A stretch of 63,823 nt of DNA, filler included. It is 7 parts of 7 records of this genome, joined end to end, with 100 filler letters (N's around TTAATTAATTAA, not from the genome) between each part and the next. Parts side by side here need not be neighbours in the genome. Positions count along the whole stretch, not along the records: positions 1 to 20,140 come from SRR31147125_13199; 6 more parts are not named here. One strand, given 5' to 3'. Every line of letters starts with the position of its first letter. Position 1 is the stretch's first letter. Shown here one piece after another: positions 1-63,823 of this stretch. The notes under the pieces were generated by a model that had not been told where the DNA came from, did no database searches, and saw only the letters and a list, made by a program, of their open reading frames with translations. A program made the position numbers and the translations under genes.

Positions 1-1
1 T

Positions 2-1087
2 TTTGATCTGCTCCGAATCCAGAAACAGTGTCTGTGTCGGATACGCGAACTCAATTTTTTTCGCGTTAAAGGTTTCATAGATTCTCTGCAGAATATCCTG
101 CTGAACATCCATATATACCCCATAATCCGGTACTGGGATATAATACACGGCCTCAAAATCGAGTGAGAATGCGCCCATGGACTTAAAATGAGCTCTGTCG
201 CACTCTACTCCGTCAATAATATCGACAGACTCAATAATTTCCCTGATCATTCCCGGAATAGCTTTCACCTGCTCTTCACTGGTCTGATACGTAACCCCGA
301 CAGCAACTGAGGCACGACGCTTCTGCATGCGTTTCATATTATGGATACGTGAACTGGTCAGGTCTGAGTTCGCAACTGAAAGCAGCTCTCCCTGCAGCGT
401 TCTGAGTTTTGTTGTCTTGACCCCGATCTTTTCCACGGAACCGACCTTATCATCAAACAGAATGAAATCACCAAGTTCGAAGGGTTTGTCCAGCAGGATG
501 ACAAAATAGTTAAAAAGATCTCCAAGAATCCCCTGAGCCGCAATCGCAACGGCAATACCGGAAACACCAAGCCCGGCAATAGCAGCAGTTACATCAAAAC
601 CAAGATTCGCCAGCAGGAATATGGCACCTACAATCCATAAAATGAATTTCACTAGCGCTAAAAGCGGCCGAACACTCTTTTCCTGCAATCCACCGCTCTC
701 TTCACCATCTGATCGGGAACCCTTCATGGCAAAATACTTAACAAAGCTTATTTCTATTGTCTTATTGATTGAACGAATTACCACAAAGGTGATTATGGCA
801 GTAAATGTCCCATTCACAATATTCATAACCGTTGCTTCAAATTCCAGCAGAGATAGGGCATACGCTAATACCCCCAGAAACAGGAAAGGTAATACAATTT
901 TCTGAAACAGGCGCAGCATAGCAGTTGACCGACTTCTGTCTTCCGATTCCAGATTCTTGATCCGTTTACCGATGATCAGCCCGATAATGATCAGGACTGC
1001 CGTACCTGCGATAACGATACCCAGAGACCACAGGTAATCAGCAACTGTGTTGCCCCAATAGATTTTTGATAATATGTTCTCTTTCAT
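2..1087 (-). CDS. mscS: Small-conductance mechanosensitive channel (MscS family), runs off the window edge
   Basis: Not in the ORF track. Manual translation from ATG 1087 gives MKENILSKIYWGNT...AIAGLGVSGIAVAIAAQGILGDLFNYFVILLDKPFELGDFI...VEKIGVKTTKLRTLQGE...IEFAYPTQTL, which carries the MscS TM3 and beta-domain motifs. Confidence 0.93.
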   Translation of the reverse strand, partial: MKENILSKIYWGNTVADYLWSLGIVIAGTAVLIIIGLIIGKRIKNLESEDRSRSTAMLRLFQKIVLPFLFLGVLAYALSLLEFEATVMNIVNGTFTAIITFVVIRSINKTIEISFVKYFAMKGSRSDGEESGGLQEKSVRPLLALVKFILWIVGAIFLLANLGFDVTAAIAGLGVSGIAVAIAAQGILGDLFNYFVILLDKPFELGDFILFDDKVGSVEKIGVKTTKLRTLQGELLSVANSDLTSSRIHNMKRMQKRRASVAVGVTYQTSEEQVKAIPGMIREIIESVDIIDGVECDRAHFKSMGAFSLDFEAVYYIPVPDYGVYMDVQQDILQRIYETFNAKKIEFAYPTQTLFLDSEQIK

Positions 1088-1094
1088 ACCGATA

Positions 1095-1123
1095 ATTGTA
1101 ATCCATCGCTTTGGGACGTGCAA
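1095..1123 (-). promoter_or_regulatory. sigma70 promoter for mscS, probably leaderless
   Basis: Minus strand TTGCAC-N17-TACAAT, then 7 nt to ATG; no SD. Confidence 0.6.
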
Positions 1124-1207
1124 TATAAAAACCATTTAGTGAGTGATTACAAATCTTTTTCACAGTATTTTTTATGCACATTATGCAGACAGGAAATTAC
1201 TCATATC

Positions 1208-3627
1208 CTACCCCTCTTCAGGCACCTGTTTCTCAACTGCCGGAGATTTCCGAACTGGAGTACTTACGGGCGGCAGTTTCCCTCGACGCCGTTGGATCAT
1301 ACGCTGCGTTCCGATCCACAGAATTAATCCGGACGGCAATATGAACAGTGTAGCCAGCAAGGTGTTCATGAGAGCTATGGATATGAGAAAACCAAAGTAT
1401 TTGATTGGAATAAAGCTGGCGAGTGTCAGTACCAGCAATCCGCCGATTATTGAAAGGGTTGTCAGGATTATGGGTCGCCCAGTCAGTTCGATCGTACGCT
1501 TTATTGCAGGCTTCAAACTTCCGGAGCGATAAAAGTAGAGTGTTTTAAATCGCAGGATAAAATGCACCGCGTCGTCTATTCCGACCCCGACTGTGACGCT
1601 GGCAAATGCTATAGTGACCATATCGAATGGGATACTGAAGGCATACATGAATATATAGTTCGTCATAATACCGAAAAGAATGGGAAGCAGTGCCATAATG
1701 CCGTACTTCAGTGACTTGAAAGTTACCCATGCTATAAAAAATACAATGACTATAGATAATACTGTTGAATCCCGCTGATCCTTCGCAATCAGATTGCTTA
1801 AAGATAGGAAACGCTTACTTTGTCCCCAGACTGTATAGTTACACTCTTCAGGCAGTATATCTGCGGCGTATTCGCCCATGGCATCTATCACTTTCTGTGA
1901 ATCCTTCAAATCTGCCAATCGATTTGTATCTTCATTCGCATATCGGAACGCTATGGTAATCCGATTAGCAGTTTCATCCAAAATCAGTTCCAGATCGCTG
2001 TTACCTGCACTTGTTTCAGAAATTAATCCGATATACCTGGACATCAGCATGATGAGTCCCCGCGTATCAGGGATTTCGGATTCTCCAGTCATGATGTTAT
2101 TGAAAAAACGAACATATGTAGGAAATGATAATGTGTGTGTTATTTCCGATATATTTTCTCTAATTGCATTCTCATACGTATCAATTATCTGCAGATTTTC
2201 AGGTTCCAGGAAATATTTGTCAGAACCTTCCGGTGCATCAATAGTAATATAGACACCATCCATTCCACCGATACGGCTAACCATTTTCTTTAATCCGGTT
2301 ATTGCTTCATCTTCCTGCGGGAAGTAATGGACATAACTGGTTTCAAAGAATACCCGCGGGTAGGCATAGACGAAAACACCTATTGTCAGAATAAATATCG
2401 AAATTAATATAATCCAGCGTTTAATGACAAAATTTGCAAGTGCTTTGATGAAAACCGACATCCGGCCTTTCACTACCCGTTTGTAGTAGCTTTTTTCGGG
2501 TTAGGAAGTCTGCTCAATACCGCCGGCATATAGAACAAAGTAAGTAATACACAAACAAAGATTCCGATGGAAGTAGATATACCAAACTGACGGAATTCAG
2601 GAATGCGGGTGACCAGCAGACTGAGAAATCCAGCTATAGTTGTCAATCCAGCCGTGATTACCGTATTACTTATCTGAGAAACGACTTCTAGAATCCAGCT
2701 TTGATCCTGACAAGCCATTTTTTTCGGATGCGTTCGGAAATATTCACTGAGTAAGTGGATACTGTAGGAACTGCCTAGTGTTAGAATAAGCACAGGCGTT
2801 ATGATATTAATTATCGTCAGCTCGAATCCCAGCAGAGAAACAATACCCATAGACCATATTGCCCCGAAAACTACTACAGCCATGGGTAAAAACACCGATC
2901 GTTTTGCCCCGAAACTCAAGTAGTAGATCAGCATGATTATAATGAAGCAGATAACCAGAAGGACTATCAGGTCTTTTTGGAGATAGAACATAACCCGGTC
3001 AGTGAATAGTAATCCACCATTCAGAGATACTTCGGAAAACTCCGCAAGTGGTTCAACAATATTACGCAATTCTTTCATCTGTTCAGAATTTTCATCGGCC
3101 AGAACCATTGCGGGAAAGTACAACAGCATGGAAGTACCGTCTTCCGAAAGAAAGAGATTCTTTGCTATTTCATCTGCAAGAATACGGGCTTTCATCTCCT
3201 CGGCAGCTTCTACAGTCCATTCCTCATCGCTTTTTACCGTATTCATTGGGGTTACAGCCAGACGCGTTCCTTTTTTACTGGCCGTAATAAAGGAAAATGG
3301 ATGGATACCTTTTCCGATGTTTTCATAAGATTCAATCTGTATGATGGCATCCTGAATTTTTTCCAGGTTTTCCGGATCGTACAGATCGTCACCGGTAAGG
3401 AGCACGATAAAATTATCGGTGAAATCACCATTATTAAAGAGCTCGATGAAATCCTGATTGCTCTGATCATCATGCGGCAGAAGAGTGTTGAAATCAGGAT
3501 TCAGCTTAATCTGTATCGAAAAGAAGCCAAGAACTGCAGAGATAATCAGTGTGGTGATAATGACAATCAGTGATTTATTCATCGCAAAAGAGACTGCGTT
3601 ATTGATGAACTTTGCGGTTTTTTTCAT
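1208..3627 (-). pseudogene. MMPL/RND-family transporter split by a single frameshift (ORFs 2473-3627 and 1208-2473)
   Basis: Each half is one MMPL repeat (1 TM, periplasmic loop, 5 TM; GSSYSIH and GVGIDDAVH). One extra A at the A6 run 2491-2496 fuses them as PNPKKSYYKRVVKGRM. Could be an assembly error. Confidence 0.75.
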
Positions 3628-3818
3628 ATAGGATTTTCCTGTGGAAACTACATCTCAATTAGTATAACTTCGGCACTGTACATATGTTACAAGTACTGAA
3701 AATCAATTGTATCATTACTAAAATGATAGAGCAATAGTGTCTGATATATACATCCTATTGTCTTTTACGATGGGCTTTGATAGAGTTGAAGAAAACATAC
3801 ATATAAAGGAGCATGTAA

Positions 3819-4964
3819 TTGCCCAAAAAGAAGATATTATTTACATTCCTCAAGACCGGCGGAGGACATATTGCCCCGGCTTCAGCAGTAAGCTCTTACC
3901 TGGAAGACACTTATAGTGAATCAACAGAAATTATCATGTGTGATTTTTTCAAATCCATTGGAGAAACAGCACTTGATAATAGATTTTTAAAATCCTGGGA
4001 TTCCATGCTGCTGCACCCAAACTTCAACAAGCATGGACATGCATTCATCTCCCATTTCCCTGCGCTGGTAAGATTATGGGAATACATGACTCTAAAGAGA
4101 TCAATTGCAGCGGCAATTGCCTATATTGAGCAGGAAGTTCCAGATATCGTGGTCAGCACACACGGCTTCACGGCTTTTGTACTGGAGTATGTTAAGCGAA
4201 AGTCATCACATCCCTTCTCTCTGGTAACCATGAGCACAGATCCGCTTTCATCACATATTTTCATTGAACTGCTGAACAGACAGGATTACTATATTGTCTC
4301 ATCAGAATTTTCAAAACAACGCTTGATAACCGGGGGCTGCAAGGAAGAACGTATCCATATGTTCCCTTTCCCGATTAATCGGACTTTCACTCGTGAGATT
4401 GATAAAGAGAGATTGGAGAGTCTCCGCAATGAGTATGGAATTGATTCGGTAAAGAAGACACTGCTTGTCTCTTTTGGAGGACAGGGAGTCGGCAATATCA
4501 CTGTTTTCCTGGATGCCCTGATTGAAAATAACACCGCCATTAATGTTGTAGTTGTCTGCGGTAGAAACGAGCAGCAGTTTCAGATGCTTAAAAAGAATTA
4601 CAATTTTGAAACTTCCGGAAATGTTAACATTGTCCCACTTGGATTCATTGATAATATGCCGGAAATTGTTTCCTTATGTGATTTCAGCTTTATTAAACCG
4701 GGAGTCTCCACTACATTTGAGAATTTACTGAAACGCAAGCCAATAATTTTTTATGAATCGGCCGCGCATATAGAAGACGCCAATATCGATTTCGCTAAAG
4801 AGCATGGGATTGGCATTGATGTCGGAAACAGCGTACAGAAATTTGTGGATGCAGTCACATACTATCTTAAAGATAATGGGCTTGAAATTGCTCAGGAGAA
4901 ATATCAATCTCTCGAGCTCCATAATGGAGCAGATCAGATCGGTGATTTCCTCATGAATCTATGA
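3819..4964 (+). CDS. MGDG synthase/UgtP-like diacylglycerol glycosyltransferase (GT28)
   Basis: TGGGH, DIVVSTH, FGGQG, VCGRN, GFIDNM and KPG motifs; AAGGAG SD before TTG. Confidence 0.85.
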   Translation: MPKKKILFTFLKTGGGHIAPASAVSSYLEDTYSESTEIIMCDFFKSIGETALDNRFLKSWDSMLLHPNFNKHGHAFISHFPALVRLWEYMTLKRSIAAAIAYIEQEVPDIVVSTHGFTAFVLEYVKRKSSHPFSLVTMSTDPLSSHIFIELLNRQDYYIVSSEFSKQRLITGGCKEERIHMFPFPINRTFTREIDKERLESLRNEYGIDSVKKTLLVSFGGQGVGNITVFLDALIENNTAINVVVVCGRNEQQFQMLKKNYNFETSGNVNIVPLGFIDNMPEIVSLCDFSFIKPGVSTTFENLLKRKPIIFYESAAHIEDANIDFAKEHGIGIDVGNSVQKFVDAVTYYLKDNGLEIAQEKYQSLELHNGADQIGDFLMNL

Positions 4965-6062
4965 CAGCCAGTCTGTAATTCGCCCCATAGTTCTTTTAAT
5001 CACCTGATCCATATTGTAATAGGTATACTCAGCCAATCTGCCGATAAACAGGTATTGGCCATCAGCTTCCAGCTTTTCTACCTCTTCCATATAGGCTGTT
5101 CGTTTATCCATATTTTCATCAGTCATGACAATATAGTAGGGCTCACCCTTCGGAAGGGGATATTCATAACAGACTGTTGTTTTTGGTGACTTCTCACCAC
5201 TGAGTTTCTTATATTCAGTAATGCGTGTCCAGTCATAATCCTCCGGATAATTGACAACAGCCGCCGGCTGGTAGGATTCCTGGTCCAGGGTCTTCAGCTC
5301 CAGCCGTAGTGATCTGTATTCAAGTTCTCCGAATTTGTAATTAAAAAATCTGTCCAACTCTCCGGTATATATAGTCAATTCCGGTGTAATCAGCGGCCGA
5401 ATATTAAAATAATCGGCTCCGGTCATAATGCTGATATTTTCATGATCTGCCATCCGTTCCATCATAGCGGTATAACCATTTATCGGAATCCCCTGATACT
5501 TGTCGGCAAAATAGCGGTCATCCCTGTTATCCCTGACGGGAATTCTTCTTGCCACTTCAGCGGAGAGTAATTCCGGAGCTCTGCCCCACTGTTTTTCCGT
5601 ATAGGGTTTAAAAAACATTTCATAGAGGCGTTCACCAACTTGTGAAACCACTGCGTCACGGAAATTTTCAGGCGGATCGGAAAACTTTGCTTTAGCAACA
5701 TCGGCATCAAGAACCGCGCGAACATCTGATACGGCAATTTCACGGCCGAAGATCTTGGACAAGGTATCGCGATTGATGGGAAACGGATAAAAGTTCCCCT
5801 GTGCATATGACAGCACCCGATGCTGGTACATGGTGAAATCGGTAAATGCTTGTACAAAGTCCCAGACTTCCTTATTCACTGTATGAAAAATATGGGGGCC
5901 GTAGGTATGTATTGTAATCCCATGTTCATTACGATAATCATGACAATGACCCGCTATATGTTTATTTCTTTCTACAACAAGTACTTTCTTACCGGAATCA
6001 GCCAGCAGGCGGGCACTGGTCAACCCAGCCAATCCAGCTCCTGCTATTACTACATCAAACAT
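4959..6062 (-). CDS. glf: UDP-galactopyranose mutase
   Basis: GAGLAG FAD motif, HTYGPHIFHT, YTEKQWG, RYFADKYQGIP, GRLAEYTYYNMDQ. Confidence 0.96.
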   Translation of the reverse strand: MFDVVIAGAGLAGLTSARLLADSGKKVLVVERNKHIAGHCHDYRNEHGITIHTYGPHIFHTVNKEVWDFVQAFTDFTMYQHRVLSYAQGNFYPFPINRDTLSKIFGREIAVSDVRAVLDADVAKAKFSDPPENFRDAVVSQVGERLYEMFFKPYTEKQWGRAPELLSAEVARRIPVRDNRDDRYFADKYQGIPINGYTAMMERMADHENISIMTGADYFNIRPLITPELTIYTGELDRFFNYKFGELEYRSLRLELKTLDQESYQPAAVVNYPEDYDWTRITEYKKLSGEKSPKTTVCYEYPLPKGEPYYIVMTDENMDKRTAYMEEVEKLEADGQYLFIGRLAEYTYYNMDQVIKRTMGRITDWLS

Positions 6063-6194
6063 GCAGACCACCTTTCTAGGAAAATTTAAAACATAATATC
6101 ATGAGCTAAGTATTCTTTCCATAGCAGTTAATTCTGAAAGTCCGCAAAGCTGCATTTACTCTGATTCTCCAAACTGAATCTACCGTATGATTTC

Positions 6195-6224
6195 TGGACA
6201 GAACCTTTAGTTTAGTGCTATACT
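6195..6224 (+). promoter_or_regulatory. Extended -10 promoter for 6232, probably leaderless
   Basis: TGGACA-N18-TATACT with TG extension, 7 nt to ATG, no SD. Confidence 0.55.
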
Positions 6225-6231
6225 CCCGCCA

Positions 6232-6633
6232 ATGTTTGAATCGCTTTTACAGTTCATACTCAACAAAGCCGAAGTCATACAGCAGCAGCATGCTGTTAAT
6301 CCCTGGATATATCTCAGTTTAGTCGTTGTATGCACAGGTCCTTACTATTTTTCCTTATTCAAATTTCTTAAATCCGTTGTAAAGAAAGAAGTCAATTCAG
6401 GTATAATCTGGCTGGTTATCTGCTTGACGATGATTGTTCTGCCTAATATCTATATTCTGATTTGGGGAAAGAATTTACCCTGGTATATCTATGCGGCTAT
6501 TGCCGGGCTGACCATTTTCGGAATCTTCGCACTTATACAGAAGGTCAGAGCCTCAAGGAAAAACGCGAGTAATGAGAAGAAATCAGACAATTCTGCTAAG
6601 ACAGACAATAGCCATCAACCACCCGTATCCTGA
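6232..6633 (+). CDS. Small membrane protein of unknown function (about 3 TM)
   Basis: Three hydrophobic segments and a polar tail; has its own promoter. Confidence 0.7.
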   Translation: MFESLLQFILNKAEVIQQQHAVNPWIYLSLVVVCTGPYYFSLFKFLKSVVKKEVNSGIIWLVICLTMIVLPNIYILIWGKNLPWYIYAAIAGLTIFGIFALIQKVRASRKNASNEKKSDNSAKTDNSHQPPVS

Positions 6634-6641
6634 ATCTGTAA

Positions 6642-7436
6642 TTACATATTCTCCGGCTGATCAACGGTTTTAACTGAATATCCTATCTGAGAAAAGCGGA
6701 TGTTGATTTCTGAATCAAGATTCCAATCAGTAACTACACTATTAATCATATCCGGCGCAGCATACGACATAAATGATGATTTATCGAATTTTGATGAGTC
6801 AACCAGCACATACGATGTATCGGCATCGGCAATCACGATTTCATTCATTTGTGATGTCCGCTCATCAGTTGTCATAAACCCCTTCTTCATGCTGATTGCA
6901 TCGGCCCCGAGAAAGGCTTTGGATATATGGAATTTCTTCAGGACTTCTTCGGCTACCGACCCGCAGACATCCAGCCGGGAAAGACGCACTTCTCCACCCA
7001 GAAGAATCACTTTGCAGTAGTTGGCAATCGGATCAAAATTTGCAAGAGAATTAGACAAGATCACGATATCACCTACTTCACCGGCCTTGATTCGATTCAC
7101 CAGACTTAGAACAAATTGATGTATAGTGGTACCTGAATCGCAGAAAATACGCTCGCCTGATTCAATAAGTGACGCACAGTAATTACCAATTGCCACTTTT
7201 TCATGCAGAAACCGCATCTCCTTACTATGGTATGAGTAATCGCTCAGGTACTGCTCTGAAAGCTGCACCCCGCCATGCACACGAATAACTTTCTGATTGG
7301 ATTCCAGCTTGGAACACATCCGTCTGGCAGTTGTCTCCGATATCGAGAGCCAGTCCGCCACCTGTTTTATATCGAGTCTTCTGTAGGTTTGAAGCAGTTC
7401 CAGCAGTTTCTGCTCCCGTTTCTCAATCTTTGACAT
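6642..7436 (-). CDS. DeoR/GlpR family transcriptional regulator
   Basis: HTH ISETTARRMC...RVHGG; sensor domain CDSGTT, LLGGE, DSSKF; AAGGAG SD before ATG 7436. Confidence 0.93.
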   Translation of the reverse strand: MSKIEKREQKLLELLQTYRRLDIKQVADWLSISETTARRMCSKLESNQKVIRVHGGVQLSEQYLSDYSYHSKEMRFLHEKVAIGNYCASLIESGERIFCDSGTTIHQFVLSLVNRIKAGEVGDIVILSNSLANFDPIANYCKVILLGGEVRLSRLDVCGSVAEEVLKKFHISKAFLGADAISMKKGFMTTDERTSQMNEIVIADADTSYVLVDSSKFDKSSFMSYAAPDMINSVVTDWNLDSEINIRFSQIGYSVKTVDQPENM

Positions 7437-7509
7437 TGTGTGCTCCTTAAAAACCTGATGCATCCATCAGAGTATGTACCGCAACATACCGTATTTTGCT
7501 CATACCGGT

Positions 7510-8955
7510 CTAGCCATTTTCCTGCATGGCTTGGAATTGACTATACCGTCCTTTCAGCAGTGCCGCCTGTTCCCCATTCGGTTCATATATCCGGGTATCA
7601 GATACAGGCTGCAGATTCACTCCGATTCCGCGGGCAGCTACAAGTGCGGCTCCTACTGCTCCTGCAGATTTTCCAAATCTGATGACTACCCGCATATTGA
7701 ACACATCGGCAATAATTTGAGGCCATACAGGACTATTTGTCGGTCCGCCAACCAGCAGGATTTCGTCTAGTGCATCTGAGACCATTCCCTTTGTCTCCAC
7801 CAGGTATTTCAATCTGAAAACTATCCCTTCCAACAGAGCACGGGCCGCGGCGGGAGTGCCCCCTGCAGAAACCAATGTCTCCAGAGTCTCCCGGCTGCAA
7901 TGTGTACTTATTGGGTCGATAACCGGTACCGCTGCTTCAATCGGACATCGCATGGCTAATTCATCAAAGATTTCCAGTGGATTTCTCTTCTCATCCGCCT
8001 CATTATTCAGATACCAGGCAATAAATTCATCTACCCATGCATTAAAGAATTTCCCCGCGCCTGTTACACTGAACATGCCGAACCAGCTGCCGCCAATGTT
8101 TTCTTCGTAGGGATCTATCAGCATACCGCGCTGTAATCCGGTTTCCCGATCCGGTAGGATTGTGCACCCCACCCAGGAAGTACCGCATGAAAGCATCAAT
8201 TGATTTGATGAATGCAGATTGACAGCCCGGGCGGCTCCCGGGTGATCGAATGAACCAAGCACGATGCTGGTATCACTTTCCAAACCGGTTTTTCCCCGTA
8301 AAGAGTCGCGAACCTTCCCGGCAAGTGTTCCGGTGGGTACTATTTCGGAGACTTGTTCGGGCTTCAGCCCTAATGTGCGAAAAAGTGGGAGGAATCGTGC
8401 TTTTTCAGCCTGATCAAAAAGATAGAGTGTAGATCCTGTGGAATCATCAACCATCCATTCACCGCACAGCAGATAGACAAGATAATCATTGTTCATAGCA
8501 ATACGGTTGGCCCCAAGCAGCTCAGGTCGATGCTTTTTCAACCACAGCAGTCTTCCCAGAGGAAACTGAGGGGAAAACGGCCACCCCGCCACGGCATGTA
8601 TCTTTTCGGGGCTTAATCCGCAGTCGGCAGCTGAAATTGTCCTGTCGGCAGGTGTTGTATCCAGCCAGCTGAAGATTGGGGTAATCGGTTCATTTTCATC
8701 ATTCAAAAACAGCAGATTACCGGATGCGGTCACCCACGACACTGCATTAATCCGATATCCCTGGCTGCTTAATTTCTTCAGGATTCTGAATACTTGATCA
8801 CAGTATGAATTCGCGTCTATTTCAACTACCGCCGGATTATCTGATTCCAGAAAAATAACATCTTCAGATGCAGAATCAATTATAGTTCCATTCTCACCCA
8901 GCAGCACGCCTTTCAGAGCAGTACTGCCGAGATCCAGTCCGATATAACCTTTCAT
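7510..8955 (-). CDS. FGGY family carbohydrate kinase
   Basis: GLDLGST, SWLD, GSFDH, SCGTS, VGGPTNSPVWPQIIADV; AGGAG SD favours ATG 8955. Confidence 0.88.
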   Translation of the reverse strand: MKGYIGLDLGSTALKGVLLGENGTIIDSASEDVIFLESDNPAVVEIDANSYCDQVFRILKKLSSQGYRINAVSWVTASGNLLFLNDENEPITPIFSWLDTTPADRTISAADCGLSPEKIHAVAGWPFSPQFPLGRLLWLKKHRPELLGANRIAMNNDYLVYLLCGEWMVDDSTGSTLYLFDQAEKARFLPLFRTLGLKPEQVSEIVPTGTLAGKVRDSLRGKTGLESDTSIVLGSFDHPGAARAVNLHSSNQLMLSCGTSWVGCTILPDRETGLQRGMLIDPYEENIGGSWFGMFSVTGAGKFFNAWVDEFIAWYLNNEADEKRNPLEIFDELAMRCPIEAAVPVIDPISTHCSRETLETLVSAGGTPAAARALLEGIVFRLKYLVETKGMVSDALDEILLVGGPTNSPVWPQIIADVFNMRVVIRFGKSAGAVGAALVAARGIGVNLQPVSDTRIYEPNGEQAALLKGRYSQFQAMQENG

Positions 8956-9060
8956 GTATTCCATACTCCTGTATAACGGTAATGGGTGGTATTCATGTAT
9001 ATGCTTGGGGTTCTGCCCCAGCTTATAATCGAAGTTTACCATAGATTTAGCCGCTTTGGT

Positions 9061-9132
9061 ACCATTTTCCTGATCATAATGAGCATTTCGTTCATTTTTT
9101 GCTTGACTCTATCATTTATAAGGGGTGATAAT
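9061..9132 (+). promoter_or_regulatory. Promoter for the isomerase operon with phased CATTT-type repeats upstream of and overlapping -35 (candidate DeoR operator)
   Basis: TTGACT(9103)-N18-GATAAT; CAT cores at 9063, 9075, 9084, 9093 and 9113. Confidence 0.45.
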
Positions 9133-9152
9133 GAGATTAATTATGGGTATGC

Positions 9153-9320
9153 TGAACTGACCGGAAGAGTGTGGGATTTAGTGGAAGGCTAATTATTGCC
9201 TGAAAAAGAAATCCATCATTTGTAATCGTACCAGTTTCAGCAAATATAATGTATATGTAATAACTACAGAGACCGAAAAGGATTGCGGAGATATTTCCCA
9301 CACTCTTCCAGTCAGTTACA
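9153..9320. mobile_element. MITE-like element or IS relic with 22-bp terminal inverted repeats
   Basis: AACTGACCGGAAGAGTGTGGGA (9155-9176) versus TCCCACACTCTTCCAGTCAGTT (9296-9317), one mismatch; TG...CA ends; no transposase and no clear target duplication. Confidence 0.55.
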
Positions 9321-9365
9321 ATAATAATTACGGTTTGCGAACCGGCAACGCAAAAGAGGTTACTA

Positions 9366-10754
9366 ATGAATATATCAATTGGTTTATTACCGCTGTATCT
9401 GGCCCTGTATGATGAAGTTGCCCCTGAGATGCGTAAGGAAATCGATGCCTTTTACCTGACCATTGCAGAACAGCTCAAAGAACGCGGATGTACTGTCTCA
9501 ACAATACCCATCTGCCGACTGGAAAACGAATTCAAACAAGCCGTCAATCAATTTGAACAAGACGACGTGGACAGTATTGTTACCTTGCACATGGCATATT
9601 CCCCATCGCTTGAATCCATACAGCCATTACTCACCACAAAGCTGCCTCTTGTTGTATTGAACACAACTCCCGATTTTTCATTCAGTCCCGAACAGGAGGC
9701 CTCCAGAATCTCTTTTAACCACGGCATCCACGGTGTTCAGGACATGTGCAGCATGCTGCTGAGAAATAAGAGAAATTACTTCATTGAATCGGGGCACTGG
9801 CAGAAATCTGACGTAATTGATCGTGTCGTGAAAATCGTAAAAACTGCCGCAGCAGCAGACTCGTTCCTCGGCTCAAAGATAGGAATTATAGGAGAACCAT
9901 TCAAAGGGATGGGAGATTTTCAAATTTCACCGGAGCATCTGAAACGTGCATACGATATAGATATCATTCAATTTCAAGATGGAAAATCAATTAAAGAGAT
10001 CTCAACCGATAAGGATATCGATCAAGAATTAAACCATTATCGCAATTTTCTGGATATATCGGATGTCCCGCAAGAGACCATGCAGGAGAATGCGGCAACT
10101 TCCATCATCCTGAGAGATTGGGTGAATGAGCAGAAGCTGGATGGATTTACCTGCAATTTTCTCTCAGTGAATAAAAAAGGTGCAGTAAAACGTGTTCCAT
10201 TTCTGTTTGCGGCTGTCGGCATGTATGAGGGGCTGGGATATGCCGGGGAAGGCGATGTTCTGACCGCGGCCCTGGTTGCATCACTGCTGAAGTTGAATCC
10301 GCTTTCCACATTTACCGAGATATTTTGTCCGGATTGGGAAAATGACCGCCTATTCTTCAGTCATATGGGAGAACTAAATCCACGCATCTGCCCCGAAACG
10401 GCAAAACTGCTGGCCAAACCCTATGGATACAGCGACGCGCTGCCGCCGGTGTATACAACCGGGCGTTATATGGCCGGGAAAGCCCTGCTGGTGAACCTGG
10501 TACCGCTGCATCCGGATCATTTCCGTCTTATCATCTGTCCCGTAACGCTGCATGATGAAGATGACGCGCCATTTGAAAATGTAGTCAGAGGCTGGATGAC
10601 ATCATCACTCCCGATCAGCGCGTTCCTTACTGAATACAGCAAACTGGGAGGAACACATCATTCAGGATTAATTTACGATGAATCCGTCGAAACATTGAAA
10701 AGATTCGGCACTCAGCTTGGATGGGATGTCCAGGTTATAGGCGATGAGAACTAG
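9366..10754 (+). CDS. L-arabinose/L-fucose isomerase family protein, substrate uncertain
   Basis: AraA-type metal-ligand motifs GYAGEGD, FTE, SHMGE and GGTHH; HGIHGVQD. Confidence 0.8.
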   Translation: MNISIGLLPLYLALYDEVAPEMRKEIDAFYLTIAEQLKERGCTVSTIPICRLENEFKQAVNQFEQDDVDSIVTLHMAYSPSLESIQPLLTTKLPLVVLNTTPDFSFSPEQEASRISFNHGIHGVQDMCSMLLRNKRNYFIESGHWQKSDVIDRVVKIVKTAAAADSFLGSKIGIIGEPFKGMGDFQISPEHLKRAYDIDIIQFQDGKSIKEISTDKDIDQELNHYRNFLDISDVPQETMQENAATSIILRDWVNEQKLDGFTCNFLSVNKKGAVKRVPFLFAAVGMYEGLGYAGEGDVLTAALVASLLKLNPLSTFTEIFCPDWENDRLFFSHMGELNPRICPETAKLLAKPYGYSDALPPVYTTGRYMAGKALLVNLVPLHPDHFRLIICPVTLHDEDDAPFENVVRGWMTSSLPISAFLTEYSKLGGTHHSGLIYDESVETLKRFGTQLGWDVQVIGDEN

Positions 10755-10795
10755 GGGGATCACTCCCACCAGCAACAGCGAATGGAGGTTCGGGT

Positions 10796-11857
10796 ATGAA
10801 AGAATTGTTTGCAATAAAAGATATTGATAAACGTGTTTATGAAGAGGAACTTGCTGATTTTCTGCCGCAACAAATGATAGATGCCCATACGCACCTCTGG
10901 CTCAATAAGTATCGCTATGAGAACCCACATGCCGTGAAAAGAGCTGTTACATGGCCTGCGTTGGTTGCTCCGCAAAGCCCGGTAGAGGAACTGCTGGAAA
11001 CATACAGATTACTGTTTCCAGGTAAGAAGGTTACCCCGCTGGTATTTTCAAGCGTGAAACGTGGTGATGATATTGAAGCTCAGAATGCGTATATCTCGGA
11101 AAGTGCCCGTCGTTTCAATCTACCCTCCCTGCTCTACACCTTTCCGGAATGGTCTGCAGGGGATCTGTACAACAAAATAATTGAGGGAAAATTTCTGGGA
11201 ATCAAAGTCTATCTGAATCTGGCACCGGAATATATTCCCGAAAAAGAGATACGAATCTTTGACTTTATTCCCCACCACCAGCTTGAAATGCTGCATCAGC
11301 ACCATATGATCTTGATGCTGCATATCCCGCGTGACGGGAGATTAGGAGATCCGGTGAATCTTGCCCAAATGCTGGAAATTGAGGAAAAATACCCAAATAT
11401 TCATGTGATTTATGCCCATATCGGTCGCGCGTACTGCGAAGTGGATTTTGGAGAAGCTTTCACAATACTCAAAAACACGAAACGTCTGGTGATGGATTTC
11501 AGCGCGAACACCAATGCCGAAGCCATGTACCGTGCCCTTGCGTGTATCGGTCCCGACCGTTTTTTGTTCGGATCTGATATGCCGATTCTGAGAATGCGGA
11601 TGCGTCGAATCTGTGAAAACGGCCATTACATCAATATCGTGCCTAAAGGTTTGTATGGGGATGTCTCAGGCGATCCAAACATGCGGGAAGTATCCGGTGC
11701 GGAAGCCGATGAACTGACATTCTTCATGTATGAGGAACTGCGTTCCTTCAAGAGGGCCGCCGAACGATTTGGTCTGAGCGAGACGGATAAGGAGAAGGTC
11801 TTTTACGGTAACGCGCAAGGTATTATTGATGATGTGAAGGCGCGTCTCAATTACTGA
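10796..11857 (+). CDS. Amidohydrolase family 2 protein
   Basis: IDAHTH, GIK, LHIP, AHIG and FGSD motifs. Confidence 0.85.
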   Translation: MKELFAIKDIDKRVYEEELADFLPQQMIDAHTHLWLNKYRYENPHAVKRAVTWPALVAPQSPVEELLETYRLLFPGKKVTPLVFSSVKRGDDIEAQNAYISESARRFNLPSLLYTFPEWSAGDLYNKIIEGKFLGIKVYLNLAPEYIPEKEIRIFDFIPHHQLEMLHQHHMILMLHIPRDGRLGDPVNLAQMLEIEEKYPNIHVIYAHIGRAYCEVDFGEAFTILKNTKRLVMDFSANTNAEAMYRALACIGPDRFLFGSDMPILRMRMRRICENGHYINIVPKGLYGDVSGDPNMREVSGAEADELTFFMYEELRSFKRAAERFGLSETDKEKVFYGNAQGIIDDVKARLNY

Positions 11858-12971
11858 TATGTACCTGATCCTGGAAATACAAATCGGATAGAAATCGATC
11901 GAGTAGAGTATATATATCCCGATATCTCTCATTTACCAGAAGTTCCTCAGTGCACGGAAATTCAACGATCATCTTGCTGCCTGTTCCGGCAAGGTATTCA
12001 ATATCGGGCAGAGCCGTATCAATATCCGTTCCCGGACGTACTTTCAGAATTACCGACAGATCTCCCAGAGCTTCCGCGACCTCGCTTCCCATATTGGGAT
12101 TCGGATCTGTCAGGTTGCCGGGAAGCGCAAAGTCGATCATTTTCAGATTGTTCAGCACCCCCAGTTTCGGCATTGTTTTTGTCCAATTCCCGCAGGAGTG
12201 TAACGTCAGCCCGCCGAATTCATTCGAAAGCTGATTCAGATAGGGAAATGAAAATTGTTCATTAAGATCGGGCGATGAGAACACCATATTGTCATCTGAA
12301 ATTCCGATTCCGCCGAGAAAGGGATATCCTACAAAACCATGTCCCGGAGATGCCAGTAACTCTTTTCCTATATGCTCTATCTGCACCCTGGAAAATTCGA
12401 TTTTCAGTTCGGTGATTGTTTTGAGAAATTGATGGATGATGTCTGGATCGGTATACATACCGGTCAGGAATTCCACGGTATCAAGAATGAGTGTGGCTGT
12501 ATCCTGCGGGGATTGGGTATCGGTCAGGCAGATTGGAATCTGTCCGTCCGTGCGCTCTTTCAGCAGGTCGATAGCATCAAGCACCATGCCCATAATCGGA
12601 GATTTCCGGTAATCGGGGTATGCAGTATCTGCAATCTCCTGAAGGGAGGAAAAGCAGTGGACGGTATCCGGTGCGCCGCCGGTCTCCCACAAATAGGTTG
12701 ATCCAAACGCACTGGCATAGACACCGCTGCCGATCCATGGCTCCAGAAACGGCACGTCATCACAATAATCAAGTGACAGCTGGGTTTCCAGATAACTCAG
12801 ATTGTTCTCAAGAATGGTATCAAGTGTCCGGCAGGAGGTGAACAACGCGTGGCTGACGCGGGGAATGATGAGAAATTTTGTTTCACCACTAGGGTTGAAG
12901 AAATCCTTCAGCTTCCCTTCCCGTTCTTCCATCCTTTTTTTATGCAAATCGATTACTGCTTGTATTTCCAT
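11847..12971 (-). CDS. Uroporphyrinogen decarboxylase/MtaA-like (URO-D/CIMS superfamily) protein
   Basis: TDTQSPQDTA, ISDD, SP..EQFSFPY and a LHSCG Zn-type HxC motif. Confidence 0.75.
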   Translation of the reverse strand: MEIQAVIDLHKKRMEEREGKLKDFFNPSGETKFLIIPRVSHALFTSCRTLDTILENNLSYLETQLSLDYCDDVPFLEPWIGSGVYASAFGSTYLWETGGAPDTVHCFSSLQEIADTAYPDYRKSPIMGMVLDAIDLLKERTDGQIPICLTDTQSPQDTATLILDTVEFLTGMYTDPDIIHQFLKTITELKIEFSRVQIEHIGKELLASPGHGFVGYPFLGGIGISDDNMVFSSPDLNEQFSFPYLNQLSNEFGGLTLHSCGNWTKTMPKLGVLNNLKMIDFALPGNLTDPNPNMGSEVAEALGDLSVILKVRPGTDIDTALPDIEYLAGTGSKMIVEFPCTEELLVNERYRDIYTLLDRFLSDLYFQDQVHISN

Positions 12972-13036
12972 AACACACCTGCTTATACGATTTATGACTA
13001 CGAGTTTTTTTAATCCAGCAATTACGGTTTACCCTA

Positions 13037-13876
13037 TCAGCCTTTAATACCGCCAGCCAGCATACCCCGCATGATTTGCCGCTGAAAGATGAAGAACACG
13101 ATGATCGGAATGGCGATGTAATAGAAAACGCCTGCCATCAATTCACCAAGCAGAATATTTTGCTGAATATCCACATAGGCACCATTCAGCTTAACTGCAA
13201 GAGTGGTTTTCAGGGCACTTAAGAAGAGTGACGGCATAATATAGTTCTGCCAGGTAAACTGAAACGCGAATATGGCTGTTATGACCGTGCCGGAATTTAC
13301 CAGCGGCAGCATTATTCTGAAGAAAATGGCAAACCTGCCCGCACCATCAATTCGAGCCGATTCTTCAAATGAGGCTGGTATCGTTGAAAAGAACTGGCGA
13401 TAGAGATAGATCATGAACGGTGCGCCGCCAAGTCCATAGAGCAGCCACAGGATATGTTTATCCGTAAGTCCCAAGTTTTTCACCAGCAGATAAAACGGAA
13501 TCAGGGTGATCACTACCGGTATCATGATGGATGACAGCACAATCGTAAAAAATATGCGGTTCTCCCGTATCTGAAAACGCGCCAGGGCGTAGCCGGCCAT
13601 CCCGCTGGAAAGTGTACAGGCAAAAGTATAGAGAGCCGCAACCACCAGTGAATTGTAGACATAGCGTAGATAGTTGATGCGTGTCAGGGCACTCACATAA
13701 TTCTCAAAGTGCAGCTTTTCGGGAAACAGCCTGGGCGACTGCTTGAAAATTTCCGCTTCGGTTTTTAACGAGACGCTGAGCATACTGAGCAGCGGTAGAA
13801 AAAAGAAGATCAAAATAGTAATAACCACTATATATTTGATAATCATTATAATTATTTTTCTCGATTTATAGCTCAT
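13037..13876 (-). CDS. Carbohydrate ABC transporter permease (MalG-type)
   Basis: EAA loop FEESARIDGA; 6 TM. Confidence 0.93.
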   Translation of the reverse strand: MSYKSRKIIIMIIKYIVVITILIFFFLPLLSMLSVSLKTEAEIFKQSPRLFPEKLHFENYVSALTRINYLRYVYNSLVVAALYTFACTLSSGMAGYALARFQIRENRIFFTIVLSSIMIPVVITLIPFYLLVKNLGLTDKHILWLLYGLGGAPFMIYLYRQFFSTIPASFEESARIDGAGRFAIFFRIMLPLVNSGTVITAIFAFQFTWQNYIMPSLFLSALKTTLAVKLNGAYVDIQQNILLGELMAGVFYYIAIPIIVFFIFQRQIMRGMLAGGIKG

Positions 13877-14830
13877 TTAATCCTCCATTTCCGAGTAGGT
13901 CGCTTTCTTGACCAGGTAGGAATAAATAAGACTGAAAATCAGTACGATAACAAAGGTAATCCACAAGACGGCAAAACCGTATGCCAGTCGTCCCCTGTTG
14001 AATATGAGGTCATATCCCTTGGACAGGATAAAAAATGTCTCTTTGGGCGGAGTCTCAAGTGTGACTTGAGCTCCTCGTATCGCGGTAGGATTCAGGATAT
14101 ACGGCAGGATAAATATCTGCATACCGTAAATAAAGCTGACTACCAGCTGAAATGCAATAAAGGGGCTGAGAAACGGCAGTGTCACGACTCTGAATCGTTT
14201 CAAGTAGCTTGCACCGTCCACCGATGCCGCGTCATACAGTTCTCCCGGTATGGTAGAGAGTCCGCCGATAAATATCAGCATACTCCAACCGACGCGCCAG
14301 AAACCGGCGGTGAGAATAGTGAACAGTCCGTGTTCGCCCATCCAGCTTATGTTGTCTTTGATGATACCGAGATTTGTCAGCAGCAGATTAAAGGTGCCGA
14401 CATTTTTATCAAAGAAAACCCGCAGAATCCATCCAGTGGCAACGATCGGGATTACATACGGCAGATAAAACATAACCCGGAAGAATCCCTGCCCTTTCAT
14501 TTTCTGATCCACAAGCAGTGACAGCAGCAGACCAAGGGATACCTGAATTACGGTATTCAGCAATGCGTAGAGCAAGGTGGTGTAGATTGCATAGAATACG
14601 GCTGGATCCTGAAAGGCATCGATATAGTTTTTAAAACCGACAAATTTCACTTTGACTGAGAATGCCATCTGGTTTGTCAGGCTGACCCTGAATCCCCACA
14701 GGATCGGAATTAATTGGAAAACGGCAAAACCGATTATCCATAACATCATAAAAATGTAAAATGATTTACGTTTTTCACGCACATTCATTCTGCCAGGATT
14801 CACCGGTCGTTTCATATGCCTCTCCCCCAT
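13877..14830 (-). CDS. Carbohydrate ABC transporter permease (MalF-type)
   Basis: FVGFKNY, YLPYVIP, ELYDAASVDGAS. Confidence 0.93.
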   Translation of the reverse strand: MGERHMKRPVNPGRMNVREKRKSFYIFMMLWIIGFAVFQLIPILWGFRVSLTNQMAFSVKVKFVGFKNYIDAFQDPAVFYAIYTTLLYALLNTVIQVSLGLLLSLLVDQKMKGQGFFRVMFYLPYVIPIVATGWILRVFFDKNVGTFNLLLTNLGIIKDNISWMGEHGLFTILTAGFWRVGWSMLIFIGGLSTIPGELYDAASVDGASYLKRFRVVTLPFLSPFIAFQLVVSFIYGMQIFILPYILNPTAIRGAQVTLETPPKETFFILSKGYDLIFNRGRLAYGFAVLWITFVIVLIFSLIYSYLVKKATYSEMED

Positions 14831-14975
14831 TATAAAGCTTCGTTACCATAGGAACCTCTTTCAAAAAAGAATAGTGAAAGAGCCTTAAATAACTGTATTA
14901 TATCATCTTATTGTGAAGTTCGCACCTTTCCCGCAGCTACATATATGTATTGGTATGCTCACAGGTGCTTGAAAT

Positions 14976-15001
14976 ATGCCGGTACAGAATTGTACCGGCA
15001 T
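14976..15001 (-). terminator. Intercistronic stem-loop after the binding-protein gene
   Basis: Perfect ATGCCGGTACA-GAAT-TGTACCGGCAT; weak U-tract, so it may be an mRNA stabiliser rather than a terminator. Confidence 0.6.
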
Positions 15002-15055
15002 CAAAATATGTCAGATTAAGAAATCCGAAACGAAATTCTTTTCGCCATTCGAATC

Positions 15056-16333
15056 CTATTCGCCAACTTCTTCCCGTCCAAGCTGGAGAGCTTCATTCAT
15101 GCCTTCAATGAACATATCAACTGCTTCATCAATTGTTACTTCGTCATTCAGATATGCTCTCTGAGCTTCAGTCCAGTAACCAGCGTAAACGCTGTTTCTT
15201 GCATACCAGGATGTCTGAGGAGGCAGCATGTACTTAACTTCCTCAAGGGCAATATCTTTTCTGGTCTGATCAAATTCATTGCCTGTAGGAAGCAGAGGCT
15301 GCAGTGATTTCAGCGGCGGAATACCCCATCCGGTTTCAGCTCGTTCCACACCTGGTTCATCGGCCATGTACCATTCAAATACCTTGAATGCCTGGTCGGG
15401 ATATTTTGTCTGGGAACTGACGATAAATCCTGTGGCACCAAGACTATTGGTTACACGTTTTCCACCATCTTCCATGACAGGAGCAGGAGCCCAGCCGAAC
15501 ATATCGGCATACCCTTCAACTCCGGCACATGAGGCACCATACCAGTACCCCAGCTGTACCATAGCGATATTTCCAGCCTGGAAAGCACTTCCGGCCCAGC
15601 CGCTCAATGGGTTTTCGAGGTTGCTGGAAATGCCTTCTTTACGCAGATTCAGGAAGTATTTCCATATATCACGTACAGCAGCTTCGTTATTCATCTCAGT
15701 CCTGTCTGCATTATGAAGCTCTTTTCCGAGCATGTATGCCATGTCGCTGGCAATGAAAAGGAACCAGTTTCCGTGTACTTCAGTACCAAAAACACCAGCC
15801 CCCGGGTCTGCAAGTTCAGCTGATAACGCATAGAATTCATCGTAGGTCATCGGTTCAGTTGCACTTGGATAAGAAATGCCGGCTTTATCAAAGATCTCTT
15901 TATTATAGGTAATAGCTGTTACATTGTTGTAGTCTTTCGGAAGACCATACCAGCTGCCCTCGAAATTGTAAGCACCGGAACCGTCAACATCGATATCATT
16001 TTTCAATTTATCGCTGTTCTCGAAATATTCGGTCAGATCCAGCAGCATACCGCGTTTAACGAAATAGGGAATTTCCGCTCCGCTTCCCAGGTTGATGATA
16101 TCCGGTGATGAACCGGCGATATAATCAGCAATCCATTTTGTCTGGTCCTGTTCTTCACGAACCACCTGAATGTCGGGATTTGCGGAATTCCATGATTCAA
16201 TCCATGCATCGGTGAAGTCACTGGCCGGTGACATAACACGCAGCGTAACCGGTCCATCAGCCTCTTCGCTTCCACCGGCCCACACAGCCATTGAAAAAGC
16301 GATCAGCAAGCATATAACTAACAGTTTTTTCAT
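15056..16333 (-). CDS. Sugar ABC transporter substrate-binding protein
   Basis: Spirochaete-style signal MKKLL...WAGGSEE; YGLP, YNKEIFDKAG, FQAGNIAM. Confidence 0.92.
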   Translation of the reverse strand: MKKLLVICLLIAFSMAVWAGGSEEADGPVTLRVMSPASDFTDAWIESWNSANPDIQVVREEQDQTKWIADYIAGSSPDIINLGSGAEIPYFVKRGMLLDLTEYFENSDKLKNDIDVDGSGAYNFEGSWYGLPKDYNNVTAITYNKEIFDKAGISYPSATEPMTYDEFYALSAELADPGAGVFGTEVHGNWFLFIASDMAYMLGKELHNADRTEMNNEAAVRDIWKYFLNLRKEGISSNLENPLSGWAGSAFQAGNIAMVQLGYWYGASCAGVEGYADMFGWAPAPVMEDGGKRVTNSLGATGFIVSSQTKYPDQAFKVFEWYMADEPGVERAETGWGIPPLKSLQPLLPTGNEFDQTRKDIALEEVKYMLPPQTSWYARNSVYAGYWTEAQRAYLNDEVTIDEAVDMFIEGMNEALQLGREEVGE

Positions 16334-16393
16334 ATAATCCTCCTAGATTATGTAAGATGTATCTATAATGACGTTATCACCTGAATAGTGAGT

Positions 16394-16580
16394 TGTCAAT
16401 GTTTTATTTGTCATTTCAATCATATTTTGACTATTTCTGCCATTTTAATTCATTTTTGCTTATATATAGCGATATTTTCCACCAGTATTGACCTAATCTG
16501 ACTATCTAACTTTCGTTTCAACCGTTTTTTGATCGTTTTAGCCATACTTACCTTGACACATGATTTTTTTCCTGTATGAT
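16394..16580. promoter_or_regulatory. Divergent promoters (ABC operon and aminotransferase) with roughly 10-bp phased YCRTTT repeats
   Basis: TTGACA on the minus strand (16394-16399) and TTGACA-N16-TATGAT on plus (16553-16580); repeats at 16411, 16421, 16441, 16451, 16513, 16522 and 16533. Confidence 0.5.
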
Positions 16581-16705
16581 AGATATATGTAACCATCTGT
16601 TCCAAAATCTGTCGATGGTTTTTCCGTATTCAAGCGCATGATGCAGGGGTATTGCATTATGCCAATGCATTAAAACGGATAAGGAAAAAGAAAAAGGGGA
16701 AAAGT

Positions 16706-18268
16706 ATGGGAGTATCGGCATCACAATTCAAAAATCTCTCTTTATCACTATGCGACATTTTAGGCGAAGGCTATATACATGGCATATGTAAAGCTAAAGC
16801 GGTACTGGAGCATGCCAATGAAGAAGATTATCTGAAAATTGCCCATAAGAAAGTAGATTTTTACCCTGAGGCATATCAGAAACGTTTAATCGAACTGCTT
16901 CCCAGCATTGGAAAAAAAGTACTCGACACACCGCTGCAGACCTCAACAGGAGGATCTTCGACTAACGCGTTTAATGCCGCGTTTTCAGGAGGGCAATCAC
17001 CACTTGCCGGTAAAGGATATTTCAAGATTACGGAAGACGGGACTTTACAGGCCATTACAAAAAGCGAACATTATCATGCCCCGCTCGGCCATGACTTTCC
17101 CGGATACCAATTGATTGAATACGCGAAACAGCTGGGAATCTCCAATGTTACTCACAATAATACGCGGGGATTCATTACCCGTCTGCTGGAAACAAAACTG
17201 GTAGAAATAGCCAATGGGTTATACGGCACTGATATAAATATTGACGCATTCAGGGAAAGCGCACCTGAACATGCCATGACTAAGGTAATCAATCTGCAGA
17301 CAGGCAGTCTGGCAGTAGAGGCCGGATTGAAAATGATGATGGCCCGCTTCTATGTGTCTGATCCCGGTATGGGGATAACACCGGAATTCTGCAATAAAAT
17401 CCCGGTATTTATTGTCATGGCTGATTTAGATGGCGGAAAACAGGCCAATTATCACGGTACAACCATGCTTACCCAAACTATGAGGGATCTCTGGCCTGGT
17501 TTGTACGAAAAATTCGAACAGGCCGAAGCCTATAAAGTTGTCGCGGCCCCGCTCAATGATTTCGATGGGTTCAAACAGTTAATTGACCAATATGACGGCG
17601 GCAAGTATAAGATTGCCGGTTTCTTCCATGAGCTGATTCTGATGAATTACGGCGGAATCAAGATTGAGAAAGATTTTCTGCAGGCCGCCTACGCGCTCTG
17701 CCGGGAGCACGATATCCCGACACTCGTTGACGAAATACAATCCTGTCTCTGGGCTCCCGATCTGTTTCTGTTCAGGGAGTATGAACTGGAACCGGATTTT
17801 GTCTCCGTGGGCAAAGGATTTCCAGGAGGCCAGTACGCATCCTCTAAGATCATGCTTACGAAAAGGATGGACAATCTGAATCAATTCGGAGCTCTGGTTA
17901 CAAACGGCCAGGAAGAACTGGCATCACTCGCCTATTTAATCACCATTATTTTTGCTTTTGAGAATAGGTCTGTTACCAGGGATTTGGGAGCCTATTACGA
18001 GTCTGAATTGAAAAAACTGGCGGCCGTGTACAAGCATATTATCAAGAAAATTGAAGGTCAGCGCCATCTCGCTTCCATCGTATTTGAGTCCGCAACCACA
18101 GCAGCTGAATTTTCCGGAAAAGTGCGGAAAAGAGGATACGACATCAGTGCCCAGACCTATAAGGCAAACTGTCCGCCCGCGGCTCTCACAAAGATACCGC
18201 TGATAGCGGATAAACAGCTGATTGATACGTTTATCGCGTGTATGGACTCGATTTTACAGACCTATTAG
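16706..18268 (+). CDS. Class III PLP-dependent aminotransferase-fold protein with a long N-terminal extension
   Basis: TGSLAVEAGLK, NYHG, LVDEIQSC, and PLP lysine in DFVSVGKGFPGG. Confidence 0.85.
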   Translation: MGVSASQFKNLSLSLCDILGEGYIHGICKAKAVLEHANEEDYLKIAHKKVDFYPEAYQKRLIELLPSIGKKVLDTPLQTSTGGSSTNAFNAAFSGGQSPLAGKGYFKITEDGTLQAITKSEHYHAPLGHDFPGYQLIEYAKQLGISNVTHNNTRGFITRLLETKLVEIANGLYGTDINIDAFRESAPEHAMTKVINLQTGSLAVEAGLKMMMARFYVSDPGMGITPEFCNKIPVFIVMADLDGGKQANYHGTTMLTQTMRDLWPGLYEKFEQAEAYKVVAAPLNDFDGFKQLIDQYDGGKYKIAGFFHELILMNYGGIKIEKDFLQAAYALCREHDIPTLVDEIQSCLWAPDLFLFREYELEPDFVSVGKGFPGGQYASSKIMLTKRMDNLNQFGALVTNGQEELASLAYLITIIFAFENRSVTRDLGAYYESELKKLAAVYKHIIKKIEGQRHLASIVFESATTAAEFSGKVRKRGYDISAQTYKANCPPAALTKIPLIADKQLIDTFIACMDSILQTY

Positions 18269-18322
18269 ATACGTTCCATCAAACCATTGAATCACCGGTA
18301 ACAAATCTCAGGCCATACCAAA

Positions 18323-19297
18323 CTATTTTGTGACCTCTCTCCTCCCGAGCCAGCTTTTCACAAACCCCGAAACCAGCAGCTGCCATGGGTGATAAAAAAG
18401 CAGCGGCAGCAGAGCCATGCCCAGTAGTTCCGGTGAATCAACAAAAAATGTCGACAGCAGCGGAACTCCCATAGCCAGCGTTTTCTGGGGTGCCGTATAG
18501 AGAATGGTGATGGTATTCTCGCGGGAAAAATTGTTTATTCTTGCCAGCAGATAGCTGATTCCCAGTAGAATGAAAAATGAAACAGCCAGATAGAGGAACG
18601 GATAGACCATGGAAGGCAGCATACCTCTGAAATCGGGGTCCGCGGCAGATTTGGAAAAATTGATAAACACGATCAGCAGCAGCGATATATTGGTAATCAG
18701 CTTCAGCTTACTCTTCAACGGCTTTTCCGGAATGCTGAAATGCCTGATAACCTGACCGACAATGATCGGAATCAGAATCTTGATACCGATACTCGTAATT
18801 ACGGAACCGATATCAGTCGTAACGGCAATCTGGTCATTCGTCTTCAGAAAAAAGGAGAGCAGCAGAGGTGATATAAATACTCCGAGCAGATTCGCCAGGG
18901 CGGCATTAAAAACCGCACCAACCGTATTACCATTTGAGGACTGTGTAAACAGCACGCAGGAAGAAATCGTTGTGGGTAGACACGCCAGGGCAATAATCCC
19001 CACCCTGATTTCCGGAGAAAATACTCCTTCAAACAACAAAAGTGTGACGACAAAGTAGAACGGTACCAGAACAAAGATAAAAACCTGCAGAAAAATATGC
19101 AGTTTCATATCCTTTAATCCGTTTTTTATTGATTCTGTAGGGATCGTGTATCCGGTAATCAGGAATATCAGAATAATCAGTATTGTCGTGGTAACTTTAC
19201 CAAAACTGATTGCTGTACCGATTTCCGGAATGAAAAATCCAACTACAAGCAGTACAATCAATCCAACCAGAAACCAGTTCTTTTTCAAAAATGTCAT
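18323..19297 (-). CDS. Bile acid:sodium symporter (SBF-like) family transporter
   Basis: CLPTTISS, GN..GAVFNA, QKTLAMGVP, PLLFYHPWQL. Confidence 0.88.
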   Translation of the reverse strand: MTFLKKNWFLVGLIVLLVVGFFIPEIGTAISFGKVTTTILIILIFLITGYTIPTESIKNGLKDMKLHIFLQVFIFVLVPFYFVVTLLLFEGVFSPEIRVGIIALACLPTTISSCVLFTQSSNGNTVGAVFNAALANLLGVFISPLLLSFFLKTNDQIAVTTDIGSVITSIGIKILIPIIVGQVIRHFSIPEKPLKSKLKLITNISLLLIVFINFSKSAADPDFRGMLPSMVYPFLYLAVSFFILLGISYLLARINNFSRENTITILYTAPQKTLAMGVPLLSTFFVDSPELLGMALLPLLFYHPWQLLVSGFVKSWLGRREVTK

Positions 19298-19504
19298 ATT
19301 CACACTCACATCCACAATTTTCAACTTTCAGGTTCAACTGATAAAGTCCAGCAAACCTCGCGACTATCATAGAATAGTTATTTCTTGCAATCAACACCCT
19401 CAGCCACTATAATTCCTATATTCGAATTCACTAAACATACCGACAAATAGTTGGATTCCTGATAGATGTTTACAAAATCGGGAAATACCGCAAAGGGAGC
19501 GATA

Positions 19505-20140
19505 ATGGAAAAACTCAGCAAACGCATCAAATTCGGGTTTGGCATCGGGGATTTGGGGGGAAATCTCTTTTTTACCATCATCGGTTTCTATCTGCTCTAC
19601 TATTTGACGGATGTCGTACATCTTTCGGCCGCGCTTTCCGGCACGGTGCTTATGATCGGTAAAATATGGGATGCCGTTACCGACCCGCTGACCGGGTATC
19701 TATCTGATCGCACCCGATCACGCTGGGGACGCCGCCGACCCTATATGTTTGTCGGTTCCATCATTGCTTTTTTTGCCATGATTCTGATGTTTACAAAGCC
19801 AAGCATGAGCAGTCAAAGCTCCATATTTTTTCTGATGACTTTCTATTTCTGTCTGCTGAATACGGCCTACACATTGGTCAATATTCCATACGCAGCCCTG
19901 CTGCCGGAGATTACCCAGGACTTTGATCAGCGGACAACTCTCACCGGTTACCGCATGAGTTTTGCGGTAGTTGGTACGTTCATGGGAGCCGGCGCGGTCA
20001 TGCCGATCGTCGGACTTTTTGCCAAGGAAGCTCTAGGCTGGTCGATCATGAGCGGCATCATGGGCGGCATCATGCTGGCCACCGCCTTAATCACCATCTG
20101 GGCAATTCGTGAACCGCAACATAAAGAACGGGAAAAAGGT
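19505..20140 (+). CDS. GPH family (MelB-like) glycoside:cation symporter, 3' truncated
   Basis: GFGIGDLG, WDAVTDP, SDRTRSRWGRRRPY, NIPY; cut by the spacer. Confidence 0.9.
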
Positions 20141-20240
20141 NNNNNNNNNNNNNNNNNNNNNNNNNNNNNNNNNNNNNNNNNNNNTTAATTAATTAANNNN
20201 NNNNNNNNNNNNNNNNNNNNNNNNNNNNNNNNNNNNNNNN
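20141..20240. other. Artificial contig spacer
   Basis: N run with TTAATTAATTAA; identical spacers at 29227-29326, 37478-37577, 43172-43271, 49220-49319 and 57036-57135. Confidence 0.98.
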
Positions 20241-20308
20241 AAGGTCACAAGTGCTCTTTAGAGTAAAAAAGATGGATCATATATTATCACAATTTTCATC
20301 ACAAACCA

Positions 20309-22231
20309 CTATATATTGATACCTGCAAAGTAACCCTCAGTCACCGCTGTTTCTGCAGTTCTAGCACGTACACAGTCACCAATTGTATAGTATTCTGGCG
20401 CACTTCCAATAAAGGCATCCGCTTGTTGGGTTCTCGGCTTCATACCCACGGCAAGAATCGTGCTATCAGTATTAATGAAAATAGATTTGCCTTCTTTTTC
20501 GTAACAAACGCTATCATCATTTATATAATTACATTTTGCATCAGTCATAATCGTCAGGTTTCTCTGCTTTTTCATCTCATATAAAATATCATCTCTATGT
20601 GTTTTAGATGCATCTGGCGCAACATCTGATCTCATTTCTAAAATCAAGACATTTTTTCCACTACGTGCAAAATGAAGTCCGGTCTCGCATCCCACTTGAC
20701 CGCCACCAATAATTACGATGTTTTCTCCAAGCTCGTCACTATTCATATCATACGAGTTAATCGCATTAATAGTTTTTTCTACTCCATCAAGAGGCGGTAC
20801 AATTGGCTCAGATCCAACTGCTACTACAACAGCATCATATTTATGCTTTTGTATTTCCTGCGCTGAAATCTCTTTACTTAAAACAATTTCAACATTTGAT
20901 TTTTTTATTTGCTTTATTAAATAATCTAAGAATTTCGCAAGTGAATACTTGAAATCTACTTTTGTGGCAAATCTCAACGTTCCGCCAAGCGTTTCGCTTT
21001 TTTCATATAGCGTTACATCATGTCCTCTTTTAAAAGCCGTTAATGCTGCCATAATCCCACCAGGTCCGCCACCAATCACAGCAACTTTTTTCTTTTTAGT
21101 AATCGGTTTAATCATGGATTCAAGCTTATGTTGAATGCCGATTGTTGGGTTCACGGTACATTTTATAAAATGCCCAAATACTGCACTGTCATGACACCGC
21201 ATACACTTAACACAAGGAGTGATATCAGCTTCTTGCTCATTAAGGCTTTTAGGAATCAACTCAGGATCCGCTATCAATGATCTTGACATCGCCACAAAAT
21301 CGGCTTTACCAGACGCTATAATTTCATCAGCATCACTTAAAGACCCAATGCCGCCAATCGCCGTTACTTTTGCACTGATCTCAGGTTCATTTTTAAATGC
21401 TTCTGCCAAATAAACATTTGGATTCGGTGGTAAAAAATCGCACGGATGTGTTCTGCACATCAAGTCTGGTGTCACCATGCCACAGCTTGCTTGGACAATA
21501 TCAGCATATTTTTGAAACACCTTAGCAATCTTTATACCCTCTTCTAAGTCTATTCCGTCTTTTTTAAACTCATCAGCTGACATTCTTATTTCTATAAACA
21601 TACTATCACCAATCCGATCTCGGATTGCTTCTAATATTTCAACAAAATATCGCGTGCGGTTTTCAAAGCTTCCACCATACTGATCTTTTCTCTTGTTCGT
21701 TAAAGGCGATAAAAACTGTGCTATCGGTATACTGTGTCCAAAATGCAGAAGGATACCATCATATCCTAGCTCCATAAGCTTTTCTGCACTGTGCGCATAG
21801 CCTTCTTTATACTTCATCATTTCATCGATTGGAATTTCTCTACCGGGTGTTGCACCATCCATCAAAAGACCACCATCTGATGCTACATAACCGTCTTCAA
21901 ATATACCAATCAACTCCATGGAAACTTTTGCGCCATAAAAGTGAATCCTTTCAGCCAACTCAGCTAATGGATTCATCGCAGTATGTTTATACAAATCCCA
22001 AGCCGCATGTAAACCATCGTCTTCAACCGGTAAAGTCTTAACGCCAGCACATACTACAGTCCCAGCCCCTGCCTTTGCACGCTGTACAAAAAAATTAATT
22101 GAAGCTTCGTTAGGATAATTCTCTCCACAAGAAGCAGCATGTAGGGTAACTGGTGCTGCAATGATTCTGTTTTTAATTAAATGCCTGCCCACTCTAATAG
22201 GGCTCATTATGTTTTTATATTTGTTCTCCAT
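20309..22231 (-). CDS. NADH:flavin oxidoreductase, OYE/2,4-dienoyl-CoA reductase-like Fe-S flavoenzyme
   Basis: KNRI.AP, QFLSP..NKRKDQYGGSFENR, CxxCxxC-x11-C (CVKCMRC...CTVNP), two GGG FAD/NAD motifs. Confidence 0.9.
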   Translation of the reverse strand: MENKYKNIMSPIRVGRHLIKNRIIAAPVTLHAASCGENYPNEASINFFVQRAKAGAGTVVCAGVKTLPVEDDGLHAAWDLYKHTAMNPLAELAERIHFYGAKVSMELIGIFEDGYVASDGGLLMDGATPGREIPIDEMMKYKEGYAHSAEKLMELGYDGILLHFGHSIPIAQFLSPLTNKRKDQYGGSFENRTRYFVEILEAIRDRIGDSMFIEIRMSADEFKKDGIDLEEGIKIAKVFQKYADIVQASCGMVTPDLMCRTHPCDFLPPNPNVYLAEAFKNEPEISAKVTAIGGIGSLSDADEIIASGKADFVAMSRSLIADPELIPKSLNEQEADITPCVKCMRCHDSAVFGHFIKCTVNPTIGIQHKLESMIKPITKKKKVAVIGGGPGGIMAALTAFKRGHDVTLYEKSETLGGTLRFATKVDFKYSLAKFLDYLIKQIKKSNVEIVLSKEISAQEIQKHKYDAVVVAVGSEPIVPPLDGVEKTINAINSYDMNSDELGENIVIIGGGQVGCETGLHFARSGKNVLILEMRSDVAPDASKTHRDDILYEMKKQRNLTIMTDAKCNYINDDSVCYEKEGKSIFINTDSTILAVGMKPRTQQADAFIGSAPEYYTIGDCVRARTAETAVTEGYFAGINI

Positions 22232-22306
22232 AAAAATTCCTTTTCATGAAAAAAGCAGATAAACATTTGAAACATTCATCCGCTTTTTCGAATTTAATAT
22301 TACTTA

Positions 22307-23581
22307 TTATTTAGAAGCATATTCTCTATCTTCTTTATTAGCATCAGGAATATTTCTCATTGTCAAGATAACGATAAACGAGATAACCAGCATAGCAATC
22401 ATCACATAATATGCCATAGAAAGCTTTCCTGCTTGATTGAATGCGCCCATATATGTCAACGCAAATGCCATAGGAATAGCTTGAATAGTCATAATCCATT
22501 TGTTTGCTGCCATGTATTTCTTACGACCATATACATAAGAAGTAATACAAGGATGCATAGTTGGTACGCCACCTGTCATGCAAGCAACACCAAACGCCCA
22601 CGTAATCATAAGTGCTGTGTTTCCACCAACTGGCATAATTGCTAAAGGTACAACAGCAAACAAGAACAATATGTTTAACAATAGTGATGCTTTAATTGAA
22701 CCCAATTTATCATCAACCCAACCTATAACATAGCTCATAGGAATACCTAAAGCCGCACCAACAGAAAGCCAGATTAGCGCCTTGCTAACAAAAAGGTTAG
22801 GAACATCATTTGGACCACTAAGTGTGATATATCTAACAGCCATATATGACATCATAGCTACGATAACAAATTGCATAATTCCATAAGAAACAATCAGTTG
22901 CCATGCTCTTTTCTCGCTTAATAATTCCTTTAAAGAAATATCTTTTGATTCGCCTTTTTCAGATAACGGCGCATGATCAGCACCATCAGGATTTAAACCT
23001 ACTTCCTCTGGCTTGTCCTTTACACCAAAAGCAGTAATCACTGCTAGTACTGCCAAAATCCCAGCAATAAGAATATACGCATTTAAACCTAATTGTGCAA
23101 CAAGTGCAGTCAATGCACCAATACCAACAACAGACATCAACGGACTACCAGCTGTGATAACCCCCATGACACGTCCTCTATATTTTATAAACCAATTTGC
23201 GCAAAGCATGAATGCACCCATCTGTAACGGAACAACCATTAGACGAACGATAAACAGACTAATCGCGTAAATTGAATAACTCTGAGCTGCAAAAGAAATC
23301 CCAACACAGCCCAATGCCATCAAAATAATAGATGGTATCATTATTTTTTTAACACCATATTTTATAAATACAATACCAATAATCAAATACCATATAATTG
23401 CCACTATGGATGCTACTGTAGCTGGATTGGTGATTTTGAAATCATTCCAACCTTGCGCTTGCAAGAAAGGTGTTAATATATTCAAATGGTCTGCCTGCAA
23501 ACCTGAATAAAAAAACATATAAATAACACCTAAAAACATAAACGTAATTGCATATCTCGCAAACTGTTTATTTTTAAACAT
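22307..23581 (-). CDS. MFS transporter (OFA-like)
   Basis: About 12 TM; NWFIKYRG, GWVDDKLG. Confidence 0.85.
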   Translation of the reverse strand: MFKNKQFARYAITFMFLGVIYMFFYSGLQADHLNILTPFLQAQGWNDFKITNPATVASIVAIIWYLIIGIVFIKYGVKKIMIPSIILMALGCVGISFAAQSYSIYAISLFIVRLMVVPLQMGAFMLCANWFIKYRGRVMGVITAGSPLMSVVGIGALTALVAQLGLNAYILIAGILAVLAVITAFGVKDKPEEVGLNPDGADHAPLSEKGESKDISLKELLSEKRAWQLIVSYGIMQFVIVAMMSYMAVRYITLSGPNDVPNLFVSKALIWLSVGAALGIPMSYVIGWVDDKLGSIKASLLLNILFLFAVVPLAIMPVGGNTALMITWAFGVACMTGGVPTMHPCITSYVYGRKKYMAANKWIMTIQAIPMAFALTYMGAFNQAGKLSMAYYVMIAMLVISFIVILTMRNIPDANKEDREYASK

Positions 23582-23958
23582 AACACTACCTCCAAAAAAT
23601 TTTTTTGTTATTACTAATTTAATAGCAAATATATAAAATTAAATTATTATCTAATTATGATTCGTATAAAAAACAAAGTTAAGTATTCTGTTATAAAAGC
23701 GACTTTAGTTTTTTTAGTTTCCATATTATGTTGTATTCTTAGCTGAAAATTGTTACAATTTGTACAATATAATCATAGATTAATTATTCTGGATTGTAAA
23801 ATTCATTATTTGCATAATAAATAGAGAGGATTTATTTAACCATGCTTATATGAACCCTTATAATTAATGAAATTTATAGCCCAAACTATCTAAAATAGCA
23901 TATCCAAACTTATTATTGCAAAAACATTAATTATAAAACCAAAATAACAATTATGTAT

Positions 23959-25140
23959 CTACGAATATGATTCAACAATAGTAGCAACGCCCATACCACC
24001 GCCAACGCATAGTGTAGCCAGTCCAACTTTCTTTTCTTTTTGCTTTAATGCGTAAAGCAAAGTGACCAATATCCGGCAGCCGGATGCACCAATTGGATGA
24101 CCCAGCGCAATTGCTCCGCCATTTACGTTGACTTTTTCCGCATCGAACCCCAATTCCTTTGCAACAGAAAGGCTCTGCACTGCAAATGCCTCATTTGATT
24201 CGATTATATCTATATCATCCATTATCATCTCTGCATTGTTAAGTGCTTTTTTAACCGAACTAATCGGACCAATACCCATAACAGAAGGATCAACCCCAGC
24301 TGATGCACAGGAAAGAACTTTAGCCATTGGTTTTATACCTAGTTCCTTTGCTTTTTTCTCGCTCATAACAACAATTGCTGCCGCACCATCATTAATCCCA
24401 GATGCATTTGCTGCTGTTACCGTACCATCTTTTTTAAACGCCGGACGGAGTTTAGATAGTCCTTCTTGCGTTATGCCTTGTCTTGGAAACTCATCTTTGT
24501 TGAACTCTACTGTCTCTCTTTTAACCTTAATTGGAACAGAAACAATTTCTTTTTCAAACAAACCAGCATTCTGCGCTTTTTCACATTTTTGCTGGCTCTG
24601 AGCTGCAAACTCGTCTTGAGCCTGTCTTGAAATAGAATATTTATCTGCTAGATTTTCAGCCGTAATACCCATATGGTAATCGTTAAATGCATCCCATAAT
24701 CCATCGCTGATCATCGTATCCGTCATTTTTCCATCGCCCATGCGATATCCAAAACGTGCCTTATCCAAAACATACGGTGACGCACTCATATTTTCCATAC
24801 CGCCGGCAACAATCACATCAGCTTGACCAGACTGTATCATTGCAACCGCCATATTAACAGCCTTTAATCCTGAGCCACACACATTGTTAAGCGTTAGGGC
24901 TGGTGCTTCGTTTGGCAGTCCTGCCATCAGTGCTGATTGTCTTGCGACATTCTGTCCAAGTCCTGCCTGCAAAACACACCCCATTATCACTTCGTCAACA
25001 TCTTTTGCATAAATACCTGCACGATTTATTGCTTCTTTTATCACAATACTCCCAAGTTTCGCAGCAGGAACATCGCTAAGTGATCCGCCAAACTTACCAA
25101 TAGCCGTACGGCATGCACCAGTTAAAATAACATTACTCAT
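23959..25140 (-). CDS. thlA: Acetyl-CoA C-acetyltransferase (thiolase)
   Basis: [23 protein letters not shown]. Confidence 0.96.
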
Positions 25141-25200
25141 AATTTTTCTCCTGTATTCTTTTCAATATTTTTATAACCTACTTGATAATTTTTATGTAGA

Positions 25201-25229
25201 TTGACTATCCTCAAACGCCATGCTAAAAT
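25201..25229 (+). promoter_or_regulatory. sigma70 promoter of lysR
   Basis: TTGACT-N17-TAAAAT with TG extension. Confidence 0.6.
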
Positions 25230-25262
25230 TATTTAAAATACTAATATGAAAGAAGCCTTGCT

Positions 25263-26165
25263 ATGAACTTAGATTCACTACAATATTTTAAATATACAGC
25301 GAAATATAAGAACATTACAAAAGCAGCAAAGCATTTTTATATCAGCCAATCATCGCTTAGTCGCCATATTATATCTTTAGAAAACGAGCTTGGCGTTAAG
25401 CTTTTTAAAAGGGATAACCGAAAGCTAGAACTAACGTCAGCTGGTAAGATTTTTTATCAAGAATGTAATCTCTTTATCCGACATATGGAATCACTCATTT
25501 ATAACGTACAATTAGCTGCCCAAGGCAGTTCTGGTGTGCTTAGAATTACAACACCCGGTAGAATTTACCCTGAACTTTCAACTGCATTAAAACAAGTTAA
25601 AGAAAAACATCCAAAATCCAGTTTTATCGTCGAATCTTATGATTTTAGTGAAATAGCTAGTGCTATTCATTATGGCGTATATGATATTGGATTTACATAC
25701 AAATTTGCTCTTGGCGAGTTCGATAACGTCATAGCTATTCCCGTTGGTACAGATGAGTTTTCTCTGATTGTATCTTCAAGTCTTTTAGAAAAAGCTCCAG
25801 AGAATAAACTCTCGTATATTGTCAACAATCTACCACTTTTGTTGCCTTCATATACTGAACCTCCATTTTTAAAGTTCGCTCTTCATAAACTACAATCAAT
25901 AACTGGTATCAATAAAATAAAAACAACATACGTCAATACATCCGATTCTGCAATCCTCGATACTTCTCTTGGGCTTGGATACAGCATACAGCCAAACGCA
26001 GTAACAAATGAAAAGCTTGGAATCAACAATCTTTCATACATAAGTTTGGACGATTTTTCTGCAAAAGGCACAATCGTTATGGTATATAAATCAGACAACA
26101 AATCAGAACTCATCGAAGATTTTAAGACAATTGTTAAAAACTTGACCAATATCGAAAATACCTAG
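25263..26165 (+). CDS. LysR family transcriptional regulator
   Basis: NITKAAKHFYISQSSLSRHIISLENELGVKLFKR HTH. Confidence 0.94.
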   Translation: MNLDSLQYFKYTAKYKNITKAAKHFYISQSSLSRHIISLENELGVKLFKRDNRKLELTSAGKIFYQECNLFIRHMESLIYNVQLAAQGSSGVLRITTPGRIYPELSTALKQVKEKHPKSSFIVESYDFSEIASAIHYGVYDIGFTYKFALGEFDNVIAIPVGTDEFSLIVSSSLLEKAPENKLSYIVNNLPLLLPSYTEPPFLKFALHKLQSITGINKIKTTYVNTSDSAILDTSLGLGYSIQPNAVTNEKLGINNLSYISLDDFSAKGTIVMVYKSDNKSELIEDFKTIVKNLTNIENT

Positions 26166-26184
26166 TAGCGCAATACCGTTATAG

Positions 26185-26838
26185 CTATATATCCATAATC
26201 TTTATATTATCTTTTATAATTAAATCTGCCCCTGTAGCTGCCTTGATTTCATCAATGCTGAAATTAGCATTATACTCTGTCAGCACCAACCCATCTTCAG
26301 TTATTTCCATAACGCCCATTTCTGTAATAATCATTTTCACTTTATTCTTTGCTGTAAGCGGTAACGAACAGTTTTTCAGTATCTTTAGCTTTCCTTTTGC
26401 AGTGTGCGTCATAGCAATAATAACTTTTTTAGCACCAACGACCAAATCCATAGCACCGCCCATTCCTGGCACCATTTTGCCTGGAATAATCCAGTTTGCA
26501 AGGTTGCCTTTTTCATCAACCTGCAAAGCACCCAACACCGTTAAATCAACATGTCCGCCTCGAATAATAGAAAAAGAAGTTGCACTATCAAAATAAGCGC
26601 CACCAGTCAAAATCGAAATCGGCTGACCACCAGCATTGGTTAAATCCATATCTACATCTTCTTCTTCAGGCTTAGGTCCTATGTTAATTAATCCGTTTTC
26701 TGACTGTAGAAATACGGTAATATCTTGCGGAATATAATTTGCCACCATAGTCGGAAGACCAATCCCCAAATTAACAATATCCCCATCGTTTAGTTCTTTA
26801 GCTACTCTTTTTGCAATAATTTCTTTTACATTCATCAT
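26185..26838 (-). CDS. ctfB: 3-oxoacid/acetoacetate CoA-transferase subunit B
   Basis: [15 protein letters not shown] active-site Glu, GMGGAMDL. Confidence 0.93.
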
Positions 26839-26839
26839 A

Positions 26840-27490
26840 TTAGTCCACCTCTACTATGCTGTTTACAAAAACATGCGGTGTTATAATCACTTCTGGATCA
26901 ATCTCTCCAAGCTTCACAATCTCCTTTGGACAAGCAATAACATATTCTGCCGCTGTCGCCATGATTGGGTTAAAGTTTCTTGCCGTTTTAGAATAAGTTA
27001 AATTACCTAGTTCATCCGCTACGTTAGCAGATAGAATTGCAACATCGCCTTTAATCGGCAGTTCTAACAGGTACTCGGCACCTTTAACCTCAATTACTTT
27101 TTTTCCGTCCTGAACCGTAGTTCCAACACCAGTTGGTGTAAGCACACCGCCAAGTCCTGCACCATGTGCTCTAATTCTTTCAGCAAGTGTTCCCTGCGGT
27201 ACAAGCTCAACCTCCATACTACCATCGTTCATCTTTTGTCCAGCCAGTGGATTCAATCCAATATGCGAAGCTATTAATGTCTTAACCTGATCATTTTTAA
27301 TCAACTTTCCAACACCATCATTTTCATATCCTGCATCACTACAAACAATTGTTAAATCCTTTACACCTTTTTCAACAATTGCATCAATCAAAACTTCTGG
27401 TGTTCCACATGTCATAAAACCGCCAACTAATATTGTGCTGCCATCTTTTATCTTAGAAAGCACCTCTTTCACATTCATGATTTTATTCAT
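26840..27490 (-). CDS. ctfA: 3-oxoacid/acetoacetate CoA-transferase subunit A
   Basis: [20 protein letters not shown]. Confidence 0.93.
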
Positions 27491-27516
27491 TTCACTCTCT
27501 CACTTTCAATGTTTTT

Positions 27517-29226
27517 TTATATATCCATCGCCGCAAACATACCATCTCTAACAGCTTGCAACACAAATGCTGGTTTCTTGCAGTCTCCAACAAATCTTGT
27601 ATTCGGGAGAACTTTAATTAAATCTTCCAGTTCTTCTTTATTTGGTCTAAGTCCTAAAGCATGCAGTATTGTTCCACCTTTAAATTCTATTTCACTGCCA
27701 TCTTTTTTCTCTACAATAACACCATCTTTTAAAACTTCTTTGCATTTAGCATTCAATACAACTTCAATGCTTTTTGGCATAAACAACTCTAACGCCTCTC
27801 TATGACTTGGAAATGCATTTTTCGCATAATCGTCCTGCATCTCAATCACTTTTACATTCGCGCCATATTTTTCTCCCAAATACAAAGCAGATTCCATCCC
27901 GACTAATCCGCCACCGATAATTATAATGTCTTCTCTAATTATTTCAGGCTTTGTATATATATCCAAAACATAGTCTGCATTTTCTTTCAATCCCTTTATA
28001 GGTATCAGTAAGGGTTTAGCGCCAATCGCTATAATAACCGCTTCTGGATTATACTCTTTAATAGTATCCGCTGTACACGTTTTACCTGTAACAATTTTCA
28101 CACCAGCACGCTCAGTTCTTACAATAAGACTATCTCTAAACCTTCTAATATCTTCTTTATGGTCATCATAATCCGTAAACCAAAGCGTTCCACCCAATTT
28201 TTCTTGCTTTTCAATAAGTGTCACTTCGTGACCTCTATTTGCCGCTGTCATAGCAGCGTACATGCCACCCGGGCCACCGCCAACGACCAATACTTTCTTC
28301 TTACTCTTAATCGGCGGCATCCATTTAAGTCTTAGTTCCCGCATCGAATACGGATTAACCGTACATTGGAATGGCTGTGCAGATGGTCTTGCATCTTTAT
28401 CTGGTGCAAGCGGATTAAAGCAAGAGCATCTTAGGCACGGAGAAATTTCATCTTCTCTACCTTCAGCTGTTTTTTTAACAAATTCAGGATCCGCCATCAA
28501 CTGTCTTCCTAATGCAACAAAATCGCATTTACCTTGGCTAATTGCTTCTTCTATTTGCTGAGGGCTATTAAAACCGCCCACTGCAACAACAGGCACTTTT
28601 ACTGCCTTTTTTATCGCTTCTGAAAGGTCAAGATTACAACCATGCGGATGATACATGGATGAAAAAGCTTTTGATACAACGTGATTATGATACATACCAC
28701 TTGTCACATGAATCATATCCACTTTGTCCTCAATTAACTGTGAAAACTTCACACAATCTTCAATCTCCAAACCGCCTTCCACACGTTCACTACCTGATAA
28801 GCGATATTCTATCAATAAATCCGGACATCTCTCTCGTATACGATCCAGTACCATCATCGGAAATTTTGCCCTATTTTCAATGCTTCCACCAAACGCATCG
28901 GTTCGCTTATTGGTCAGTGGAGAAATAAACTGAGCCAACAACCACCCATGTCCGCCGTGAATCATTATCATTTCAAACCCAGCAGCCATTGCGGATTCTG
29001 CCGCTTTTGCAAAGTTATCCGCTACTGTATTCATCATAGCAAGATCCATTTGCTCAACCTGAACACCATCTTCACGAACAAAAGCACTTGGTCCAATCGG
29101 ATTTTTACCATCCTTAATTGTGCTTGGATGGTTTACAATACCTACGTGATTTAACTGAATACTGGCTACACAACCATGAACCTTTATCCCTTCTGTCAGT
29201 AAAAACAAAGATTCAAGATGACTGAC
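27517..29226 (-). CDS. Second OYE-like Fe-S flavoenzyme, 5' truncated
   Basis: HGGHGWLLAQF, NKRTDAFGGSIENRA, CLRCSC...CTVNP, GGGPGG. Confidence 0.88.
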   Translation of the reverse strand, partial: VSHLESLFLLTEGIKVHGCVASIQLNHVGIVNHPSTIKDGKNPIGPSAFVREDGVQVEQMDLAMMNTVADNFAKAAESAMAAGFEMIMIHGGHGWLLAQFISPLTNKRTDAFGGSIENRAKFPMMVLDRIRERCPDLLIEYRLSGSERVEGGLEIEDCVKFSQLIEDKVDMIHVTSGMYHNHVVSKAFSSMYHPHGCNLDLSEAIKKAVKVPVVAVGGFNSPQQIEEAISQGKCDFVALGRQLMADPEFVKKTAEGREDEISPCLRCSCFNPLAPDKDARPSAQPFQCTVNPYSMRELRLKWMPPIKSKKKVLVVGGGPGGMYAAMTAANRGHEVTLIEKQEKLGGTLWFTDYDDHKEDIRRFRDSLIVRTERAGVKIVTGKTCTADTIKEYNPEAVIIAIGAKPLLIPIKGLKENADYVLDIYTKPEIIREDIIIIGGGLVGMESALYLGEKYGANVKVIEMQDDYAKNAFPSHREALELFMPKSIEVVLNAKCKEVLKDGVIVEKKDGSEIEFKGGTILHALGLRPNKEELEDLIKVLPNTRFVGDCKKPAFVLQAVRDGMFAAMDI

Positions 29227-29326
29227 NNNNNNNNNNNNNNNNNNNNNNNNNNNNNNNNNNNNNNNNNNNNTTAATTAATTAANNNNNNNNNNNNNNNNNN
29301 NNNNNNNNNNNNNNNNNNNNNNNNNN

Positions 29327-29490
29327 TTTTGTGTTTTATATAACACATGTTCATGATCATCTTTTAAAACAAGTTTATTAAGTAGACTGAAATATTTACC
29401 ATGAACACGATATTTGATTTGTTCATGCTCATCAAAGATGTTAAAATCGTTTTTAAAACTAAATACTTTTTGTTTGATATAAAATTTCAT
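29327..29490 (-). CDS. LURP-one/Tubby C-terminal-like (YxjI-type) protein, truncated
   Basis: MKFYIKQKVFSFKNDFNIFDE N-terminus; GGGGG SD. Confidence 0.75.
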
Positions 29491-29503
29491 AAATCCCCCT
29501 TGA

Positions 29504-30103
29504 TTATGATGATTGTTTTTTTGAATATTTAATACTATATCCAACAAGTGTTATACCCACTTGTATCGGAATAGCCATAATGAAAAATAAATAACTTTCT
29601 TCTGTCGGAACAAGTAAGGTCAACATTAAAGCGAGCGTCCATAAAAATAAAGAAATGGATGCGATAATGTAGAAACCGTTTGCCCATATGCTAGAAAACA
29701 CAATAAGGACAATTGAAGATACTGGAATTGCAATAATATAGATATACCATAAATTAAAGATATGTATATCAAGCATCAGTAATAAACTAAATAAAGTGAT
29801 AGCAACAATCCATACAGAAACAATAGCAGCTAACGTAATGGTTAGATGTTTTTTTGTACGTACAGATTTAGGTATGACAATTCTTGGTTTTTCATAGACT
29901 AATTCATCAAGTGTAATCTCAAATAGATGAGATAATTTAGAAAGTACATAAATATCTGGAACACCTTCACCACGCTCCCATTTAGAGATTGCTTTATCTG
30001 AGTATTGTAAATACTCGGCAAGTTCTAATTGCGTCATTTTTTTCTGTTTACGATAAAATTGTATGTTTTTCGACAATCTGTCGTTGATCTCCATAGTTTT
30101 CAT
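29504..30103 (-). CDS. XRE-family HTH regulator with C-terminal TM segments
   Basis: TQLELAEYLQYSDKAISKWERG followed by about 4 TM helices. Confidence 0.9.
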   Translation of the reverse strand: MKTMEINDRLSKNIQFYRKQKKMTQLELAEYLQYSDKAISKWERGEGVPDIYVLSKLSHLFEITLDELVYEKPRIVIPKSVRTKKHLTITLAAIVSVWIVAITLFSLLLMLDIHIFNLWYIYIIAIPVSSIVLIVFSSIWANGFYIIASISLFLWTLALMLTLLVPTEESYLFFIMAIPIQVGITLVGYSIKYSKKQSS

Positions 30104-30140
30104 AAGTTAATTTTACCATTTTTTATAAAAAAGTGCATAT

Positions 30141-30155
30141 TCTACTGACAGTAGA
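30141..30155. promoter_or_regulatory. Palindromic operator candidate between the XRE and SGNH genes
   Basis: Perfect TCTACTG-A-CAGTAGA. Confidence 0.5.
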
Positions 30156-30267
30156 GTGTATTTTAAGAACTCTACAAGCGGATTTCAAATATGTGGAGTA
30201 TGAAACTATAGGATTTTTTAAACTTATCATATAAGATAAAAGCAAAGAAGAAAAGAGGTGATGACGC

Positions 30268-31020
30268 ATGAAAAAAGTTGCTATTTTTGGAGATTCAGTA
30301 TCTAAAGGCGTTATTTTAGATAAACAGTCTAGACGATATAAGTTTGCTGATGGCATTGATTGGGTAAATTTAGAAAACAGATTAAATATAAACATTGATA
30401 ATCATTCTAAAATGGGTGCAACCATTACATATGGGTTTAAAAAATTAAAACAATATTTAAATACAAAACCAGATGTTGACACTATTGTTTTATTGTATGG
30501 TGGTAATGATTGTGATTATGATTGGGTTAAAGTAGCTGCACAAAAATCACATGATTATCTTGCGAAAACACCAATAGATATCTTTAGAAAGACATTGATT
30601 GATATGGTTTTATACATTAAATCACATGGCATAAAACCAATTTTATTAACACTGCCTTCAATTCATGCGCATAAATACTACCAATGGATATCAAGACTTG
30701 ATATCAATATGGAAAATGTTATGTATTTCTTAGGAGATATCCAACATATTTATAGACATCATGAACTATATAATATGACGATTTTAGAAGTTGCACATAA
30801 GTTACAAGTACAAACTATAGATTTAAGAAAAGTATTTTTAAATCATAGAGACCCAGATAAAATGATATGCGATGACGGGATTCACCCTTCTATATATGCT
30901 GAGAAATTGGCTGTAGAACATATTATTGATCAAGTCCTTCATACATATAATAAAAAAGAAATATCACAACCAATGATAAGACCACTATCAATTAGTTATT
31001 TTCAAAAGGAGAGTCTATAA
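30268..31020 (+). CDS. SGNH/GDSL hydrolase
   Basis: FGDS, GAT, GGND, DGIHP. Confidence 0.92.
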   Translation: MKKVAIFGDSVSKGVILDKQSRRYKFADGIDWVNLENRLNINIDNHSKMGATITYGFKKLKQYLNTKPDVDTIVLLYGGNDCDYDWVKVAAQKSHDYLAKTPIDIFRKTLIDMVLYIKSHGIKPILLTLPSIHAHKYYQWISRLDINMENVMYFLGDIQHIYRHHELYNMTILEVAHKLQVQTIDLRKVFLNHRDPDKMICDDGIHPSIYAEKLAVEHIIDQVLHTYNKKEISQPMIRPLSISYFQKESL

Positions 31021-31021
31021 T

Positions 31022-31678
31022 ATGAAATCTTTTAGTCAAAAGAAAATCACTAAAATATTTAATGAAATAAATCGTAAACGTAAATTTATTCCTGAATATG
31101 CTGAAAATTATGCACTCATGCATACCGGTGACAAACATGATATCAATCATTATGACTTAACGGTTATGGATCAACAAGATAAAACATTAGTTATTCGAAA
31201 AACAATCCATGGTAATCGTCGTGTTGATATATTGATTTTACTAAAAACACCAAAAGCGAACTATGTGAATGTAAAAAGACGATTTAATACAGATGATGAT
31301 CCATTGAAAATATATTGCATGTCATCAGAAAAAGAATGGCGATTTTCATTTGATGGATACATGCGTCAAACAAATCAAAAAAATAAAGAAGCTAAGCATA
31401 TCACATTTAAAGCAACCTTTAAATCTGATGAACCTATGGTTGATCTATTTAATCATATTGACTATGAACACATCACACAAAAACCTTTATCAAATAAAGA
31501 AAAAGGGTGGTTGAAAAATGAATCATTTAAAGATCTCGTATCTTATCAACAAGATGGCGTACTCTCTTTAGAGATGCATTTAAACGATGAAGTGATCACA
31601 TTAAATAGTCAAGCAACAAGAAAACACGATTTTGGTAAACATCCATTTCAAGGGTTGTTAAAGTTCTTAAAAGGTTAG
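31022..31678 (+). CDS. Hypothetical protein
   Basis: 218-aa ORF with AGGAG SD, coupled to the SGNH gene and followed by a terminator. Confidence 0.7.
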   Translation: MKSFSQKKITKIFNEINRKRKFIPEYAENYALMHTGDKHDINHYDLTVMDQQDKTLVIRKTIHGNRRVDILILLKTPKANYVNVKRRFNTDDDPLKIYCMSSEKEWRFSFDGYMRQTNQKNKEAKHITFKATFKSDEPMVDLFNHIDYEHITQKPLSNKEKGWLKNESFKDLVSYQQDGVLSLEMHLNDEVITLNSQATRKHDFGKHPFQGLLKFLKG

Positions 31679-31696
31679 ATAAATATATGAAAATGT

Positions 31697-31724
31697 GGCA
31701 TACACTTATGTGTATGTCTTTTTT
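31697..31724 (+). terminator. Intrinsic terminator
   Basis: GGCATACAC-TTAT-GTGTATGTC plus T6. Confidence 0.7.
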
Positions 31725-31760
31725 GTTGTATAATAAAGAAAATAACGATTCTAGGGGTAT

Positions 31761-33923
31761 TTGATGAAAACAAAATTAAAAATGATCCATTATCAACTAT
31801 ATGTGGGGCTATTTTTTATATTAAATATAGCAAACACATACTTTTTAACAACACAAAGTCTCAACAAATATATTGCACCATTTAAGCATCATTTTTTTGG
31901 TGAGGTAAATGCATTCATTGGGAATTTTGCGGTATTATTACTAATTTATTTAATAGGAACAATGTTATTTAAGTCAGCTAGAAAACGTATGGCATATTTA
32001 ATAACAGTGACATTTATATTAAATATATTTATATTTTTACTCGGTGTATTTACATTGTTCTTTGGGACAGCTTTTTCAAAAGAAGCCTTTGTAATTTTTA
32101 ATAATCCAGCAGAAGGATTTGCAGCTTCAACAGCAAGAGAGATTTTTCATGAACTATGGTTTTATTATCGTATTCTTGTATTTATACCAGTCTTTACATT
32201 GCTGAGTTATTATATTTATTTAAGTTTTAAAGGATTTAGACATATCGTGATGAAAAGACATATCAAATCATATGTCATAAACATACTAGTAATTGCACTG
32301 TTATGGGTATCTAGTGCACAAATATTTATTCATACATTTAATCAAGACATTTCAGTGAAATCTACACTTGCATCTTATGCTACACAAAATTATGGTGTTT
32401 ATCCATTTTATGCAGCTAATCTCTTAGGTTATGATTATGACATAGATTTAGAAGAAGTGCTAGATATTGATAATGAAAGTGATATGGCAGAGCTATATCA
32501 AACATATAATAAAAATAAAGATAGTTATGTCAATGTGTTCAATCAACAAACATATACCAATCGATTAACAATAGATCAAGCCATTGATACACTTTTTGTT
32601 GATGAGAGTCTTTCAAATAATGATAATCTACATGGTATATTAGAAGGTAAAAACTCAGTATTAGTCCCTATTGAGTCACTGAATTATTTTTTATTAGAAT
32701 TTATGGAAAAAGAGTCACTAAAAAGTGATTCATCCATATTAGATGATGCAGTAACATTTATGAATCATATATTTGAACAAAGTTTTGTTTTTGAAAATAT
32801 GTATAACAATGTAGGTATGGGTGTCTCATCTGATGGAGAAGTTTCCATACTTACAGGATTGAATCCTACAGGGGATGAAACACTTTACTGGTCATATAAT
32901 GAAAAACAATATGAACTAGACTCGCTGATTAAATATTTCAATGAAGAAAACTATTATACAGAAGCCATTCATGGAGATGCTGCTGAGTTTTATAACCGCG
33001 ATATCATCTATCCTGCCATGTATGGATTTGATGATTACTATGCGATTGATGATTTTATTCGTGATGGATCAAACATTGAACAAGGATATCTTTATGATAT
33101 GGCAAACAATTTATATCATGTGAGTCCGTGGATCAGTGATTTTGAACTTGCAGATTATACCTATCAAAAAGGTTCAAGTTTAACAGAACCATATATGTTA
33201 TATCCGATTACAATGATGGGACATACACCTTATGATTTTGGTCCTTATGAGGATGCATATTTATATCCAGATTATGATGCATCAGCATTTGGTGATATAT
33301 TTGGCATCACCAATCGTTATATCCATTATGGGCCTTATTATTTAGATACGATTAAAAGATTTTTTATTGGTGATGGCAATACGGATCAAACATTAGATGA
33401 TACAGTTTACATTTTTTATAGTGATCACGGATCAGATTTAAAAAGTGGTGACATTTCAACAATCATGGATATGGATTATGATTTATTAAACGAAAGACAA
33501 ATGTTACAGCACATAGTATCTTTTATTTATGTACCAAGTAATGATGAATATGTAGACTATGGTGATTATCGCTTAAGAAAAGGATTATTAACAGGTACTC
33601 AACCTTTGGTACGTTCTGAAAATGATTTATATCGAACCATTGTAGAATTATTTAATTTTGATACAGAAGGGGATCTTTACTTTGGTGTTCATGGCTTAAG
33701 TGATGAACCAACATTTGCACTTGATAACAGGTTATTAGATGTTGTTTTAGATGATTATTTCTTTTCAATGAGAAATATCGAACAAGTCTATCCAAGTGAT
33801 CAAAGTGTTGATCAAGATGTCTATGATTATATTTTGACATATAAACTTTTAAGTGATTATATGCTAACAACTGGTGATATGCAAAATCAAATTAAAAAAG
33901 CGGTGAGTGATATTTATGGATAA
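31761..33923 (+). CDS. LtaS/sulfatase-like membrane phosphotransferase
   Basis: 5 N-terminal TM, then IES, GMGVSSDGE, IHGD..FYNR, MGHTPY and YSDHG, matching LtaS motifs. Confidence 0.82.
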   Translation: MMKTKLKMIHYQLYVGLFFILNIANTYFLTTQSLNKYIAPFKHHFFGEVNAFIGNFAVLLLIYLIGTMLFKSARKRMAYLITVTFILNIFIFLLGVFTLFFGTAFSKEAFVIFNNPAEGFAASTAREIFHELWFYYRILVFIPVFTLLSYYIYLSFKGFRHIVMKRHIKSYVINILVIALLWVSSAQIFIHTFNQDISVKSTLASYATQNYGVYPFYAANLLGYDYDIDLEEVLDIDNESDMAELYQTYNKNKDSYVNVFNQQTYTNRLTIDQAIDTLFVDESLSNNDNLHGILEGKNSVLVPIESLNYFLLEFMEKESLKSDSSILDDAVTFMNHIFEQSFVFENMYNNVGMGVSSDGEVSILTGLNPTGDETLYWSYNEKQYELDSLIKYFNEENYYTEAIHGDAAEFYNRDIIYPAMYGFDDYYAIDDFIRDGSNIEQGYLYDMANNLYHVSPWISDFELADYTYQKGSSLTEPYMLYPITMMGHTPYDFGPYEDAYLYPDYDASAFGDIFGITNRYIHYGPYYLDTIKRFFIGDGNTDQTLDDTVYIFYSDHGSDLKSGDISTIMDMDYDLLNERQMLQHIVSFIYVPSNDEYVDYGDYRLRKGLLTGTQPLVRSENDLYRTIVELFNFDTEGDLYFGVHGLSDEPTFALDNRLLDVVLDDYFFSMRNIEQVYPSDQSVDQDVYDYILTYKLLSDYMLTTGDMQNQIKKAVSDIYG

Positions 33924-34557
33924 AGTGATCAAAGAATCTAAATGGTTTATAGGGATTGTTTTATATATGTTTTTAACAGCTGTTTCAGGTTCTATATTAA
34001 ATGATGGACTAGTTTTGTTTTTAACGATTAATATGTTCTTAGCAGGCGTAGGATATGGGATAACACTTGTTTTAGTTTATATTAAAGAAAAAGCATATCC
34101 GAAGTGGCTAAGTATTGCTTTACTTGTGATATGGGTATTGTTTTTTCCAAATATGATCTATATCACATCAGATTTTATTCATTTACAAAACTATGATTTC
34201 TTTGGTATTTATAATCAAACCTATGTTTATCAGTTTTCGGATTGGTATGTATTATTCATTATATTTAGTGGTGCGATGATAAGTGCAAAATTTGGGATGC
34301 ACGCCGTGCAATTAATAAGCGATGTATTTCAAGTTAAAAGATATCAATATATATATAAACTGATATTGTTTGGATTATCAAGTGTTGGTATTTATATTGG
34401 AAGATTTATTAGACTTAATTCATGGCAAGCATTTAGAGTAGATATTATATTTACTGAAATATTTGAAAATTTTTCATTTTTTATAGGATTTGTAGCTATA
34501 TTTGTTTTCATACATTTTATTTATGATCTATTATTTTCAAAACATCAGTCAATTTAA
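33907..34557 (+). CDS. DUF1361 family membrane protein
   Basis: WVLFFPNMIYITSDFIHL, GIYIGRFIRLNSW. Confidence 0.85.
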   Translation: MIFMDKVIKESKWFIGIVLYMFLTAVSGSILNDGLVLFLTINMFLAGVGYGITLVLVYIKEKAYPKWLSIALLVIWVLFFPNMIYITSDFIHLQNYDFFGIYNQTYVYQFSDWYVLFIIFSGAMISAKFGMHAVQLISDVFQVKRYQYIYKLILFGLSSVGIYIGRFIRLNSWQAFRVDIIFTEIFENFSFFIGFVAIFVFIHFIYDLLFSKHQSI

Positions 34558-34561
34558 AATA

Positions 34562-34594
34562 ATAAGGGATAAACCGAATGGGTTTATCCCTTAT
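34562..34594. terminator. Bidirectional terminator between convergent genes
   Basis: ATAAGGGATAAACC...GGTTTATCCCTTAT. Confidence 0.8.
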
Positions 34595-34600
34595 GTTTTA

Positions 34601-35416
34601 TTAAAATATAAATATACTTAAAATAATCGTTATCAATCCAGCACATAAACAATAGATTGAAAAATAAATAAGATTTTTAACTTTAACATACTCATAAAGT
34701 AATTTAACAGATATTAAGCTAAACACAAAACTCATCACAAATGCAAGTATATATCCTAAATAATCAATGGATTCACTCGCTTGATAAGCTTCATAGAACC
34801 CAAGCAACATCACGGGTACTGAAACGATAATATAACTTAAGAATGAAAATTTTAATACTTTCTTGATATCTATTTTTTGGGTAAGTCCACCAATCATGGT
34901 AATACCAGATCTTGAAATACCAGGAAATACACCAAATGCTTGAAAAGCACCAATGATTAAAGCGTTTTTCCAAGTGATTTCTTTTTGCCAGCTGGCATTT
35001 CTTGTGTAGAATACATAAAATAGTAAACAACCGGTAACAAGTAAAGAAAACCCAACGGTTAATAAATCATCAGGCAGTATGTCTTTCATAAAAAAACCGA
35101 ATATACCAATAGGAATGACTGCGACTAATAATTTTAATACATATATAAAATCATCTTTAAATAGAGGATCTCTTTTTAAAAGAAATTGCCATGTACCAGA
35201 AATAAGGCTTGAAATATCTTTTCTAAAATAAAATAACAATGCAAGAAAAGAGCCTGTATTAGTCACCATAAGGAAAATTGTTAAATTGGATAAATCCATA
35301 TGAAACAATCGACTAAATATGGTTAAATGGCCACTACTGGATACTGGAAATATTTCTGTAATACCTTGAATAATACCTAATAATATATATTTTATGATTT
35401 CTATCAATCTGTCCAT
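34601..35416 (-). CDS. uppP: Undecaprenyl-diphosphate phosphatase
   Basis: GIIQGITEIFPVSSSGH, PGISRSG; ATG 35416 after a GGTGA SD. Confidence 0.93.
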   Translation of the reverse strand: MDRLIEIIKYILLGIIQGITEIFPVSSSGHLTIFSRLFHMDLSNLTIFLMVTNTGSFLALLFYFRKDISSLISGTWQFLLKRDPLFKDDFIYVLKLLVAVIPIGIFGFFMKDILPDDLLTVGFSLLVTGCLLFYVFYTRNASWQKEITWKNALIIGAFQAFGVFPGISRSGITMIGGLTQKIDIKKVLKFSFLSYIIVSVPVMLLGFYEAYQASESIDYLGYILAFVMSFVFSLISVKLLYEYVKVKNLIYFSIYCLCAGLITIILSIFIF

Positions 35417-35504
35417 GTTATCACCAATCATATTATAGCATAGATAATGATTGTATTTATGATAAAATATGAATAGACATGTATGATAGATGAAAGGCAT
35501 AAAT

Positions 35505-36392
35505 ATGAAAACAGTGATTAAAATCATAAAAGGTGGCTTCATTGGTATGGGTAATATTTTACCAGGTATTAGTGGATCAATGATCGCCGTTATTTTAAAT
35601 ATATATCGGGAATTAATTGATGCAGTTAATCAATTATTCACACATCCTATTAAAGCAATTTTGAGTATTTGGGAATATATGACAGGTGCTGTGATTGGTA
35701 TTATCATCGGTTTAATCGGTGTGAGTTATCTTCTTGATATTGCACCACTTCCAATTACACTTTTATTTGTAGGATTTATTGTAGGAGCAATCCCTACATT
35801 ATATAAAGATGTTAAAAAGATACCATTAAAATGGCATCACGGACTTGTTTTTGTAATAACAGCAATACTTATGCTGAGTGTACTTTTTATTAAACAAGGT
35901 GATGGTACAGATACAAGTGGATTTTGGTATAGCGTATCTGTGATTCTTGTTGGTATCATTTATGCGATTGCGATGATTATTCCAGGATTATCAGGCGCGA
36001 CAATGCTTATGGCATTTGGTTTTTATCAAATATTACTTGATATGGTGTCTAGTTTTAAAGATGCACTGGCAACAAGAGATTTTGATGCATTTTTTCAAGA
36101 ATTACCATTATTATTACTCTTAATGCTTGGCGCAATCATTGGTTTGGTTGTGATGGGGAAACTCATGGCAATTTTTATGAAAAAGTATCCACAACACTTT
36201 ATTTATGCTGTTTTAGGCATTGTGGTTGTATCTCCAATCAATATCTTGGTATTATTACAACAAGAAACCACATATAATGTTTATGATAAACCTTGGTATA
36301 TTTATCTAGTAAGTTTAGTCATGCTAGGTCTAGGTGTTTTATTAACACTAAAACTTGCAAATTATAATAAAAAAGAGGGGCAAAGTATATGA
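35505..36392 (+). CDS. DUF368 family membrane protein (polyprenyl-phosphate translocase family)
   Basis: Duplicated PGISGS/PGLSGA motifs; KGGFIGMGNILPG. Confidence 0.88.
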   Translation: MKTVIKIIKGGFIGMGNILPGISGSMIAVILNIYRELIDAVNQLFTHPIKAILSIWEYMTGAVIGIIIGLIGVSYLLDIAPLPITLLFVGFIVGAIPTLYKDVKKIPLKWHHGLVFVITAILMLSVLFIKQGDGTDTSGFWYSVSVILVGIIYAIAMIIPGLSGATMLMAFGFYQILLDMVSSFKDALATRDFDAFFQELPLLLLLMLGAIIGLVVMGKLMAIFMKKYPQHFIYAVLGIVVVSPINILVLLQQETTYNVYDKPWYIYLVSLVMLGLGVLLTLKLANYNKKEGQSI

Positions 36393-37254
36393 TAAAAAAG
36401 CGATTATTCCAGCAGCAGGATATGGCACGAGATTTTTACCTGTTACCAAAGCATTACCAAAAGAAATGTTACCTATTATTGATAGACCGACTTTGGAATA
36501 TATTGTCGATGAAGCCATTGATAGTGGTATTACAGATATTTTATTAGTTGTAAGTGGTAATAAAAATTCCATTGTAGATTATTTTGATAGAAACTTAGAA
36601 TTAGAATACACATTATTAGCACGTAAAAAAACATATGAATATGGATTAGTGACCAATATCGCACAAGGTGCTAATATTTATTTTATTCGTCAAAAAGAAC
36701 AATTAGGTCTAGGACATGCAGTTTTACAGGGTAAAACATTTATTGGTGATGATGATTTTGCAGTTTTATTAGGTGATGATGTTTATGTCAATGATCAAAA
36801 TCCGGCAACTAAACAGATGATTAATGCATACGATGAAGTTAAATCAAGCATATTAGGAACCATTGAGGTATCATTAGAAGATACACAAAAATATGGTATA
36901 TGTGATCCAGTTAAAGCATCAAACGATCAATTGAAACAACTAAAAAGTGTTGTAGAAAAACCAAACCCAAAAGATGCACCATCGCGATCAGCAATTGGTG
37001 GAAGATATATTTTAACATCAACTATATTTAAATATTTAGAAAACCAAGAAAAAGGTAAAGGCAACGAAATCCAATTAACAGATGCTATATTAAGACTGAT
37101 GCAAGAAGAAAAAGTCTATAGTTTTGATGTCGATGCAAGACGTTATGATGTGGGTAAGAAAACTGACTATATCGAAGCAATCATTGACTTTGGCTTAAAA
37201 AGAGATGATTTAAAAGAAGAGTTAATGACAATCCTTAAACGTAAAGTAAAATAA
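36389..37254 (+). CDS. galU: UTP-glucose-1-phosphate uridylyltransferase; the natural start needs a -1 frameshift at 36394-36400
   Basis: KAIIPAAGYGTRFLPVTKALPKEMLP, VEKP, EIQLTDA; ATG 36389 (ATGA overlap, GAGGGG SD) is out of frame by one base. Confidence 0.9.
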
Positions 37255-37259
37255 TATAC

Positions 37260-37288
37260 TTTACATTTTGAATAGACAAACATATAAT
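37260..37288 (+). promoter_or_regulatory. sigma70 promoter for the T-box leader
   Basis: TTTACA-N17-TATAAT. Confidence 0.7.
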
Positions 37289-37297
37289 ATAAGTAAC

Positions 37298-37477
37298 ACA
37301 AAGAAGGAAATAAGTAATCTTATGCATACTAATAGAGAGAACACGGGTGGTGGAAGTGTTTAGTAGACAAAGATGAAATCTATTCCAGAGTGGCGCTAAT
37401 CACGCCCGCTAGTCAGCGTTAATGACATCAATTGAGTGCTAGCTTTGCTAGAACTAAGGTGGTACCGCGATGATTCG
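37298..37477 (+). ncRNA. T-box riboswitch, probable Ile specifier, truncated
   Basis: AGTA, AGAGA, GGTGG.GGAA, GAA-ATC specifier (37378-37380), T-box AAGGTGGTACCGCG (37456-37469). Confidence 0.9.
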
Positions 37478-37577
37478 NNNNNNNNNNNNNNNNNNNNNNN
37501 NNNNNNNNNNNNNNNNNNNNNTTAATTAATTAANNNNNNNNNNNNNNNNNNNNNNNNNNNNNNNNNNNNNNNNNNNN

Positions 37578-38491
37578 TCTTCTACGATATCACTCAGATT
37601 CGGTTCCATAGAATATTCTATCCAATGATCGGGAGAATATTTACGAAACCAGGTCATTTGACGCTTGGCAAAACGACGGGTATTTTTCTGTAATTCGGAG
37701 ATAGCCATATCAAGATCACATTCATCCTCCAGATATGAAATGATCTCTTTATATCCAACTGTATTCAAGGCATTAAGATCTTTGGAAAAACCTTTATCCA
37801 ATAATTCTTGTACTTCTTTTACCAATCCGATATCTATCATTTCAAGAACACGTTGATTGATTCTTTTGTAAAGCAGACTTCTCTCAGGTGCCAAACCAAT
37901 AGAAATCTGGGACCAGGGAAACGCTTTTTCTTGTCCGGCAAAAACCTCGCTCGGTTTTTTTCCATTCATTTCCCATATCTCTAGGGCACGGCAAATTCGT
38001 TTTGGATTTTGTCCATCCATGTCCTTGGCATAATCCGGATCTATGGTTTTCAGCTCTTCATAAAGAGCCGGCCAGCCCTTTGCTTTAGCTTTATGTTGAA
38101 TGGCCTGACGAATATTTTCATCAGTACCAAGCTCATCTGATAGCATTCCGCGCACAGCTTGAACATATAATCCGGATCCACCGCATACGATAATGTTCTT
38201 CCCGGCTTTGATCTTTTCGTCAATGATCTTTCTAGCTTCAATACCAAATTCACCGGCTGAAAATGATTCGTCGAGATCTTTTTCATTGATGAAGTAGTGT
38301 TTTGCTCTCTTAAGTTCATCCTCGGTCGGCGTGGCAGTACCAATATTCATGTATCTGAAAACTTGCCGACTATCCGCAGAAATAATATCCGCATCCAGCC
38401 ATTCCGCCAATTCTAAAGAAAGAGCGGTCTTGCCACTGGCTGTCGGACCCATCAGGATCAGACAAAATGCTTTTTGAGGTCTATTTTTCAT
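37578..38491 (-). CDS. miaA: tRNA dimethylallyltransferase, 3' truncated
   Basis: GPTASGKT, ISADSRQV, GGSGLY, VGYKE, RRFAKRQMTWFR. Confidence 0.96.
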
Positions 38492-39329
38492 GAAATAAGA
38501 GTGAAAAATCGTAATTAGGAACTGAATGGGTCAAAGCACCGATAGAAACAACGTCGATGCCGGTTTTTGCTATTCCTTCAATTGTATCCAGGTTCACATC
38601 TCCGGATGCTTCGAGTAAAATATCGCTATGCTTTATGGATACAGCCATCCGCAATTCGTCCAGTGTAAAATGATCCAACATGATCATCTTGACCGGATAC
38701 TTGATGGCTCGTTCATATTCATAAAAATCCGTGACTTCGATCTCGATATCGAGTTCCCGGGGTTCGGCATACTCGATCGCGGCCTCCAGAGCCTGCTCAA
38801 GTCCACCGGCCCAGCGGATATGGTTTTCTTTGATAAGGATCATATCATAAAGTGCATAGCGATGGTTATGACCGCCGCCACATGTGACAGCATACTTATC
38901 GAGTATACGTAAATTAGGCATAGTTTTTCGGGTATCCAGAACGCGACAGTTTGTATCCTTGACTTTTTCAACGAATTTTGAGGTCAAGGTGGCTATCCCG
39001 GACATTCTGCCAATGATATTCAGAGCGGTTCTTTCGGCTGTCAGGATGGATCTTCCTTCACCGGAGATCTTTAGAATTGTATCTCCCTCCTGAAGGTGAT
39101 CGCCATCATTTTTCAAGCATTCAAGCTTTAGATCAAGATCGTGGAGTTCAAAGACCCGCTTAGCGACTTCAATTCCGGCCAAAATGCCTTCTTGTTTGCT
39201 GACGATCTCTGCCTCGGCATCAAGCTCCACATTCATGGCCAGGGAAGTTACATCCCCAGTTCCAATATCTTCTGTCAGCGCAGAAGCAATAATATTATCA
39301 ATGATGTTCCAGTCAAGCTGTGTTTTCAT
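38481..39329 (-). CDS. nadC: Quinolinate phosphoribosyltransferase
   Basis: EDIGTGDVT, ERTALN, DTRKT, HR..L.DMILIKENH, EASG, GALTHS. Confidence 0.96.
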   Translation of the reverse strand: MKTQLDWNIIDNIIASALTEDIGTGDVTSLAMNVELDAEAEIVSKQEGILAGIEVAKRVFELHDLDLKLECLKNDGDHLQEGDTILKISGEGRSILTAERTALNIIGRMSGIATLTSKFVEKVKDTNCRVLDTRKTMPNLRILDKYAVTCGGGHNHRYALYDMILIKENHIRWAGGLEQALEAAIEYAEPRELDIEIEVTDFYEYERAIKYPVKMIMLDHFTLDELRMAVSIKHSDILLEASGDVNLDTIEGIAKTGIDVVSIGALTHSVPNYDFSLLFHEK

Positions 39330-39339
39330 TGTTTTCTCA

Positions 39340-40533
39340 CTATTTTTTGATCACCAATTCATCATGGCATTCACCGGTGACTGTGTAACTCTTATAGATC
39401 AATCGTTTTTTAGTAAATTCAATGGTTTGATAATATTGCAAACCTTCTTCGCCTTTTTTGGCATAAAGATCATCAAATTGAGATTTGATAGGATACATTT
39501 TCTGTCCAGAGACCGAGATTACGTAATTTACACCATCTTTTGATTTCTTCATGATCTCACCTTGTTTCAGTGGGTAGGTTCTGGTATAAGCATGATCATG
39601 ACCTTGAAGAACCAATTGCACACCATATTTTTCAAATAAGGGTGTGAATAATTCTCTCATTTCGGGATAATTTCGCTCCCATCCGCAAGGGTAAAACGGT
39701 TGATGGATTCCGGCTATTGTCCATTGATTAGGATTGTCTTTCAAAATCTTTTCAAGCCATTGAGCTTGTTCTTTCAGTTTTTCATTACCATTCAGAATAA
39801 TAAAACGTACTCCCTGATAATCAAGATAGTAACAGGTTTCTTCCAGACCCTCCGGTCCGTTTTCCGGCTGAGTGACATGAGGTTGCCAAGTTGGCGGCAA
39901 TTCATCGCGATGATCGCGATATGCCCATAGATATGCATGATTACCCACAGCCATGATATGTGGATAGCTTGCAAAAACATTCTGCCCACCCTCAAAGTAT
40001 GCATCCCATTGCCAATCTTCATAGGGATAATCTACCAGATCACCGGCAACAAACCAGAGATCAGCATTGGGGGCAGTTTTAACAGCAGCCTGATATAATC
40101 TTGGTAAATAGGTTTTATATCCATATTGCGGATCACCGAGGTATACCATTTTGAAATTATAGTTTTCTTCTTTGGCCGTTGTAAAAACATACCAAGGAGA
40201 ACTATCCATATGGTCACCTACCCGATAAACATATTGAGTGTTTGGTTTTAGGTCTTTCAAAACAACTGAACAAGCGTAATGAGCAAGTGTTTTAGTTGTA
40301 TCTGTATAGACGATTTCAAGGTCAACATTTTTAGTAGTTGCGCGGGTATGAATTTTAACATCATCTGCGTTTTCAGCATATTCTACAAACGCTAAGTCTA
40401 CTTTTTCGTAAAATCTGAATGTTATCGCCATTGATGTTTCAGGTTCTTCAGTCAAATTAAGAATTATACGTTGTGGTTCAACTGCAAGAGCAACAACAGT
40501 TAGTGCAAGCACAATAATTAATATCTTTTTCAT
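39340..40533 (-). CDS. Secreted purple acid phosphatase-like metallophosphoesterase (FN3 plus metallophos)
   Basis: Signal peptide; LKPNTQYVYRVG; GDPQ, AGDLV, GNH, HQP, GHDH. Confidence 0.9.
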   Translation of the reverse strand: MKKILIIVLALTVVALAVEPQRIILNLTEEPETSMAITFRFYEKVDLAFVEYAENADDVKIHTRATTKNVDLEIVYTDTTKTLAHYACSVVLKDLKPNTQYVYRVGDHMDSSPWYVFTTAKEENYNFKMVYLGDPQYGYKTYLPRLYQAAVKTAPNADLWFVAGDLVDYPYEDWQWDAYFEGGQNVFASYPHIMAVGNHAYLWAYRDHRDELPPTWQPHVTQPENGPEGLEETCYYLDYQGVRFIILNGNEKLKEQAQWLEKILKDNPNQWTIAGIHQPFYPCGWERNYPEMRELFTPLFEKYGVQLVLQGHDHAYTRTYPLKQGEIMKKSKDGVNYVISVSGQKMYPIKSQFDDLYAKKGEEGLQYYQTIEFTKKRLIYKSYTVTGECHDELVIKK

Positions 40534-40597
40534 GTTTATCCTTCTTTATACGTATTATGACCTAATTTACGATTTTAGGACATTTTTCAAATAGTAA

Positions 40598-40630
40598 TTA
40601 CTACTTACTACCTACTTATTACTACTTACT
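40598..40630. repeat. Degenerate heptamer tandem repeat (TTACTAC)
   Basis: TTACTAC TTACTAC CTACTTA TTACTAC TTACT. Confidence 0.6.
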
Positions 40631-43094
40631 TTATTAGGAGCATTTTCTTCGTATCGCTCCAGTTGTCAGTCTGTAAACGATAAAAATATACGCCACCCGG
40701 TAGCATAGACGCGTCAAAACTGACTGAATAAACACCACTTTCCTGAGATCTGTTTACCAAGGTCGCTATTTTTCGTCCTTTAACATCATAGATCGAAAGA
40801 TGCACATCGCTGTGAGCCGAAAGCTGGTAGCTGATAGCCGTAATCGGATTGAAAGGATTCGGATAATTCTGCATCAGCGCAAATTCACTTGGGATCGTTC
40901 CATCTCCGCTTTCATCAATGGATGTCCATCCCGGGTAAGTACAACGGATCCTGTCAAAGTACAGCGTTCCGCTTTGAACTCCGTTCTCCAGATCAATATA
41001 GATCGATTTTAAATACATTGGAAAATCTTCATAACCATCACCGGGGATGATATTTGCAATAGGGATCGCCCAGGTTACCATATCAGCATCACTGAAATAT
41101 CCCGAAGCCTTAAAACGGTATTCATTACCATTCGTATCGTCAAATACGAGATATAAGCGATGTCTCAATCCATCTGATCTGGCATCTATCAGAAATTCCG
41201 AAGGTACACCATAAACTTGGATCTCTTCTGAAAGATCCAGGGAGATAATGCCATTATCAGTTGTTGTATAATCAACTTTTATGGCTTTACTTCCTCCGCT
41301 TGTCGTTCGATCTATCCATTGTATTGTTGTCAGATTTGAATCGAGGTTTTCACCGATCAATGTCCACTTGGTGGCATCTTCCACTTCTTGCAGTGATAGT
41401 TCACCTACACCTCTTTCAACATAAACATTAAGGGTGTCTATTGTTTGCCCATAATGAATGAGCAATTCGGATTCACCCGAACTTGTGGGCGTAAAAATAC
41501 CTTGCTCATTTACACTTCCGATATTCGCATTCAGAAGTTCAAACTCAAAGATCTCATTATCAAGTTTTTCAACATTCTTCCCATCCCGGGAACCGTAAAC
41601 CGAAAGATCCACAGGTCGCAAAGTATCTGTTACGATCAACTGTGGATATCCCATCAAACTGTCAATGCTGATGATATGAACCTTCATCGTGTCGCACACA
41701 GAATTCAGGTCAGTATAAATATAGCCATCCATATCCAGATCGGATGCCGTAAATTGATAATTGTTGTAAACACCCAAATCAGGTGTATGATTCACCTGTA
41801 AACCTGAACCCTCAGGAATTGTTTTGGGATTATAGTACATATCCCAACCGGACATCGGGACATCAAAGGTATTATTCTTATAAACGGCAATACTATCACG
41901 TTCGATCTGAACAATAGCAAGATCGCTGTCCGGCGCCGAAGAAACACACATCAGAGCATTGGCAACAATACGTTCCCAATTGTCCGAGGGAACATTCATA
42001 ACCTCAGAACGCACGGTAAAGGTAGAGGAACCGCCACCATCCAAATTAAGGGCGTGAGCGGCGCCTAGACTCTTTAAAAAAGCGGCTTGTTCATGACAGG
42101 TCATACCGATACTATGATCATTTCTGCCATCAACCACCATAAAGTAAGCTATCGTTGAATCTGCGGAAAAACCCACTGCAGTTCTGGGATGGCGAACCGC
42201 ATAAAAGTCCGCACCAAAGCCATCAGTATTCTGTGCAGTAATATCTACTCCATTTTGCATCATCCAAGGTCCGCCACCGACCAATTGCATCAGTCGTTTA
42301 GGTGTATAAGCCATCTGTTGAACGACCTTGACCGTATCACCGATCTGACAATTCTCATTCAGAAAGGTGGTACCGGAACCATGACCTGAGAGCACGAACT
42401 TGCCTTGCGGAATGGTCATATTTCCCGTTGCCGGATCTGAGCCTGTTTCTCTGGCTTCGATCACCGCATATACCGTGTCGTTCACAACCCATTCTGTTAT
42501 GGGATTTAATAGACATTCAAAGCCCCATGTATTGGTACCGGTTGAAGCTCCCATATAATTATTATAAAGAACAATATAATTCGTATATCGAGTATTATTC
42601 ACGACATTCAAGGAATGAGAAACATCGACATCATTCGTGTCTTTTGAAATAACCACACCGGAGAAATTCGGTTTGACGATATCGGGAATACCGCCTTCAC
42701 TATACGCAAAAGCTGAACGGGAATAGGTATAACCCTGAACGAATTCACCGTTCACGATCTGGTTATTCAAGGGTTGTCCATTTGCCGTATTATAAAAATC
42801 ACCGTTTACGGCAGATACGACCCTGTGGCCCGGTGCATCTGAACGTGAACTCATGGATGAGGTACCTTCCCTGCCTAGAAGCAGATCATCGGCTTTTTTT
42901 GTTTCGAGAGTAATGTAAGGATTTTTCAGGTCGATCTCAGTCACATGGATAGCCCATGGTTTCGATTTTTCTTCATAATAGGAATAGATCGTTCCGGGAC
43001 CCACTTGATAACTTTTCACTTTTTCGTAATATTCACCAAATGCAAATGAACAAATGATGATCAAGATCATCAGCACAATAACACTTCTTCTCAT
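40626..43094 (-). CDS. Secreted phosphodiester glycosidase (NAGPA-like) with Ig-like domains and a C-terminal secretion/sorting domain
   Basis: AVNGDFY, RHPRTAVG, VDGR, NLDGGGSST; C-terminal QNYPNPFNP...GVYFYRL...KKMLLIK. Confidence 0.88.
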   Translation of the reverse strand: MRRSVIVLMILIIICSFAFGEYYEKVKSYQVGPGTIYSYYEEKSKPWAIHVTEIDLKNPYITLETKKADDLLLGREGTSSMSSRSDAPGHRVVSAVNGDFYNTANGQPLNNQIVNGEFVQGYTYSRSAFAYSEGGIPDIVKPNFSGVVISKDTNDVDVSHSLNVVNNTRYTNYIVLYNNYMGASTGTNTWGFECLLNPITEWVVNDTVYAVIEARETGSDPATGNMTIPQGKFVLSGHGSGTTFLNENCQIGDTVKVVQQMAYTPKRLMQLVGGGPWMMQNGVDITAQNTDGFGADFYAVRHPRTAVGFSADSTIAYFMVVDGRNDHSIGMTCHEQAAFLKSLGAAHALNLDGGGSSTFTVRSEVMNVPSDNWERIVANALMCVSSAPDSDLAIVQIERDSIAVYKNNTFDVPMSGWDMYYNPKTIPEGSGLQVNHTPDLGVYNNYQFTASDLDMDGYIYTDLNSVCDTMKVHIISIDSLMGYPQLIVTDTLRPVDLSVYGSRDGKNVEKLDNEIFEFELLNANIGSVNEQGIFTPTSSGESELLIHYGQTIDTLNVYVERGVGELSLQEVEDATKWTLIGENLDSNLTTIQWIDRTTSGGSKAIKVDYTTTDNGIISLDLSEEIQVYGVPSEFLIDARSDGLRHRLYLVFDDTNGNEYRFKASGYFSDADMVTWAIPIANIIPGDGYEDFPMYLKSIYIDLENGVQSGTLYFDRIRCTYPGWTSIDESGDGTIPSEFALMQNYPNPFNPITAISYQLSAHSDVHLSIYDVKGRKIATLVNRSQESGVYSVSFDASMLPGGVYFYRLQTDNWSDTKKMLLIK

Positions 43095-43271
43095 CTCTTC
43101 CCTTTCTAATTAATCGGTATAATAGCCAACACGTCCTAATTTACAATATTAGAGAATAAATCAAATAGAAANNNNNNNNNNNNNNNNNNNNNNNNNNNNN
43201 NNNNNNNNNNNNNNNTTAATTAATTAANNNNNNNNNNNNNNNNNNNNNNNNNNNNNNNNNNNNNNNNNNNN

Positions 43272-43895
43272 AAAAAATCCTTCGTTTAGATATGTTTCAA
43301 CATAGGCGAAAAACGGTTCTGCAAGACGCAATTCCTGGATGAAAATCAATTGCCCTTCAAGATCTTTCTCATTGAATCTAAAACTGATGGTGACGGATAA
43401 TAGCTTGTCGTCACAATCCAGATGAGCCCCAAAGAGTCGGGACAGAACTGTTTTGAACTCTCCATGAACACAGTTCGGCAGTGACGTGGAGAGATTGATG
43501 GAAAGCACTTTATGCATCGTCATGAGAAGATTGTTTACGATGATGGAAGCAATATCTCCAATGGCTTCTTCGTCCAATTCGGTCATTTCCTGCAAGGAGG
43601 ACTCTTCATTTAATAAATACCGGACCAGCTCAAGACTACGCTCGCCGTGGAACAACAGCATCGCTTCACCCTCCAGATCCCCTGAAAAGGCTTGGAAGAT
43701 GGCGGTGATATTCTCGTCCTTCGAGATATTGAAATTCGATTTTGCATCCAGTCGAGAAACGATAACGGCATGGGGGACGTCCAGCATCACTTCCTCTCCA
43801 ACCAGAAAACCGATCTCATGAGACGCTTTGCCCACGCCTAAGTTAAAAATTTCTTTTATCTGATCTAAAATCAATTCTTCACTGACATGTTCCAT
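43272..43895 (-). CDS. cheC: CheC-like chemotaxis phosphatase, ends at the spacer
   Basis: KEIFNLGVGKAS, V.LDVP, FSGDLEG, STSLP; second E-x2-N motif degenerate (DIAS). Confidence 0.8.
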
Positions 43896-43988
43896 GGGGC
43901 ATGCAATGTCCTAAATTATAATGGATGGTGGGGAAAAGCTTGAGCAGTGTTTGAAAAAATATTGAGCAATCAATGAAATGGGAGAATG

Positions 43989-44360
43989 TTACTGCTGCTG
44001 CATGATGGCTGTCAATTTCAAAATAAAGGCTTTCTTTTCATCCGGACTCATGGGTTTTTCAACGACGGGAATGTTTAACTTTGCAGCCTTTTCTTTGACG
44101 GCTTCCTGGACATTGGCCGTTAGGATCATCATTTGAGTATCTGCTGATTTTTCTCGAATAGTGGCTGAAAGCGCCAGACCGTCTTTGCCGGGGAGATTCA
44201 AATCGAGAGAGGCGAAATTAAAGTGATGAATATTCAGTAGTTTCTCAGCCTCAATGCTGTTCTCCGCACCGAAAATTTCTGCATCCGGTACAATGAGTTG
44301 AAACGCTTTTTTGAACATCATTATTGCTGTTTTGCTATCATCAACGATCAGTATCTTCAC
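43989..44360 (-). CDS. Single-domain response regulator (CheY-like)
   Basis: ILIVDD, D.NLPGKDG, LTA, KP; AGGAG SD. Confidence 0.92.
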   Translation of the reverse strand: MKILIVDDSKTAIMMFKKAFQLIVPDAEIFGAENSIEAEKLLNIHHFNFASLDLNLPGKDGLALSATIREKSADTQMMILTANVQEAVKEKAAKLNIPVVEKPMSPDEKKAFILKLTAIMQQQ

Positions 44361-44853
44361 TCTTTACTCCTGGAGCTATTGAAATGTTCATATAAACTGT
44401 CGTTATGTAACGCGGTTCGATCTTTTCCATTTTAAGGACTGCGGAAAGACTATTTGCTTTTTGCTTTGATGGGCCCTGCCATCCGTATTCATCGATAACT
44501 TTCATGTATTGTCCCATAACCCCTATTGGGTCAAATTTCGTTCCTCCAAACAAATCGGGTGGAGAAGGGCATCGTTTAAGGCCTCAAACCGTCATTACAT
44601 GACGTAAAAAGCATATATGATAAATGTGAAAGAAGCAATTGAATATTTCTTGCGGCGTGCGGGAGATGTGTATATTTTGGAATGAATGTATAAAAATGAA
44701 AACATAAAATTGTATGATAGATCTGCGGATGCAATGGAGGATCAGACAATCCTTAGTCCTTATTGGAACGTAAAGTCCCAACCTTTCGGGCAAAGTAATG
44801 AATACTCGGCTGTATTGTTTTGCTTGTTAAGGGCTCTTTTGAGGGCAGTTCTT

Positions 44854-44926
44854 TGTAAATAAAAAGATGATGTTGTGTAAATTAAAAATGACACTAACGG
44901 GAATCGACTGTAAATTAAAGATGGCA
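44854..44926 (+). promoter_or_regulatory. Three candidate enhancer (bEBP) sites
   Basis: TGTAAATAAAAAGATG (44854), TGTAAATTAAAAATGACA (44876), TGTAAATTAAAGATGGCA (44909). Confidence 0.55.
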
Positions 44927-45024
44927 TTCTTTTTTGTCGCAAGTATTGGTAAATATGACCATATATGAAATATGCTGAATAATATGAAGTATATACATTG
45001 AGAATAAAGTAGCCGATGTGCTGG

Positions 45025-45041
45025 TTGGCACTACAATTGCT
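45025..45041 (+). promoter_or_regulatory. sigma54 (-24/-12) promoter
   Basis: TTGGCAC-TACAA-TTGCT, matching TGGCAC-N5-TTGC. Confidence 0.75.
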
Positions 45042-45115
45042 CTTATTGATTTTCAGTTTGGGGGATTGGCCCACATTATTGACAAAATTCGGATTAAACA
45101 AAAGAGGGATGAAAA

Positions 45116-46069
45116 ATGAAAAAGAAAGCAATTCTGATTGTCGCACTGGTAGCCATGGTTACATTAAATCTGGTTGGCAGTTCAAACGCCCAGCCGTTGG
45201 TATTCAAAGATGATTTTTCCGGAAACGATTTTGATCAAAAATGGAGGAGCGGCGCCATGAGAGGGTTTGGGAATTCTGTTGCCGTTGTTTCTGAAGAGAT
45301 CAGGGTAACGGAGAATCATAACTATATCCAAACCAATGATTCTTTCAGGGGAAATATTCGAGTAGAAGTTGATCTTCGAAAGGAAGGGAGCTCTGATCAT
45401 TCAAATTATGATTTTGTCATTGAATTGACCGCCATTGGCAACACATCCGGTGGCTTGCTTTTTGATTACTCCCGTAGAGACTCGATTGATATTACGCCAT
45501 TCCCGGACGAAAATTCCGACTGCAAACAGGGGGAATCCTTTTTTAGTAACAGCGAGGATAATACCGGAACTTTGATTTTTGAATATATGGATGAATATGT
45601 TACGCTTACATATACAAACAGCGAAGGCAGAACGCTCCGTACCGATCAATATTATGCCGGATCTTTTGACGACACCGCTTTGAGAATTTGGGTCGCAGCA
45701 TACCCCGAAAGTCCAAGATTTATTGAAGAAGTACGCGTTTACGCATGTGAAGCGGACTTTGATGGAGATCATGTTGTGGATGGATTTGATATTGTTGCCA
45801 AACGAAGCGATCTTGTTGATGAGTATCGTGAGTGGGCAGTGAGTTGTTGGGTTGAAGAGGCGCTTTGTGGAGATGTTAATGGGGATGGAACAACGACCCG
45901 TATTGATCTTTATATGAATAAAAGAGACGCCGTTCAAAATTTATATCAATGGGCGATGGAGTGTTGGTATCCGGACTCCGGAAACGATTTTGAGATTTTG
46001 GAGAAATTGGATAGTGAAATTGAACAATTGATAAGTGACATTGATGCGTTGGTGTCATCGCTAGAATAA
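45116..46069 (+). CDS. Secreted protein with two C-terminal dockerin/EF-hand-like Ca-binding motifs
   Basis: Signal peptide; FKDDFSG; DFDGDHVVDGFD and GDVNGDGTTTRID. Confidence 0.75.
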   Translation: MKKKAILIVALVAMVTLNLVGSSNAQPLVFKDDFSGNDFDQKWRSGAMRGFGNSVAVVSEEIRVTENHNYIQTNDSFRGNIRVEVDLRKEGSSDHSNYDFVIELTAIGNTSGGLLFDYSRRDSIDITPFPDENSDCKQGESFFSNSEDNTGTLIFEYMDEYVTLTYTNSEGRTLRTDQYYAGSFDDTALRIWVAAYPESPRFIEEVRVYACEADFDGDHVVDGFDIVAKRSDLVDEYREWAVSCWVEEALCGDVNGDGTTTRIDLYMNKRDAVQNLYQWAMECWYPDSGNDFEILEKLDSEIEQLISDIDALVSSLE

Positions 46070-47720
46070 TATTGAGTGCAAGCACCCTTTTCCGAATCAT
46101 CGGTTCGGAAAGGGGCGCTTTCATATCACCTGTTTTTTCTTTGTACATCTCCCGCATGTCTCGTTTCAGCACTTTTCCGGCCACGTTATGTGGAAAATAC
46201 TCCATGATCATGACATCGTGAACCCGCTGGAATTTGGCATCCACCCGTTCATTGACCCAACGAATCAGACGCTCTTTGTCGAGATCGGCATCCGGCACCA
46301 GGATGACGGCTGCCACAGGCACTTCGCCCCATTTGTCGTCCGGAATACCGATGACCGCCACCTGACTCACTTGCGGATGCCGGATGACGACTTCTTCAAT
46401 GTCTTTGGGAAAGACATTGACCCCGCCGGAGATGATCATGTCTTTCATTCGATCCACCAGATAGAGAAAGCCGTCGTCGTCCACATAGCCTAAATCACCG
46501 GTGTGGAGCCAGCCGTCGATGATCGCTTTTTCCGTCAGATCGGGACGTTTGTAGTATTCCGGCATCATCACCGGGCTTTTTCCGCAGATCTCTCCGATCT
46601 CTCCGGGCTTGCATTCACTGCCGTCGGGATGGACGATCTTCATGGACATGAAGGGGGCCGGCACTCCGACCGATCCCACTTTTCGGATGGCATCGTGTTT
46701 GTCTAAAACGGTCATGAATCCTTCGGTCAGGCCGTAGAGCTCGTAAAATCGTCCCGGTAGGACATCATTCAGGCGATGCTTGTATTCCAAGAGTAGAGGA
46801 GCGCCCACATTGTGGAGCATCTCCAAAGAGGCCAGCTTCTCCGGAGCAAATTCCGGACTGTTCAGGATGGCCATGATCTGAGCCGGCACCATCACGATGT
46901 GGGTCACTTTCTCCCGTTCGATATCCCGAATGACCGCTTCGGGATTGAAGCTTTTGTGGAGGATGTAGGTGGCCCCCAGGAACATCCACGGCATCAGATC
47001 AAGCATGGCGCCGTTGAAGACGATGGCACCGGCATGGAGGGCCACGCTTTCCGGTGTCATCCGCCAGGATGAAGCAAAAATACTGCAGTACATGGCCCGG
47101 ACATAGTGGGTGTGGACGATCCCCTTGGGAGCGCCGGTGGTGCCGCTGGAGTACATGATGTTGTAGAGATCCCGGTCTTCCAGAAGGATCCCTTTGGGAT
47201 TTTCTTCGGATCTGTCGGCGGTGAAATCTTCATATGAGATAAATCCATCTCTTCGGCCCTTCATTTTAACCGTATCATCCGTTTTGGATGGCTCGCCCGT
47301 CGGGGGATTCTGATTTGTCTCGATCATTTCAGTCAAAATATAGCGATCGGCTTGGATGGCAGGGAGATCTTTTCGAATGGTATTCAGGGTCTCGCCAAAT
47401 GAGGCATGGGCAATGACCAGCAGGCTGTCCGAGCTTTGCAGCAAAGTCGTCAGCCCGCTTTCCTGGAGCATGGTACTGGAGGGAACGATCACCAGACCGG
47501 TCTTTGCCGCAGCCCAGTAAGCCGCCATGAGCTCCGTGCAGTTGGGGAGTATGGTGGCAAATTTGTCTCCCTTTTTCAGACCCGACGCCAACAGGGCGTT
47601 GGCCAGTTTGTTGACGTATCTGTTGAATTGTCGGTAGGTGAACCGCTCTTCACCGCAGACAAATGCGGTGTGATTCGGGCGATATTGTGCATGGTGAGGA
47701 AGTAGAATACCAATATCCAT
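45876..47720 (-). CDS. Acyl-CoA synthetase/AMP-binding enzyme; C-terminal ~80 aa probably spurious read-through
   Basis: YSSGTTGAPKG, YGLTE, WLHTGD, DRMKDMIISGG, GKVLK. Confidence 0.9.
   Translation of the reverse strand: MDIGILLPHHAQYRPNHTAFVCGEERFTYRQFNRYVNKLANALLASGLKKGDKFATILPNCTELMAAYWAAAKTGLVIVPSSTMLQESGLTTLLQSSDSLLVIAHASFGETLNTIRKDLPAIQADRYILTEMIETNQNPPTGEPSKTDDTVKMKGRRDGFISYEDFTADRSEENPKGILLEDRDLYNIMYSSGTTGAPKGIVHTHYVRAMYCSIFASSWRMTPESVALHAGAIVFNGAMLDLMPWMFLGATYILHKSFNPEAVIRDIEREKVTHIVMVPAQIMAILNSPEFAPEKLASLEMLHNVGAPLLLEYKHRLNDVLPGRFYELYGLTEGFMTVLDKHDAIRKVGSVGVPAPFMSMKIVHPDGSECKPGEIGEICGKSPVMMPEYYKRPDLTEKAIIDGWLHTGDLGYVDDDGFLYLVDRMKDMIISGGVNVFPKDIEEVVIRHPQVSQVAVIGIPDDKWGEVPVAAVILVPDADLDKERLIRWVNERVDAKFQRVHDVMIMEYFPHNVAGKVLKRDMREMYKEKTGDMKAPLSEPMIRKRVLALNIILAMTPTHQCHLSIVQFHYPISPKSQNRFRSPDTNTPSPIDINFERRLFYSYKDQYGSLFHPH
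46080..46120. terminator. Strong hairpin between convergent genes
   Basis: AAGCACCCTTTTCCGAA...TTCGGAAAGGGGCGCTT. Confidence 0.7.
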
Positions 47721-48003
47721 GGGTGCCTCCTTGGGAGCATTGTTTTTGATATTTGAATAAAATGATCATTACCGAGAGATTGTAAGATTATTACAAATGA
47801 TTCCGGCGCCATTGATCCGATCTTAATGAGTGGAGTTTAAATTGCTTGCCATTTTTACGATTAGGGGACAGATTCATAAATTTGTCTAATGTTTGAAATG
47901 GGAAAGCTATTTGGTACTCATTTCTAAAAATGCAATGAGCACAATATCAAATTCGAAGAAGATTGCAATGGGCTGAATGATTCGACTGGAAAGTCCACCT
48001 TCG

Positions 48004-48044
48004 AAATAGAAAACGGTATGCAAAGCAAACGCTCCGCACACCGT
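48004..48044 (-). terminator. Intrinsic terminator of 48096-49061
   Basis: Minus strand ACGGUGUGCGGAGC-GUUU-GCUUUGCAUACCGU (with GU pairs) followed by UUUCUAUUU. Confidence 0.75.
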
Positions 48045-48095
48045 GGTGAATTACAAGTAACGTGTGGCAATGGATTGGTGGATAACCGATCTGCA

Positions 48096-49061
48096 TTATA
48101 ATCCGGTAATCTCAGTCGTGCTGATTATTAGTCCGGAGTCATTTTTAATCACTTTTTTAATTGGCATGCCTGTGTTTACATCAAACCAAGTTGTTGTAAT
48201 GATAGCTGTTTGTTGATTTTGGGTCTTTGTCCCTTTTACTCGAATGGTTTGAAATGTTCCAGCCGCAGTTGTAATCATTTCATTGATTGCTTCAATGACT
48301 TCTTCACTGCTGACACTTACAGTAAGGGGGGTGGGAATGGCCGTTGTTGTTGTCGTTTCCGTATATTCATTTGTCAAAGAATCTCCAACACAAACATCCC
48401 CCATGAAGTTTTGTTTTGCCGGAGAGAATTCGGCGACTGAAGTAAATGTATAACCAGGCAGTATCGTGGTTGCGGTTGTTTTCGTTGTACTTTGGATGTT
48501 ATTGTCAATTGAATAAATGCTCTCTTCCTCAAGCGTGCTGCCAATATCGGCAGGAATCGCTTGGGTAACTACTTTGGAAAAGGAATTGTTGACTTCCTCA
48601 TAGAGAATGGTGGATTGAACGCCCTCCACTTCGATGCCTGTCGTGGTAATCGTGTAAGAAGTTCCTGTCGTAATCTGAAGAAGGGTGCTACATCCTTCGT
48701 TGTCGGGAGGATCATCAGGGGAGGGGGGATTTATTAGAAGCAACATGTTATCTACCGTATCTACGGGAATGAACGCATAGTTTGTAAATGCTCCATAAAG
48801 AAAGAGCATTCTGGTATCATCCTGAACGACGATGTAATTATCTTTTGGTGGGGGATAATAACGGTAAAAAAATTGTCCACCCACGCCTAAGTTCAGTTCC
48901 TGTGTTTCCTGGGGGGGCGAGAATAGGTCTGGGTATTGGACTTCAGCCCAGTCTGCAATGAGAGTGGTCTCGTTGAGAGTTGAAGTCATTGCTGCGGCTG
49001 AACTGCAAATGAGGCATAATGCCATGCATAGTATGATGGAATTTTGTTTTGTTGTGCTCAT
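48096..49061 (-). CDS. Secreted two-domain protein of unknown function
   Basis: Signal peptide; WAE.QYPDLF...YRYY module; Pro/Asp linker; Thr-rich beta domain with TTAAGTF; GAGGA SD. Confidence 0.75.
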   Translation of the reverse strand: MSTTKQNSIILCMALCLICSSAAAMTSTLNETTLIADWAEVQYPDLFSPPQETQELNLGVGGQFFYRYYPPPKDNYIVVQDDTRMLFLYGAFTNYAFIPVDTVDNMLLLINPPSPDDPPDNEGCSTLLQITTGTSYTITTTGIEVEGVQSTILYEEVNNSFSKVVTQAIPADIGSTLEEESIYSIDNNIQSTTKTTATTILPGYTFTSVAEFSPAKQNFMGDVCVGDSLTNEYTETTTTTAIPTPLTVSVSSEEVIEAINEMITTAAGTFQTIRVKGTKTQNQQTAIITTTWFDVNTGMPIKKVIKNDSGLIISTTEITGL

Positions 49062-49319
49062 AGCTTCCTCCTAAATATTGGGGGATTGTAATAGCTGCCA
49101 GTTAAAAAAGTAATAAACCTTCATGTTTTCCGGCACATCACAACGATGCATGAAAGTTATTTTATTACAATGCCTTATGGAGACTTTTTAATAAACGCGC
49201 ATGAGCAGGCTGCTCTCAANNNNNNNNNNNNNNNNNNNNNNNNNNNNNNNNNNNNNNNNNNNNTTAATTAATTAANNNNNNNNNNNNNNNNNNNNNNNNN
49301 NNNNNNNNNNNNNNNNNNN

Positions 49320-49349
49320 CAGAATGTGGATGTGAAGGCGATGTTTTAG
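49320..49349 (+). CDS. 3' end of a probable LemA family gene
   Basis: QNVDVKAMF* resembles LemA C-termini, and lemA commonly precedes DUF3137 genes; only 9 residues are visible. Confidence 0.45.
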   Translation, partial: QNVDVKAMF

Positions 49350-49356
49350 GAGGATT

Positions 49357-49422
49357 CAAGGTAAAAGTAAAAAGGTAAAAGACAAAAGGCGAAAGTCGCA
49401 GATTGCAGTTGCAGTATTCAGT
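49357..49422. repeat. Degenerate heptamer repeat tract
   Basis: CAAGGTA AAAGTAA AAAGGTA AAAGACA AAAGGCG AAAGTCG CAGATTG... Confidence 0.6.
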
Positions 49423-49510
49423 AAATGCAATTAATCACAACAAATTACTTTTCCCAAAATCAATCTTATTTCAATCTCAATCAATCTCTTTTAATATCAA
49501 TCTGAAAAAA

Positions 49511-50497
49511 ATGGTAACACAAGAACAACTTAAAAACCTTTACGAAACACAGTTAAAACCCGAACTGGCGAGCATGGAAAATCAGCGTAAAATAGTTGCC
49601 TGGCTATATCGTATTTCTATCGCATTTTATGTGTGTACAGGGCTTGCTTTTATTTCAATATTTGTTCAAGCCGACTCGCTTGAAGACTCCGCCGTTTTTA
49701 CCCGTTTCGGAATTATGTTTGGCTGCGTAATTTTAGGTTTGATTATTCGATTGGGCATTGCCCAAAATTTACGTAAAAAATATCGTTTTGCCTATAAAAC
49801 AAAAGTGGTTGAGCGGGTTATTGCCGCCATAGAACCCGAGTGGAATTACCAAGCCGATGCACATGTTGGAGCGCTTGAATTTAAATCGAGCAAACTTTTT
49901 AGTCGTTCGTATGACATATATAGAGGCGACGATTTGGTTTCTGGTAAAATCGATAAAACAGATTTTAGAAGTTCAGAATTAGATGTGAAATATCAGGTTG
50001 GCTCAGGTGACGATAAGGAATTTCATTCGCTGTTTGGGGGCTTCTTTTTTCATGCTGATTTTAACAAAGAATTTAGGGGCGAAACCTACGTGGGACATGG
50101 TGATTTAGAGTCGCAGGTACAAACTTTGCGTAATTTGTCGGCAGGTAGAAGCAACACAAAAAAACGCGGAGAGTTCGTTCGGCTCGAAAATCCGGAGTTT
50201 ACAAAAATATTTAGGGTGAGTTCTACCGACCAGCAAGAAGCACGTTACATTCTTACTCCAAAAATTATGGAAGCGCTGGTTAATTTGTATACTAAATATC
50301 CGCATCCTACACACATTTCGTTTGTTGGAAAGCGCGTTTATTTTGCCATTGCTTTTGGCAAATCCCTTTTCGAACCGCGTATTTTTAAACCCGCAACTAC
50401 TTTCGAGGAAGTTGAAAAATTGTACAGTTTGTTTATGCTTAATTCTGAACTTATCCGCGAGTTGAATTTAAATACTAGAATCTGGACAAAACAATAA
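49511..50497 (+). CDS. DUF3137 family membrane protein
   Basis: 2 N-terminal TM; GDDLVSG, F.GFFF.ADFNK.F.G, LENPEF..F.V.STDQQEARYILTP..ME, LNLNTRIWTK. Confidence 0.85.
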   Translation: MVTQEQLKNLYETQLKPELASMENQRKIVAWLYRISIAFYVCTGLAFISIFVQADSLEDSAVFTRFGIMFGCVILGLIIRLGIAQNLRKKYRFAYKTKVVERVIAAIEPEWNYQADAHVGALEFKSSKLFSRSYDIYRGDDLVSGKIDKTDFRSSELDVKYQVGSGDDKEFHSLFGGFFFHADFNKEFRGETYVGHGDLESQVQTLRNLSAGRSNTKKRGEFVRLENPEFTKIFRVSSTDQQEARYILTPKIMEALVNLYTKYPHPTHISFVGKRVYFAIAFGKSLFEPRIFKPATTFEEVEKLYSLFMLNSELIRELNLNTRIWTKQ

Positions 50498-50555
50498 TAA
50501 GATTCAGTCATTCCGTTTTTTTCAATCTGAATGTCAATTTCAATCAATCTACAAT

Positions 50556-51515
50556 ATGCATTCAATAGAAGAACTTAAAAGCCTTTACGAAAACAAACTT
50601 AAACCACAACTTGTGGGTATGGAAAGCAAGCGTAAGTTTGTTCGTAGATATAGATTGGTAGCCATTGTTTGCGTACTACTGGCATTTGTAATATTAGGAA
50701 GCGATTACACTGTAATTAAAATTGCAGGCTTTATAATATTTGCCGCTGGTGCTCTTTATACAGGCGCTAAAGCACTTGGTGCTTACAACAAATACCACAA
50801 GAAATTTAAAAACGAAGTAGTTCGAAAAGTAATTCGTTTAATTAATCCGGCCTACAAATACAATTCGGCTAAGCACATTGAAGTTTACGAGTACAACAAG
50901 GCAGCCATTTTTAAACGCAAAGCCGAACGTTGTATTGGCGACGATTTGGTTTTTGGCGAAATAGATAAAACTCCATTTAAGTTTTCGGAAGTAAAAACAC
51001 AATACAAAATCAGTAAAACCGATGACCACGGTAAAAGGCAAACTGAATGGCACGATATTTTTCGGGGACTTTTCTTTTTTGCCGAATTTAATAAAAATAT
51101 TGAAGGGCAAACATTTGTATTTCCTGAGAAAGATAAGAATACAACCAACCTTTTCGGCAGGGAGAAAGGAGAAAGCAAACATTACGGTGAGTTGGTTAAA
51201 CTCGAAAATCCTGAATTTGAACAAATCTTCTCGGTGTACGGTACCAGCCAGCAGGAAGCACGTTACATTCTTACCCCGGTAATGATGGAAGCCATTGTAA
51301 ACATCTATAAAAATTATGGATTGAAAATGTATTTCTCGTTTAGGGGCGCTTATGTGTTTTGCGCCATTCCATTTAATCGAAATCTTTTCGAACCAAACAT
51401 AAAAAAAACGGGCATAAACTTTCGCGATGTGGAAGAAATGTACATGCTGTTTAACCTGATTGAAATGATTATAAAAGAAATGAATTTGAATACACGAATT
51501 TGGACAAAGAAATAA
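50556..51515 (+). CDS. DUF3137 family membrane protein (paralog)
   Basis: Same motifs as the upstream gene; ends MNLNTRIWTKK. Confidence 0.85.
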   Translation: MHSIEELKSLYENKLKPQLVGMESKRKFVRRYRLVAIVCVLLAFVILGSDYTVIKIAGFIIFAAGALYTGAKALGAYNKYHKKFKNEVVRKVIRLINPAYKYNSAKHIEVYEYNKAAIFKRKAERCIGDDLVFGEIDKTPFKFSEVKTQYKISKTDDHGKRQTEWHDIFRGLFFFAEFNKNIEGQTFVFPEKDKNTTNLFGREKGESKHYGELVKLENPEFEQIFSVYGTSQQEARYILTPVMMEAIVNIYKNYGLKMYFSFRGAYVFCAIPFNRNLFEPNIKKTGINFRDVEEMYMLFNLIEMIIKEMNLNTRIWTKK

Positions 51516-51547
51516 ATCCTTAATACATCATCAAAAAACAATTTAAA

Positions 51548-52132
51548 ATGAAAAAAATTATCTACCTCAGTTTAGTTGCCCTTGTTTTGACATCATGTTC
51601 CTCAATCAGTTCTGTAACTACTTCAAACGAAGTTTCAAAACCGGCACCAGTTGCTGCTCCCGAAGGAATGGAGTTTGAAACCTATAACGATTATAAAGAA
51701 TTTGCGTCGGTAAATGTTCCTATTTCGGGCAACAATTTTAAGGCAGAAGACCATGGAAGGGTATTGCCTTCGGTACTGTATAGAAGTAGTGCACATATTG
51801 CAATATGGCCCAATATTGGCGATACCGAAGGCGATTTTGCCGCCCAATTGGAAGCGGTAAAACGTAAACTTGGAATACAAATTAAAGAGAATACCACAGT
51901 GGTGTTTGAAGAGAAAAAATTGGGCGACAAAAATGTGGCACTTGTTGATATTGAGACTCTTGCCAGAACCGGTGCTGTTAAAATGAAATATGGATACCTC
52001 GTTCAGCATGGAAACAAAGCTGCTTTGGTAATGGCTTACGATGCTTATTTCACTCCCTCGCAGATTGAGCAGTGCAAATCTGAGCTCGATGAAACATTTC
52101 AATACATTGTAAAAACCATGCAGTTTAATTAG
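51548..52132 (+). CDS. Lipoprotein of unknown function
   Basis: Lipobox LTSC. Confidence 0.8.
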   Translation: MKKIIYLSLVALVLTSCSSISSVTTSNEVSKPAPVAAPEGMEFETYNDYKEFASVNVPISGNNFKAEDHGRVLPSVLYRSSAHIAIWPNIGDTEGDFAAQLEAVKRKLGIQIKENTTVVFEEKKLGDKNVALVDIETLARTGAVKMKYGYLVQHGNKAALVMAYDAYFTPSQIEQCKSELDETFQYIVKTMQFN

Positions 52133-52136
52133 AACT

Positions 52137-52808
52137 ATGAAAAAAACGGTACTAATATTATTTGTTTTGGCTTTTGCTTTTAACGGTTTTTCCCAATCCT
52201 GTAGCAGTAAAACAAAACTTGAAGAAACGGTAAATGCAATTTCCGAAAAACCATCGGTGTTTCTTTCCAATAGCTACTTGTACATTATTCACCCAATGAT
52301 AAAAAAAGAGGATAGGGAACGCGAATATAAAATAAAAGGAACTTTTAAATGGGACGGCGATTCGTGCAAAATTGTTTACAATTCGTACGAACAAACAAAG
52401 GGTCCAAAATCGAAGTCTACCATTAAATTGGGCGAAACTTTCCGGTTTAATTATCCAATAAATACGCTTAAAACATTTTTAGCCGAAAACGAATTTAAAG
52501 GCTGGGAGTTTTCCGAAAGTTTAGAGTTGGATAAACAACAATTTAGTGGCTACAAAAGTACGGTAGTCGTTAATGGTGTTGAAAAGGATTTTGAGGTTTA
52601 TTTGAAAGACAATCAGCTTTATGCGGCATCGTGTGGTTTTGCCAAAGCAGGTATTTCGCACGAAGATGGAGCAGAAGAATCAGCAGATTTCTGGTATTTC
52701 GAAAAAGCCGGAGGCAAGTTGCGCCTGGCAAAAAAGTTTACCATCGAAGCCTCGAAAAGTAATTCGGTTCCTGTACTTAAAAAAACAACAGACAATTATC
52801 AATATTAA
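52137..52808 (+). CDS. Secreted protein of unknown function
   Basis: Bacteroidota-type signal peptide ending FSQ. Confidence 0.75.
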   Translation: MKKTVLILFVLAFAFNGFSQSCSSKTKLEETVNAISEKPSVFLSNSYLYIIHPMIKKEDREREYKIKGTFKWDGDSCKIVYNSYEQTKGPKSKSTIKLGETFRFNYPINTLKTFLAENEFKGWEFSESLELDKQQFSGYKSTVVVNGVEKDFEVYLKDNQLYAASCGFAKAGISHEDGAEESADFWYFEKAGGKLRLAKKFTIEASKSNSVPVLKKTTDNYQY

Positions 52809-52819
52809 AACCCAATACT

Positions 52820-53335
52820 ATGAAGAATCTATTTTTTATAATTGGAATGCTATTTAGCTTTTCGGCTTTTTGTCAGCTAAGCGATGCCGAAAATAAAGCC
52901 CTCGACGAGTTAATAGCAAGTAAGGTGGAAATTGAGGCGGATGCCCTAAAATCAGGTGTTCTAAAAAACACTTTCGATGCCAGTTTCTTTACACTAAAAC
53001 GCACGCCACATTACAACGAAAATGGAGGTTACCACGAAAGTGTTTTAATGAAACAAGACGGAAAAATCTTTGAAGTTAACAATGCCGAATTGCTTGTGCC
53101 GGTGCTAAAAAAGTCGTACAAAATAACCAGCGAAACCGAAGCCCGGCAATTAAAAGATGCACTGGCTTTGCTTTTGGTAAGTGGCTCGGGCAGCGAAGAT
53201 AAAATCGTTCAGAAAGACCAGCAATGGATTTTGGTTTGCGAAGAGTGGTTTGGCGATAAAAAAGGTTTTGTGGTTACTACCGAAAATGACGGAAAGGTTA
53301 GCAAAATTGAATATTCGAGTAAGTTGGAGATTTAA
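52820..53335 (+). CDS. Secreted single-domain protein homologous to the C-terminus of 53479-54879
   Basis: Signal peptide; FDA.F, DAL, FGDKKGFVV, KIEYS.KL. Confidence 0.8.
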   Translation: MKNLFFIIGMLFSFSAFCQLSDAENKALDELIASKVEIEADALKSGVLKNTFDASFFTLKRTPHYNENGGYHESVLMKQDGKIFEVNNAELLVPVLKKSYKITSETEARQLKDALALLLVSGSGSEDKIVQKDQQWILVCEEWFGDKKGFVVTTENDGKVSKIEYSSKLEI

Positions 53336-53338
53336 CGG

Positions 53339-53469
53339 TTGGCAGTCGGCAGTATTCAGTCAACAGTCTTCAGTCGGCAGTCTTCAGTTCACTGTTCTGC
53401 TTTTCAAGTCTTATGTCTAACATCTAATTTTTAGTCTTGTATCTAATATCTTGATTCTTGAATCTAATT
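53339..53469. repeat. Two heptamer tandem repeat tracts (NNNNCAG x7, then TCTWNNN about x8)
   Basis: TTGGCAG TCGGCAG TATTCAG TCAACAG TCTTCAG TCGGCAG TCTTCAG; TCTTATG TCTAACA TCTAATT ... TCTTGTA TCTAATA TCTTGAT TCTTGAA TCTAATT. Confidence 0.75.
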
Positions 53470-53478
53470 TTAATCAAA

Positions 53479-54879
53479 ATGAAAAAAATATACACTTTAC
53501 TACTTGCACTTTGCTGTTTTGTGGCGGTAAATGCACAAAAAAATTATACCATTCTTACCCTCGAAGAAATTGGAGCAGCTACCATTGTTCCTGAAGAGGT
53601 AATAATGATTGTGGTAGAAAATGTTGGCGAGGTTCCGAACCTTGCATTTTACGACCTCGAAAAAAAGGAGCTTATGCAAAAGTTTTCGGCAAAACTCCCT
53701 GAAAATCCGGTATATCATATAATTCCGTGCGACAATGGTTTGCTTTATTTGCTAACGCTTAAAAGAGGCGACGATTCGGGATTTCCCATGTTCGATGCCA
53801 TTTATTCGTTTGATTATAAAAAAGACAAGCTGCAAAAAATATACACTGAAAATGAAGTTATACCAATGCCTTCTGGAGCAAGTGCTGTACATACTAAATT
53901 GGTGTTAAGTGGAAGGGCTTTTCATGAGCAGCCTCGTATTTTTAATGTAGATTCAAAGGAGTTTGAAATACTATCGGATGACGAAAGTTTAAGAGTACTG
54001 TGTACTTCTGATGAGCATGATAGTTATGTGGTAATAAAATTTAGCGAATTAAAAGAAGATGATTCCTTTCCGGTTTATGTGATGGATAAAAATGGAAAAC
54101 TCAGCGAATCGATAGGTATATACGACTCTCGAATGGTAGCTTCTACTAACGAAGACGAAAACCACATGCCGGGTTTTACCATTACAAATGCGGAATATAA
54201 TTGGGTGGCTGAAGCTTTCGACAACAGTGGTTTTCCACTGTCGGGATTTGCCATTGCAATGCACCCGGGTTTAGCTGAAAAATACAATAAAACCGACCAC
54301 CTTTTTGATATTCGTGAAATTGTGGCAGCCAACGAAAATTACATGGCAGCTAAAGGCAAAGGTCAGTTTTGGGTGTACAATGCAAAAACGCCAAACACAA
54401 GCAAACCACAGAATGTTAGCGACGAAGACCTGGCATCCATTAACGCTTATTTCGACGAGCAAACTGAATACATAAAAACACCTCTGCAATCGGCAGCGCT
54501 CGGGCAGGTTTTTGATGCTAAATTTTATTCGGTTACCGAAAAAATAAAGGCTGGTGATTATGGTTTTAGCGAATCTACTTTTATTGCCTTTGCACAAAAC
54601 AATAAGTACGATGTGTTAATGAATAATGCCATGTTAACGATTTTGGTAGCTCCCAAATTTAAAATAGAAAACGAACAAAATGCAAGCCTTTTTCAAGATG
54701 CGTTAAATGCACTTTATCCTCCCGGAACTTTCGATAAAAAACATATTCAGTGCTACAAAAAAGATAATAGCTGGTGTTTTGTGCGCGGCGAATCGTTTGG
54801 CGAGAAAAAAGGTTTTGTGGTTCAGCTAAACGGGAATAGTATTATTGAAAAAATAGAATACTCGAAGAAACTTAATTAA
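53479..54879 (+). CDS. Secreted protein with a beta-rich N-terminal region and a C-terminal domain shared with 52820-53335
   Basis: Signal peptide ending NAQ; C-terminal FGEKKGFVV...KIEYSKKLN. Confidence 0.8.
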   Translation: MKKIYTLLLALCCFVAVNAQKNYTILTLEEIGAATIVPEEVIMIVVENVGEVPNLAFYDLEKKELMQKFSAKLPENPVYHIIPCDNGLLYLLTLKRGDDSGFPMFDAIYSFDYKKDKLQKIYTENEVIPMPSGASAVHTKLVLSGRAFHEQPRIFNVDSKEFEILSDDESLRVLCTSDEHDSYVVIKFSELKEDDSFPVYVMDKNGKLSESIGIYDSRMVASTNEDENHMPGFTITNAEYNWVAEAFDNSGFPLSGFAIAMHPGLAEKYNKTDHLFDIREIVAANENYMAAKGKGQFWVYNAKTPNTSKPQNVSDEDLASINAYFDEQTEYIKTPLQSAALGQVFDAKFYSVTEKIKAGDYGFSESTFIAFAQNNKYDVLMNNAMLTILVAPKFKIENEQNASLFQDALNALYPPGTFDKKHIQCYKKDNSWCFVRGESFGEKKGFVVQLNGNSIIEKIEYSKKLN

Positions 54880-54899
54880 AAACATAAAAATTGAATAAA

Positions 54900-55958
54900 A
54901 TGAAAAAACTTTTAATTATTGCTTTGGCAGTTTTTAGCTTGAATATTCAGGCGCAGGAAGCGAAAACTTACGCGGTAAAATCGGGTTACATAAAGTATGA
55001 GTTAGCCGGAAGTACAAAAGGTACAAAAGAATTATGGTGGGACGACTATGGCCGAAAAACCTGTGAGTTTGAAAAATCGACTACAACTACAAAAATGTTT
55101 GGTATAAAAAATACCGACGAAAAACATTCGACAACTGTAATTGTAAAAGACAAATTTTGGGTGGCTGATTATATTGACAATCGTGGTTCGAAAGGAACAG
55201 TTCCATTTTATAATGAAGGACAGGAAATGGTTAGCGACATGTCGGAAAAAGAGCGACAAGAATTTGCTGATGAAGTGTTAGCAAGCATGGGCGGAAAAAA
55301 GCAAGGAACTGAAAGTTTGAATGGATACAAATGTGATGTTATAAAATTAATGGGCGTAAAATCATGGATTTACAAAGGTCTTGTATTGAAAATGGAAGGG
55401 AAGCTTATGAAGATTATAACCAACGAAATGTTTGTTGAGTTTAAACCCAATACAAAAGTTCCGGCATCAAAATTTAATCCACCATCGGGTGTAAAATATG
55501 AAGATTTAGCGGAGCAGGCAGGAGCACAAGGTTTTATGGGAGCTTTAGGCGCCTTCGGTGATGCAGAGGAAGAAGAAGATGATGATGATGAAATTATTCC
55601 GGTTGATTATTCTTACGAAAAATTTAAAAAGGTAGTAAGTAGCTGCAAACTCGAAGGTTACCGTTATGTTGGAACTAACAATATGGAAGGAATGTACGCC
55701 GCTACTTTTAAGAATGGTTTGAAAAGTATAATGGTAATGGCGCAAGCAGAAGAAAATATTGAAGGAGATGAAGAGTACGATTCATTCAGACCGTTTAAAC
55801 ACAATGGTCATACTTGTCGTTTTGGCGATTTAGAGGAAGAAAATGGAACAGCATTAGTTGTAGAATATCCTTCGGATGATATGGTTGTAAGTATTTTGGC
55901 AATGCCTGAAAAAAGCAAAGAAGAATTATTAGAAATAGAAGATAAACTTCAGTTTTAA
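54900..55958 (+). CDS. Secreted protein, DUF4412-like N-terminal domain plus acidic linker and second domain
   Basis: KSG.IKY, WDDYG, GTESLNGYKC, VPASKFNPP. Confidence 0.7.
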   Translation: MKKLLIIALAVFSLNIQAQEAKTYAVKSGYIKYELAGSTKGTKELWWDDYGRKTCEFEKSTTTTKMFGIKNTDEKHSTTVIVKDKFWVADYIDNRGSKGTVPFYNEGQEMVSDMSEKERQEFADEVLASMGGKKQGTESLNGYKCDVIKLMGVKSWIYKGLVLKMEGKLMKIITNEMFVEFKPNTKVPASKFNPPSGVKYEDLAEQAGAQGFMGALGAFGDAEEEEDDDDEIIPVDYSYEKFKKVVSSCKLEGYRYVGTNNMEGMYAATFKNGLKSIMVMAQAEENIEGDEEYDSFRPFKHNGHTCRFGDLEEENGTALVVEYPSDDMVVSILAMPEKSKEELLEIEDKLQF

Positions 55959-55980
55959 GAGACTGAATTAGGTAGAATGT

Positions 55981-56027
55981 ATCCCTTGTCTGGGCTTTTA
56001 TAAAAAGTTTTGGGCAGGGGATTTTTA
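55981..56027 (+). terminator. Intrinsic terminator ending the secreted-protein operon
   Basis: ATCCCTTGTCT...GGGCAGGGGAT plus T-run. Confidence 0.7.
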
Positions 56028-56114
56028 TTGTTTCCTAAATCCACAAAACTTTTATTCGCACATTTTGTTTAATTATCTTTAACTTGAAGAACATTAACAA
56101 ACAACTTTTAAATC

Positions 56115-56978
56115 ATGAAAATTTTTTTAATCCTCTTACTACTGTTTCCTGTTGCTCTTTTTGCACAAGAAGAAAAGAAAGACACACTTTGGACAAATAG
56201 CGGAAATATTACCCTTAATTTTTCGCAAGTATCGCTTACCAACTGGGCTGCCGGTGGTAAAAGTTCTATGTCGGGCATATTTATGGTGAACTATGCGGCC
56301 AATTACAAAAAAGATAAATTGAGCTGGGATAACAGTTTCGATTTTCGTTATGGCTTTTTAAAAGAAGACGACGTTGATTTACGGAAATCGGACGATATGA
56401 TAGATATTAGTTCGAAGTTAGGAATTGAAGCCGGAGGGAACTGGAATTATGCGGCATTACTTGGTTTTAAATCGCAATTTGCCAGCGGTTATAATTATCC
56501 TGATACCGACAATGCGATTTCGAAATTTTTAGCTCCGGGGTATTTAACACTTGGTTTGGGTATGGATTATAAAACGGATAATTTTTCGGCATTGCTAGCT
56601 CCGGTTTCGGGTAAATTTACTTTTGTTTCCGACGATGACCTTTCTGATGCCGGTGCATTTGGTGTTGATCAGGGAAGTAAAACCAGGGGCGAATTTGGTG
56701 CCTCTGTAAAATTCGAGTTTAAAACCGACATTATGAAAAATGTTACGCTTGATACCAAGTTGGATTTATTTTCGAATTACCTCGATAATCCTCAAAATAT
56801 TGATGTGGACTGGAAGACACAGATTAATATGAAAATAAACGACTACTTGTCGGCTAATTTAATTTCTCACCTTATTTACGACGACGATGTAAAAATTCTC
56901 GATCCGGATGATAGTACAGAAGCAGCCCGTGTACAGTTTATGGAATCGTTTGGGGTTGGGTTAACAGTGAAATTCTAA
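56115..56978 (+). CDS. DUF3078 family outer-membrane beta-barrel protein
   Basis: FSQVSLTNWAAGG, RKSDD, F.APGY, LFSNY, YDDD, C-terminal F. Confidence 0.85.
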   Translation: MKIFLILLLLFPVALFAQEEKKDTLWTNSGNITLNFSQVSLTNWAAGGKSSMSGIFMVNYAANYKKDKLSWDNSFDFRYGFLKEDDVDLRKSDDMIDISSKLGIEAGGNWNYAALLGFKSQFASGYNYPDTDNAISKFLAPGYLTLGLGMDYKTDNFSALLAPVSGKFTFVSDDDLSDAGAFGVDQGSKTRGEFGASVKFEFKTDIMKNVTLDTKLDLFSNYLDNPQNIDVDWKTQINMKINDYLSANLISHLIYDDDVKILDPDDSTEAARVQFMESFGVGLTVKF

Positions 56979-57002
56979 AAAAACATTTCCTGAAAATATA
57001 TC

Positions 57003-57035
57003 AAAACCGCTTCCTTTTATAGGGTAGCGGTTTTT
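57003..57035 (+). terminator. Intrinsic terminator
   Basis: AAAACCGCTTCC...GGTAGCGGTTTTT. Confidence 0.75.
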
Positions 57036-57135
57036 NNNNNNNNNNNNNNNNNNNNNNNNNNNNNNNNNNNNNNNNNNNNTTAATTAATTAANNNNNNNNN
57101 NNNNNNNNNNNNNNNNNNNNNNNNNNNNNNNNNNN

Positions 57136-59290
57136 TTTTATTGCTAATACTGAAAGTCCTAATGTGGATGGCCGGGAAAGAGAGTGGTATATCAAAGCTA
57201 TTGGCAATGAGGACCTGATTGTCTCGAAACCTTATATTGATCTTTTGAGTCATGATACAGTCATAACTTTGTCAAAATCAGTTCAATTTCAAGGTAGCAA
57301 CAGAGGTGTGTTTGGAATAGACTTAAACTTATCTGACTTTTTAACAAGTTTACAAGACCTCTATAAGGGTGATTTTATAATTTCTTATGAGAACATCTTC
57401 CTTGAGACAACAATTGACGCTTTCAGGAGTACAGGCCATGTTAATGAGGATGTCATACAATATGCAGAACTCAATAATATGGAAATACGTCAATTTGATA
57501 TAGAAAACTATGGTTTATCAATTTATTTGCTCAATAAGGATACAATCCTCTATCATAAAAGTATATTGACTGAGTCCACCTTCACGTCCCATGTATGGAC
57601 GGTTATTTTTGCATTAATCATATCTTTAGCATTTGCAATAAGTGTTCTTATATATATCAACAAACATTTAAACGATGTAGATATCAACGATGTTGTGTTG
57701 CCTGCTAGGATGGAAAAATTAAAAGATCTTTACGACCAACTCAAAGAGTTTTTTAATCAGAATACCCTAAGACAAGATAAGTTAGGCATTGAAAAAGAGA
57801 AGTTTGATAAAAGGTATCAACAATTGGTTTTAGAATATAATCGACTTGAAATTGATTTAAATCACCATGTTAAGGAAATTACTCGTCTTGAAGATACCTA
57901 TAATGACTTAATTACCAATATACCCGATATGGTTTGGGTTATTGACCCTGAAGGTAATTTGGTATTTTTTAATGACGAGTTATTGATTCAATTGGGATAC
58001 AGAAGAGATGAACTGAATCAAATGAAGTTAAAAGATTTAATTCATGAAATAGATGATTCCTTACTTATAAATATTCTAACTAAAAGAAATTTTAAAGATT
58101 TTGAAATGACGCTACTCTCTAAAGACCAACAACAAAAAATTATTGCAAGTGTTAAAACCAAACGTATTTATGTTGAGGATAACTTGTATTTGATTCAAGG
58201 TATTTGTAAAGATATTTCTGTAGATAAGAAGATGTTTTATGATTATTACAATATGAATAAAGAACTCTATCTACTAAATGATATCAGTAAAACTTTAGTC
58301 AACTCCTATGAGTTGAATACAATGCTTAAGAGTATCGTGGATAAAATATCAGTTTTAATGAACTTTGATGTGGCATGTATTGGTATTTTAGAGAAATCGA
58401 ATTTAGAAATTATAGTTGATAATGAAAGAAACGCATTGGTAAATAGAGGGAAGAAATATGAGTTGGATGCATCTAGTTATGAAAAGTTAATGTCTTCAAA
58501 AGACTACCTGAACAAGGATGATGTATTTAATATTGATTATAAAGCAAAAGGCTATCAGCAATTATTGCTTCCACTTAAAAATAATGAGAATGACTTTGGA
58601 GTATTAATCGCATATAAAAATGAGATTATTTCCAATGAGCAAATCAGTTTGATGCAATCAGTAGCTATCAATGCAACTATTGCCATTGAAAAATCTATGA
58701 TATTTGATAAGTTGCAAAATGACTATTACAAAATGATTGAATCTTTAGTGAATGCAATGGAAATCAAACTGAAATCAGCCAAAGGTCATGCAAAACGTGT
58801 TGGTTCTTTGTCTGTTATGATAGGTGAACGATTTTATTTAAGTCAGGATGAACTCAATGAAATATATGTTGCGGGTTTATTACATGACATTGGTAAAATG
58901 GGAATAGAGGATCAATACTTTCTAGATGAAACCATAGAAAAAGCTTTAAAAAACAGGGAAATATTAAAACATGTTCCTATAGGTAAGGAATTAATTGAAG
59001 ATATTGGATTAACTCGCAACACGATAGATGGTGTGTTTTATCACCATTTGAATTATGATTTGAGAGGATATCCTGAGACAGAATTAGTGGAGCAACCATT
59101 TATAGCTCAAATCATTCAGTTAAGTAATGATTTTATCAATGCATTATCCGATAATAAATTGACAGTGACTGAGGTATTTCTAATGGTCGAGGCGCATGCA
59201 GGGTCAAAATATTCTCCTGATGTTATACATGCTCTTGACAGTATTATTAAGGATCAATTGGAGAAATTAGAGAACATTATTAATAATTGA
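57136..59290 (+). CDS. Cache-TM-PAS-GAF-HD-GYP protein with a degenerate catalytic end, 5' truncated
   Basis: REWY..A, SKPYID (Cache); IPDMVWVID (PAS); HDIGK, HH, GYP; LSNDFINAL in place of VADAFDAM. Confidence 0.85.
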
Positions 59291-61806
59291 AGGTGATGTT
59301 ATTGAAGCAATTATATAATTTCAAAGTTGTATTATTCATAGTTTTAGTAACCTTAATTACTTTACCTATTATTGTTGCAAACTTTTCCGTAAATGATTAT
59401 TTAACTAATGAAAGATACGAAGTATATTTAGACTCATTAGAAAGTCAAGTCGGCTTGCATTCTTCTCAAGTTGAAGAGATGCTTGTCGAGGTATTAAACA
59501 AACAAAATTTGGCTATTATGTTGCTTGATAGTACATATTTTTATAACGATGATATAAATAAAATTTTTGAAGAAAATGCTTATTATATTTCCTGGGAAAT
59601 CATAGATGGTTCTAGTGGGAGAGTCAACGTTTTAAATAGACAATCCTTTTCTATCGAGAATGATAGAATTGTGATTGAGACAGCAATAATATCTAATGGA
59701 ATTTTATCGCGAATAATGGTGACTACTTATGAATTAGATTTACTTATTGATTGCTTAGAAAATAATGTATCTCAAGCTATTACAGGGTTTGCTCTAGTAG
59801 ATGGTCAAACGCTTATTTATTCCAGTTTAAAGGTTCAAAACTTTAATCACGACACTATTATTTATAACAATGAAGATAGAATTATATCTGAGCAACTAGG
59901 GCGTGTTGTCGTAGCATTTAAAGATACTATAATGGGTGAAAATGTCATATTTTATTATGATATAACTGCTGTTAAAGGGCAGTTTCTACAACTGACAAAT
60001 TATTTTAATATTTTAAATTTAATGGGTATTATATTAATTGTATATATATTAAATTGGTATTCTAAAAAAGTATTAGATCCCTATACTAAAATTCAAGTAG
60101 GAATAGAAAATATTTTGAATGGGAAGGGTTATGATTTATTAGATATAGAGAGTGATAAAGAATATTCACAAGCTTACAGTCACTACAATGGCATTGTACA
60201 AAAGGCAATTGCTGATAGTAAAAAATTGAAACAAATATCCAATAGTTTGAAGAAAAAAAATAACCAAATTATTGCTATGAATGATAAGTTAGAAAATTTA
60301 AGAAATATTATAGATGATAAAAGTCAGGTTGAACAATATTATTCAGAAAGAAATAGTGGTTTAGTTGAAGATATTGATGACTTGCTTTGGGTAATGTATT
60401 TAGATGGGCAAATTAATTATGTCAATAATGTTGTCGAAACAAAGCTTGGATTTAAAGCCGAAGAATTAATAAATTCAAGTATTAAGGACTTAGTGTGTGT
60501 GCCAGAAAATGTGAATGACTGCCAGGGGGTTCTTGATGCATTTTTCAAAGAGGACATGAAAAATGTCCACTTATGGTTTAAGACCAAGTCTGGCACTCAT
60601 CAGGAAATGTTATCAGTTTCAACGTTGAAGATATTTCAAGATGGTATGTTAATTGGTGTTCAAGGTATAGGACGCGCTATCGAAAATGAAGTTTCTATGA
60701 AAAATAGGATTTATAAGAAAAACAGGGAACTGGAGTTTTTAAATGAAATAAACTCATCTCTGATCAGTAACATTCATCTAGATGATCTGCTACAAAATAT
60801 TGTGAATCGAGTCGGTGAACTATATAGTTCAGTGATGGTTACGATTCAGTTAGTTGAAGAGGCTTCTTTGAATTTGAAGGCACATCATGTTGAGACTGGT
60901 TTTGAAACATATTTAGTAGATGATGTTTTAACTGTAGAAGGTAGTGAATTTGAAGAAATTCTAAAGGAACGTGAAATAATAGTTCAAAATTTTGTTCCAT
61001 TGAATAAATATTTTGATAAACAGAATTATGATGAAGATGAGTTTGAACTTCAAATTGCCTATATTCCTCTAATTTATGAGAACAAGACGATAGGATTATT
61101 GAGTATCCTTTTAAATTATGAATTGACGGATAATGATATTAGTATTTTAAATGCTTTTTCAACTCAAGGGACAATTGTAATTGAGCGTTCTAGATTGTTT
61201 GATCAATTAAAACAAAACTTTATTAATACAATAAAAGTTCTCGCCTCGTCAATGGATGCAAAAGATAGTTATACGCAAGGTCACTCAGTTAGGGTTTCTA
61301 TGTTTGCTGTCTTGTTGGCAAAAAAATTAAATCTTTCAAGTATAGTCATAGATAAAATTGAAATTGCGGGATTGCTTCACGACATTGGAAAAATTGGTAT
61401 ATTAGATGAAATTTTGACCAAAACAGGGCGGCTAAGTGATGAGGAGTTTGAAGAAATTAAAAATCATCCTCTCTATGCCAAAGATGTATTGGCCCCAATC
61501 GGTTTAGATCAAGAAATTATTGATGGTATTTATTATCACCATGTGAGATATGACTTAAAAGGTTATCCTTCGGAACATCAATTAAAGCATTTGTCTCTAA
61601 TTCCTGCTATAATAGGAGTTGCTGATGCCTTTGATGCTATGACGAGCAATCGATCATATCAAAGACAAAAAACCATTGAAGAGAGTTTTGAAGAACTGGT
61701 TAAGTACTCGGGAAAACAGTTTGATCCAGTAATGGTAAAAGCAATGGAAGAAATTAAGAACAATCAATTGGAAGAATTGGAAGCTATAATAAATAATCAA
61801 GAATAG
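59287..61806 (+). CDS. Membrane-anchored PAS-GAF-HD-GYP phosphodiesterase
   Basis: 2 TM; KDSYTQGHSVRV, HDIGK, HH, GYP, VADAFDAMTSNRSY, GKQFDP. Confidence 0.9.
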   Translation: MKVMLLKQLYNFKVVLFIVLVTLITLPIIVANFSVNDYLTNERYEVYLDSLESQVGLHSSQVEEMLVEVLNKQNLAIMLLDSTYFYNDDINKIFEENAYYISWEIIDGSSGRVNVLNRQSFSIENDRIVIETAIISNGILSRIMVTTYELDLLIDCLENNVSQAITGFALVDGQTLIYSSLKVQNFNHDTIIYNNEDRIISEQLGRVVVAFKDTIMGENVIFYYDITAVKGQFLQLTNYFNILNLMGIILIVYILNWYSKKVLDPYTKIQVGIENILNGKGYDLLDIESDKEYSQAYSHYNGIVQKAIADSKKLKQISNSLKKKNNQIIAMNDKLENLRNIIDDKSQVEQYYSERNSGLVEDIDDLLWVMYLDGQINYVNNVVETKLGFKAEELINSSIKDLVCVPENVNDCQGVLDAFFKEDMKNVHLWFKTKSGTHQEMLSVSTLKIFQDGMLIGVQGIGRAIENEVSMKNRIYKKNRELEFLNEINSSLISNIHLDDLLQNIVNRVGELYSSVMVTIQLVEEASLNLKAHHVETGFETYLVDDVLTVEGSEFEEILKEREIIVQNFVPLNKYFDKQNYDEDEFELQIAYIPLIYENKTIGLLSILLNYELTDNDISILNAFSTQGTIVIERSRLFDQLKQNFINTIKVLASSMDAKDSYTQGHSVRVSMFAVLLAKKLNLSSIVIDKIEIAGLLHDIGKIGILDEILTKTGRLSDEEFEEIKNHPLYAKDVLAPIGLDQEIIDGIYYHHVRYDLKGYPSEHQLKHLSLIPAIIGVADAFDAMTSNRSYQRQKTIEESFEELVKYSGKQFDPVMVKAMEEIKNNQLEELEAIINNQE

Positions 61807-61818
61807 AGAGGAAGTAAA

Positions 61819-63423
61819 ATGGCCTATCAAGCATTGTATAGGAAGTTTAGACCAACTGTTTTCGGTGATGTAATTGGACAAAGTCACATTACGAATACTT
61901 TATCAAATCAGATAAAGGCAGGTAGTTTTGGACATGCATATCTTTTTACAGGTACAAGGGGAACGGGAAAAACATCCAGTGCAAAAATATTTTCAAGATC
62001 TGTAAATTGTTTAAGTCCCCATGAAGGAAATCCTTGTAATGAATGTGAAATTTGTAAGGGGATCCTTGATGAAAGTTTGATGGATGTTATTGAGATGGAT
62101 GCTGCATCTAATAACTCGGTTGATGATATTAGAGAAATTCGTGAGAATGTTAAATATCCACCTTCAAAAGGAAAATACAAAGTATACATTATTGATGAGG
62201 TTCACATGTTATCACAAGGCGCATTTAATGCCCTTTTGAAAACTTTAGAAGAACCCCCATCCTATGTTATTTTTATTTTAGCAACTACTGAACCTCAAAA
62301 GATTCCAAATACAATTTTATCAAGATGTCAGAGATATGATTTTAAAAGAGTATCTAATAAAGATTTACTAGGCCGTCTTGAATACATTTGTAATGAAGAG
62401 GAAATGGGATATGAGTTAAGTGCACTAAATATCATTGTAGAATTAGCAGAGGGTGCTGTTAGAGATGCTTTGAGTCTACTTGACCAATGTATGTCCTTTG
62501 CTACTGATAAAATTGATGACGACCTTATACAAGAGAGTCTTGGCCTTGTTCAAGATGATTTACTAATTGCTTTAATAGACGCAATCTACAATAGAAATGG
62601 CAATGTGGCCTTATCAATAATTCAAGATATCATAGATAATGGTAAGGATATTGTACAGTTCCTTAAATCAACAATTCAATTTTTAAGACATATTATGATC
62701 ATAAAAACCAGCGGAGAGTCAACCTCTATAATTGATACAACAGATGAGCGACTTGAAAAGATGCAAAAGCTAGCTGAAATATTAGATATGAATTTTATAC
62801 TGAGGTTACTTGAAATCTTCCACCAGATTATTTCTGATACCAAACAATCTACAAACAAAAGAATATTGCTTGAAATGGGTATTATTAGAGCAATTCAACC
62901 TAAATATGAAGAATCATATGAAGCACTTCTCGATAGGATTACTGCACTTGAAACACAACTAAAGAATGGTGTTGTAGTGACTGAGAAAAGCGATGTAAAA
63001 GAAGAAGTAAAAGCAGCACCAAAGCCTAAGGCAAAAGCTGTTAAGAAAGTACCTGTATCATCAGGTGAAGCTACAGAGGAATTTAACGCCATTAAAAGTC
63101 AATGGGAAGAAGTTCTTAGAAGGGTTAGAAAAAATAATCCAACTGTATATGCACTGATTATTGAAGGCAAGCCACTTTATATCAGTTCGAGGAATTTAAC
63201 AGTCGGTTTTAGGAGTGAATTTGCATTCCACATGATCAGATTATCTAATCAAGAGGAATCAAAGGTTGTTGATGACATAATTAATGAAATGTTTGATACA
63301 GATCTTTCAATTAAATGTATTGAGGTCAATGGCCTTGAAGATGATGTTGAAGAAGTAGTTGAAGAATCTGAAGAAGATGAATTTTTCAAAGGATTTGAAA
63401 ATGTGTTAGAGATTGAAGACTAA
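61819..63423 (+). CDS. dnaX: DNA polymerase III subunit gamma/tau
   Basis: YQALYRKFRP, GTRGTGKT, Zn Cys cluster, DEVHML, SRC. Confidence 0.97.
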   Translation: MAYQALYRKFRPTVFGDVIGQSHITNTLSNQIKAGSFGHAYLFTGTRGTGKTSSAKIFSRSVNCLSPHEGNPCNECEICKGILDESLMDVIEMDAASNNSVDDIREIRENVKYPPSKGKYKVYIIDEVHMLSQGAFNALLKTLEEPPSYVIFILATTEPQKIPNTILSRCQRYDFKRVSNKDLLGRLEYICNEEEMGYELSALNIIVELAEGAVRDALSLLDQCMSFATDKIDDDLIQESLGLVQDDLLIALIDAIYNRNGNVALSIIQDIIDNGKDIVQFLKSTIQFLRHIMIIKTSGESTSIIDTTDERLEKMQKLAEILDMNFILRLLEIFHQIISDTKQSTNKRILLEMGIIRAIQPKYEESYEALLDRITALETQLKNGVVVTEKSDVKEEVKAAPKPKAKAVKKVPVSSGEATEEFNAIKSQWEEVLRRVRKNNPTVYALIIEGKPLYISSRNLTVGFRSEFAFHMIRLSNQEESKVVDDIINEMFDTDLSIKCIEVNGLEDDVEEVVEESEEDEFFKGFENVLEIED

Positions 63424-63465
63424 CATGTTATAATATTATAGAGATTTTTAAGGAGGTATTTTAGA

Positions 63466-63804
63466 ATGGCTAAAGGAAGAAAACCCATGATGCCTGGGAA
63501 TATGAACAACATGATGAAACAAGTTCAAAAAATGCAAAAGGACATGGCAAAAGCACAAGAAGAAGTTGAAAAGGCATCATTTGAAGCAACTGCAGGTGGC
63601 GGTGCCATTAAAGTTGAAGTGAATGGTAAAAGAGAGCTTGTTAGCATCGAGTTAGACGAAGATATCGTTGATCCAGATGATATTGAAATGTTACAAGATT
63701 TAATTTTAGCAGCTGTTAATGAAGGTATGAGAAAAGCAGACGAAGCGATGAATAAGACAATGGGCAAATTTACAGGTGGTATGAATATTCCTGGAATGTT
63801 TTAG
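63466..63804 (+). CDS. ybaB: YbaB/EbfC nucleoid-associated protein
   Basis: [25 protein letters not shown]. Confidence 0.95.
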
Positions 63805-63811
63805 GTGATAT

Positions 63812-63823
63812 ATGTCTAGATTT
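63812..63823 (+). CDS. recR: Start of probable recR
   Basis: AGGTGA SD plus ATG; called from conserved dnaX-ybaB-recR synteny only. Confidence 0.55.

Follow-up and report, generated by a model that had tools for sequence, protein, structure and literature searches.

A conserved sugar locus linked to a class-III aminotransferase family: a candidate catabolic system for an amine-bearing sugar

Introduction

An aldose-ketose isomerase, an FGGY-family kinase and a DeoR-family repressor form the classic arrangement of operons for neutral sugars. In deoxynojirimycin biosynthesis, the class-III aminotransferase GabT1 acts between a ketose phosphate and the amino-alditol phosphate, converting each into the other. 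A literature search found no published description of a catabolic pathway of the kind considered here, in agreement with an initial annotation of this DNA that had put the pathway forward as a candidate undescribed one.

The locus described here spans positions 6642-18268 of a 63,823-nt stretch of DNA (the window), which consists of seven joined parts from seven records; the part that carries the locus is SRR31147125_13199 (positions 1 to 20,140).

Results

Every gene named in the initial annotation (DeoR, FGGY, AraA-like, Amidohydro_2, URO-D-like, transporter and aminotransferase) is present, and the cluster is a genuine sugar-import and catabolic locus under repressor control. On the minus strand, an FGGY-family sugar kinase (7510-9042; Pfam FGGY_N and FGGY_C) is followed by a DeoR-family repressor (6642-7463; HTH_DeoR and DeoRC) as the second gene of the FGGY-DeoR unit. 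This unit is divided by a divergent control region (9043-9365) from a plus-strand unit that encodes an AraA-like aldose-ketose isomerase (9366-10754) and a divergent Amidohydro_2 metal-dependent TIM-barrel enzyme (10796-11857; PF04909). The transporter operon, on the minus strand, begins with an extracellular solute-binding protein (15056-16333; Pfam SBP_bac_1/8), continues with two CUT1-type ABC permeases (MalF/UgpA-like, 13877-14830, and MalG/UgpE-like, 13037-13876; both BPD_transp_1) and ends, as had been stated, with a URO-D/MtaA-fold protein (11847-12971; PF01208); the locus has no ABC ATPase gene. A second divergent control region (16334-16705) lies between this operon and the plus-strand gene for a class-III-fold PLP enzyme, a proposed deaminating transaminase (16706-18268; PF00202), which forms a separate monocistronic unit. 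An SBF-like transporter of the bile-acid:Na+ symporter superfamily follows on the minus strand (18323-19324; PF13593, 242 bits). None of the cluster's enzymes reaches an NCBIfam named-function cut-off, and close solved structures exist for none of them.

The likeliest start of the aminotransferase is the ATG at 16706, with AAAGGGG just upstream, which gives a protein of 520 aa; the listed ORF begins at TTG 16652. The protein matches PF00202 at 60.9 bits, and its top NCBIfam match is an argD subfamily (66 bits vs. a cut-off of 410). Its PLP-lysine motif VGK370GFPGG and D342-E-I-Q show no variation in 37 aligned sequences (mean column identity 61%), and its closest metagenome homologs are 68-73% identical. 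In the AraA-like isomerase, the C-terminal and central AraA domains pass their Pfam cut-offs, the N-terminal one falls short of its own (22.4 vs. 24 bits), and NF002795 scores 84 bits vs. a cut-off of 622; judged from its sequence, the enzyme is AraA-like but not an AraA ortholog. Its residues E295, E318, H333 and H432 align with E306, E333, H350 and H450 of E. coli AraA (2ajt). Both enzymes look active, with the PLP motifs and Lys370 invariant in one and the four AraA metal/catalytic positions retained in the other. The top NCBIfam match of the FGGY kinase is XylB (161 bits vs. 380), and the AraA, XylB, FucK and RhaB models all score under cut-off for every cluster enzyme. Likewise, the DeoR protein matches no NCBIfam equivalog at cut-off (top match GlpR, 133 bits vs. 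300). Homologs that adjoin members of the aminotransferase family are 40-54% identical for the isomerase and 33-46% for the kinase, and DeoR orthologs in related loci are 44-65% identical.

The Amidohydro_2 protein (PF04909, 58.5 bits; no NCBIfam match) belongs to a small family: a search of 1.84 billion proteins gave 849 representative clusters at E<=1e-3. D29, K137, H208, R211 and D261 are invariant, and H31, H33 and H176 are nearly so. Its structure model (pLDDT 96.3) resembles solved decarboxylases, hydratases and lactonases at a TM of only about 0.5. Natural fusions were found with FGGY (P0245) and with GNAT, the latter pointing toward an amine.

The two divergent promoter regions described previously exist, and each contains a good sigma-70-like site: TTGACT-18-GATAAT at 9103-9132 (10/12 matches) and TTGACA-16-TATGAT at 16553-16580 (11/12), both on the plus strand. 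Such sites are not in excess across the region (22 found vs. a shuffle mean of 25.7). The similar repeat motif that had been attributed to both spacers is no more than chance would give. It amounts to one A/T-rich word, TTCATTTTT(T)GCTT, at 9091 and 16449; the best local similarity between the spacers is matched in 80 of 200 first-order Markov resamples, and neither of the two orthologous spacers between binding-protein and aminotransferase genes that were examined (L082 and L162) contains the word. A binding-protein-proximal block of 16334-16705, TTGTCAATGTTT..., is common to L082 and L162. Within 9043-9365 there is a strongly structured leader (9153-9319), whose 22-nt inverted arms (9155-9176 and 9296-9317) are 95% complementary; its RNA fold of -57.3 kcal/mol (z = -5.9) is equalled by none of 200 shuffles, and the region has no Rfam match.

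The aminotransferase family (approx. 516 aa) was sampled in 80 metagenome loci, which clustering at 90% identity reduces to 57 lineages; just over half of the contigs (41/80) are shorter than 10 kb, and genes in the fetched loci are uncurated longest-ORF calls. In 36 of the 57 lineages, reaching across distant phyla, at least one gene for a Gfo/Idh/MocA oxidoreductase (GFO), AraA-like, FGGY or Amidohydro_2 protein lies beside the aminotransferase. GFO is the commonest partner (25 lineages), followed by AraA-like (20), DeoR (19), FGGY (17) and Amidohydro_2 (15) proteins; aldolases recur (DhnA-type in 5, class-II in 4), and URO-D-like and alanine dehydrogenase genes adjoin 4 and 3 lineages, respectively. 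Of the loci, 18 are 15 kb or longer; 15 of these carry one partner or more, and isomerase and kinase occur together in 10. The 21 lineages with none of these partners are mostly represented by short contigs. The co-occurrence of homologs across genomes, whose absence the initial annotation had named as a refutation, was thus found for the aminotransferase family, which is linked to AraA-like, FGGY, Amidohydro_2 and DeoR genes across many lineages.

Gene order within these loci is often tight. In L140, L135 and L111, the aminotransferase gene directly adjoins or overlaps that for GFO, the order in L124 is aminotransferase-GFO-alanine dehydrogenase-class II aldolase, and 4-nt overlaps join the FGGY, Amidohydro_2 and AraA-like genes of L107 and L113. 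The aminotransferase itself lies inside an operon in six loci (L014, L107, L113, L135, L124 and L144). The alanine dehydrogenase is a genuine one (TIGR00518, 520 bits vs. a cut-off of 392), and the best, albeit weak, family matches of GFO are levoglucosan, UDP-GlcNAc 3- and inositol 2-dehydrogenases, all of which are ring secondary-alcohol enzymes. A GH2 protein with an exo-beta-D-glucosaminidase Ig domain is encoded immediately 3' of the aminotransferase in L115, and GH109-type proteins are present in L107, L085 and L111; by their domains, the glycosidases that adjoin some family members are hexosamine-related.

The layout of the window is found again in Spirochaete MAGs, where the aminotransferase shares a locus or genome with the window-type transporter/URO-D operon. 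L014 reads binding protein-permease-permease-AraA-like-Amidohydro_2-FGGY-aminotransferase (50% identical to that of the window)-URO-D; L082 has URO-D-permease-permease-binding protein, then the aminotransferase and SBF genes; in G001, the binding protein (86%) is divergent from the aminotransferase (71%); and in G002, an AraA-like gene accompanies FGGY-DeoR-GFO. Of five Spirochaete genomes with a window-type URO-D gene, four have the aminotransferase, four the aminotransferase-type GFO and four the transporter operon. The permeases are 71-93% identical to those of L001, L002, L003, L014 and L082, and the binding protein is 68-86% identical to those of L002, L003, L014, L082 and L162. The permease-permease-URO-D order is retained in L001, L002 and L082, and the SBF-like neighbour recurs downstream of the aminotransferase in L081 and L082 (80-82% identity). 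G003/L003 carries transporter, AraA-like, URO-D, aldolase and Amidohydro_2 genes plus a sulfatase; the query used found no aminotransferase there, and the sugar module can therefore operate without one.

Discussion

On balance, we lean towards the view that the locus covers the import and first steps of a conserved but uncharacterised system that breaks down an amine-bearing sugar. From the gene content we infer the following order of steps. The CUT1 ABC transporter would bring the sugar in, and the 520-aa class-III PLP enzyme would transaminate its amino group, most likely onto pyruvate, to leave a carbonyl. The AraA-like isomerase would then turn the resulting aldose into a ketose, to which the FGGY kinase would add phosphate, while the DeoR protein would keep the units repressed until an intermediate builds up; the Amidohydro_2 protein would act in this pathway alongside the kinase and the isomerase. 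The alanine dehydrogenase beside the aminotransferase in three loci is consistent with an amine:pyruvate transaminase and thereby with a nitrogen-containing substrate, although pyruvate as the acceptor is weakly grounded, given that this adjacency occurs in only 3 of the 57 lineages. Of the nitrogen-containing or methylated sugar that had been suggested, the first half is therefore favoured.

The second half fared worse. It presupposes that an O- or N-methyl sugar is first demethylated by the URO-D/MtaA-like protein, acting as a zinc-dependent methyltransferase. The HxC motif reported for this protein is indeed invariant (H258-S-C260, 41/41 aligned homologs), the best solved folds for its model (pLDDT 93.5) are the M. 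mazei MtaA-like methyltransferase structures 4ay7/4ay8 (TM 0.61-0.68), ahead of solved URO-D (about 0.54), and its weak NCBIfam matches are MtaA-type methyltransferases. However, the protein is far under cut-off for the MtaA/CmuA models (MtaA, 52 vs. 244, 38 vs. 235 and 32 vs. 400 bits), its PF01208 match (50.5 bits) covers residues 84-199 only, and a third conserved Cys is absent from the homolog alignment. Moreover, no corrinoid/B12-binding protein was found among 320 neighbour proteins scanned or in the window, nor was any riboswitch, the cobalamin type included, and the family occurs across many unrelated sugar-locus contexts, adjoining just 4/57 aminotransferase lineages. De-blocking by this protein is thus very improbable; it is an accessory that varies between loci and probably depends on a metal. 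It is also quite improbable that this is an ordinary arabinose-, galactose- or fucose-like operon with the aminotransferase and URO-D-like genes as unrelated neighbours. The isomerase, kinase and repressor would suit such an operon, L003 retains the sugar module without the aminotransferase, and in the window the latter is a unit of its own; yet linkage in 36/57 lineages of distant phyla, the six in-operon examples and the failure of every enzyme to reach an AraA, XylB, FucK or RhaB cut-off argue against chance adjacency.

Two further explanations also accept the amine. If a terminal amine (as in a 6-amino-6-deoxy-hexose) were retained through isomerase, kinase and aldolase, the aminotransferase would deaminate a three-carbon amino-aldehyde and GFO would reduce or oxidise the remainder, in parallel with the sulfoglycolysis of sulfoquinovose. 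This order would satisfy the need of the isomerase for a free C2 hydroxyl and of the aldolase for C3/C4 hydroxyls; the aminotransferase is repeatedly accompanied by isomerase, FGGY kinase and aldolase genes, GFO lies immediately 3' of it, and the window, L081 and L082 all have an SBF-type organic-anion carrier as a conserved neighbour. Nonetheless, we consider it unlikely, as the hexosamine-type glycosidases near some members suggest ring-carbon amines and we know of no natural, abundant 6-amino-6-deoxy sugar. An amino-polyol (a 1- or 2-amino-deoxy-alditol) would instead yield an aldose or ketose directly for the isomerase and kinase, with no reductase needed in the window; this corresponds to the deamination to an aldose that had been proposed initially. 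The GabT1 reaction counts in its favour, as do the window, L014, L113 and L142, which combine aminotransferase, isomerase, kinase and Amidohydro_2 without an adjacent GFO. Against it stand the rank of GFO as the commonest family partner (25/57 lineages) and its presence in four of the five closest-relative genomes, directly behind FGGY-DeoR in G002; to our knowledge, amino-alditols are not abundant environmental substrates either, and this explanation is likewise doubtful.

For an amine-bearing sugar deaminated early, the previously proposed deamination to an aldose is one option, and a keto-sugar that is then reduced accords better with the family at large. A tblastn search of the 64-kb window (E<=1e-3) found neither GFO nor alanine dehydrogenase nor aldolase, so these steps are taken from relatives, and either genes elsewhere in the genome serve or the window holds a reduced variant. 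Elsewhere in the family, GFO usually comes immediately after the transaminase, at times joined by alanine dehydrogenase, and the trio could run as a redox-neutral cycle; operation in reverse, from alcohol to amine, is chemically possible. In the catabolic direction, the amine would pass to alanine, alanine dehydrogenase would return pyruvate with release of NH3 and NADH, and the NADH would reduce the keto-sugar, after which a class-II or DhnA-type aldolase would split the ketose phosphate. The net effect of the cycle for members of this family would be R-NH2 + H2O -> R-OH + NH3.

Gene Organisation and Control Regions

The genes between positions 6642 and 19324 form five transcription units. 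The FGGY kinase and DeoR genes constitute a minus-strand unit (9042 to 6642), which is divergent from a plus-strand unit encoding an AraA-like isomerase and an Amidohydro_2 protein (9366 to 11857). A third unit, on the minus strand (16333 to 11847), encodes a binding protein, two permeases and, as its last gene, a URO-D-like protein, i.e., a protein of the URO-D/MtaA fold with an H-x-C motif; the end of this gene overlaps that of the Amidohydro_2 gene by 11 nt. The class-III aminotransferase-like gene (PF00202; 16706-18268, plus strand) is monocistronic, and an SBF-like transporter gene (18323-19324) is convergent to it. The aminotransferase reading frame opens with a TTG at 16652, and the ATG at 16706, preceded by a purine-rich AAAGGGG, yields a protein of 520 aa, the length of its relatives. 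The gene list of the initial annotation, the divergent arrangement, the terminal position of the URO-D-like gene in the transporter operon and its H-x-C motif were all confirmed. Parts of a CUT1 importer are recognised by Pfam (an SBP_bac_1 binding protein and both BPD_transp_1 permeases). The locus contains no ABC ATPase gene; CUT1 systems often use a shared ATPase encoded elsewhere.

A repeat motif had been described as similar in the two divergent spacers, which do have the word TTCATTTTT(T)GCTT in common. However, an equal alignment score was obtained in 80 of 200 composition-matched resamples, and the word is missing from the orthologous spacers of two related loci (L082 and L162); the idea of a shared operator was therefore rejected. 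A different feature occurs in the first spacer, where an element of approx. 165 nt (9153-9319, plus strand) lies between a promoter-like site (9103-9132) and the start of the AraA-like gene at 9366. Inverted arms of 22 nt (9155-9176 and 9296-9317) with one mismatch close it, and its predicted fold (-57.3 kcal/mol, z = -5.9) was equalled by none of 200 shuffled sequences. The element occurs once in the window, was found in none of 165 loci compared and has no match in Rfam. Possible identities are a cis-regulatory leader of the isomerase operon and a small insertion with inverted repeats. An Rfam search of the entire window likewise returned no match and no riboswitch.

Locus Enzymes and Named Functions

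Every enzyme of the locus falls inside its Pfam family yet lies far from the functions named in NCBIfam. The AraA-like protein scores 84.4 bits against an equivalog cut-off of 622 (NF002795) and matches AraA chains in the PDB only at E-values of 5e-17 to 1e-4. Its residues E295, E318, H333 and H432 align with E306, E333, H350 and H450, the metal-binding and catalytic positions of E. coli AraA (2ajt_A). The kinase possesses both FGGY Pfam domains, and its scores for XylB (161 bits), AI-2 kinase (103), FucK (53.5), ribulokinase (48) and RhaB (41) reach none of the equivalog cut-offs (XylB, 380; FucK, 471; RhaB, 528; AraB, 428-583).

The class-III fold of the aminotransferase is evident from PF00202 (60.9 bits, gathering cut-off 30.5). 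In an alignment of 37 sequences from several phyla, with a mean column identity of 61%, all PLP motifs are kept, the PLP lysine K370 (VGKGFPGG) and D342 (DEIQ) are invariant, and the extra N-terminal third displays many invariant His and Asn residues. The family has about 100 additional N-terminal residues and is distinct from the Tpa family. No NCBIfam cut-off for a named class-III function (ArgD, ornithine, GABA or putrescine aminotransferase, BioA, HemL, EctB, PbfA and others) is reached: the closest model, an argD subfamily, gives 66 bits against 410, and the best 25 of 56 matched models are all far under their cut-offs. The best PDB sequence match is remote (E 1.3e-9), the source annotation reads just 'class III-fold PLP-dependent enzyme', and Atlas look-ups returned generic names only.

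Within the URO-D-like family, H258 and C260 of the H258-S-C260 motif, together with the intervening serine, are invariant in 41 sequences, whereas no later Cys that could be a third one is conserved in the same alignment. The match to PF01208 (50.5 bits, cut-off 23.9) spans residues 84-199 only, corresponding to profile positions 76-196 of 346. The structural model (pLDDT 93.5) resembles the MtaA-like methyltransferase 4ay7/4ay8 (TM 0.61-0.68), followed by URO-D (approx. 0.54) and MetE, at sequence identities of 12-17%. Sequence, profile and fold searches of the PDB gave no functional subfamily for this protein.

The Amidohydro_2 protein belongs to PF04909 (58.5 bits, cut-off 26.4) and exhibits amidohydrolase-type metal ligands (HxH, H, H, D) in the pattern HxH...K...H...H...D, in which H31, H33 and H176 are nearly invariant and H208 and D261 are invariant. 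The protein has no NCBIfam match, and its family is a small one: at E<=1e-3, a search of 1.84 billion proteins recovered 849 representative clusters. A phmmer search of the PDB returned 0 matches (a PDB sequence search also returned nothing for the URO-D-like protein), and the best profile matches were the uncharacterised structures 3cjp and 3ij6 (E approx. 1e-11 over approx. 80 residues). The model (pLDDT 96.3) reaches a TM of approx. 0.5 to solved decarboxylases, hydratases and lactonases, with Foldseek identities of 11-16%. Sugar lactonase and ACMSD-type decarboxylase were considered and set aside, as sequence, profile and fold searches assigned the protein to no functional subfamily. One homolog (P0245, 778 aa) is fused to an FGGY kinase, and three others (P0241, 54% identical, P0307 and P0370) are fused to a GNAT acetyltransferase, which suggests that the amidohydrolase handles an amine or an N-acetyl compound.

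Conservation of Gene Linkage

Two independent sets of loci were compared. The first, seeded with the URO-D-like protein, comprises 80 loci of species-representative genomes retrieved with an alignment query (a single-protein query gave no loci) and was used as an approximate background, drawn from similar organisms. The second, seeded with the aminotransferase, comprises 80 metagenome loci, which reduce to 57 lineages at 90% identity; partners were counted within the fetched flanks, and 41 of the 80 contigs measure less than 10 kb. The most frequent neighbour of the aminotransferase is a Gfo/Idh/MocA oxidoreductase (GFO), present in 25 of 57 lineages, followed by the AraA-like isomerase (20), DeoR (19), the FGGY kinase (17) and the same Amidohydro_2 family (15, at 45-62% identity). 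A DhnA-type class-I aldolase (5/57), a class-II ketose-bisphosphate aldolase (4/57), the URO-D-like protein (4/57) and alanine dehydrogenase (3/57) are less common. At least one of GFO, AraA-like isomerase, FGGY kinase and Amidohydro_2 was found beside the aminotransferase in 36 of 57 lineages; among loci of at least 15 kb, 15 of 18 carry a partner and 10 of 18 both isomerase and kinase. The AraA-like gene occurs in 27 of 80 aminotransferase-seeded loci compared with 3 of 80 URO-D-seeded loci, and the corresponding numbers for GFO are 36 and 4. This conserved linkage supports the earlier reading of the substrate as a nitrogen-containing sugar.

The loci are compact. Aminotransferase and GFO genes abut or overlap in three loci (L140, L135 and L111), while FGGY, Amidohydro_2 and AraA-like genes are joined by 4-nt overlaps in two (L107 and L113); the Amidohydro_2 protein is tightly coupled to kinase and isomerase. 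Alanine dehydrogenase adjoins the aminotransferase in L113, L105 and L124 and is the true enzyme (520 bits, cut-off 392). The full triad of transaminase, GFO and alanine dehydrogenase is found in L105 and in L124, where the order is aminotransferase-GFO-alanine dehydrogenase-class II aldolase. The best matches of GFO, all of them weak, are levoglucosan, UDP-GlcNAc 3- and inositol 2-dehydrogenases, i.e., enzymes that act on ring secondary alcohols. A neighbouring gene in L113 encodes a histidinol dehydrogenase that qualifies as true HisD (464 bits, cut-off 244) and was treated as unrelated to the pathway.

In the window itself, the proposed three-gene deamination module is represented by the aminotransferase alone: tblastn of the 64 kb with four GFO queries and one alanine dehydrogenase query gave nothing at E<=1e-3, and no aldolase is present in this stretch. 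Relative to the full set, the copy in the window is either incomplete or reliant on genes located elsewhere.

Loci of the window type recur in Spirochaete MAGs of the first set. Three of them (L001, L002 and L003) combine transporter genes with URO-D-like and Amidohydro_2 genes; L001 and L003 additionally have an AraA-like gene, no FGGY gene being found in these two, and a fourth locus (L019) has FGGY and URO-D-like genes only. In a Treponemataceae locus (L014), all window-type genes, the class-III gene included, form one operon, and the 522-aa class-III product is 50% identical to the window aminotransferase over its full length. The aminotransferase gene is present in only 1 of the 80 URO-D-seeded loci. 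Of five Spirochaete genomes with a window-type URO-D gene, four encode the aminotransferase, the exception being G003, the genome of L003. The transporter operon was seen in four of these five genomes, and an ortholog-level copy (55-59%) of the aminotransferase-adjacent GFO in four, the exception being G001. In G001, the binding protein gene (86%) is divergent from the adjoining aminotransferase gene (71%), which is exactly the arrangement of the window, and a 5.4-kb contig of another of these genomes (G002) has the layout AraA-like | FGGY-DeoR-GFO.

Two variants deserve separate mention. The Spirochaetales MAG locus L003 (1916-12245) contains a sulfatase (SGSH_C domain), DeoR, transporter, AraA-like, URO-D-like, DhnA-type aldolase and Amidohydro_2 genes; no FGGY kinase is present on its contig, and a window-type query found no aminotransferase in its genome. 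In this locus, the sugar module is combined with a sulfatase and an aldolase in place of aminotransferase and kinase, and it may serve a sulfated substrate there. In a metagenome contig of G+C 0.34 (L115, 3829-20449), an aminotransferase family member is part of a polysaccharide-utilisation-like locus with T9SS-tailed proteins, two GH78-type rhamnosidase-like genes, a creatininase-family amidohydrolase and a trehalase/GH63-like gene. Directly after this aminotransferase gene lies a GH2 gene with an exo-beta-D-glucosaminidase Ig domain.

Comparison with Known Systems

The routes for L-arabinose, L-fucose and L-rhamnose (AraA/AraB; FucI/FucK/FucA with the DeoR-type FucR; RhaA/RhaB/RhaD) resemble the locus in the AraA-fold isomerase with its four kept positions, in the FGGY kinase and DeoR repressor encoded in divergent units, and in the aldolases of related loci. 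However, the window isomerase (84 against 622 bits) and kinase (161 against 380) are remote from these enzymes, the window lacks an aldolase, and such routes have no place for the class-III PLP enzyme, Amidohydro_2 and URO-D-like proteins added here. The locus would work like these routes with an added nitrogen-removing front end. The idea of tagatose or galactosamine as the substrate had rested on the aldolase families and was given up: the class-II aldolases could be placed no further than the generic ketose-bisphosphate subfamily, and the class-I enzymes are DhnA/ADH-synthase-like rather than LacD-like.

Such a front end would be reminiscent of two systems. In taurine breakdown, taurine:pyruvate aminotransferase (Tpa) operates with alanine dehydrogenase (Ald); the three loci in which a class-III aminotransferase lies beside a true alanine dehydrogenase (L113, L105 and L124) fit the same logic, in which the amine is passed to pyruvate, alanine is recycled and NH3 is released. 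In contrast to Tpa/Ald, the partners here are sugar enzymes and a ketoreductase-type GFO, and the window is without alanine dehydrogenase. The other system, which the front end would resemble in reverse, is the pairing of a Gfo/Idh/MocA dehydrogenase with an aminotransferase that makes 3-amino sugars, such as NtdC/NtdA (kanosamine), GnnA/GnnB and WbpB/WbpE. The likeness lies in the GFO gene adjoining a PLP aminotransferase gene in the 25 lineages and in the weak GFO match to UDP-GlcNAc 3-dehydrogenase. The established pairs serve biosynthesis, with nucleotide or phosphate sugars as substrates and aminotransferases of the DegT type, whereas the enzyme here is of class III and its context of transporters, repressor, kinase and aldolases is catabolic. 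NagA/NagB and AgaA/AgaS, which combine a deacetylase with a deaminating isomerase acting on the 6-phosphate, likewise strip an amino sugar of its nitrogen ahead of its entry into glycolysis, but here removal would proceed by transamination and not by isomerising deamination. Pfam and NCBIfam searches found no NagA, NagB or AgaS homolog in the window, and one related locus (L135) has a weak NagB-like gene (115 bits, cut-off 326).

The initial annotation had also considered a methylated sugar that is de-blocked, a step that would fall to the URO-D-like protein. In favour of this, the protein shares the TIM-barrel fold with the methylcobamide:CoM methyltransferases MtaA/CmuA and with HemE, and its H-x-C motif resembles the MtaA zinc site (His-x-Cys...Cys). 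On the other side, the MtaA/CmuA models score far under their cut-offs (52 against 244, 38 against 235 and 32 against 400 bits), a conserved third Cys is lacking, no B12-binding or corrinoid Pfam family was detected among 320 neighbour proteins or 51 scanned window proteins, and the gene resides in sugar-utilisation loci. The contexts of the family are very mixed, comprising GntR/LacI-type regulators, SSF/MFS transporters, FGGY kinases, glycoside hydrolases, sulfatases, tandem URO-D paralogs and M15 peptidases. We regard the URO-D-like protein as a variable accessory, and the de-blocking proposal found no support. By membership tests, the locus as a whole belongs neither to the arabinose, fucose and rhamnose routes nor to the Tpa/Ald or 3-amino-sugar systems.

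Host and Neighbouring DNA

The host appears to belong to the Marinimicrobia/FCB group: among named relatives, those closest to its MiaA (37526-38491) are from Candidatus Marinimicrobia (60-72% identity), and a protein with a T9SS tail (Por_Secre_tail) is encoded at 40626-43094. The sugar locus is closest to genes of Spirochaetales MAGs (permeases 71-93% identical), and its G+C content (0.43-0.47 at 6000-18000) differs from that further along (0.29-0.39 at 22000-38000). Together, the Spirochaetales-like genes and the G+C contrast hint at horizontal acquisition of the locus, a MAG binning error being the alternative.

At the edge of the locus, a 240-aa ORF (19466-20188, plus strand) corresponds to GPH/MelB-type sugar:cation symporters over their N-terminal half only (positions 1-203 of 437). 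Another gene begins approx. 120 nt further on, and the ORF has the appearance of a truncated transporter gene. The region 20309-29208 is apparently a separate module for acyl-CoA or enoate reduction. It encodes two Fe-S flavoenzymes of the BaiCD/OYE type, at 20309-22231 and 27517-29208; the match of the latter to Oxidored_FMN starts only at profile position 85. A thiolase, two CoA-transferase subunits, an MFS transporter and a LysR regulator are also encoded there.

A Proposed Deamination Route

The simplest scheme that uses the recurring genes has three steps. An imported amine-bearing sugar would be transaminated with pyruvate as the acceptor, as judged from the alanine dehydrogenase neighbours; GFO would reduce the resulting carbonyl; and the classical isomerase, FGGY kinase and aldolase steps would follow. 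With alanine dehydrogenase, the first two steps would be neutral in redox and cosubstrates and would amount to a hydrolytic deamination. The catabolic direction is deduced from the transporters, the DeoR repressor, kinases, aldolases and neighbouring glycosidases, including the GH2 enzyme of L115. The initial observation was largely right.

In its widest form, the proposal is a speculative one that we consider rather improbable as a whole: the approx. 516-aa class-III PLP family, an abutting GFO reductase and alanine dehydrogenase might form a natural, cofactor-balanced 'hydrolytic deamination' cascade that converts free amino sugars into neutral sugars (R-NH2 + H2O -> R-OH + NH3). It would represent an undescribed catabolic route, widespread in uncultured sediment anaerobes (Planctomycetota, Lentisphaerota, Spirochaetota and Marinimicrobia-like bacteria) and in a human-gut metagenome lineage, with Amidohydro_2 and URO-D/MtaA-fold proteins performing new reactions on keto- or amino-sugar intermediates. 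A full-text literature search, covering journals outside subscription, found no published description of such a cluster. The hypothesis lends itself to direct testing, given the related cluster of a human-gut metagenome lineage.

In sediments, soils and the gut, much organic nitrogen and carbon is stored as amino sugars, and in textbook routes their nitrogen is removed only after phosphorylation, via NagB/AgaS-type deaminases. If the proposal is true, a transaminase route whose redox balance is kept by a ketoreductase and alanine dehydrogenase would solve the problem in another way, and the enzyme trio would be a natural counterpart of the engineered alcohol-amine cascades of biocatalysis. It would also give a function to four families whose annotation is so far only generic: the well-conserved class-III PLP family, the AraA-like isomerases, the small Amidohydro_2 family and the URO-D-fold proteins, which occur frequently in the sugar loci of Planctomycetes, Lentisphaerae, Chloroflexi and Spirochaetes.
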